A stretch of 61,237 bases of DNA, filler included, from Sphacelaria rigidula (GCA_964200075.2; 5 parts of 5 records of this genome joined end to end with filler, not necessarily neighbours in it); one strand, 5' to 3'; positions 1-61,237 are shown, counted from the whole stretch's first letter. Program-made: numbers and translations. Notes: a model not told the origin generated them from the sequence alone.

Positions 1-129
1 GTATTTCTTCTTTTACTCCGCTCCTTCCGCGTTGAAGATTTCATATCTGCTCGGCTATCATCAGCGTAGAAACCCTCAAGTGAGGACGTCGAACGAGAGA
101 ATATTGTACAAAGCTGTCAAGAACGTGAG

Positions 130-221
130 TTGTGACGGTTTAAGAGATAACCAACTAGACTACTGACCGGTCAGCGCTGACCGGTCAGAAGTCTAGTTGG
201 TTATCTCTTAAACCGTCACAA
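130..221. repeat. 92-bp near-perfect palindrome (one mismatch) built from a tRNA-like 5' half
   Basis: ttgtgacggtttaagagataaccaactagac-ta-ctgaccggtcagc|gctgaccggtcag-aa-gtctagttggttatctcttaaaccgtcacaa. Centre is 175/176; the only mismatch is 162/189. Confidence 0.95.
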
Positions 222-252
222 AATTTAGCTGGTTCGATTCCCGTCGGACGCA
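183..252 (+). ncRNA. tRNA-derived (pseudo-tRNA / SINE head) Pol III-type sequence
   Basis: A-box-like AGTCTAGTTGGTTA (190-203), possible GTC anticodon loop (ccgtcac), and B-box GGTTCGATTCC (231-241). Stems pair poorly, so it is not called a functional tRNA. Confidence 0.55.
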
Positions 253-556
253 CTTTCTTCGAAGAAAAAAGAGGAGAGAAAGCCTCTGTAAAAATTTGGC
301 CCAAAGAAAAAGGGTGGGGTGTAGCCTGGTGGCTATGTTTGGAGTCTGCTGCTAAGGACCCCAGTGCACACACTCTGGAAATGCGTGGGGGAGACAAGGA
401 CCTCTACGGTACGATGAGAAGTGACGATACCAGAGGTTCTGACTGCAGTCGATAGAGCGCTGGCAAGGGGAGTCGCCCTCCTCGGAGTGAAAGCGAGGGG
501 GAGCAGACTACTGACCAGTCAAAGAGATAGCCAACTAGACTACTGACAACTCAGCG

Positions 557-1207
557 TCGACGTCAGGCGACTCCATTCGAGTCAACGGAGGATACAGGCT
601 ATTCAATATCCCCAAATTTAAGCGAGACCAGAAAGCGAAGAACGACCACACCCCAGAAACGGAGCGAGAAAAGACGAACTACATCTATGCGAGAGTGTCT
701 TCTGCCAAACAATCCGAGGACCTCAGGAGACAACCGAGAGACCTTGAGGCATCCTACCCTGGGTTTCAAGTACTATCTGACACGGGATCCGGGATCAACT
801 TCAAACGGAAAGGCTTCAAAAGGCTTCTTCAAGCGATCATGCGTGGACACGTCGGAATGGTTGTGGTATCCTACCGAGACAGGTTGTGCAGAATTGCTTT
901 TGACCTCCTCCAATTCATCTGTGACCAGCACCAGACTCAACTCTTGGTTCACAACAAGAACACGGAAGGATCCGACGAGAAGGAGCTCCTGGAGGACCTC
1001 ATGGCCATCACCCACGTTTTCAGTTCCAGGCTCTATTGAAAAAAATCAAGTCTCTCGGGGACACGCAATTCAAAAAAGCGCAAAGAACACGACAACGACC
1101 AAACTACTCATCACACAACTCAAGCTCATAATGATAAGCGGATGCGATCAGAATCTGGAGAAAGAAGTCCTTCAACAGATCTGCTGCAGGATGGACAAGC
1201 TCCGTGA
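557..1207 (+). pseudogene. tnpA: IS607-family TnpA serine recombinase, 5'-truncated, premature stop at 1037-1039
   Basis: The frame of ORF 695..1039 reads upstream as ...IRVNGGYRLF...YIYARVSSAKQSEDLRRQ (catalytic Ser motif plus remnant of the MerR-like wing). It continues with DTGSGINFKRKG, VVSYRDRL and EDLMAITHVFSSRLY*KKS, where the family consensus is LYG. No ATG was found upstream in the part of the frame read (539-695). The frame runs on to the next stop at 1205-1207. Confidence 0.88.
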
Positions 1208-2453
1208 ATTTCGAGAGTCAACAGGGGCTCTTTCTAAAACTCAGCCGAAGCAATTGGAAAGTCTCGAAGAGGCAATCCAGCTCTTCGAGTCGGGTGGGAC
1301 TATCGCAGAAGACTTGGTGGATCTACTCAAGCTACAGGAAGAACTGACAACGAACCTCGCGGAAAAAAACGTGACTACCGAAAAGCACGTGAAGAGAGCC
1401 AAGAGGATAAGAATCGTGCACGTAGATGCAAAGACAAAACAGACTCTCAGAAAGTACATGACCGCTTCGAGAAAGATTTTCAACACGGCATTGGACCTCC
1501 ATAACAAGGGTCTCCGGGGAGAAGAGCTGAGGAAGAAATGCGTGAGGGGTAAATTCATCCACGAAATGCTGAGAGGAATCCCGGAACATGTTCGTCAAAA
1601 AGCTTTCGACAAATTTTGTTCCTCGATGAAAAGCAGCGAGGAGCTAGGAGGCGCACTGTCTTTCATATCCAGGAACAAAAACGAATCATGGGTCGGTTTC
1701 CAGAAAAGGGATTGCAAGATCAAGGACGCTACCACGATAAACCTTGGTATCAGCTTGTCCGAGAAAGTAGATGACGATATACAGTGCGACATAGAGGTAA
1801 CTGAGTCTTTCGGAGTGTTCTACGCTACCATCACGCAAAACAGGGTTCATCTTCCTGAACTCCCCCCGGACATCTTGACGTCAAGGATTTGCGCTCTTGA
1901 CATGGGTGAGAGAACGTTCGGTACCCTGTACGATCCCGACGGTACGATAGCCTTTCTCGGCACGGATGTAAACTCCAAGATGAAGAATCGTCTGCGGGTT
2001 ATCTACAAGAAGAGGAAGGGTTTGAAGACTAAGCTCTCCTACAAGAAGAGATCCAGAGTCCTCCGTGCGTGTAGGAGAGCGTCTACAAAGTTGAAGAACA
2101 TGATCAAGGATATGCACCGTAGAGTCGCAGATTGGCTAGTTCTCAATCATGACGTTGTTTTGATCGGTAAGCTCGGTATTGGTGTAATGAAGTGTAAACG
2201 TAAGGGTAAGCGGGTTCTCCAGAGTCTATCCCACTACTCTTTCCGACGCACGCTTCTTCAAAAAGCTACCTTCGCAAGGAAAGTCGTACGGGTTGTTTCA
2301 GAAGCTTACACCACGAAGCAGTGTAATCGGTGCGGTTATATGAACTGGACCATCGGGCCCAGTGAAGTTTTTTCCTGTAAGAACTGCGGTACGGTATGTC
2401 ACAGAGATGTGCACTCCGGTCGTGGTATCTTCATAACGAGTTTGAGCGAGTGA
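1035..2453 (+). CDS. Fanzor2 / TnpB-like RNA-guided endonuclease (IS607-associated)
   Basis: N-terminal RAKRIRI...SRKIFNTAL; RuvC-I CALDMGERTF; Gly at the canonical RuvC-II position (VLIGKL) with alternative Glu in VSEAYTTKQC; Zn ribbon CNRC...CKNC; RuvC-III HRDVHSGRGI. The inferred ancestral start is 1035 (now ATT); in-frame ATGs at 1131 and 1191 remain. Confidence 0.92.
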   Translation: MEKNQVSRGHAIQKSAKNTTTTKLLITQLKLIMISGCDQNLEKEVLQQICCRMDKLREFRESTGALSKTQPKQLESLEEAIQLFESGGTIAEDLVDLLKLQEELTTNLAEKNVTTEKHVKRAKRIRIVHVDAKTKQTLRKYMTASRKIFNTALDLHNKGLRGEELRKKCVRGKFIHEMLRGIPEHVRQKAFDKFCSSMKSSEELGGALSFISRNKNESWVGFQKRDCKIKDATTINLGISLSEKVDDDIQCDIEVTESFGVFYATITQNRVHLPELPPDILTSRICALDMGERTFGTLYDPDGTIAFLGTDVNSKMKNRLRVIYKKRKGLKTKLSYKKRSRVLRACRRASTKLKNMIKDMHRRVADWLVLNHDVVLIGKLGIGVMKCKRKGKRVLQSLSHYSFRRTLLQKATFARKVVRVVSEAYTTKQCNRCGYMNWTIGPSEVFSCKNCGTVCHRDVHSGRGIFITSLSE

Positions 2454-2593
2454 CGTGGAAACTGCTCGGGAACAGGTTTTTCCCTTAAAAAATTTACCCT
2501 AATGGTAAGGAACAAGAGCTCAACTCTTGGATCAATTCTTGACATTTGCAGAGACTGAAAATTTCTCTTACAATGATACGGTATTGTGAACGG
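2454..2593 (+). ncRNA. Candidate Fanzor2 omegaRNA scaffold / IS607 right end
   Basis: Consecutive stems directly after the stop: gggaa/ttccc (2468-2484), ttacc/ggtaa (2494-2508), caagag/ctcttg (2513-2529), agaga/tctct (2550-2568), acaat/attgt (2570-2587). The position is the one expected for TnpB/Fanzor ncRNA; the 3' boundary is inferred. Confidence 0.6.
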
Positions 2594-2825
2594 TAGTGTG
2601 TGATTGTTAAGACCTAGAACCAGTGCCACCTGGAGTACACGATCAAAATGCGCGCGTCAGACATGTGCTGCGATTGTTTAGGCCGCGCCATCTGCATGTA
2701 CGCGGAGCTATTGTTTGGTCGAGAGCCCGATGTTGTCGATTTAGCGTGTTTGCCAGACGCAGGCTAGGCTCACGCGTCCTGCACGACAATCTTTGCACCA
2801 ATGCGCGCGTTTGCTGTTACAAAAA

Positions 2826-3767
2826 ATGTATAAACCACATATCAAGATATCTTCGACGCTTTTCGCTTCAGAAATCTCTGCATGCGTAGGTATGAACAAG
2901 TACAAGTCTGTCGAGGATGCTAAGATGGACGTTTGGAAGAGGTGGGACCCGCCATCGTTCCGCGAGGCATCTAAACGCAATTTCATCGTAGCACACAAAA
3001 CGCCCGAGGAAGTATTCGCTTCTATCGGACCCAGCGCCCAAAAACTTGTGTCTCGCGCTATTTCGTCGGAAACCGAAAAGGCAGCGACCGAAATTGTCGA
3101 GGTGGTCATCAACGAAAAAACCAACGATGTTGTTGCGCCTGAAGCCGTTCAAGCAATCTTGAAGGCCGCGTCGGATAAAAAGCCGGTCGACGAAGCCTGT
3201 CGCAAACTGGTTGGTGCGCCCAAGATTGCTGACACCCTGAATAAATCGCTGACCGCGGACTCAAGCGCCGCCGACGTCAAGCGCGTTATCGACAGTGTTT
3301 TGGTCAAGGATTTGGAAGAGGCCAGGGAGTCTGTCGTCCACCAAGTCAACACGATGCGCGGCACACAAAACGAGCACAAGGGCATCGCGTCGTACGAGAA
3401 AGCCAAGCGCGTCAAGCTGCATGGAAAAAATACACAATTTCACATTAAGCGCATCGGAGAGACCAGCACCAGAACCAAAGTGAACGTGGGGGGCAGAGTC
3501 GACGGATTGACTAATGACAAAGTCATTGAAGTGAAGTCTCGAAGGCATCGATTCTTTAGCACGCTCCCCCTATATGAAAAAGTGCAGGTTCAGGCCTACA
3601 TGTTTCTCACAGACAAACCCATTGCGGAGGTGGTGCAGAAATACGATGGAATGATGCGCTCGGACGAGTACGTGGCTGATACCGAGTTCTGGGCGGAGGT
3701 TTGTGCTGCGGCGCTCAAATTTGCGTCGGAACTAGAGAACTTGATTGATGCTCATCCGATTCCTTAA
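2826..3767 (+). CDS. YqaJ-like / lambda-exonuclease-type PD-(D/E)xK nuclease, NCLDV type
   Basis: FASEISACVGMNKY, RGTQNE, GGRVDG, IEVKSR and YEKVQVQAYM motifs; intron-less; ATG at 2826. Confidence 0.85.
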   Translation: MYKPHIKISSTLFASEISACVGMNKYKSVEDAKMDVWKRWDPPSFREASKRNFIVAHKTPEEVFASIGPSAQKLVSRAISSETEKAATEIVEVVINEKTNDVVAPEAVQAILKAASDKKPVDEACRKLVGAPKIADTLNKSLTADSSAADVKRVIDSVLVKDLEEARESVVHQVNTMRGTQNEHKGIASYEKAKRVKLHGKNTQFHIKRIGETSTRTKVNVGGRVDGLTNDKVIEVKSRRHRFFSTLPLYEKVQVQAYMFLTDKPIAEVVQKYDGMMRSDEYVADTEFWAEVCAAALKFASELENLIDAHPIP

Positions 3768-3824
3768 CTGGAAAGAATGAGCGTACACCAGACACACAGA
3801 CACACACACGCACACACATCCAAA

Positions 3825-4961
3825 ATGCTCGCCGACGTGAACATCGACCTCGTGACTACCTTTCTCTCCGATGCCAAGTCGATGGCTGGATTCGCGAGAG
3901 CGTCCCGACACTCAAAAGGTGTCGTCTACGCCAACATCCCGGCCGCTATCGAAAGAGCCAAACAGAACATGACCGAATACCAGAAAGAAACCCTATGCAA
4001 TCTCGGTCAGAACCCGGGCATCGAACACCTGAAGGCTATTGCCGAGCGCAAGTGCATCGCCTGTAGAAAGAGTTACAAGGGAGGAATTCGTGCGCCCTGG
4101 GGTATCCCCGCTCACCCGGACTGCACGAAGGGCCTTGAGGTTAACGTGTGGTACGTGAGCGCCGGGATTCCGACCGAGCTCATGCCTCTCGTCCGGTCGA
4201 CGATATCGGTCAATGTCAGAGATGGATACAGCTCGTACCACGGTCAGTACAGCTACGAGACAGTGATCCCCAGAGCCATCCCCGGCGTCATCCCGAACCA
4301 CATGACACTCGCGTACTTCCGAACGGGGCACGCCAACGAGGTCAACGCTTGGCTGGAGAGAGTTCGCCAAGAAAAACACGCTCAACAAGAGAAGCGCAAG
4401 CGAGCGGCATCGGAACAGAGGAACGCGCGCCAGAAGAAACAGAAGGTCGTAACCGAACAGAGGAGGGCATCGATCGAGGGCATCGTGAACACTTCGTATC
4501 TAAAGTGGATGCGCACAGTGCCGAAGAGCGCGAAGAAGTACGTGTCGAAACTTTCCGCGGAGGAAAGCGTGGCCGCGGTGGTCGTCGTCGGCAACAACGC
4601 AGATCTCTCCGAAGAGATACACGAGATAATGTTATCACCCGAGTATTTAAGGCCATGCACGGCAGAGTTGGAGGCGGCATACGCGTTGATTCGAAGAGTC
4701 GGAGATGAAGCGATAACTCTGCTTCGCCAACACCGCTCTTTTCGCGCCGTCCGCACGGCCATCGTCTCACGCGAAGAAGAAGAGCAGGTCAGGGAGGCCA
4801 GAGCCATGGTTCGAGAGGACAAGTACCCTCTGAAACAGCCCGGGGACACGGGAAGGATATGCCAATGTGGTCAGACGACCGCGCGTGATTGCGTTTTCAA
4901 CATGTGCTCCGGGTGTTGCCCGATGATAACGTGTGAGAGGCACTCGCGGGAGCGGTGGTAA
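3825..4961 (+). CDS. Viral-type hypothetical protein: F-box-like N-terminus, CxxC..H..C motif, basic coiled coil, C-terminal Cys-rich finger
   Basis: MLADVNIDLVTTFLSDAKSMAGFARASR is F-box-like; CIACRK...AHPDC; KRKR NLS-like stretch; C-terminal CQCGQTTARDCVFNMCSGCC...CERH. Confidence 0.7.
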   Translation: MLADVNIDLVTTFLSDAKSMAGFARASRHSKGVVYANIPAAIERAKQNMTEYQKETLCNLGQNPGIEHLKAIAERKCIACRKSYKGGIRAPWGIPAHPDCTKGLEVNVWYVSAGIPTELMPLVRSTISVNVRDGYSSYHGQYSYETVIPRAIPGVIPNHMTLAYFRTGHANEVNAWLERVRQEKHAQQEKRKRAASEQRNARQKKQKVVTEQRRASIEGIVNTSYLKWMRTVPKSAKKYVSKLSAEESVAAVVVVGNNADLSEEIHEIMLSPEYLRPCTAELEAAYALIRRVGDEAITLLRQHRSFRAVRTAIVSREEEEQVREARAMVREDKYPLKQPGDTGRICQCGQTTARDCVFNMCSGCCPMITCERHSRERW

Positions 4962-5065
4962 TCAAATGTTGAACAGAAACATTCTAACACGGAAACTTTT
5001 GAACGCATAAACGCGGGGCGCCCCGACACTTGGTTACGCCGGCACACACACACCTTCGATCGATC

Positions 5066-5380
5066 ATGAAACACTCAAGTGGAGGCGACGGGAGGTTTTC
5101 TGCGGCGGCGGCGATGGCTCTGGATGAGCGCGAGATGAAAGCCAAGCAACAAACCGAGCAACACGGTCAACACATCTTCCACCAAAAACACCTCGATGCG
5201 GAGCAAGCATTTCTGGACGGGCTCCTCCGCATGTATTTGGACCAAAAAGAACGCGTGGAGCAACTTCTCCCTGTTCGGCAACTGATGGAAAAGTTTTTAC
5301 TGGACGACAAGCATCAGGTTGAACAAATTAGGCTCGAGGAGCAAAGAAGGGAGTCGGAGTATCAGGATGGTAGAAAGTAG
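5066..5380 (+). CDS. Small hypothetical helical protein
   Basis: 104-aa ORF from ATG 5066, charged and helical in composition, co-oriented with the viral-type genes. Confidence 0.5.
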   Translation: MKHSSGGDGRFSAAAAMALDEREMKAKQQTEQHGQHIFHQKHLDAEQAFLDGLLRMYLDQKERVEQLLPVRQLMEKFLLDDKHQVEQIRLEEQRRESEYQDGRK

Positions 5381-5459
5381 CGCCGACTGACATTGTGGGC
5401 TCACTGCCGTCAACTTAGTGCAAGGCACGGAATTCGAACAGTGAAATACGAAAAAATCT

Positions 5460-7750
5460 CTAAAACCAATTCTGATCAAGCAAAAGTCCGAAACCACATA
5501 TACCGATGTTTGTCGATCCTATATCATCGCGATCCATCTCGAACTCTGATGTCAGAGGATGAAGTCTACAGGATTCTCCCGGAGATCCGACCTTAAAGTT
5601 TTTGCAACTCCGGATTCTCCGTTCTTTGTCCTCAACCGTATCCTCGAAACACCCCGGGCACTTCTTGGAAGTGTTGTGTTCGTCTACCATCAAAACGACA
5701 CCTCTGCTTGCCATCTCTCTGATCTTGGCTTTCCTTGGAGCCGACGCTCTTCCCTTCTTAGCAGAGAAGGACGCTTTACCGAACAACATGACCCTGCACG
5801 CCTCTCCTACATTTCCCATGTACTGATCGGCTATCTTAGCAAGTGTCTTCTGAGTAGCTCTGAAGCGTGAAAACCGCAAAATCTTTCGTTCCTTCTGTAG
5901 CGTCTCCTGAAAAACAACCGATCCATTTCTGGACCAGCTTTTGCAGTACTGGATGAACAAGGTGAGACAGGAAGTCCTTTTCTTGTTGTTCCTCAGACGA
6001 TCGATAGCTTCCCCGTATGACCGACCCCTCCTTCTGAAAGTCTCGTACTCGTCCGAACGCGATGCACGTGTGTCTCTACGGTAGTCGTCCCCGAACACAC
6101 AAGTCGAAGTTGACAGAATATCCTTCGGATCTTTCCTTGCCCAAACATCGGACATTGCCGAAGAAACGTTGATGACTTTGGCCTGTCCGGGGTCCGCGGG
6201 CATCACGACGAGATCTACCGGTATGCTAGCAGAAGTGGTGACGCTCGAAATATTGTACACGCCTCTCCCCTCTCTGAGTAGATCTTCCAACGGAACACCA
6301 GCCCGAGGCAACTTGTTGTACCCCGCATTGTTCAGCTCACTGGACCCGGGAGATGCCTTCCGTTTGTGTTCAAGGGTTAGAAGGAGTAGTTTGATCTGAA
6401 CACCGTCCGTCAAAAAGCTTTCGCCGACCATCCACGGGCATTTATCCGGACCATCTTCTAACAGACTCGACAGATACCCCTGTTCGTTCGACGCGTACTT
6501 GGTATTCTCCTCGCTCCTGAGGCACTTGATATTGGCCTCTTTCGAGAAGGGTTGAAGGACATTGTTGTACCACCAAGCATCATTGGAATGCCAAAACCCC
6601 CATGACTGGAGCGTTTTCACATCGATCCGGATGAAAACCGAACCCGTTGAACAGATGGGGAGCACGGCGGTGTCTTTCGGAGGGGCGTAAGTGTTCTCCT
6701 CTCCCAGTTCGTTGTTCATGTACTCGTATGTCTTCTTTCGGGACTCCCTGTCTTCACCGGGGGAGAACGAGTGAGCTCGAGACACGACCTCCTCGTACCT
6801 CCGTCGAGATTCAGCCACGTACGTTTTGAACATCCAGTTCAAATGTGTGATCTTCGGTACACACGCTTTGTCGGCGGAAACTCGATCGAAAACTCCCTCT
6901 CTTTTCGGGCAAACTCGATGATACAAGCGGTATCCGTGTCGGGGTCCACTTCCAGCGCCATTTTACGGACGTCCTCTTCTTTCTCGATCGTGCCGTCGAA
7001 GTCAACGATGATCTTCTTTGCAAGGCGGTAGAGTTTCGTCACGTACTTCTTGTACGCCAGATCTCCCCTGGACATCAATCCCCGCAGAAACCATCTCGTG
7101 ACCACGATCCTCCTCTTTTCGGTGTGGTGTTCAGCACGGGTTGATGTCGAGGTGGCCATAGAAATGGCCTCGTATCTTCGAACCTGAGAAAGACCGAGCT
7201 TTTTGGGTGGCTCAAGTCGTGCGAGTCCCATCAGCGCAGAAAAACGGTCGAAGTCCTCGTTGAGGCCCCCTCCGGCACTCTTGATGCATGATGACAAGCA
7301 AGAATTGTAAAAGTTCTCATCTGGCTCGGGGATGGTTGATCCATCTCGAAGGCGTTCCATGAACACGAAGTTTGCGAAAAGCGAGGCCAGCACTCTTTCC
7401 CTGGAAAAGTGATAGACCGCCTCGTCGACTTTCTTCTGGAAGGTGTAGCGGTTTTCATCTGCTGTTGCTGACTGGAAGCCAGCACTCACCGTCCTCGTTC
7501 GCAAAAGCTGAGAGACTTGTTCTCCGAATCGCACTTTAGAGAAGAGCCGGCAGCAGTTAGTGCCCTTGTACGTCCGAGGTAGATTCCCTGACGCGGGGAG
7601 GTACTTCCCGGGGTAGAGCCTTCCCACAGTTTGTAGAAAGTCCGGGATGGTCTTCGGGGATGTCTTCCTTGGTGTTGCCCTTTTCCGATTTTTCTTCTCG
7701 CGTGGATTTCCATCCGAAGATAGCTGTACTATGATGAATTGTGAGCTCAT
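5460..7750 (-). pseudogene. Fanzor1 RNA-guided endonuclease (~760 aa) split by one frameshift near 6890
   Basis: Overlapping ORFs 6839..7765 and 5460..6926. The C-terminal half has FLTDGVQI, RuvC-I ADPGQ, LFGKASF..KKGRASAP, VDEHNTSKKCPGC and RDDIGSTNI, all typical Fanzor1 motifs. Adding one T to the T4 run (plus-strand A4 at 6889-6892) fuses the frames. Confidence 0.88.
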
Positions 7751-7861
7751 GTGCGAGGTTTCCACGTCCCAAGTTTTGGGGAAACTTTGGTCATTCGTTT
7801 TCGGTTACAAGCTACGCGGAAGGATATGATTGGCCAGACTGGTGTGCGGGGTATGTGCGCG

Positions 7862-8968
7862 TCATCGACGAAAGAACAAATTCGTCGTGTCTGTAAAATC
7901 AGAGTTTAGGTGCCGACATTTCGGGGGTAAGTGACATGACCAACGGCTCTGCTTTGACTTCAACACTGGTTTAGAGTGAGACTTTGTCGAAACAATTTTG
8001 ACGTTGCGAAGGATGTGTGTCACGTACGTGTCAAGTGTGTAAATGTAAGATGGTTCCTTTATCTTTCTCTGTAACCGCAGCGTGATCGTGTCGAGCAGAA
8101 CTGTTGCCTCTACTTCCTGTATGTAGAGAGCAGGGGTTCTTGCGTGGGCTTTTTCAAGCTTGATGTTTGATTTAAGTCGTTTGAAACTCTCCTCCACTCG
8201 CCACCTCGTTGCGTACATGGCTTTCACGTCTTTGCGAGACAGCGACGGGTCATCCGTGAGGCAAACATACGTTTTTCCGTTTATGAAGTACTTCAAGAGA
8301 CGTGCCTTCACACCAGGTATAAGGCAGGTCGCTTCTGTTTTCCACGAGTTGAAGAAAGACCGGGTCCCCCGAAACGCGTTTATCTCCACCCTTTTCACAC
8401 CAAATGCTCGTGAATCGTTAACACTGCGTAGTAAAGCTTTGGAGTAGTAGCCCCGGTCAAACACCAATGTGTCAGCTTTCCGTACACTCCGAAGCATCGA
8501 CGCGGCTGCTCTTCTCTCGTTAAAGTGTTTCGTGAGCTCAAAGTCCACACAAGCTCTACTATTTACGTCCACCATCGAAGAGAGCATGACGAGAGGTCTT
8601 TTTGCAGGTCGCGGCACAGGCTTGTCGTTCGTTCTGGTCTTGTAACCAGCGCCGATGAAGGAAGGGTGAACATGTACCTTTGAACCATCCACGGCAAAAA
8701 CACGTGGTTCATGTGGTCCTCGGTGTAAAAAACGATTCACCTCCTTGAAAGCCCCCTGTGGAAGTTTCTTCCTGGCCAGGTGAACCGCCTGTGACGAATA
8801 TTGTTCATCATCCATTCTCATAATATGACCGACACCTCTCCCTTGAATACAGCACTTGATGATGGTGTAGAACAGGGAAGGCGTGTCTAGTTTGCGGCGC
8901 CTTTGTATCCATTGTTCGTCGCATTTTTTGAAGGCGTCATATATTTCGTCGTGAGTCGAGTAAGTCAT
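7862..8968 (-). CDS. IS4-family DDE transposase
   Basis: VFAVDGS (D), LVFDRGYYS (D), YATRWRVEESFKRLK (IS4 YREK signature); uninterrupted 368-aa ORF. Confidence 0.93.
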   Translation of the reverse strand: MTYSTHDEIYDAFKKCDEQWIQRRRKLDTPSLFYTIIKCCIQGRGVGHIMRMDDEQYSSQAVHLARKKLPQGAFKEVNRFLHRGPHEPRVFAVDGSKVHVHPSFIGAGYKTRTNDKPVPRPAKRPLVMLSSMVDVNSRACVDFELTKHFNERRAAASMLRSVRKADTLVFDRGYYSKALLRSVNDSRAFGVKRVEINAFRGTRSFFNSWKTEATCLIPGVKARLLKYFINGKTYVCLTDDPSLSRKDVKAMYATRWRVEESFKRLKSNIKLEKAHARTPALYIQEVEATVLLDTITLRLQRKIKEPSYIYTLDTYVTHILRNVKIVSTKSHSKPVLKSKQSRWSCHLPPKCRHLNSDFTDTTNLFFRR

Positions 8969-9219
8969 CTTCGACGTTTGTGTAAATAAATATATTAACT
9001 TTCCAAATTGCCTAACTTTACAACAATAAGTGACATGGGGAGAATAAATTCCACACGAAAATTGAGGATTCTGAGTCGACTATTTTCCTTTAACAACATT
9101 CCTTCCCGGGAAATCATTTGAAAAGTAATCTCAAAAAAGCTCAAAACGAATCCTTGACACCCCTTGCCGAGCAATCGTTTGAATTGTTGCGTCGAAATTT
9201 CCCATTATTTCTCGTAAAT

Positions 9220-9334
9220 ATCTTTGAACAGTCTTGAAACATAAACATCTTTGAACAGTCTTGAAACAGAAAGTTGTGGTAAAGATCCTCACTCAACCCT
9301 TGAAACTCAAATATCCTCACTCAACCCTTGAAAC
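9220..9334 (+). repeat. Two pairs of 22-bp direct repeats sharing CTTGAAAC
   Basis: atctttgaacagtcttgaaaca at 9220 and 9247; atcctcactcaacccttgaaac at 9285 and 9313. Confidence 0.85.
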
Positions 9335-9466
9335 AGCTGATTAAAGGGGTTTCCAAGGAGAATGGGGGGGCGTCGACTGAAAATATATCAAACGATTTTT
9401 CGGGAAGGGGCGAGAAAGATTAGGACACGGAATATGCAAGCGGAGAATAAGTTGAAATGCTCTAAA

Positions 9467-9775
9467 TTATTCATCGCCCCATGTCACAACCTGTTTCAAA
9501 ATATCCGGGGATGCAGGATTTTCCACAATTTTCGGCGGCCCATTTTCCGACACGCGAGAATAAAACATGTAGTGGATATTATTTCCACATGCCTTTGGAA
9601 CAAATCCTAGCTCCATCATGGAAAATAAATGTTTTTTTAAACGTATCACCCTTCGCTCCCAGGATGTAAATCTCTGCTCGTCACCGACGAAATAACTCCC
9701 ATTTGGACTGAAACGCAACCAGTAGATCGGCCGAGTGTGCCCCTCCAATCTCAAATATGCGTTGACATCTGTCAT
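9467..9775 (-). CDS. Hypothetical protein, possible WD40-like fragment
   Basis: 102-aa ATG-initiated ORF with LEGHTRPIYWLRFSPNGSYF, resembling one WD40 repeat. Confidence 0.4.
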   Translation of the reverse strand: MTDVNAYLRLEGHTRPIYWLRFSPNGSYFVGDEQRFTSWERRVIRLKKHLFSMMELGFVPKACGNNIHYMFYSRVSENGPPKIVENPASPDILKQVVTWGDE

Positions 9776-10077
9776 GCGACTCGATTCACACGTTCTTGTG
9801 TAGCTGGGATGTTGGTGGACATATTCACCTACCTCCAGCAGTAGAACATGATTTCACGTCCATAACTACAATATCAACCTTTGAATATACTCTGCTGGTG
9901 TCTGTCAGCCAACCATCCCGAGAAGCAGGCATGATGACGCTCGTGGCAACAGTAAGTGCCCCAATTTTTTATCTCCGCTGCTACGCGAGATTCGATCGAC
10001 AGATGGGGATGCTCTTTGGCGACGTGGTGTCGAAGTGCCTTATCACCCACAGAGACTACATGACACCGGCTTTGGGG

Positions 10078-10726
10078 TCAGAATAGGCCTTCGTCGCATG
10101 CATTTGTACGTCGCTCAAGATCTTGTAATCTTTGTGGCATCGAACTCCATTCAATGACCGGACTAGACAATTCCTCCTCGGAACTGGAACTGGAATCGAC
10201 AACGATTGGTTGTTTCGCAACAGGCTCTTCGTCCGAAGTATCATAGTGTATCTATCTGCACGTGTTTGTGTAACTCTGCACGATTAGGGAAGCCATCTCC
10301 ACGATAGCTACAACGGTAGATGGGGGCATCGCTCGTTCCTAAAGCACTATCTGAAGCGCTCACACATGCGTCACTTACACTATGTTCTGTCGCGCTGCCG
10401 ATGTTGGAGGACGTACCAGTTTCATTTGTAAGGGGGGTATCGCGCAAAGATTGAATTGGTTCGTCAAATATTGGACGGGTGCTGCTCCACATATCATCGT
10501 CAGGGGAATCACGTGTATGGTGTACCCTTTTTCGTTTTGGCCGGGGTATCTCCTCACGTTTGAGACAACGTTGCCGAAGCTCTCGCTTTCTTACCGCCCA
10601 AGGCCTATTACCAACGACTTCGTCACAACGCGCGTTATCTGAGGTATCATCGTCATGCACTTGCATATGTCTCTTGGACTCTGTATGATCGGTAAAGTTG
10701 CTTCCACATAGGTAACAATGGTACAT
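10078..10726 (-). pseudogene. Double C2H2 zinc-finger protein, frameshifted
   Basis: YHCYLCGSNFTDHTESKRHMQVH plus a second copy YRCSYRGDGFPNRAELHKHVQI(H). A 4-bp duplication (tatc x2, 10249-10256) breaks the frame. Removing it gives HVQIHYDTSD (compare HMQVHDDDTSD) and an acidic tail to the stop at 10078. Confidence 0.7.
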
Positions 10727-12169
10727 GGGAGCATCACTCGAATCCGACAAACTTAATGTATGTGTCACTTTCAGCAATCTGCTGCGTCGGTGGTTTCGGC
10801 CGGCGGCTCTCACGTAGCTGTTGTTTCCGGCGTCGCTGGCGCGACCGCAGCTCCTGGAAAATGGGGTTTGTTTCCAAAAGACTGAGCTGTTCCTCGGCAG
10901 TTTGTTCCGAAAAAGCACTGTAAGCGCGCAAGTGAGAGAGCTTTTGGCACAGTGCCGCCTCTGAATAGCCGTTCATTCGTCGCGCTCTGTGCCATTGGGA
11001 AAGATAGGCCCGTCGCTCGGTTCCAGCTCTGCGTCGCTTGTCAGATACATGTCGCATTGGCCCTCGCTGGATACGTAGTCAGAAAGGGATTGGATGTGTG
11101 GCCTTGTCACTGTTTATTTATATAGAAACAAAATATTCCTTGCATTTACTACTTCGTCAATCAAAAGCAATGGCGAGGCTGGTCGTCTGGGTCGGCAGCA
11201 TCAACAAAATCTGAAATGTTGCCAGTAAAAAGAAAAGAGGAAGGAGAAAATTACCGAGACTAGCAGTACGTTTTAGCGGCACGCTGGGGCACGCGTTACC
11301 CCTTCAAAAGAGGTGTCCAACATCGGCAATATTGCCGACATGAGGAAGTCGAAAGCTATGTGTGCGAGCCGTGTAAAAGAGCTGGCAGGGTCGGTCATCT
11401 AGATGACCTTATTGATCGCTCGATGGAGGCGGCTGGGGAGACGGTTTGTGACGTGCGAGACAAAATGTAGAGTTGATTCGTGATCGAACTCGATAAATAA
11501 ATCTGCATGCGCTATGCGAAGCTCGGGTGCGCGTCGTCATCCCTGAAACACGGCACACAATTATTGCACCTCGGACGCGGTGAAGACCTTTTTCATCAAG
11601 ACGTCATTTCGCCTCAGCGTGTTGCCTAAGCACGCTTGGCGCGCTTGGTCCGAGGCCAATGCATTTCTGTGTCCTGGCTCGTCCAGCATTCATCGTTTTC
11701 GCACTTCATGTACACGTTACGTCTACGTCTCTTCCTCCACACGCTTGACGATCTGAATCATTCCCGTGACAGCTGAAGCAAACCCTTCAGGCTTCAAATT
11801 ACACCGCGCTGCTGCGGGGGATTTTGCCATGGAGGGGGGCTGGGGGGGTGTTGAGGAAAATTCCCGCGGTGACCCTTGAAACTGATTCTAAACAAAGGTG
11901 TTGGAGAAATCAGGCCTAATTAGTAACTTATCCATACACCTTTGATTCAAAATGTACGTATTTCGACATCATGTGCACGGCCAGCTGTGCCGGTAGGGGT
12001 AGAGTGGGGTCGCCGGGTCTCCCCTAGTGGAGGGGCACGTCTTTCTTTTGTTGCAGAAGATGCCTAGCCTCGGCTCTTGCTTAATTTTTGAAAACATCCC
12101 GCCTGTGGCGAAATCACGCCTTCACGGTTGAGTATATAGTGGATCCTGGATGATGACCAGGGGACAAGG

Positions 12170-12269
12170 NNNNNNNNNNNNNNNNNNNNNNNNNNNNNNN
12201 NNNNNNNNNNNNNTTAATTAATTAANNNNNNNNNNNNNNNNNNNNNNNNNNNNNNNNNNNNNNNNNNNN
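12170..12269. other. Artificial contig linker (N + TTAATTAATTAA + N)
   Basis: 100-nt spacer with a six-frame stop; identical spacers at 24438, 36705 and 48972. Confidence 0.98.
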
Positions 12270-13792
12270 CGTTGCGTGGTATGATTGGACAAACCTTACC
12301 CAAACGCCTTATTATGAGAAGCCCCGACGAAGAGGAAAACATGGAAACAGAATAGGCCGACGGCAACCACTTTCATAATGGAAGCCCGGAGAAGAATGTC
12401 CTCTCTGGGGAATTTGGGTAAGGTTTGTCCAATCATACCACGCAACGGATGAAGTGTGTCCAATGATATCCATCGACAATAATCAGCAAAACCACTATGA
12501 AACATTCCATTAAAAAAATAGCAATGGGCTCCAGGGTCCAACCTGGCACGTTTGTATATTAGCATTTGTACATAAGGGAAGCACCGCTTTGACGGGCTGC
12601 AGCATCGGGTGGCGAGTTTGCCAAGCCACACCGTACATACAGAACAGTATGGCTGAACCCAGCAAAATCCCGTCACCACACGTGGAAGACACAGTGGGTT
12701 GTGCGGGCGGTACATGGCGGGTGTAATCGCAGGCGTCCGAACAGGCGATATACATGTACACGGGAGGGAGCCGACGGACACCGCCTACCGTAATCAGGCC
12801 ACATGAAACATACAACAGTCAGTAAATACAGTAGGTTACAGGATTGACTTGCGGCTACAATGCGTGCAAGATAAATATGGGCATGTCGTGAAAAATCGGC
12901 CACAAGAGTAGACGGCACGAGACGATAGCGGTAGCCGGTGTCATGAATCTCATGCAGCATGAAGTATGTCTATACAACGATCGGGAACGATCAACCCGCG
13001 GCGGTATAGATGTGGTGGGGTAACTGTGCCTTTCGCTACGCCATTGTGGAATAGTCAGCCCGAAGTATGATGTTGCCGGCCCGTACTTGGCAGAGCGCAG
13101 TTCTGTGCATGCCCCGCGTTATACAGAGATATTTTCAAAATACAATATAGACATGACACGAAGAAGTAAGGTATCATCCCCGGGGCGACGGCACTTGGCA
13201 GACTCTACACCACAGTGACGGTGCATAACTGCAGGGCACATGGCGTCTGCGTCACCTTTACCCATTTTTCAAAGGGCGGGATGGTGCTGTCGGAACGTGC
13301 ATGAGCGCGATGTTGTGCATGACGTGAGTCTGCAGTCGAGATTACCCCAAACTGCTGTAAACACACCCAGTACTGTACAGGGCAGTGTCGCAGCACCCCC
13401 GGCGGCACGGAAAGGTGACTGCCTGGGATTGTATACCGCCACTTCGTACATTTAGCGAATGTGCCATCGGCGTTGCCCTTGTTGCTATGACACTGCAAAG
13501 AGTATAAACTGCAGAGGGCAGGGCGTGCAGGTCAGGCCGGCAGCATGCTTCACAGAGGCCTGCCGCGCACTGTGGCCGAGCAAGGACCTCATGAGTGTAG
13601 AAAAAAAAGCCGGCAGATCGCAGCAAGAAAATAAGAAACCTTCTCTTGTTCCACTTGTCACTCGTACGGGTCTGAAAAATGCGCGTTTGGCCAAAATTGT
13701 TGCGTCTAAGCTATGAACCATCAACCATATCTTGCTCTAAAACCGTCAATTGCAAATGATCAATTTTCCATTGTGAGTTCCAAAAGGGTTAA
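12270..13792. mobile_element. Dispersed non-autonomous DNA element ending ...AAAGGG|TTAA (piggyBac-like end), interrupted by a ~1.07-kb insert
   Basis: About 12300-12555 and 13630-13792 match the contiguous stretch ~50775-51222 in piece 5; both end caaaagggttaa. Confidence 0.6.
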
Positions 13793-15407
13793 TATATCTC
13801 AGGATGAACAGATGAAAGGTCAAGATTATCGTACCTAGCTCTTGCCACGGGATTTCGAGACGGGACCCTGTTCTTGTTGGTATCATGAGTCGATGTAACT
13901 TGCGTTGCTGGACAGCGTACCTCAGAACCGGTGATTGCTTCGTCGTGAACGAGTCAAAACATCGCAGTACTAGACCACGGTTTCATGGCGCTGATTTCAG
14001 GATCGTTACACACATGATTTCCGTCAGGACGAACCAGGACGGAAACACCCGTCCCGCCTCGAATTTCCGTGACAATTCCTAGTGTGCACGACACGGGGAT
14101 GACAAGAATTCGGTACTGGAGATTCACTACCCTGAGCGGTGACACTCAGCGCGCGCGCGGGGGATATACTAAGCGCGCGCGCGGGGGGGGGCGGGGGGAG
14201 GGTCGGGGCTGATACACTGCGCGCCCCTGCATAGTACTGTATATACCAGCGACAAAAAAAGTAGTCAAAACGCCATCAGCCAGGAGGTACTGTTCAGGGG
14301 GTGGTATACTACGATCTCGAGCACACAGAGATACGACGTCAATGTAGAGATTTTTGGAAAACTCAAGTTTCGAGCAAACAAACTGTTGTATGTTCAGAAG
14401 GAGACCAAACACGAAACTTTGACGTCTTGGAGTGACGGACAATATCAAGAAAATGTCTACAAGAGAGCAGATCGCCATATGTACACACGTATTTACAATC
14501 ATCGCCCGCCCCAACTTTGCAGACAGCAGGCATGACAGATTCCCAGGAGACCAGATACTATCAGCACAGGACGTGCGTACATTCTTTACTGTACATGCTT
14601 GGCAAAGGCACATGACACCAAGTACAGATAAATACAAGTAGCTCGAACAACAAATCTCTAATGCGGTTCACGGATATCAGATGCCTCTATGCATGCATAC
14701 TCAGGCGTCGCATAGTGTTCAAGCTCTGGGTGACGAACATCAGAAAGCCACAGGTGATAGACGTGGGAAAAATACACATATCTCTTTCATAAATATATTG
14801 AACAAAAAAAAAAAGACGATTGAACAAAAAAAGTCGTCGTCGTGCTCACGAATCCGAATGCAAAATTCGCCACCTAACTAGGTTATACATACTAATATCA
14901 AGCACACAGCAATTACCTAACATATGAAAACAGCAATCCTAATATAAATGAGCAAGGGCAATGGGTGCAATATTAATATGAACAAACAGCTGCACCACAC
15001 CCACATCTTCTACACAAGCCCAAATTCAAGAGTGGGGTAGTCTAAATTCTAGTCATTAGGCTGCCAGCCTGAAACTGCAGTCGGTTCACGTGTTGAGGGC
15101 GTGGTACCGGACTCGGAGCAAGGAGTGACGAGTTGACCGCGAGTCAGAAAATCGAGCTGATGTGGTTCAAAAGCACCGGTGAGGAGGCTGAGTTTTGGAG
15201 TTGTCTGGAGACCGCACCGTACCACACCGCATCTTGTAAATAATGCGAAGGAAAAGCGCCGTGCACCGAACTACTTATCCATGAACGTTGGAACACTCCC
15301 TACTGTTTTCATGAGGCCAAAAGAGGGGGGTCGGGGGCAACTGAGATGTATACCACCATTCTTGGCAAAAGAGACAAGAAACAAACGCAACAAACGCTCC
15401 TCCTTGC

Positions 15408-15518
15408 CTGTTGCTGCTGTTGCGACCACATGGCCTGCATGATCTGAGGATTGGTAGTCGCCAGCGCGGCCATGAGCTGCTGCTGCTGCTGTTGCTGTTG
15501 CTGCATCATCACTGCTTG
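15408..15518 (-). CDS. Exon of a polyQ-rich host gene (GC donor)
   Basis: tgtAG|QAVMMQ9LMAALATTNPQIMQAMWSQ5|GCaagg; 111 nt, phase 0. Confidence 0.6.
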
Positions 15519-18393
15519 CTACAATGACAAACGACGATAACGATCACAACAATAACAATGACGACGACAACGACAGAAGCACCAGCGATAACAACATCGG
15601 GGCAGTAAACAAAACGAAAACACGGCAGACGTCTTACGCGGAAGACACCAGCCACCTCCCGAAACAAACTTGATTTTTTTCCAGCATTAGAGAAAAATAT
15701 ATAAAAGGACAAAAAGACAAAAAGGATGGATCGTGAATAATGGGGTGGGCGACAGAGGGAGGGAGGGAGGGAGGGAGGGAGAGAGATGGGGAAGGAAAGA
15801 ACCAGGTGTTACTCTTGAACCTCATACGCCGTTATCTTCCGACCATTTCCAAAACGTTCTAGAAGAAGTTCGGCCATGAAAACATAACAGATATCCAGGG
15901 TAACCATACACCACAAAAACAAGAGGGCAACAACGTTCAAACGTCGACCGTGGACGCGAGACACTCCCCGTATCGGATCTATACGGCGCGAAAGTCACCC
16001 TCTAGGGTGCGGTATACTACGCATCAGGAGGTTGCTGCTGTTGACGATCAGCGACGCAAATCAATTCGTACAGCACTCGCTGGGAAAATTCCGGAACACC
16101 CCTCTCAGCCCAGAATCGTCCCCGCCGCTGGCCCGTTGTTCCTAGAATGACGAAGAGGCATCCCAAGGCCTTTGTTTCGCACTTTGATGGAGGGCAGAGT
16201 GGAGTTATCGTTGGGGGCATGTGCCTTCATGTTTCCCAAGAAGTGCGGGAAACGAAAAATGTGAGCAAAAATGCTACTGCCATGGCGAAAATCCACGGCT
16301 GTGTTGTCTAGGGTACGGGTACGCTCGGTAACGTATGAGATTTTTCACAGAACTTACAGAACCGTCACACACTGGTATGTGAGGCTTACAAAACTTGCAG
16401 AAGCTGTCTGGTACGATATGGAGGTTGTACAGAAACCCTCACCCGCAACCGGGTATTTGTACAAGGGTATACCTGTGCCTTGGGTAAAGATACAAAAATG
16501 ATGTAGATCTCATAACACTGCAGGGTGCCGGTATGAGAGGCGTACAGAACTCACAGGACTGTCGGTTACGGGTAATACCCGGGTAAATACCCCGGGTATA
16601 AAAAAAATCATACCCTACAGAACACACTCTAGCAAAAATCGACTGCATAGACAGAGAAGGAACAAGCAGCTTCGCTGCCGCCCGGAACGGTACCCCCTAA
16701 ATATAAAGTACATGTGCTCTCCGTACCTCTCTCTCTGCAGCATCAACGCGTGCATCACAAGCCGTTATCCCTGAGATCGTCAGCAGATGGACGAAAGCAT
16801 ATGACGAAGTTACTTGTCGGAACAAATGATGCCGATTTCAGACATGGACACCCCGTGGTCGATCAAAGAGTCAAGAAAGCGTCTCAAAACCATTTTTTTT
16901 GTCATATATCGAAGCAAACACAAACAACTACGCAAACGTCAAATATCCACCCAAAGACTACACTACAATGGGAGAGTCATACAAGGGTTCGATGCAGTAC
17001 TTGTATTTGTACAAAACGCACATCAAGGGGTCTTACAGACTGGAGTACGTAACCAGGGCCTCGGACTCCCGAAAACCTCATCCTTGACGGGGGAGGGAGG
17101 TACCCTTTTTCGAGGGATGGGTACCCCCCTGATCAGATGGATGATGGCGATAGTAGGTACTGTATTGTGCAGTACGTGCATGAACGGCTTTTTCCTGCTT
17201 GTGCCAGGCTTGTGTACAAGTTGTGCATGGTACGGCTGCCCGGCAGATGGTAGGGGTACGTCGAGCAATGGTTGAGCAACGTCGAGGCAAGTCGAGAAGA
17301 ACATGTCCGCAGATGCAGGGGGTGGGAATGAAAGCGTTGGGGGTACAGGCGCTGGAAGTATACCGACTCGACAGCATGCGGCACGATACACAAATCTGTC
17401 AAAAGTTGTGGAATCGGAGTTGTGGTTGTTGCAAGACCGCATTTTGGAATAGATCATGCCAAGCATAAATAAAGAATACAGGAGCGTGACTTGTTGAGTA
17501 CTTTCTTTAGCGACACCATCTTCACGAGATTCTCATTTGTCCTCTCGATCTGTGTCGCTGTGCAGTGTACCCACCTTTAGCGATTGCCTTTCGACACAGC
17601 TGTCCGAACGCGGGCACTACCTACGCGGGCACCAGGTGGCCATCCCTGAATCATCTACAATTGTTTGATACCATGGAAGTATTATCAGAACATATTCATG
17701 CTGGTTGGAATAATACAGTCAAGTCCCAGCAGGAGTGTATATATTTGATGTCACTCAGCAACACGTACAATCCGTAGTACACTTTCCTTGATGAACAAAC
17801 AGAACGCCATCGGGTTCACGTCTTGAGTACAGGGCCCTCTCCAGCATTGCGGCCTGACTTCTTCAACACATATCGCGAAGTCATTATCCAGCGGTCACCT
17901 TGGCTGAAAAGTCATCATCTAACCGCCAAGTTATCTTCCCTGCGGCCGCTAGAACAACTGAGATGCCCAAACTCCTCGGTTTCGGACTGCTCGAGTATAG
18001 GCCAGCATCGTGGTGGTGAAGGTACCGTTTAATTCCGTGTTCTAGCGGAGAAACAGGAAGAAGGTTTTGGATACCATTTTTCGATTTTCCTTATTCTCGA
18101 CCGCCTCTGGGGGGAGGGGGGGCTGCGTAACGCATTCCAGTCTGTACTGTCCCTCGCGCATACACAGGAGAAGTTCATGCATCTCGCGAAAAAATTGTTG
18201 CACTGCTGTAACTACTCATCTTTGAGCGCCCGGTCTGCCAGTCTCGTATTGGTTGGTTGCAATCCGTAACGGGAAAAAAAAAAGCACCATCACGAGAATA
18301 AAAAGTCCGATAAAACTAAATTACATGTAAAAGAACGCCTCCATACCCCCATCGGGGGAAAAGTATCGACCCTATCACCATCATGAGGCTGAC

Positions 18394-18496
18394 CTGAAGT
18401 TGCGCCTGAACAGCCATAGTGTTCACATCGGGTGTGCCGTTTCCGTCTGCTCCTGCACCCGGGATGCCAGCAGCAGTACCCTGCTGTTGTTGCTGC

Positions 18497-18531
<35 letters not shown>

Positions 18532-18588
18532 TTGCTGCTGCTGCTGCTGCATTTGCTGTTGCTCCTCGAGTTGCTGTGCTTGTTGGGC
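18394..18588 (-). CDS. Exon of a polyQ-rich host gene
   Basis: tatAG|AQQAQQLEEQQQM(Q~23)GTAAGIPG...AVQAQLQ|GTcag; 195 nt, phase 0. Confidence 0.7.
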
Positions 18589-19224
18589 CTATAGCGCCAG
18601 AAACGCGCCACGGCGATGTGAAATAAGCATGGGAGACGCAAGATCCGTAGCAAGAACCGTGTGTCGAGGTGTCTTGTTCACGTGATTGTACGAGTGCGCG
18701 TGCGAAGATGACCATGCCAGCTAAAACAAATAAGCAGCAACACAAGCAACGGCAGCAACAGCAACAGCAGCCGCAGCAGCAGCAACCAATAACAGCAACA
18801 GTAACAACACTATTATACCAGCAACAGCAAAAACAGACACGCCGCGGCAGAGCACTTTCGTCCGTACTCTTGCGCCGGAACAGTGAGGAACGACGCGGAA
18901 CCGTGCGGAATGATGCGGAACGGAGAACAGCGGGTGGCGGCGGTGATCCAGTCTACCCGTGACGCATCGCGGATCAGAGCATCAACACTCTGGGATCGAG
19001 CCACCATCGAGCCACCATCTTACACACACGAGAAGGAGCCGTTGACCTTTTTGGAATTCATTGACAATTCTTGTTTTTATGAATCGGCATCATTTTCAGT
19101 CATTCTCAAGTCAAAACGATGCCAATTGACAAAAACAAGAATCGTCAGTGGGTTTCAAAAGGGTTAATCAGAAGCCAACGTCACAACCACCACCATTGTT
19201 GCCCCTATCGAAATTTAGATTTAC

Positions 19225-19326
19225 CATCTGTGCGCCGAAGGCATGCTGCATGGCCATCAGCTGCATCTGCTGCTGTGCCTCCATGTCCGTCATGCTTCCA
19301 ACTCCGCCCATCTCGTCCTTCTTTAT
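19225..19326 (-). CDS. Exon of a polyQ-rich host gene
   Basis: aaAG|IKKDEMGGVGSMTDMEAQQQMQLMAMQHAFGAQM|GTaaat; 102 nt, phase 0. Confidence 0.65.
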
Positions 19327-19366
19327 CTTTCAGAAATAGGAGGGGGAATGGAGGTGAGCAGGCGAA

Positions 19367-19810
19367 GGGGAGGCGTACTAATTTGTTGCTTGCCTTACAG
19401 TAGTCGTTTGACCATTGACCACGCATCCCTTTTGAGACGGCGAACCATCGCTACTCCCAATAGAGACACCTCCATCACCTCCATGTATTACACAAAAACC
19501 TTTGACATATCTCATCCCCATCCCGTTCCGCCGTCTGTGGCCACCATCCATTTCCCCCAGTACAGCGATCATTTTCTCGCTACTGTCAAATGTACCGAAC
19601 GATTTCATGTCACCTTCGTTCACTTCTCATATTTCTCCCTACATAAACATCCCGTTTCTCACTGTATAGTTCACATCCTCCCAAGATATTAGTTCTACTC
19701 TAATGCTTTGCCACAGGGGCATTTTATGCATCTACTTTCTTCTCCACCCGACTACTCTTACATCTTCTTCATTCTCGGAGGTCCAGGTAAGGTCCTCCAC
19801 GTGGAATCTC
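19367..19810 (-). mobile_element. 3' fragment of the LINE family seen at 20337-22265
   Basis: Shares the terminal ggcgtact...gtcgtttgaccattgaccacgcatccc motif and adjacent sequence. Confidence 0.7.
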
Positions 19811-20336
19811 GATCAATATTTTGAGTAGGAAACGCGGCGAGGTGTATGCTCAGGGACCACAACCTCATCCCCCGATAATGACTCAGCCAAAATATGCGAA
19901 CACAACATACTTGTGAGAGGGTTCCACAGGAAGGCACGTGGTACGAGTGACAAGTCGCTGAAGTAGGCTCGAAAATAATCGTTTGAAACTAATTTATACG
20001 CGTCGTTGCTGTTGCTAAATGTTATGCTCAGGTGTCAAATAACCCTGACTTATTCCTGAGTGACGGACAGCATTGAAAAGAAGGGAGGGAGGGGTGGTGT
20101 GCTCGTGATCTTGCATGACATTGTCACAAACGAGACCTTCGACCGCGCATCTCTCCAAAGCCGGGATGGAGCACGCCGGGTTTCCGCCGGACCAGGCGCG
20201 TAATCACCAAGCAACAAGCACCGGGGGGGGGCGGGGGGGAAGAGGTGAACTTGCATGCCGTTCTCGTAAGGCCGTTGACCTCGCATCCCTACAACGCCAG
20301 GACGGAGCACGACAAGCTTTCGCCGGACCAGGCGCC

Positions 20337-22265
20337 GGGGGGCGGCGTATCACTTTGTTGCTTGCCTTAGTCGTTTGACCATTGACCACGCATCCCTTTC
20401 GAGACGGAGCACCGTTCCTACTCTAACAGATACACCTTCAACATTCCGGCGCTCATTACCTTTCTTCCATACATTGCACAAAAACCTTGGATATATCTTA
20501 TCTCCGTCCTGTTTCGCCGTCTGTGGCCACCATCTATCTCCTCGTTCGACCATCGTTTTCTCTCTACTTTCTGATGCATCGAACGATTCCATGCCACCTT
20601 CGTTCACGTCCCGCCTTTCTCCCTCTAGCACATCTCGTTCCTCCTTGTATATTTTACATTCTGCAACTATATGACTTCTGCTCTCTTTTCCTTTGCCACA
20701 GAGGCAGTTCTGTCCATCTACTTTCTCCTCCTTTCAACTACGTACTGTACTGGTGAATCTCTTTCTTCTTTCTGGCAGGTTCAGGTCCCCCACCCGAAAT
20801 CGCAGTTTCATATTTTTCGCCGCGCCCATGGGGCCAAGCAGGTATGTTTTCATCCCGATCCCCTCTCTCAACCCCCCGTATATCTTCAGGTGTTCTTCCT
20901 CGTCCTGTGTGTCTGAGCGCTCATTTTCCCCTTATTTCTATCATGACCCTTCCTTTTGTCTTGTACCCCGCGCCTTCATGGATAGTATTTCGTCTTGGTC
21001 TCCTCATATCTCGTTCCATATTTTCTCGACTTCTCTATCCCACCTTATAGCATGCCCTTTCGTACTTTTCTTCCATGCAGCCTCAAACTATTTAGCTGGC
21101 AATCTCTTTCTCTGAATGTTCTTTACGCTGTGTTGCCATCTCAATTTCCTCACGTCTCTGTTTTGAGTGAGTACATTCCCAACTCTGCTCTCAGTGCTGT
21201 ATTACTCGTCGTTTTCGAACATCCAAGTATCTTCTTAGCTGCTGCCGTCTGTACTATTTCTAACCTCTCCACCAACTTCACGTTCCCCTCCCGTACTTCT
21301 CCTGCATATTCCAGCTTTGGTACGATCACGTTCATCAGAATACATCGCTCAATCCTGGTGTCTAGGTGCGGGTCTCTGAGGATCACCCTCCATTCGTCCT
21401 ATCTGTGCCTTACCCTTTTTTATTACTTTACTCATGTGTGCATCCCAAGAACTGTGTTTTGATATCTTTACGCCAAGATATGTATAATGGTCCACGACCG
21501 GTAGTTCCTTTTCTCCCCACTCCCACTTGAACTCTACCGGATTTTCCTCATCTTCATTACAGACGAGTACCGCGCATTTGTTGACATTCGCTGTCACTCT
21601 CCATTTCCTTGAGTATTCTAGCGCCTTGTCTATCCATTTTTGCAATCCTGCCGCTGTTCCTGAAATCCCCACAAAATCATCTGCGAACATCAAACCCGAT
21701 ATCACATCTTCACCCACCTTGGCTCCTTGATTTGCTGGTTCTATTGCTAGTATCAAGTCATAAATGGTTACCTTGACTAAAGTGGGTGATGACGTACATC
21801 CTTGTGCAACTCCTTGTAAAATATCATAATATTAGGATATTAATCCGTCTAGCATCATGGCACTCTTGGGATATTCTGTCATCTTCTTCACCATTCTCAA
21901 CATCTTTCCTCTGATCCCAGTTTCGTACAACTTTTCCACCGTCCATTTCTCCACACTGTGTCATAGGCCTTTTGCACGTCCAGAAAGGAACAGTAAGTTG
22001 TCAACCCGGCGTCTTTCCTACCTTGAAAAATCTTTCCTAGTGTGTACACATGATCTACGCAACTACGGTTTGGTCTGAAACCTGCTTGTCCCTCGCTGAT
22101 TTTTTTGTCCTTTTCTAGCATCGTTCCTACTCGATCATTCAGAATCTTGCAGTATGTTTTCCCTACCGTGCTGAGTAGCGTTATCCCTCTATAGTTCCCT
22201 GGGTCAGCGTTGTCTCCCTTTTAAAAAATATATTGACTACTACTCCTTCTTTCCACCTCTTGGGT
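20337..22265 (-). mobile_element. Degenerate, 5'-truncated non-LTR retrotransposon (RTE-like reverse transcriptase)
   Basis: RT motifs in broken frames: NYRGITLL, QAGFRPNRSCVDH, FLDVQKAYDTVWR, GVAQGC, LMFADDFV, YTYLGV, PKLEYAGEV. Confidence 0.9.
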
Positions 22266-22521
22266 GCCGGGGGAGGGGGACCATATCTGTATCGCCGTGC
22301 CCTCAAGTGAAAATACGACGAGCGGTATATTACGACACGATCTTTGTATTCAGGCATGCTCTATGCTATCTAGATAAAAAAAATACCGAAAGTAAAGCAT
22401 CGTCCGCCCCAATCCGCGGACCGTGCCCACTGCGTACACACTGCATACCCGAAGGGGACCGAACAATATCATCGCAGGGCGTGCGTATACCTCTGAAATG
22501 ATCAGTATGGTATACCGCCGC

Positions 22522-22590
22522 GCCCCGGTGGTGTTATGGTCCGGCTGTCGCCATCAGGTTGGAGAGAACAAGGGTTCGATTCCCGATGCG
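22522..22590 (+). mobile_element. tRNA-derived SINE head
   Basis: A-box TGGTGTTATGG and B-box GGTTCGATTCC without a convincing cloverleaf. Confidence 0.5.
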
Positions 22591-23394
22591 TTAGTGTTTT
22601 TCTTCGTAATATCTGATGGCCACCGTGGAAAGCGTGAGAACGTGAGTAAACAAAGTAGTCGACTGAGTTCTTTTGACGCGAGCTGACGCGGTGCGGGAGT
22701 GCTGGTCATGATCCAATCCCCGAGACCAAAATACAAGGCGTGTACCAGGGGAGAGATGGGGTAACCCCTTGACGCCACGAATTCATCCCGAGGAAGGGGA
22801 GGGGTTCAAAGTGCGACAAACAAAGAAGAAATTAATACATAATGGCACCAACCCTTTTGGAACCGTTGATGGAAACGTGACGATTTACAGCTGAGGTCTT
22901 CTTGGGCAAGACATGGTTGTTTTTCTGCAACTGTTGATTACGGACCCCACCAAAACGGTGCACCACTCCAAGTTCAAGTGTACTAACGTGACAGATTCGT
23001 GCACCGAACTCGAAGTGACATTTCCCGGCCAAGAAAGCTCGCATATGGGAATTAGTTTTTGAATCTTCACTTTTCCATTAACGGTTCCACAAGGGTTAAG
23101 TGGTACTGTACACAAACGGCTAAACAGGGCAGAGGATCGCCGGTTCGAATCTCTGTGGTAGGTTTGGTATTCTTCAGCCAGTAACTAGTTTTGCGTCGTT
23201 GAAAACATGAGGAGGCGAGCAGCAGGGGACGTTCAACGACAGTCGCCAGGGTGAACAATTTGTCGATTCAATATATTTTTCGTCTCGTTACTTTGAACTC
23301 CTTCCATTCCTGGATACGAGTCTATTTCACAAGGGATCAAGGGTCGGACAAATCAATGATTCGTGTGGATATTTCTTGGTTTTAGAGTAATTGA

Positions 23395-23625
23395 TTCGAA
23401 TCATGCGCATCAATCCCTAGGCTTTGTTTTCAGCGTTGCAACCCAGGTACACGCAGCCCAGACGCATCGAATGGCGCAAAGGTTGCGTGGATACCCCTTG
23501 GACCAGCGGTCAACGTTTTTCTCCCTTTTGGGCAATCAGGCCGGAGAAATCGTGGATTTGGTGATTCGAACAGCTGATGATTCGTCCTAACCGTGCAAGG
23601 GATCAACCCGTCTCTCCCCCAGTGC
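23395..23625. repeat. Dispersed repeat, second copy at ~35985-36200
   Basis: Shared atccctaggcttt...gtacacgcagcccagac...ttgcgtggatacccc...gggcaatcaggccggagaaatcgtg. Confidence 0.85.
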
Positions 23626-23784
23626 ACGCCTTACATTCTGCATCATGATCAGCACCCCCGTACTGCGTCGACTGCCGTCCAACAACCTCAGCCAAAATAT
23701 AACTTTTTTTTGCCGCTCACGTATGTCCTCACGCTTCCAACGAGGGAGATCATATACTGTTCTGAGCAAAACGCCACACTAGAC

Positions 23785-23856
23785 GGATCTGACGGGAATC
23801 GAATCCTTGCTTTTCCCGCGTTCATGGTGTAAGTTGAACTATTGCACCACCGGGAC
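23785..23856 (-). mobile_element. tRNA-derived SINE head
   Basis: Minus strand gtcccggTGGTGCAATAG...GATTCGATTCCcgtc resembles the 22522 copy. Confidence 0.45.
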
Positions 23857-24391
23857 GAGGCGTTCTGATCTTGAAGATAAAAAAAAAATGTAAGGCAGGT
23901 AAAGTGCCGAGGTAGAGATGGTTTGATCCCTAAGGTCACTCACTCGTCCCGAGTAAGAGGAGGGGATGAATGTAAAAATTACAGAGAAGGAAAAAGGAAA
24001 AATGGGATTGTGTGCATTGACAGACACAAACAACAGGTGGCACAAAAAATTCGACTTAGCGGCCGACGAAGGAAAGGGACTGGTGGACTCCTCTCGCGAT
24101 AAAAAAAAAGGCAAGCACCGCAGAAGGAAGGTGGAGTACTAAAAAACAAACAAAAAAGAAAAAATTCTTGTGTTGACTCTCCTCCTGTGTGACCCCGGCT
24201 GGTGCGCCCACATATACCGAAAGGTGCAGACTGGCGTCCAGAGTAGATGGGACGACAACACCCCCCCCCACATACACACAAACTTGGAACATAGTCTACA
24301 TACACTTGCTACTCGCCCAGATAGCTAGACATGACTTGTCAGAATTGATGTATTCTGAAAAGTGACTTCCATGTGTTTGCAAGGTGTGTGT

Positions 24392-24422
<31 letters not shown>

Positions 24423-24437
24423 GGGGGGTGTGTGGAT

Positions 24438-24537
24438 NNNNNNNNNNNNNNNNNNNNNNNNNNNNNNNNNNNNNNNNNNNNTTAATTAATTAANNNNNNN
24501 NNNNNNNNNNNNNNNNNNNNNNNNNNNNNNNNNNNNN
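24438..24537. other. Artificial contig linker
   Basis: N + TTAATTAATTAA + N, 100 nt. Confidence 0.98.
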
Positions 24538-24799
24538 AATGGTCTTATGACTATGGCATGCATGATCATGAGTACACCCCCCCCCCCACCCTTTCGGGCA
24601 TGATCGAGGTGTTGTTCCTCGCGCTGGCGAAGCCCGAGGGGGGGTGGGGGCTTAGCGCAAGACATGGGATCCGTGCGCTGCCACGTTTTTCTTTGTGGTG
24701 TAAAGTGACAAGAGTGCTCACCCCACTTACTTCTCTCTATTCTTCGACGTACTGAATATGACGCGTTACGGGTTCACCTCCACAGGTTACTTCTTCCGA

Positions 24800-27700
24800 A
24801 TAAGAGCTTGTCCTCGATACTTCTACTACAAATAGTTCGCAAGTCGGGTTGCCCACTTGATCCTTATGTCGGAGTTAAACCTTAATTCGCACAACTTACT
24901 GTTATATGGATTTATCTCGGGAGCGAGTTTCTTCAGGAGAAACAAGAGCACGTTATCTTTCGAAGGGTAATCGAGACTTCGGCTTTCACCGGAGGCGCCG
25001 TGAGTACGGTTCGTGTCCAACAGTCCCTCAAAAATCGGAGTTGTTGACACCGACCACCTCACCAGACAAGAAGACTCGGCAACTTTGGACCTCTTCCGTG
25101 CTGTCAGGCCAAGCGCGCTCGGTGACGACTCGACGGGGAGGTTGTCTGATCGGAGCGAACTGGCAGCATCCAACGAGGTGTGGACAAGCCTTGAAGTGGT
25201 GTGGGAGGACGATGCTACGTTGCAGTGGCTGCTGCATCTAACGGAGGACGTAAGCTCAGAAGGTTTCGCTAGCAAGCTAGTCCCGGGCTACGTGCGATCG
25301 ACGATAGCATGGGCAGCCGCCTGCGTCACGGTTCGAAAGAAGGACGGACGGTAGTTTACGACTATGTCAAGATTATAGTGGACCAATTTCTCGAGTCATA
25401 CAGCGGCAGTTTGAGGGATATGCAGACCATGTATAGTGGGCTACGAGAATCCAAGTACTTTACGAGTGTTGATTTAGCGAATGGATTCTTCCAGTTGGAG
25501 GTGGAGGGAGTATTTCGGCACCCAAAGAGTTCGTGGAAGAGATACGTTGATGTGGACTGGAAGGCGTGGGATTGTGTCGGAGTAAACCAGATTGGAAAGG
25601 GAGTCAGGCTGGTACATAGGAGTTCGGGGCGTGGTGTTTCCCACAACCTTGTGGAAGAAGTGCAACCACAAGTGTTGATAGGGGATACAAGTCGGGTTGC
25701 ACCAATCGAATGGGCCGGGCCGGAGTCGGCATTAGCCAGCGTCGCCAAAAAGTTGGACGAGTCATTCTTTTCATCAACCTCTGTGACAACGCTGATCTTG
25801 GAGAGTACTGCTGTGATGGTGTGCTCTCCTGGTGGGAACGAGCTCGTTGCCCCGTGTTAAGCGGAGCTGGGTGTCTCACTGAGCAGGCCTCAGTCTCAGC
25901 CGTGCAGGTGGGCGCACCGTATCGGAAGAGACGGACCTATGTGGTCGCTTGAAAGCTGATCGTCGGAGGGAAGGACAACTGCGAGCGTGGAAGCAGCGGG
26001 TGGAAGCATACACCGTTGCCTGCCTCACGTTGGGTTCGCGATTGGGGCAGACAGGTATTTATTTTTCTGGTGCCGACAGGACAGGGCAAGGTGATTCACA
26101 CTTCCGAGAATCCGATGCCCAGAGTATCTCGTTCTCAGCTGACAAAAGGGAAACCAAGGCGCAAGGAATTCAGACCCCATGGGGCGGACGCAGGTGGATA
26201 GGAAGAAGCAGTCGAGCTGGAAAGAGACGATTTCGTGAAGGTTGCAACTACTTTCGACTGTTACGAGACACCATCCTGGTAAATAACGACGCCATGCCAT
26301 AGATTGTGGCTAACTTCGTTCACCCATGGATGATGAAGGTGCTTCTATCAAGTGGAGGAGGAAGGTTTGTTTAGCCTGGCTCGTATCCAGGGTGAGGATG
26401 AGGATTTGAGCGCTCTTGCTACGATGTGACCTCGTGACGAAGCAGAGTTACCAGAGGCTTGGGGAGCCGCTGAAACTCGTTCGTCGGTTCAAGAGGCATA
26501 GCGGAAGTCAGACCAAGACCCTGGTTGGGGGTAGGCTCCAACTGAGGAGCCACGGATACCAGGTATAGGTAGCCCTCAGACCGTTCTCGCGCAGGCGAGA
26601 GCGATTCTGATGAACAAGCCGCGACTAGTTTTGCTGCAAGAGCGGGACTCCCGGCTTGGGCCCATCAGGGATAGGTTAATGTACGAGAATAAGGACGAAG
26701 GAGCAGGTAAGAGGCAGCAAGCGTACGCCCCAAAATGATGATGATGTTCTGTGGTATACCTCACCTAAGGCTCCAGGAAAGTTAGCTATTCCACGCAGTC
26801 TAGTGCCTGGCCTGCTGGCGTTGGTGCACACTACGCATGGGCACGCCGGAGTTGTGAAAACGACTGTAGTGGTCAACGCACGCTATGAGTGACCCGGTCT
26901 TTTCGCCGACACTCGCAAATACGTGCTGCCTTGTGGATGTCGCCGACGCAAACGTACTAATAGTCACACCATAACGATGCGACCCGCCCGCTTCTTGCAG
27001 TTCTGGGAGATGATGTAGATGGACATATCGGACATATGAAGCAAATTTCTACTCCTGGTAATAGGTACTTGTTGGTTGTTATGGATCGAGCGACCAAGTT
27101 CTCTTTGCTCTCCCACTAGCAGCCAAGGTCACTGAGCACGTAGTGAAGGATCTGCTGAAATTGTTCTTGACGCTCGAAACGCCCTATTTCCTTTAAAGTG
27201 ACGCTGGGGGGGAGTTCACGTCGGAAGTAGTAAACCCTGTATGCCATGTGGATGAAGGTGACACTTAATCATGGTCCCGCAGATCACCCTTGCGATCAGG
27301 GCGCGGTGGAATGATACGCAGAGTGGTTGCATGGCGTTTTAGCCGAGCTATGTAAGCAGTGGCTGGAATGGTGGGACGAGTATGTGGATCCTGGTGTATG
27401 GATTTATCATACTTCTTCCGACCAGTCACTGCCGCATAACCCAACGTGGTTAATGCTGCTTCTGAGCGCGAGCCTCGCACCCAAGTCGACTCTGTGTCAC
27501 CTGAAGCAGAATCCCTACCGTTGAATAACACGGTAGAGCAACAGCGACAGAATTAAAGGAGGTTCATGAGCTGTTAATCCAACGCCACCGGCGTAGGAAA
27601 GAGGTGAGATCAGCTAGAAATGCCGAGAAAACTCGCCAGCCGGCAGGACCGCGAGCTAAGGTATAATATATTATGCCAGTCAAAGAGTCGATACCTCCCT

Positions 27701-29450
27701 TCTGAACGAAGATGTACCGCCCACAATCAGTACACCACTTGTGGACGGGGCCGGGGACGGTGCAGCAGGTGGTGATACCAGGTCTCAATCTTGAGGTCAA
27801 CATGCAGATGCGTTAAGTACAAGAGCGAACGGTGTTCGCAGCCAACGTGGAGAAATTTCATGCGCGCCCAGAACAGCTGCATCACTCATTTCTAGACGAG
27901 GTGTCTGAGTTAGATTGGGAGGCGGATTTAGGGTTGGTTGAGGACATCACATCTACACCTCTACTATATACTCCAACGGATAACAAAGTAGTGCTGGGCC
28001 CAGGATCGTCGTGAGTGTGGGAACATCAACCGTTGTTTCACGACGGAGCTAAGCCACACTGGCTTTCAGAGAAGAGGCTTTGGACAGTTTCACTGGGTTA
28101 CAGTTGGACGTGTTTCATGCCTTGTGGGAATTATATCACCCGCAGACCAGGCCACGTTCATCTGATACACCATATCGAGCAGAAAGGGACTCAACTGCGC
28201 GGCAGATGATTCCAAGATCCGTAAACGATTTACGGACAGCTCAGAGCGGTCAACAGGAACTTCTCCGGACGGGATGGGATCGTTTCTGTACGGTGTTTTT
28301 CAATTTCCGACGTGGTCTGACCCGGCGGAGCGGTCAACAGGATCAAGAACTTCACCGGACGAGATGAGATCGTTTCTGTACGGTGTTTAAATCCGTACGT
28401 GGTCTGACCCAGCAGAGCGGTCAACAAGATCAAGGACTTCTCCGGACTAGATGGGATCGTTTCTGTACGGTGTTTGAATTTCCTACGTGGTCTCCCCCGG
28501 CAGAGCGGTCAGTAAGATGAAGGACTTCTCCGGACTAGATGGGATCGTTTCTGTACGGTGTTTGAATTTCCTACGTGGTCTCCCCCGACAGAGTGGTCAA
28601 CAAAATCAAGGACTTCTCCGGACTGGATGGAATCGTTTCTGTACGGTGCTCAAAGTCCCTACGTGATCTAACCCGGCGGAGCGGTCAACAAGATCAAGGA
28701 AACCGGTCAACAAGATCAAGGACTTTTTCGGACTGGGTGGGATCATTTCTGTACGGTGTTCAAATTCCCCACGTGGTCTAACCCGGCAGAGAAGTCTACA
28801 ATAGCGAGAGTTGCCGAGATGGTTCGAGATCGTCCTGCACGGTGATTCAATTCCCCACGTGGTCTAACCCGGCAGAGCGGTCACCAAGATCGACGGCTAT
28901 ACGAGGCAACGCCGATTACTGGGGAACAGAATCACGGTGACGCGGCGACTCACCATCGAACCACGTTCAGTCCCACGGTTTTTCAACCCTAGACCTGAGG
29001 GGGGGTGTTATGGATTGCGGCGTAATGGTGGGAGGGTTGTACAAGGATGAGCCCAGCTATTCGACTGACGGGCTCGGAGGGCTAGTTAATGTGACCTACG
29101 GGTATTCCAACTAGAGGAGAGGGAGTGGCGCCCGTTGTAACGGTTACAGACACGCCTCCGTGAGCGCCGTGGTTGCATTACCCAGTGCGACCCTTGGTTT
29201 TCCTCTCGTCACGTGCACAAGAACCAGCTAAGAGCTCATGTGAATCTACATCTATTCACGAGGCTTTCAGAACCACCACCACGAAAGAGAAACTGCATCG
29301 CTTCTGGAGCTGTGATCAAGGTCCTTGCCGTTCCATGTGAACTGTACTGCGTTGGACGTATTCCCTCGTGCTATGCTTTTGCTGGTTGGTTGCTGAACAC
29401 GGTGAGACAATACAGTACGGATTCTATGAACCATAATCGGTACGTCAGCA
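24800..29450 (+). mobile_element. Degenerate Ty3/Gypsy LTR retrotransposon (RT-RNaseH-integrase, possible chromodomain, 3' LTR)
   Basis: VRKKDGR and YFTSVDLANGFFQL (RT); HTTHGHAGVVKT...CGC (integrase HHCC); GNRYLLVVMDRATKF and SDAGGEFTS (integrase core). Polypurine tract gaggggggg (28997-29005) is followed by TGTTA at 29006 (LTR start). Outer limits are approximate. Confidence 0.85.
28243..28891 (+). repeat. 88-bp tandem array (~7 copies) in the 3' UTR of the Gypsy element
   Basis: ggacttctccggac recurs at 28434, 28522 and 28610; unit core gatgggatcgtttctgtacggtg...cgtggtct..ccggcagagcggtcaacaagatc. Confidence 0.93.
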
Positions 29451-29691
29451 TGTGAAATATGTCGTCATGATAGTATGATAAGGAATTTCAGTGCACAAAC
29501 AGATGATGTACTTGCGGCATGTTACGGCACAGTCAACATGGTATATATTAGTCATCACGTATTTGTATGCGCATGAATTGACTCAACTGGATGCTTGTTC
29601 GAGTCCACGGGACGTCGCCTTCCTGTAAGCCAGTAGTGATGCCTAATGCTGAAAGCTCCACCATTATACCGTTTGGTTGTAACATTATAAG

Positions 29692-30290
29692 GGAGGCGTA
29701 CTCATTTTTTGCTTGCCTTAGTCGTTTGACCATTGACCACGCATCCCTTTCGAGACGGAGCAATTATAGGGGGGGCGTACTCATTTGTTTCGAGCATCCA
29801 AGTAATTCCCTTACCTGCTGTAATCTGTGCTGTTTCTAACTCCTTCACCAACTTCACTACATCTAATTATTATCTGAGCTGTTGCAATCTGTACTGTTTG
29901 CAACTTGTTCACTAATATTATTGCATCCAGGTATTATTTTAGCTGCTGCCATTTGCACCGTTTCCGCATCAAATTATTCTCATAGCTGCTGCCAGCTGTA
30001 CTGTTTCCAATTTCTTCATCAACTTCACCCCTTGCATTGCTGTGTCTAATGTTAGTATCAGGTCATCAAAGAATACCTCGAGTAGAGAGGGTGAAAATGT
30101 ATATCCTGGTGCGACTCCTTGCAAAATATCAAAATATTTCGATATTTCCCCGTCTAGCCCCATCGCACTTTTGGCACATTTCTATTATCTTTACCATCGT
30201 CCACATCTTTCCCTTGATCCCAGTTCCCCATATATTCCCCCACAACCTATTTCTCCATACTGCGGCATGAGCCTTTTGCACCTGCATCAC
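29692..30290 (-). mobile_element. Fragmented copy of the RTE-like LINE
   Basis: Same 3' terminal motif; DILQGVAPG, VWRNRLW and LETVQLAAA remnants. Confidence 0.8.
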
Positions 30291-33200
30291 CCCCACAGTT
30301 TCTTCGACCCCACCATCGCACTCAAAGCACCCCGCTCCCCCACGTAGTGATGCTTTGAAGCGTTTGCTCATAGGTGCTACTTCCGGGAAAGGCTAGAGCA
30401 GTGCCAGGCCAAAGCGCTAAGTGCATGATGACGGGAATCGCTGTCGGCGAGTACGATACGAAGATGGGGACTGGAAAAGGCTATCTCGCCGCGAACCCGA
30501 GCGCCCTAAGCTTGAACGGAGAAACCAAAGATAGACTGCAGCTATCGACGTTCACGAGTAGCTGTTGTGTAATGTGGTATATGATATAATTGCGGAAGGA
30601 ATGCGGTGATGAAATGAGTGAATAATTAGCTATACACTTCTGGTACCGTACGTTTCAGTCATGAATTTCGGGTGTTCCTGTCTTTTTCTTTTGTCACTTT
30701 GTTATTAACTGCTCCCCATTTGGTAACATACGGGTACGTGTGTGAGCCAGGGTGCGTGAGCTCTATTTCCAGTAAAATAGGCGTCACTAGTTACGGAAGA
30801 GCACCCCTCAAATGCTGCACTCCTGTAACTATTGATCAGTTCGTGGAAAGCTTGTTTTTAGCGAGGTTCAGGCCCCGCACTACCCCAGAATCCAGTGTAA
30901 CTGATCCGGGGTGTCGACGCGCGATTAAGCTAACTAGCCGATCATTCTCCAGTCGAACTGAGATCCCGGGAAAACGACAGCGACTGTACTCGTCTGCTGT
31001 TTCCGTCGTCGGAAAGGGCGTTATAAATTTTTTTCCTTTCCTGACGGATAGAGTTTTCCCCTGCTTATCAGGGTTTACCTATTCATTAGATCTGCAACGA
31101 GTTTTCCCCTGCACTGTAATTCAACATGTTTTTCTCGTTTGAACTTGAGGCGTATGATGCACAGGCTTTGTTTTAGTTCCGGGCCTTTCAGCCCCCCAAT
31201 AATGCTTTGTTTAGCCCAATAAATAAGGCTAGGGGGATGTTACAGATTTTTTTTCTTTCTAGTCGACAAGGTTCCATGTGTCATACTTTGTCATGTTTGG
31301 TACCTGATGGATCATACTACATTGTTTAAAATAATTGGGCTGTCTGCCCTCATGTGTTACAACGTTTTGGACTAGCATCTCAACTAGCAAAGCAGACGTT
31401 AGCCTGTTCGCCGATAATACAAGAGCATCCACGCCATCACGGACTGCGGTATCAGAGGAACTTCTGGCATTTTCACAATGAAAGCCTGATCTCCATGCAA
31501 CATTTGTTGTTCTGGCGTCTGAGCGGCTCACGGGTATGCCGCCCGACGCCGCGGATGTGGATTGAGTCCGCACTTGGTGAACTCGAACTGGACGGATCGA
31601 TACCCTTGAGTGCGTTCGGGCGCGACGGCCCAGGTGCCCACGAACTGGCACCTTACATTCCCAGACGGTAAGTATCGAGCCGCGACACATGCGCGCCGCA
31701 AAGCTGATACCGAAGAGAATTTGCCGTATACAACAAGAGGGGAAGAGGCGACCCACCTGGACCACAAAGGGCTGTGTGGCAAGGTGATGGGGACAAAAGT
31801 ATCATCCAAAGTCACAAGTGCCGGGCGGCCCGCCGGTCACCGCATCCTGTTGGAAGCTCTCTACCACGACCCATACCGCTTGCTACATCAGATGTACAGT
31901 ACACCCTGCACCGGAAAATAGATTGGATGAAACTTTTGATTCTCGTCATAACCCTGCGGTTACATACGCGGATTTTTCAGCGACACGCCACTGTTTCGTG
32001 CAGACGCCAGACACGTCATTCCTGACCAGCCTCATTGGTCGTTCTAGAGGCCCGGTGCCAAAAGGATTCATCAAACAGTATTGCGCCGGAAGAAAAAAAA
32101 ACATGATTCGGAACAGAATCCGACATCTTTTCGCCCCGATACGCACGCACCCACAACGCAACCCCAGATTTAGCAACATGGGTTTGTTGCCTACAGTCTA
32201 CATGACATGCGGACGAAGTTTCAGCGACTAAAAGTACTAAAAGCGTGTGTACGGTCGTGCCTCCTGAAGTGAGGACCTGTTACGGCGGGTACGGACTGTA
32301 GATGTAATAGGCGTTTCGACGCGTGGCAAGTGCAGAAGGTCTTATTCCATTCGCATGTTGGTGTTGTATTCCTATTGGGCGTCCTTCACCGGAGCCCCTC
32401 GCCCCTCACAACTTCCGTCACCCAGAAATTTCAGTTGTAGCTAACCAGTAGCCAAGCCGAATGACAAAGCTATCAGCCACCACGTGTAGACATCTCGCTT
32501 GCAAGCAAGTCAAGAGAACCTCTCTGCACACAAAGGTGAGTCCCTGCTTGGCCTTACGATGCAGTGCTGATCGGACTCGAGGGTCCGTTACTCACGACTT
32601 CGAGGGTAATTCCTCTCGATTGCAATCGTTCAGTGCAGCCAGCCGCTAGCTTCGTGCTACCCTTTGCCTAGTATGTTCTTTGAGAATAACACCGGTATCA
32701 CCTCGTGATCAGACCACGACATGGTGACCAATCGAGAAAATAGACAGTACTGCATAGTCACATCGCCGTAGAGCTGCACTACTTCGCGGATTGTCTGCGT
32801 ACGGGATAGCGTAACAGTTTGCCTTCTGTACGGCTTCCGGCGGACGGATAACCGATCGCGTGACAAAGTTTCAATTTTCATTTTTTTATTTTTTTTGTGA
32901 CAGATCAGAGCTGTAACACGCAGCTGTCTCATGTGCTCGGTGCCCCCCGCACCAAAGCGGCACTGGAAGTATATCCTGTTGTGCACCCTGCCACACGGCC
33001 CTGCGTGTTCATATTGTAGTCGCCCACATGCACCATCATTACAACAGAGTGCTACAGGTGGCATGCGGTCGCCTGTACATGAGCTTGTACTGGAGCGAAT
33101 TTTGAAATTGTTCACGCCTCTCAGTGCAGTACACATTCTTTCATAAGAGGTCTGGATGTTACTGTACAGTACAACGTGCGCTTTGTATACTAAGTGCTTT

Positions 33201-33869
33201 GTAGGTTGCAGGTAAGTGCTGTTGTCCCACTACTAGAGAGTGAAGTGATGTGGCCCGAGACGGTAACCGGCGAACAGGCGTGCGCAGAGTGCACATAGCC
33301 AGCAGGGGGGTGATATCCACCTGGAGGTAGGTATATATACAGGCTGTTGATTGCTTGCGAACAGTTATATATTGGGAGACCGCACTCCGCGTGCAATGTG
33401 CGCGGCTCAGATGTGTCTTTCATGTCACGCTCCTATCGGATCTGGTGCAGCGGTACCTACCCATGTTAGGCAGGTACGTGTTCGCATGGTGTTTGCACTG
33501 TGTTAGCCAGGTACGTGATGGCACTGTGTTTGCACTGTACTGCATGCGGGGGCAGCGTGTTTACGCTGTCTGCAATTTCGTACCAAAGAACCCTGAGCGC
33601 ACAAACAGGACTGCTCGAGCAGTTGTTCGGGTCATTCTGTGTGAGTCCGAATGAAATTCTGACCAACATACGGCGCATCTATGCTGGAGTCATCCTGGGG
33701 GTGAAACATGTTCAACGCCCGGCAAATGACGAATGGCCCCTAGTATGATTGATGTGCGGCATTGTGAAAAGTCATTGCGCGGGTCAAGTCGTTTGGATTC
33801 GCTTCCGCTCCACGCCAAAACATGTCGCCACTACATCGGGATCTTCTTATCGGCCTACCTTTCGACACA

Positions 33870-33985
33870 TCATATCGTCACTTCACTACATGGGATCGTC
33901 ACTTCACTACATGGGGCAACCTATCGTCACTACATGGGGCAACATATCGTCACTTCACGAGGCAACATATCGCCACTACACTACG
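33870..33985 (+). repeat. Minisatellite (atcgtcacttcactacatggg variants)
   Basis: About five 19-27-nt imperfect copies. Confidence 0.75.
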
Positions 33986-36704
33986 GAGGCATCGTGGCGT
34001 CTTCACGTCGGCAAACTTAGGGCAACCAGTGCCGTTGCTCGGCAGCAGTAGACACCGATTGTAGAAGTTATTACATGCGTGGCTCACACCTTGATCATGT
34101 CGTTTTGTCAACCCTTTGTCTACTGTAGCGTTGCGTTCGACTCTTCCCTTCACAGTGACCCACATTCCATTTTTTTTTTTTTTCTATTTTATCTACTATT
34201 CACGTCTTGATTTTTGTTTTGAGGTTTCGGAATTGCACACGAACATCGGAAGAGCACGCACTAATACTACGCCCCCCCATCCGCCCCTGCCGTTTTGCTG
34301 TTTGATTTTGCTCGCTCCTGTCGCCCCGAACGTGCCTGCGTAATGCCGCGAGTCATACCATGGTCGTTGGTATCGCATCATACCATGTGTATTTCCTCTC
34401 CCGCTGGTATTTTTCTTGCTGTTGATTTTTTTCTCTTTCGCGATCACACTGTTTTATACTAGTGATCCCTTTCCCTCAGCGGCTGCATTTAGCAGTCGTA
34501 GTCCACGATGCACTATTTGCGTCATTCTCTCCTTTCACTGACTCCATTATTTTTTCTTTTGCCCCCCTGTATGCCGTATGGTACCCCATGATTTTCTGCC
34601 ATTTTTCTCCTCCCTTTCTACATTTTCTATCTGTTTTTGCGATCCTTCTACTTTTTCTGAAATCTCCACAAAATCGTTGGACCTGAGGGGAAAACGACGG
34701 CCGAAACGAGAGGTGAGAGGCGATCTGAGTACGAAATAAAAGCGATACCTGGGAGTCGATGCTGAGGAGCTGCCGGCGGTTCCAAAAATAATTATCAGCA
34801 CTCGAAAATTTAGCAGTAGGCGCCACCCTTTCCACGATGCGTGAACGCTCCCTTTCGTCAACAAGTACGAAATATATCAGGCAAGATGTGCTGTAATGCC
34901 GTTGCGGGAGGCCCAAGAGGTCAAGCAGTCGCCAAACGACCATCAGGTAGGGGCGTGCGGTAGACCCATGGGACGAGGAGATCAACTTGCCAACAATTGA
35001 GGTAGTGTTGCACTCACATACACATACATCTGCAGGCACTTGACCTCGCTTCTCGATCCCCAATTAATTTTTCACAGCCATCAAAACAAGTCAACGGGGT
35101 AGTCGGTGCCCCTGCAGAATGTGCCTAATTTTCGATGCCCCTCAAAAGATTCGCGGAACAGAGGCGAAAAGTTTAGCGTGGAGGTAGTCACCCATTTGGG
35201 CAGGTGACTGAAAGAAGGCATTTCTTTCCGAAGCGTCAGATCTCCCACGCGGTAATGACGTAGTCGTGAGATCAGGAGGATGTATGCTGGATATGTTGTC
35301 AGAAATCTGCAAGTCATGTTGGGTGAACACGTCTCATTGGCTCCTTGAAGCAAGTGCACATTGCTTGACACGCTGCTCCCCTCCCCGGGTTGCACACATA
35401 TATCTAAGCTGACCTTCACTTACATCGCAAGAAGCAGAACCGAGTGCAGGACTGGACCCTTTCGTAGAACAGCGCGAATAGAACCTATGCGAGGTAAGAC
35501 TGGTGATGGATCCGGAGAGAAATCTCAACGGGTGGGGATGGCAACGGCAGGAAACTGCAGCACTAGTACACGGTACATGAAAAGTTGGCAAAGATTGATG
35601 ACGGCACGCGGTCTAGAGGTGGTGATGCAACTACACGAAATACATACGCGTAAGATAGTCCGCCATAGGTCGAGCCGCATACCGTTACCCGACCCACCTG
35701 AGATATTCTGTCGCTGACGGGTCCACCTAGTCTGCTTGAACACCAGACTTCGAGGCGACGCCAACCTGGAAAACCCCACACCCCACCTCCTCACCATGAA
35801 GGACCGTCGCGAGTCTAAATCCAGAAAAAATGAGGTTGGAAATAGCGAGCAAAGGTCCAGGATGGAGCAATGTCTGAGGGGCTACCAGGAAGCGGAGTTC
35901 TTGAAAGCCTGCAAGGGTCGGACAAATAATGATTCGTCTGAAAATTCATTGGTTTTAGTATGACGAGTCGACTCGTGACGAATCCATCCCTAGGCTTTAT
36001 TTCAAAGTTGCAACCAAGGTACACGCAGCCCAGACACGTGGAATGGCGGAAACGTTGCGTGGATACCCCTTGGACCAGCGATCAACGTTTTTATCCCTTT
36101 TGGGCAATCAGGCCGGAGAAATCGTGAATTTGGTGATGTTGAGTCGTGATGATCTGTCCTAACCGTGAAAGCCTGATGCTTCCACGAGTGGACGGGTTCA
36201 ACGCCCTTCGGCATCTGCACTACCCAGCCAAGGCATCAAGTATGCCATCCCGCCCGAGCACGCCATGTCCCTCTGTCGCGCGATGCTTTGAACTTGTTCC
36301 CATAGGTTTCGTATTCCGAGAGGATTTTGACGGAGCTCAGCAAAAAGGACAAGTGTTCGACGACGGTCGCTTCGGGAGAGTGATGAGGCGACGCAGATTG
36401 CGTGGAGTCTTCAAGTGAAGAGCTCCAGCAAATGGCTCAGACGAGCGAGCCGATGTCATTAAAAGCATTGATATTGTACGAAGGAAAGATCAGGGGACCG
36501 TTTTGTGGTGCATTACAGGAGCGAGTGTTAAAGGATTCACTCAGAACCCCTTTGTCGTGGTCGCTAGAGTTGGCGCAATGGCAGTTAAGCCAAGCAAGCA
36601 GACAGGCTGCTTCGGAGTGTAGACAGAAGATAGTGTTCAAGGTGCCGCTTTTGGGCAAGACAGATACAAAACACCCACCGGGGTACACGGTCAAAGGGAA
36701 GAGT

Positions 36705-36804
36705 NNNNNNNNNNNNNNNNNNNNNNNNNNNNNNNNNNNNNNNNNNNNTTAATTAATTAANNNNNNNNNNNNNNNNNNNNNNNNNNNNNNNNNNNNNNNN
36801 NNNN
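36705..36804. other. Artificial contig linker
   Basis: N + TTAATTAATTAA + N, 100 nt. Confidence 0.98.
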
Positions 36805-39800
36805 TATCTCTGCTCTCTATTTGTGACACATACAGTACGAACTACTTGCCACAAGTCAACAACCGGCTGTATTTCTTCCGCCGGAGGAGAGGTGAACATC
36901 GATCGTGTCGGACATCAGGTGTCGGAGGTCGGGACACGAGGGCCGAGCGTCGACCCCTGGCGCGTAACTCTGCTCTTCATCGGAGCGTTGACCCCTGGCA
37001 CGTAACTCTGCTCTCTATCCGTGAGACATCCAGCAGAAATTACTTGCCACAAGTCAACAACCGGCTGTATTTCTTCCGCCGGAGGAGAGGTGAACATCGA
37101 TCGTGTCGGACTTCAGGTGTCGGAGGTCGGGACACGAGGGCCGAGCGTTGACCCCTGGCCATAACTCTGCTCTTCATCGGAGCAATGACCCCTGGCACGT
37201 ATCTCTGCTCTCTATCCGTGATACATACAGCAGAAATTACTTGCCACAAGTCAACAACAGGCTGTATTTCTCCGCCGGAGGAGAGGTGAACATCGATCGT
37301 GTCGGACATCAGCTGTCGGGGTTCGGGACACGAGAGGCGCGCGTTGACCCCTGGCGAGTAACTCTGCCCTCTATCCGTCATACATACAGTACGAATCACT
37401 TGCACATCAGCTGTCGGCGGTCGGGGCACGAGGGTCGAGCGTTGACCCCTGACAAGTATCTCTGCTCTCTATCTGTGATACATACAGTACGAAATACTCG
37501 CCAGAGGTCAACAACCGGCTGTATGTCTTCCGCCGGAGAAGAGGTGAACATCGGTCGTGTCGGACGTCAGGTGTCGGAGGTCGGGGCACCAGAACCGAGC
37601 GTTGACCCCTGGCAAGTAACTCTGCTCTCTTATCGTGATACAAACAGTACGAATCACTTGCCACAGGTCAACAACCGGTTGTATGTCTTCCGCCGGAGGA
37701 GAGGTGAACGTCGATCGTGTCGGACATCAGGTGTCGGCGGTCGGGGCAACAGGGCCGAGCGTTGACCCCTGGCATGGACCTTCGATCTCTATACGTGATA
37801 CATACAGTACGAATCCCTTCCCACAGGTCAACAACCGGCTGTATGTCTTCCGCCCGAGGGGAGGTGAACATCGATCGTGTCGGATATCGGGTGTCGGAGG
37901 TCGGGGCACCAGGGCCGAGCGTTGACCCCTGGCACGTATCTCTGCTCTCTGTCCGTGATACATACAGTACGAATCACTTGCCACAGGTCAGAACCCGGGT
38001 GTTTGTCTGCCGCCCGAGGTGAGGTGAACATCGATCGTGTCGGACGCCAGGTGTCCGAGATCGGGGCACCAGGGCCGAGCGTTGACCCCTGGCACGTATC
38101 TCTGCTCTCCATCCGTGATACATACAGCCGAAATTACTTGCCACAGGTCAACAACCGGCTGTATGTCTTCCGCCGAAGGGGAGGTGAACATCGATCGTGT
38201 CGGACGTGAGGTGTCGGCGGTCGGGGCACGAGGACCGAGCGTTGACCTCTGGCACGCATCTCTGCTCTCTATTCGTGATACATACCGTACAAACTACTTG
38301 TCACAGGTCAACAACCGGCTGTATGTCTTCCGCCGAAGGAAAGGTCAACATCGATCGTGTCGGACATAAGGTGTCGGAGGTCGGGGCACCAGGGCCGAGC
38401 GTTGACCCCTGGCACATAACACTGCTCTCTATCCGTCATACATACAGTACGAATTGCTTGCTACAGGTCAACAACCGGCTGTATGTCTTCCGCCGGAGGG
38501 GAGGTGAACATCGATCGTGTCGGACACCAGGTGTCGGAGGTCAGGGCACGAGAACCGAACGTTGACCCCTGGCACGCAACCCTGCTCTCTATTCGTGATA
38601 CATACAGTACGAATTGCTTGCCACCGGTCAACAACCGGCCGTATTTCTCCCGCCGGAAGGAGTGAAAATCGATCGTGTCGGATATCAGGTGTCGGAGGTC
38701 GGGGCACCAAGGCCAAGCGTTAACCCCTGGCACGTATGTGTGCTCTCTTTTCGTGTTACATACAGTACGAATCACTTGCCACAGGTCAACAACCGGCTGT
38801 ATGTCTTCCGCCGGAGGAGAGCTTAACATGGATCGTGTCGGACATCACGTGCCCGAGGTCGGGGCACGAGGACCGAGCGATGACCCCTGCCAAGTAACTC
38901 TGCTCTCCGTCCGTGATACATAGAGTACGAATCATTTGCCACAGGTCAACAACCGGTTGTATGTCTTTAGCCGGAGGATAGGTGAACATCGATCGTGTCG
39001 GACATCAGGTGTCGGAAGTCGGGGCACGAGGGCCGAGCGATGACCCCTGGCAAGTATCTCTGCTCTTTATCCGAGCGTTGACACCCGGCATGAAACTTTG
39101 ATCTCTATCCGTGATACATACAGTACGAATCCCTTCCCACAGGTCAACAACCGGCTGTATGTCTTCCGCCCGAGGAGAGGTGAACATCGATCGTGTCGGA
39201 CATCAGGTGTCCGAGGTCGGGGCACCAGGGCCGAGCGTTGACCCCTGGCACGTATCTCTGCTCTCCATCCGTCATACATACAGTACGAATCATTTGCCAC
39301 AGGTCAACAACCGGCTGTATGTCTTCAGCCGGAGGAGAGGTGAACATCGATCGTGTCGGACGTCAGGTGTCAGAGGTCGGGGCACGAGGACCGAGCGTTG
39401 ACCCGTGGCACGCAACTCTGCTCTCTATTCGTGATACATACAGTACGAATTACTTGCCACAGGTCAACAACCGGCTGTATGTCTTCCGCCGGAGGGAAGG
39501 TGAATAACGATCGTGTCGGACATCACGTGTCGGAGGTCGGGGCAACAGGGCCGAGCGTTGACCCCTGGCACGTATCTCTACTCTCTATTCGTGAAACATG
39601 CAGTACGAATTACTTGCCACAGGTCAACAACCGGCTGTATGTCTCCCGCCGGAGGAGAGGTGAACATCGATCGTCTCGGACACCAGGTGTCGGAGGTCGG
39701 GGCACGAGGTCCGAGCGATGACCCCTGGCAAGTATCTCTGCTCTCTATCCGAGCGTTGACACCTGGCATGGAAGTTCGATCTCTTTCCGTGATACATACA

Positions 39801-42800
39801 GTACGAATCCCTTCCCACAGGTTAACAACCGGCTGTTTGTCTCCCGCCGGAGGGGAGGTGAACATCGATCGTCTCGGACATCAGGTGTCGGAGGTCGGGG
39901 CACGAGGACCGACCGTTGACCCCTGGCACGCAACTCTGCTCTCTATTCGTGATACATACAGCAGAAAATACTTGCCACAGGTAAACAACCGGCTGTATGT
40001 CTTCAGCCGGGGGAGAGGTGAACATCGATCGTGTCGGACATCAGGTGTCGGAGGTCGGGGCACGAGGACCGAGCGTTGACCCCTGGCACGCAACTCTGCT
40101 CTCTATTCGTGATACATACAGCATATATTACTTGCCAGAGGTCAACAACCGGCTGTATGTCTTCAGCCGGGGGAGAGGTAAACATGGATCGTGTCGGACA
40201 TCAGGTTCCGGAGGTCGAGGCACGAGGAACGAGCGTTAACCCCTGGCACGCAATCCCGCTCTCCATCCGTGATACATACAGTACGAATCCCTTCCCACAG
40301 GTCAACAACCGGCTGTATGTCTTCCGCCGGAGGGGAGGTGAACATCGATCGTGTCGGACATCAGGTGTCGGAGGTCGAGGCACGAGAAACGAGCGTTGAC
40401 CCCTGACACGTATCTCTGCTCTTCATCCGTGTTACATACAGTACAAATTACTTGCCACAGGTCAACAACCGGCTGTATGTTTTCCGCCGGAGGAAAGGTG
40501 AACATCGATCGTGTCGGACATTAGGTGTCGGCGGTCGGGGCACCAGGGCCGAGCGTTGACCCCTGGCACGCAACTCTGCTCTCTATCCGTTGTACATACA
40601 GTAGAAATTACTTGCCACAGGTCAACAACCGGCTGTATGTCTCCCGCCGGAGGAGAGGTGAACACGGATCGTGTCGGACATCCAGTGTCGGAGGTCGGGG
40701 CACCAGGAACGAGCGTTGACCCCTGGCAAGTAACTCTGCTCTCCGTCCGTGATACATAGAGTACGAATCACTTGCCACAGGTCAACAACCGGTTGTATGT
40801 CTTCCGCCGGAGGAGAGGTGAACATGGATCGTCTCGGACATCAGGTGTCGGAGGTCGGGGCACGAGGGCCGAGCGATGACCCCTGGCAAGTATCTCTGCT
40901 CTCTATCCGAGCGTTGACACCTGGCATGAAACTTTGATCTCTATCCGTGATACATACAGTACGAATCCCTTCCCGCAGGTCAACAACCGGCTGTATGTCT
41001 TTCGCCGGGGGAGAGGTGAACATCGATCGTTTCGGACATCAGGTGTCGGAGGTCGGGGCACGACGACCGAGCGTTGACCCCTGGCACGCAACTTTGCTCT
41101 CTATTCGTGATACATACAGCAGAAAATACTTGCCACAGGTCAACAACCGGCGGTATGTCTCCAGCCGAAGGAGAGGTGAACATCGATCGTGTCGGACATC
41201 AGGTGTCGGAGATCGGGGCACGAGGACCGAGCGTTGACCCCTGGCACGCAACTCTGCTCTCTATTCGTGATACATACAGCACAAATTACATGCCACAGGT
41301 CAACAACCGGTTGTATGTCTTCCGCCGAAGGGAAGGTGAACATCGGTCGTGTCGGACGTCAGGTGTCGGAGGTCGGGGCACGAGGAACGAGCGTTGACCA
41401 CTGGCAAGTAACTCTGCTCTCTATCCGTGATATAGTACGGATCATTCACCACAGGTCAACAACCGGTTTTATGTCTTCCGCCGGAGGAGAGGTAAACATC
41501 GATCGTGTCGGACATCAGGTGTCGGCGGTCGGGGCACGAGGTCCGAGCGTTGACACCTGGCATGGAACTTCGATCTCTATCCGTGATACATACAGTACGA
41601 ATCCCTCCCCACAGGTAAACAACCGGATGTATGTCTTCCGCCGGGGGAGAGGTAAACATCGATCGCGTCGGACATCAGTTGTCGGAGATCGGGGCACGAG
41701 GACCGAGCGTTGACCCCTGGCACGCAACTCTGCTCTCTATTCGTGATACATACAGCAGAAATTACTTGCCACAGGTCTACAACCTGCTGTATGTCTTCAG
41801 CCGGGGGAGAGGCGAACATCGATCGTGTCGGACATCAGCTGTCGGGGGTCGGGGCACAAGGACCGAGCGTTGACCCCTGGCACGCAACTCTGCTCTCTAT
41901 TCGTGATACATACAGCACAAATTACTTGCCAGAGGTCAACAACCGGCTGTATGTCTTCCGCCGGAGGAGAGGTGAACATCGGTCGTGTCGGACATCAGGT
42001 TTCGGAGGTCGGGGCACCAGGAACGAGCGTTGACCACTCGCAAGTAACTCTGCTCTCTATCCGTGATACGGTACGAATCACTTGCCACAGGTCAACAACC
42101 GGTTGTATGTCTTCCGCCGGAGGAGAGGTGAACATCGATCGTGTCGGACATCAGGTGTCGGCGGTCGGGGCAACAGGGCCGAGCGTTGACCCCTGGCATG
42201 AAACTTTGATCTCCATCCGTGATACATACAGCACGAATCCCTTCCTACAGGTCAACAACCGGCTGTATGTCTTCCGCCCGAGGAGAGGTGAACATCGATC
42301 GTGTCGGACATTAGGTGTCGGAGGTTGGGGCACCAGGGCCGAGCGTTGACCCCTGGCACGTATCTCTGCTCTCTGTCCGTGATACATACAGTACGAACTG
42401 CTTGCCACAGGTCAACAACCCGCTGTATGTCTTCCGCCGGAGGAGAGGTGAACATCGATCGTGTCGGACATCAGTTGTCGGAGGTCGGGGCACGAGAACC
42501 GAGCGTCGACCCCTGGCACGCAACCCTGCTCTCTATCCGTGATACATACAGTACGAATCATTTGCCACAGGTCAACAACCGGCTGTATGTCTTCCGCCGG
42601 AGAAGAGGTGAACATCGATCGTGCCGGACTTCAGGTGTCGGAGGTCGGGGCACGAGGACCGAGCGTTAACCCCTGGCACGTAACTCTGCTCTCCATCCGT
42701 CATACATACAGTACGAATTACTTGCCACAGGTCAACAACCGGCTGTATGTCTTCCGCCGGAGGGGAGGTGAACATCGATCGTGTCGGACATCAGGTGTCG

Positions 42801-43359
42801 GCGATCGGGGCAACAGGCCCGAGCGTTGACCCCTGGCACGCAACTCTGCTCTCTATCCGTGATACGTACAGCAGAAATTACTTGCCACAGGTCAACAACC
42901 GGCTGTATGTCTCCCGCCGAAGGAGAGGTGAACATCGACCGTCTCGGACATCCAGTGTCGGAGGTCGGGGCACCAGGGCCGAGCGTTGACCTCTGGCACG
43001 CAACTCTGCTCTCTGTCCGTGATACATGTAGTACAAATTACTTGCCACAGGTCAACAACCGGCTGTATGTCTTCCGCCGGAGGGGAGGTGAACATCGATC
43101 GTGTCGGACATCAGATTTCGGAGGTCGGGGCACCAGGGCCGAGCGTTGACCCCTGGCAAGTAACTCTGCTCTCCATCCGTCATACATACAGTACGAATCA
43201 CTTGCCACAGGTCAACAACCGGCTGTATGTCTTCCGCCGGAGGGGAGGTGAACATCGATCGTGTCGGACACCAGGTGTCGGAGATCGGGGCACGAGAACT
43301 GAACGTTGACCCCTGGCACGCAACTCTGCTCTCTATTCGTGATACATACAGTACGAATT
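36805..43359 (+). repeat. 160-bp tandem satellite, ~41 diverged copies
   Basis: gttgaccc(c/t) recurs at 37761, 37921, 38081, 38241, 38401, 38561 and onward; the array runs off the contig start. Confidence 0.98.
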
Positions 43360-43438
43360 AGGTTTAGGCCTAACCCCAACCCTAACCCTTAACCCTAACC
43401 CTAACCCTGACCCCCTAACCCTAACCTCCTAACCCTAA
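43358..43438 (+). repeat. Interstitial telomeric repeat (CCCTAA)n with a short inverted TTAGG head
   Basis: ttaggtttagg|cctaaccccaaccctaacccttaaccctaaccctaa... Confidence 0.92.
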
Positions 43439-44437
43439 GTAAAAATTGAAGGGGAAACAAAAAGCATCTTTGTTATATCATGTCTATACCCATTTTTTGT
43501 TTTCCTGGGGGAGGAGGGGGGGGCTGTGTCTTTCGGTTGTTGCATGTTCAGTGTGTTTGTCGGTCCTGTTCTGGTGGCTTATTTTACAGCACCGTTGCCA
43601 CTCGACGCCAACCCAAGAGTCTTGAGGTGAAGGATGTTTCAGACTAAGACTTGGCTGTGCCAATCCGTTTTCACGTGCTTGCCTAGCCCGTACCCGAGCA
43701 GCGTACCCGAGCAGGTGTGTCTGCTCCTCTTATGGTTCCTTGTTTCACAGACCGTGAACGAAATGCTTCGATGACGTCCCAGTTAAGTCCGGGATTCCTG
43801 TGCCCTCTGCCACACCAAAACCAGGTAGTTTACCCTCGAAACCCTACGACTCGGCTTCTGACGCAGTCAAAATACCCGTACACAAGTGTACGATCAAGCG
43901 CTTTTGCATCACCTTGTGGACGCTTGTCCCCGCGAAATTTAAAGGGGTGATATCAGGGGAAACGATGGTTTCGGTCAGCACTGTAAGCTCACAGAGTCTG
44001 TAAAATGCGCTAAAGTATTAACGCGATGGAGGGACATTAGGCCGACAAAAAAGTTATTGGCACCATTGCTGAAAGTGTGGGGAAAACAATGTGTTGGGCT
44101 TGAACCTCATTTCATCGTTCAACCTCATTTCATGGAATTGTCTGTTCATTGACGCTTCTTTTTGGTCGCCAGCCGTCGGTATGTCATCTGCCAATACGAT
44201 TCGCACTCCGCGCAATGGAAAACATTCTAAACAACCGTATATTCCTGTTAGACTGTTTACGCTGCGGCTGCCAAAGGGTTAGTAGCATCAAATACGTCCA
44301 CAATATCGTGAGCATTTTCTAGCTCTGGAATATGACCACCCACTCTCAGCCAAGGCGCCTGACACACAGCCTCGCACAACGGGTGTTGGACCATTTTTCC
44401 ACCCTATTTAAACATGTTTTTCACCTGCTCAGGTCCC

Positions 44438-44575
44438 TCCCCAACTCTACCCAACAACCCAACCCCAACCCCAACCCCAACCCCAACCCTAACTCCATCC
44501 CCAATCCTAACCCCAACCCCAACCCTAACCCTAATCCAGACCCCGACCCTAACTCCAACACAAACACAAACGCAA
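44438..44575 (+). repeat. Degenerate telomere-like repeat (CCCCAA/CCCTAA)n
   Basis: aaccccaaccccaaccccaaccctaactcc...cctaaccctaa. Confidence 0.85.
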
Positions 44576-47558
44576 ACCGGATAACTACACATGTGCGGCC
44601 GACGTGCTGGATACAAAAACATATTGGTCGCCAGACTGGTGCCTCAACGCACCACGCTTTGGTGGGGTGTCACGGTGCATACACTCAAGGTATTGATCCG
44701 CTTTGCACACATTGAATGACCTCACGACGACCTCCTGGTGCTTTGTGTACACGTTGACAGTCTCATCGAAGCATGGAACGTCGCAATACTCACCTCAAGG
44801 TACACCTGTGGTCAACTGTGTATTACAGACGGCAGAAAGGCTCGTGCGCCTGATAAAGCGGTCACGGCGCCGTCCATCGCCCGCAGTCACACTTTCAAAC
44901 AGCCTAATGCTGTCCGATAAATCGGCATTGCCAAGTTGGTCACGACATCGCCACTCTTGTGTACCGTCCTCCTCTGGTGGTTTATCAAAGGCTCAAGTGG
45001 AGAATTACACTATACTAACATGATATTTGTACTCGTCTATTATACCTAGCCAACGAAGTAGGGTAAACATCTTCATCTACGTACAACACACAATGTGGAA
45101 GGGCAGAACACGCTAGTTCCTTTCGGCAACTATAAACGCACTTCAACTACAATCATGGTCTTGAAATCTAGCGCGAGGCCGATGTGATGCGACCGCGACA
45201 CCTACCCAATAGCATGTCCCATACGGGTGGGCGCTTGTACACGTGTCTCACGTTAGCCACACTTTTAAACGCCACAAAATCACTGGCAAGTTGACAGCAT
45301 TGGTTGAATGCGAAATCAGGTGCATTTGCACCTCCTTGACCTGGTCTCACGTGTACACACGTTGTTAATCTGCCATGATGGGGCGTGAGAAAATGCTACT
45401 GCCATGGGATATTGTGCACCAGAGTCCACCTGTGCATCCTTTTTCACGCAAAGATAAATTGCAGTATCATGCATCATGAACTGTGGGCGAGTAACTCGAG
45501 AGTAACATATTCGATGGACAGGCATACGCCCAGACCTCGATCCTCGAGAAGCCAACAGTGAATGGTAGATTGGTCTCAACGACCATCATATCATACATGA
45601 CAAGACTCAAGTGGAAAGAGTCATACTCCCAAAAAGCGGGGTAAATATGGTCATTGGAAATCTATTTCGACCCCTCACACAGGTACTTCAACTTTCCCAC
45701 CGCACCCCTCTAGCACACACTGGGTCCCAACGCTTGGTTGCCGTTCCATGGTGTGTCGTGCCAAGGCAAGTGTGCCACAACGGCGATCGATGGTACTTTT
45801 ACAGTATGTAGGGACATGAGAATCTCGTTGACCCGCAGAGGTACACGTGTATTGCTAACTGTACACAAAACAGTATGGCTTACCCCAAGCCCAACTCAAA
45901 CCCCGAGCCCAGAAATCGTGTAGTGAACAGCAATGCCTAGACCGTGCAACGATGAAGATTGGGTTGACCTGGACGTGAAGAAGTGAGACACGCTATTAGA
46001 GCGTGCCATCAGGAGGACCGAAGGCCATCTTGCCCAGGAGACAAAAGTCGTCGTAGGTCATGTCACCGTCGAAAGGAACCTCCCTCTTGACCTCACTGTC
46101 GCATGTGGCGCCAATGACGCGATCATCACTCTGAAATGGCGCTGCTGGCAACGGTGCAGGCGTGAGCGGCCTCGGCGGCACGTGGTTCAACTGGTGTCCT
46201 CCCCATCTGTAGCGCACGGTGCAAGGGGAAATATTCAAGACTTCGAAACTGCACGGTATACACGTAAGGAAAGCTTGTTCGGCCAAGACCCCGACTAATA
46301 TCTACTTCAGCGGCCAGCAGACTGAGGGGAATATGAGGGGAAAACATTAAATCAGGCAAGTTTGGCAACACTTTCTTGGTGCCTGTCGGCGTATGCTTCA
46401 CACTACAACTGACCATATGCTGGACTTCAGACGGCGTCTATTGCAATCGCAGTAGAATTTGCTTTCCTCGCGCCCTTGGTAAGTCGACGAAAGCACCTTC
46501 TACTCGATCTTCGCAGCCGTTTTGAGGCTTTCAAAACGTTACTGTTAAATTCCATCCATACTTGTTCCACATACCCAAACACATTCCGATGTGCACCTCA
46601 CTGGGTACAGTTGGCGACTATGAATTGAATGGGCTAAAGAGAGTGGAACAACGACAGCACTGGGTCGCCACCTAGCCCAAACTATCTCAAACAAGACTCT
46701 TTTGGTCAGCGCTCCACGGGGTGGGCCACAAATGAAACGGCAAGTAGTTCATATGATACGAGAACAAACATGGTGAAGCGGGCTTCGGAAATGCTGTTTC
46801 CGAATGAGGTTCAGGAATTCCAACTGACCTTGCAGAGCACTATTATCATCGTGGAATCCCTCGACGGTTGTGAGCCAAGTACATCTTCGTCTTCGTCGAG
46901 CCATCTTCATGCGGTACACAATTTCGTTCGTTGCGAATGGTGCACGCCGGCAGCCACTATGCTACTGCAATACACGCAAACAAAATATTTTTTGCCCACG
47001 TTGTCGCAGTTTTGATCATTTCAGGTCAGGACTGGCACACCTCTGACGTGTTTGAAGGTTGAACGCATATCGAGCCATGCTACGATAGGGGGAGGGGGGG
47101 TTGGATTCCACGAGGAAACGTGCTCATAGATGCGTCAAACGACCTAAAACACTCGCGATGTGCTTGTATTTGAGTAAAAGTGGTATCAGGTAGTATGAAT
47201 AAGCGTTATTTATTGGGAGCAAGCGCGTTCGAACAACTGTTGGTTACTTTCAACAGCGATTGAAATGGAATTTCGTGGAAGAAAACGGCCCAAAATACCC
47301 TCCTCTATCGTAGCATGACTCTCATCACATCATCTTTAGCTGTACCTGCTGTCTGGACTGTTGCTGTTATACTTTACGAACTATTTTCATCAGCGGCTAA
47401 ATATAATGGTATAAAACGGTTAGTGTCATCGCTTTCAACTGCACACGGAATTTTTTCTTCTTGCTAGGTGTTCTACGAACGACAGCAACAGAGGGAGCAG
47501 GCCGGGCACAAAGAGCGCAGACAAAGCAAATGCCATTTCCTTTTCCAAGGCACTGCAC

Positions 47559-47893
47559 ATAAAACAGCAGATCATCGAAATTGAGGATGGAGCTTTTCAT
47601 TGAGGATGAGAACCCGGAGGATGCAAATCTTCGTATCCACACCAAATCTTCGAAATATGGTTTCGATCGGATCGCCGAAATTGCCCGAAATTGATTTTTC
47701 ACTTAGGACCCCAACATTATGGTTATCGAAATCCAAATTTGTATGGCGTGTAGCACTTGTCAATAGCTACCAGTAGGTGGAGGGATGGAACCATATTTCG
47801 AAGATTTGGTGTAGATACGAATATTTGAATCCTCCGGGTTCTCATCCTCGATGAAAAGCTCCAGCCTCAATTTCGATGATCGCCTGTTGTTAT
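47559..47893. mobile_element. MITE with ~110-bp terminal inverted repeats
   Basis: gatcatcgaaattgagg...cttcgaaatatggtt is mirrored by aaccatatttcgaag...cctcaatttcgatgatc. Confidence 0.85.

Positions 47894-61237: not shown

Follow-up and report, generated by a model that had tools for sequence, protein, structure and literature searches.

Two transposon remains with Fanzor-type genes in a probable giant-virus-derived island of a brown-alga-type genome

How did two unrelated transposons, each with its own gene of the TnpB/Fanzor type, come to lie in one short segment with their right ends facing each other, and does this arrangement have any bearing on the three open reading frames (ORFs) between them? 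The window (the whole stretch of DNA that was analyzed, 61,237 nucleotides) consists of five contigs of ~12.17 kb and N spacers, and the segment in question, 557-9028, lies entirely inside piece 1 (1-12169), a 12,169-bp contig carrying an 8.5-kb giant-virus-like island. All of the parts named in the original prediction for 557-9028 were found in place. The reading that we favor, with a probability of roughly 0.78, is that 557-9028 is a single-copy giant-virus-derived island of phaeovirus affinity in a brown-alga-type nuclear genome, which holds the remains of two unrelated and independently inserted transposons, both of which carry a separate gene for an RNA-guided nuclease of the TnpB family.

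Boundaries and continuity of the island

The left boundary of the island is an ultra-high-copy host-type repeat array at 1-556 (no strand assigned), identified by a repeat search and by summed contig depth, which is ~1e5 in the bins covering 1-812 versus 12-65 for unique DNA. A perfect-type palindrome of 46 nt occupies 130-221 of the array, inverted arms of 40 nt are at 170-209 and 522-561, and no tRNA gene was found. To the right of 9028 the DNA looks host-like, being poor in ORFs and having a WD40-like fragment with a weak match (E 0.002), and both ends of the contig lie within repeats of ~1e5 depth.

Such repeats raise the matter of whether piece 1 is an assembly chimera in which unrelated fragments were joined through the IS4 element, itself repeated, or through the high-copy repeat. 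We consider this quite improbable. Although no single contig crosses the IS4 interior, the unitigs of three runs stop at 5427 and restart only at 8998 (X2) and 8951 (X4), and depth and unitigs together point to ~3 diverged copies of the IS4 element, the unique DNA on either side (813-5278 and 9339-11774) is equally deep in three runs from two studies, with the IS4 part at ~3x these flanks. In addition, the junctions at 557, at the IS4 right end (~5400) and at 9028 are each bridged by separate-run contigs from the two studies that are error-free or near-identical, and a flanking duplication with a 7/8 match, described below, fits one insertion at one site.

The IS607 remnant and its Fanzor2-like frame

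The original prediction of a serine recombinase and a TnpB-family frame on the plus strand was borne out by matches to Pfam Resolvase and Cas12f1-like_TNB. The IS607-type recombinase (TnpA) is a remnant at 557-1039 (Resolvase, 6.5e-14 on 695-1039) with the catalytic motif YARVSS at 686-703, no start codon, a helix-turn-helix (HTH) reduced to its tail and a premature stop at 1037-1039. Homology to the intact relative L005 begins only at 568, and in alignment with the intact TnpAs of L003 and L005 the remnant, which ends ~45-60 codons early, misses ~32 N-terminal and 45-70 C-terminal residues. The host repeat truncates the left end of the element, and the tnpA start codon and nearly the whole HTH have therefore been lost, such that this copy lacks the combination of an N-terminal MerR-type HTH, a catalytic domain and a left end that a complete IS607 element would have.

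An open Fanzor2-like frame of 631 codons plus a stop extends over 558-2453 on the same strand, traversing the TnpA remnant in the +1 frame, with in-frame ATGs at 687 and 1131. The ORF at 687-2453 matched Cas12f1-like_TNB at 2.7e-13, and NCBIfam guided_TnpB was matched at 3.9e-25 with 89 bits, which is below its cut-off of 100. Ordered protein starts at ~1035 and the canonical TnpB core at ~1404; in the AF2 model residues 1-161 have pLDDT values <50 except for 88-103 (with a short helix at 93-103), and block means are mostly 75-94 from residue ~165 onward. The motifs of the core are RuvC-I ALDMG (1893-1907), IGKLG at the canonical Glu site (2163-2177), an alternative Glu with a zinc finger, SEAYTTKQC..CKNCG (2298-2390), and RuvC-III HRDVH (2400-2414), all on the plus strand.

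The best solved match, by sequence (9b0l_P, 1.3e-18; next chain 1.8e-07) as well as by fold of the 631-residue model (3.9e-18, with ISDra2 TnpB at 9.2e-15), was the IS607 Fanzor2 of Acanthamoeba polyphaga mimivirus (Jiang et al. 2023, PMC10530073). The frame combines a TnpB-type core (WED/REC/RuvC/zinc finger) nearest to a solved Fanzor2 with an IS607-type element that has a serine recombinase. Like the locus described here, the mimivirus system has an IS607 serine recombinase and a conserved non-coding tail running to the right end and, in the pairwise alignment, IGKL at the canonical Glu site and a Glu before the TTK..C zinc finger. The two differ in that their identity is only 21%, that DMG stands in place of DPG in RuvC-I, and that our frame has an extra helical N-terminal region of ~110 residues and overlaps tnpA. 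Fold matches in BFVD were to giant-virus 'transposases', among them a 'putative transposase' of Feldmannia species virus (B5LW91) with a TnpB fold (1.3e-20, target-normalized TM 0.73). Since B5LW91 has 408 aa and is 23% identical to our frame, it belongs to a different lineage, but its presence makes clear that phaeoviruses were already known to have genes of the TnpB type.

All of the prokaryotic relatives found (23/23) were cyanobacterial IS607 TnpBs, 23-32% identical to our frame, and they share with it the ALD(P/M)G..RT context, the NE.YTSK.C motif and the nesting of tnpA in tnpB. The locus is distinguished from them by DMG, by eukaryote-type DNA and by its separate clade. From their motifs and taxon, we infer that the cyanobacterial loci are the 'pro-Fanzors' of Yoon et al. 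(2023, PMC10711439), in which DPG occurs together with the alternative Glu. In the whole of this IS607 lineage, the cyanobacterial relatives included, tnpA lies fully within an N-terminally extended tnpB frame that begins 7-10 nt downstream of the tnpA ATG, an arrangement that was absent from all six IS607 controls of other bacteria.

The DPG of RuvC-I that is given for Fanzors (PMC10711439) is replaced by ALDMG in our frame, whereas the alternative RuvC-II Glu is present, as an invariant residue in SEAYTTKQC with IGKLG at the canonical site. L-D-M-G is invariant in all 17 sequences of alignment A2 and ALDMG occurs in L006 too; most farther relatives with a recognizable RuvC-I motif have ALDPG or a near variant. 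Because the motif context is homologous, DMG looks, at the level of the aligned sequences, like a clade-specific P-to-M change. In a quick tree of 80 rows, with no named Fanzor2 among them, the 15 rows of this clade were monophyletic (100) on a long stem (1.49), apart from the cyanobacterial clades, with weak support (84) for an unnamed metagenomic DPGEK group as their sister. The native start of the frame is gone but the catalytic residues are retained, and the frame may not be dead because no stop has accumulated over 631 codons.

A conserved non-coding tail of 172 nt (2454-2625, plus strand), recognized by homology with L004, leads from the stop to the right end of the element, which we place at ~2625 as this homology ends there after AACCAGTG. 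Blocks of the tail are conserved at 52/62 and 39/46 positions versus 72% over the full 1223-nt match, and the two-sequence consensus fold contains three compensatory pairs, one of which falls within a long-range stem. The single-sequence z-score of the tail was only -1.65, and a search for the right-end RNA matched no Rfam family. The tail is a candidate scaffold of an omega-RNA, whose start is probably inside the 3' end of the ORF at ~2412, and by analogy with related systems its guide would start at ~2626.

The IS4 element and its Fanzor1 gene

The minus strand of 5394-9028 carries an IS4-family transposon with Fanzor1 of the ISvEsV1_1/ESv-2 type, which was delimited by blastn and end alignments to a left end at 9028 and a right end at 5394-5404. 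Elements of this type were described from an Ectocarpus virus and from integrated copies (ISvEsV1_1 / ESv-2; ESvi-1B, E. siliculosus) by Bao and Jurka (2013, PMC3627910) and are noted again in a 2026 report (PMC13236599). They have the same gene order as the locus (DDE transposase, then Fanzor1) and a homologous left terminal repeat. Two copies, 99.6% identical to each other, are on a 335,593-bp phaeovirus-type contig, which we take to be EsV-1. With 74-76% DNA identity to these viral copies and 76% protein identity, and with a FirrV-1-M1 protein that is 74% identical to Fanzor1, the phaeovirus link that had been proposed for the element is upheld. Blastn against L001 gave 76.2% over 1034 nt and 73.8% over 2309 nt, with the match starting one base inside the common left boundary of the copies. 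The element at this locus is different from those of the virus in that its Fanzor1 frame is broken in the assembled copy, its right repeat is degenerate and the DNA on one side of it is host-like, and a de novo search for an inverted terminal pair found none. Target duplications of 8 bp are reported for the family, and a candidate was found here at 9029-9036 and 5386-5393 (7/8 match; chance of such a match ~0.01 over 26 offsets). If it is real, the three genes and the DNA beyond 9028 formed one continuous stretch until the IS4 element inserted.

As predicted, the element contains a DDE transposase and a Fanzor1-type gene, the latter in two overlapping ORFs. The transposase is intact (368 aa, 7862-8968, minus strand; Pfam DDE_Tnp_1, 1.4e-17), matches NCBIfam transpos_IS4_1 at 3.1e-28 with 98.8 bits, below the cut-off of 115, and is 76% identical to the viral copy over 356 aa. 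Alignment with homologues that are single ORFs of 746-797 aa assigned an ORF of 308 aa (6839-7765) to the N-terminal part of Fanzor1 and one of 488 aa (5460-6926; weak Pfam TNB match, 6.7e-04) to the C-terminal part, both on the minus strand. The two overlap at 6839-6926 and are separated by a one-letter frame break near 6884-6887, so the gene as assembled is not one uninterrupted frame. However, no contig spans the IS4 interior and contigs of the same runs vary in length there by a single letter, and for this reason it may be another copy, not this locus, that has the break.

The Fanzor1 motifs, all on the minus strand, are RuvC-I ADPGQ (6197-6183), FGKAS at the canonical Glu site (5783-5769), the alternative Glu with the zinc finger DEHNTSKKCPGC (5684-5649) and RuvC-III MDRDD (5537-5523). 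They agree with the published Fanzor1 motif, given in PMC3627910 as D-X(125,275)-[TS][TS]-X-X-C4 zinc finger-X(5,50)-RD: the D of ADPGQ is residue 245 of the 488-aa ORF, TS of NTSKKCPGC occupies residues 419-420 and is followed by C..C..C..C, and MDRDD is at 464. DPG and the alternative RuvC-II Glu (PMC10711439) are both represented, by ADPGQ, FGKAS and the Glu in DEHNTS, with these sites assigned provisionally through alignment logic. Residues 14-488 are 75-76% identical to the two copies on the viral contig, and 14 of 41 homologues bear brown-alga or phaeovirus names. Searches of the PDB with the sequence of Fanzor1 gave no match. The fold was assessed on an 82%-identical homologue, P0033 (762 aa, pLDDT 83.4), instead of the split gene, and the top seven PDB matches of that model were SpuFz, GtFz and PpFz (2.4e-14 to 1.2e-12), followed by Cas12h at 7.5e-07. 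These Fanzor1 matches, together with 9b0l_P as the best for the plus-strand frame, indicate that the two types had been rightly called. The distance from the Fanzor1 stop to the right end is ~60 nt, with a fold z-score of -0.03.

The genes between the right ends and the meaning of the arrangement

Between the elements are three ORFs on the plus strand. The ORF at 2793-3767 is a giant-virus-type gene for a YqaJ / PD-(D/E)XK nuclease (Pfam YqaJ, 3.8e-05; 24.4 bits vs a cut-off of 22). In the ESM Atlas it scored 0.97-0.98 to Nucleocytoviricota YqaJ/PDDEXK clusters, and its look-alike clusters are 84-100% viral. Alignments with its 1344 relatives at E<=1e-3 begin at query residue 20-23, and translation probably begins at the ATG at 2826. 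The second ORF (394 aa, 3777-4961, from the ORF call) has a Cys-rich C-terminus and no Pfam (even at E<=10) or NCBIfam family; its best Atlas score was 0.90. Of the identities proposed for these ORFs, that of the YqaJ-like gene stood, and "F-box" for the second was dropped, having no Pfam support and a language-model lead (0.89 to F-box clusters) as its sole basis. The third (116 aa, 5030-5380) had no family in the ORF/Pfam search and ends just outside the IS4 right end. The claim that the two systems converge on three viral-type genes thus went too far, as only one of the three has a supported viral-type family and nothing points to a functional link.

It could be argued that the island is not virus-derived, with the IS4 element and the IS607 remnant being ordinary residents of the alga and the three ORFs genes of the host or of other mobile elements. 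The 12-kb contig has no giant-virus/phaeovirus core gene, its IS4 element is the sole part that matched the 335,593-bp viral contig in the blastn comparison, and the "virus-derived" label rests on the mobile elements and one nuclease gene. Also in keeping with this alternative, the candidate duplication connects the side of the three genes to the host-like DNA past 9028, nothing close to the YqaJ-like gene or to the 394-aa ORF turned up in two scans of viral_contigs, and the YqaJ-like gene has its nearest named relative (77% identical, Ectocarpus sp. 12) among the annotations of an alga rather than of a virus. Nonetheless, we regard a non-viral island as unlikely, given the viral make-up of the YqaJ-like clusters, the long intron-free ORFs of the island in a contig that is otherwise ORF-poor, and the report of the YqaJ-like and Fanzor1 homologues of Ectocarpus sp. 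12 both on one contig of 52,265 bp. Moreover, PMC13236599 describes the IS4 element as confined to integrated viruses and absent elsewhere in the Ectocarpus genome.

The right ends do face each other (~2625 and ~5394-5404), as was originally noted. By analogy with TnpB/Fanzor biology, the transposase would move the element, a transcript covering the right end and the 3' part of the nuclease gene would be processed to an omega-RNA whose guide is the DNA immediately past the right end, and the nuclease would cleave guide-matching sites beside a TAM, which would favor the keeping or copying of the element. Because of the facing ends, both guides would come from the DNA between them. That the two nucleases are a functional pair aimed at the three genes, e.g., for guided protection or mobilization of a cassette, is suggested by geometry only, with both presumed guide sources facing the same 2.8-kb stretch, and we judge it very improbable: convergence is expected by chance in one case out of four, each element is damaged, the IS4 element is also present at other sites in the same runs (~3x depth, with a deletion derivative), and the closest IS607 relatives (L003-L005) come from contigs whose flanks are different. 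Chance is the simplest account of the convergent orientation, and nothing was found to suggest anything beyond two independent insertions. Mobility at this locus is unlikely for either element, and two reconstructable pairs, as had been envisaged, are not what it offers, in view of the loss of the IS607 left end and both native start codons and of the break in the assembled Fanzor1 frame.

Taken as a whole, the earlier interpretation is partly supported. Its description of the systems as probably uncharacterised does not stand as a discovery, since PMC3627910, PMC13236599 and PMC3673617 already describe such elements. The last of these (Gilbert and Cordaux 2013) reports an IS607-like copy beside integrated EsV-1 in Ectocarpus siliculosus, which, compared by its published description rather than by sequence, resembles the locus in its two ORFs (~590 aa matched), its brown-alga host and its position beside virus-derived DNA; in that paper, ORFB is not treated as a nuclease and nested frames are not described. 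Both element types are therefore already known from brown algae or their viruses. The newer point is the Fanzor2-like clade, which has no named relatives and has DMG where Fanzors have DPG, and the nesting of tnpA within tnpB is also among the more novel aspects of this lineage.

The probable virus-derived island and its copy number

Among the five contigs of ~12.17 kb that are separated by N spacers in the window, the finding is confined to piece 1 (1-12169). All of the gene parts named for this locus in the original prediction were confirmed by the ORF list and domain scans. The interpretation that was placed on them held in part: the locus is probably virus-derived and carries two Fanzor-type elements, but these are not reconstructable systems, since both copies are damaged. 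We describe the locus as a single-copy island of probable viral origin, now decayed, in which two transposons, each damaged and each of a known kind, inserted independently.

Three ORFs lie between the two elements on the + strand: a YqaJ-like ORF (2793-3767), a 394-aa ORF (3777-4961) and a 116-aa ORF (5030-5380). The YqaJ-like protein had 1344 relatives at E<=1e-3, the clusters of its look-alikes were 84-100% viral, for the most part from Nucleocytoviricota, and its closest named relative was from Ectocarpus sp. 12 (77%). In that same alga the homologues of Fanzor1 and of the YqaJ-like protein (P0050 and P0076; 74% and 77%, respectively) both have a contig of 52,265 bp given as their location, which hints that the YqaJ-like and Fanzor1 neighbourhood also occurs in another alga. 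No family was found for the 394-aa ORF, and its earlier labelling as F-box-like, for which the sole basis was a lead of 0.89, was not upheld. Close relatives of the YqaJ-like gene and the 394-aa ORF were not found in the viral_contigs set.

Reads from four runs in two studies were compared as contigs along the window. Depth over 813-5278 was equal to that over 9339-11774 (~12, 62 and 17 in the three main runs), and the IS4 part had an approximately three-fold greater depth than these unique flanks. Contigs from the runs bridged 557, entered the right end of the IS4 element (stopping at 5427) and crossed 9028 (beginning at 8998 and 8951); no contig in the four runs spanned the whole IS4 element. 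A contig present in all four runs joined 5709 to 8478 through 12 letters of other sequence and was ~10% diverged; it is an internal-deletion derivative of the IS4 and Fanzor1 element located elsewhere in the genome.

The ends of the piece 1 contig (1-560 and 11775-12169) are repeats, with a summed contig depth of ~1e5 in each of the four runs. The left end repeat contains a 46-nt palindrome and the tRNA-T-arm-like sequence GGTTCGATTCC; ARAGORN identified no tRNA gene, in this T-arm-like repeat or otherwise. Searches for Rfam families returned zero matches at E<=0.1 in 1-12500 and zero at the gathering score in the whole window. A 102-aa ORF at 9467-9775 (-) matched the WD40 repeat only weakly (E 0.002, which is below the cut-off) and may be a host exon just beyond the left end of the IS4 element. 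On another piece, GC content was uniform at 0.56 over 37000-43000, where there are two ORFs of equal size (174 aa) at 41189-41713 and 41825-42349.

The IS4 and Fanzor1 element

The DDE transposase of this element (7862-8968, -; Pfam 1.4e-17) is intact, is 76% identical to its viral counterpart and matched the NCBIfam IS4 transposase model at 3.1e-28 (98.8 bits versus a cut-off of 115). The Fanzor1 gene is split into ORFs of 488 and 308 aa that overlap at 6839-6926 (-), and alignment with homologues identified them as two halves of one gene, with a change of frame near 6884-6887. The near-complete Fanzor1 matches were mostly single ORFs of 746-797 aa. Among the 41 homologues of the 488-aa ORF, 14 had brown-alga or phaeovirus names (Pylaiella, 7; Ectocarpus, 5; Laminaria, 1; and FirrV-1-M1, 1). 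At the frame break, contigs that differed in length by one letter were present in all four runs, and an error-free contig, X5 (6676-6896), agreed with the version in the window; from these two observations we conclude that both versions exist, and either one may be that at this locus.

The assignment of the nuclease to Fanzor1 was addressed by motifs and by fold. Its motifs are ADPGQ, the glutamate of DEHNTS before the zinc finger, FGKAS at the canonical glutamate site, and MDRDD. By sequence, neither the ORF nor a profile had a match in the PDB. Using the AlphaFold model of the homologue P0033 (82% identical, pLDDT 83.4), the top seven PDB fold matches were solved Fanzor1 structures, and the eighth-ranked was Cas12h (7.5e-07). 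The fold search with this homologue settled the assignment to Fanzor1.

The boundaries of the element, a left end at 9028 and a right end at 5394-5404, were derived from alignment with a viral contig of 335,593 bp, on which there are two whole-element copies (3,615 bp) that are 99.6% identical to each other. The window element is 76% identical to these copies over the transposase part and 74% over the Fanzor part, and its match begins one base inside the left boundary that both viral copies have in common. The family is known: Bao and Jurka (2013; PMC3627910) described its members ESv-2, which is ISvEsV1_1, and ESvi-1B, and give the family terminal repeats of 18 bp and a duplication of 8 bp. 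A de novo inverted-repeat search identified no terminal pair for the IS4 element, and inspection of the two viral copies by eye revealed no target duplication. There is a candidate 8-bp duplication around 5394-9028 that matches at 7/8 positions, for which the probability by chance is ~0.01 over 26 offsets. A 2026 study (PMC13236599) reports the insertions of the IS4 and Fanzor1 family as polymorphic and restricted to integrated viruses.

The IS607 remnant and its Fanzor2-like nuclease

The serine-recombinase fragment of the second element (+; YARVSS at 686-703, Pfam Resolvase 6.5e-14) has only the tail of an HTH and no start 5' of the YARVSS motif. In the closest relative with an intact recombinase, L005 (86%), DNA homology with the window starts at 568, and the coding sequence of L005 extends a further 95 nt in the 5' direction from the matching point. 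The possibility that the missing left part of the IS607 element lies upstream of the repeat, at 1-130, was rejected because that stretch lacks homology to L005. At the other end, the window tnpA has a stop at 1037-1039, whereas those of L005 and a second intact relative, L003, extend 45-70 residues further, a basic tail included. A single base change relative to L005 at 1037-1039 both creates this premature stop and, in the Fanzor2 frame, converts to Ile a conserved internal Met that stands in MEKDQ in the homologues. An IS607-like copy beside an integrated virus was reported in Ectocarpus siliculosus in 2013 (PMC3673617).

In contrast to the damaged recombinase, the nuclease frame is open over 558-2453. 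The TnpB-type ORF (687-2453, +) has a TNB domain match of 2.7e-13 and matched the NCBIfam guided_TnpB model at 3.9e-25 (89 bits versus a cut-off of 100). Its closest solved relative by sequence was the mimivirus Fanzor2 (9b0l_P, 1.3e-18; next chain 1.8e-07), which was also the closest by fold (3.9e-18; ISDra2 TnpB, 9.2e-15), and its top matches among predicted viral structures were giant-virus "transposases", including one from Feldmannia species virus. Motifs were called by the criteria that Yoon et al. (2023; PMC10711439) set out. The alternative glutamate is present, with IGKLG at the canonical site and the Glu in SEAYTTKQC. The RuvC-I motif is DMG, not DPG, in all 17 aligned members of the clade and in L006. 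Among the more distant relatives, most of those with a recognisable motif carry ALDPG, or something close to it, at the equivalent position.

The prokaryotic loci that were found were all cyanobacterial (23/23). In a quick tree (80 rows), from which named Fanzor2 sequences were absent, the 15 rows of the window clade formed a monophyletic group with a long stem, separate from the cyanobacterial clades. None of the 31 homologues had a name in NCBI or UniRef, and neither did any of the 29 from a profile search with the alignment of the 17 members, which added no new relatives. A scan of viral_contigs with the single Fanzor2 protein found nothing, and a scan with the alignment found only one distant locus, L083. 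The Fanzor2-like proteins, of which ~30 were found, are an unnamed clade whose active site has the DMG variant and whose N terminus has an additional helical region.

The right end of this element was placed using the relative L004, with which homology extends 172 nt past the Fanzor2-like stop; its last letters are AACCAGTG, at 2625. Two of the blocks are better conserved (52/62 and 39/46) than the match as a whole (72%). In a two-sequence consensus fold, the 3' end of the ORF forms a stem with the terminal block, and this stem contains one compensatory pair; the single-sequence fold energy of the tail was not distinctive (z -1.65). The IS4 element has only ~60 nt from stop to right end, and its right end gave no fold signal (z -0.03). 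Reasoning from the two right ends, as in published work on TnpB and Fanzor, the guides would start at ~2626 (+) and ~5393 (-).

tnpA nested in an extended nuclease frame

In L003 and L005 the ATG of the nuclease frame is 10 nt after that of tnpA, and this +1 frame spans all of tnpA. The same nested layout was found in L006 (33% identity). The long ORF that runs through the recombinase in the window is not an accident of one copy. The layout was seen in the window (558-1130) and in L003, L005, L006, L007-L048, L089-L105 and L107, and nine database homologues are 634-676 aa in length. Where both genes were recognised, tnpA and tnpB overlapped by at least 468 nt in 30 of 32 loci, cyanobacterial genomes included; the exceptions were L052 (391 nt) and L070 (not adjacent). 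No description of the nested tnpA/tnpB layout was found in the main texts of the literature searched.

Stop codons were counted against synonymous-codon permutations in 24 tnpA genes, 23 of them distinct, leaving out L006, L026, L039, L052, L058, L070, L089, L093 and L095; the counts for L006 and the window were tested separately. The +1 frame over tnpA had 0-1 stops in 22 of the 23 distinct genes (expected 1.1-7.5) and was depleted at P<=0.013 in 21 of these 23, which are related rather than independent rows. Depletion of the +2 frame was apparent only in the GC-rich L013. The ATG of the extended frame was 7 or 10 nt downstream of the tnpA ATG in most. All six IS607 controls from other bacterial groups had 5-24 stops in +1 with no depletion, and in these the tnpB/tnpA overlap was only 4-38 nt.

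Three further loci bear on the layout. One control, L114 (an Acidiphilium plasmid, GC 0.62), has tnpB in +2, with 1 stop there versus 5.5 expected (P 0.007), and may represent another instance in which a frame became extended independently. In a Trichormus plasmid (L107, 1380-3228), tnpA is broken by a stop at the catalytic motif, yet the long frame runs uninterrupted over 553 aa; the RefSeq annotation has only a 402-aa TnpB there. The metagenomic protein P0025 (683 aa, 41% identical) carries an HTH, a resolvase and a TnpB domain as a single-frame fusion, which is a different route to placing both proteins behind one start.

Whether the extension is a folded domain was considered from its predicted structure and its substitutions. 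Residues 1-161 are predicted to be disordered (pLDDT<50) except for 88-103, which include a short helix (93-103); order in the model begins at ~residue 165. The extension evolves fast, its substitutions track the TnpA frame over the catalytic domain, and from ~1035 onward substitutions track the nuclease frame. Its conserved residues mirror the TnpA motifs, so that their conservation is not independent evidence. The disorder, the TnpA-tracking substitutions and the mirrored motifs count against a folded domain, and the disorder and fast evolution would fit a translated leader instead. We infer both the translation of the extension and its role. If it is translated, one 5' start region would give rise to both proteins, with dual starts as the means in bacteria and leaky scanning in eukaryotes.

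The locus alone adds little, being another decayed virus-derived piece with a known IS4 and Fanzor1 family and an IS607 remnant, and neither the IS607 nor the IS4 copy here is suitable for reconstruction. What gives the finding its value is the unnamed Fanzor2-like clade of DMG type, together with the nested frames across the lineage, rather than the locus as a reconstructable source. Natural members of the clade that are intact, L003 for example, would be open to testing as compact nucleases. An open question from Yoon et al. (2023; PMC10711439) is why this single TnpB lineage adapted to eukaryotes. Tentatively, with a probability of roughly 40%, we propose that the IS607 lineage ancestral to Fanzors, by which we mean that from the cyanobacterial DPG-type TnpBs through the eukaryote-borne clade of the window, with a frame ATG 7-10 nt after that of tnpA, has tnpA nested in an extended tnpB/Fanzor2 +1 frame, and that this ready-made monocistronic layout, if the extension is translated, could explain why this TnpB lineage alone succeeded in eukaryotes and their viruses. 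The nesting of tnpA in an extended tnpB is a clean, testable regularity that bears on the question of how this lineage became adapted to eukaryotes.
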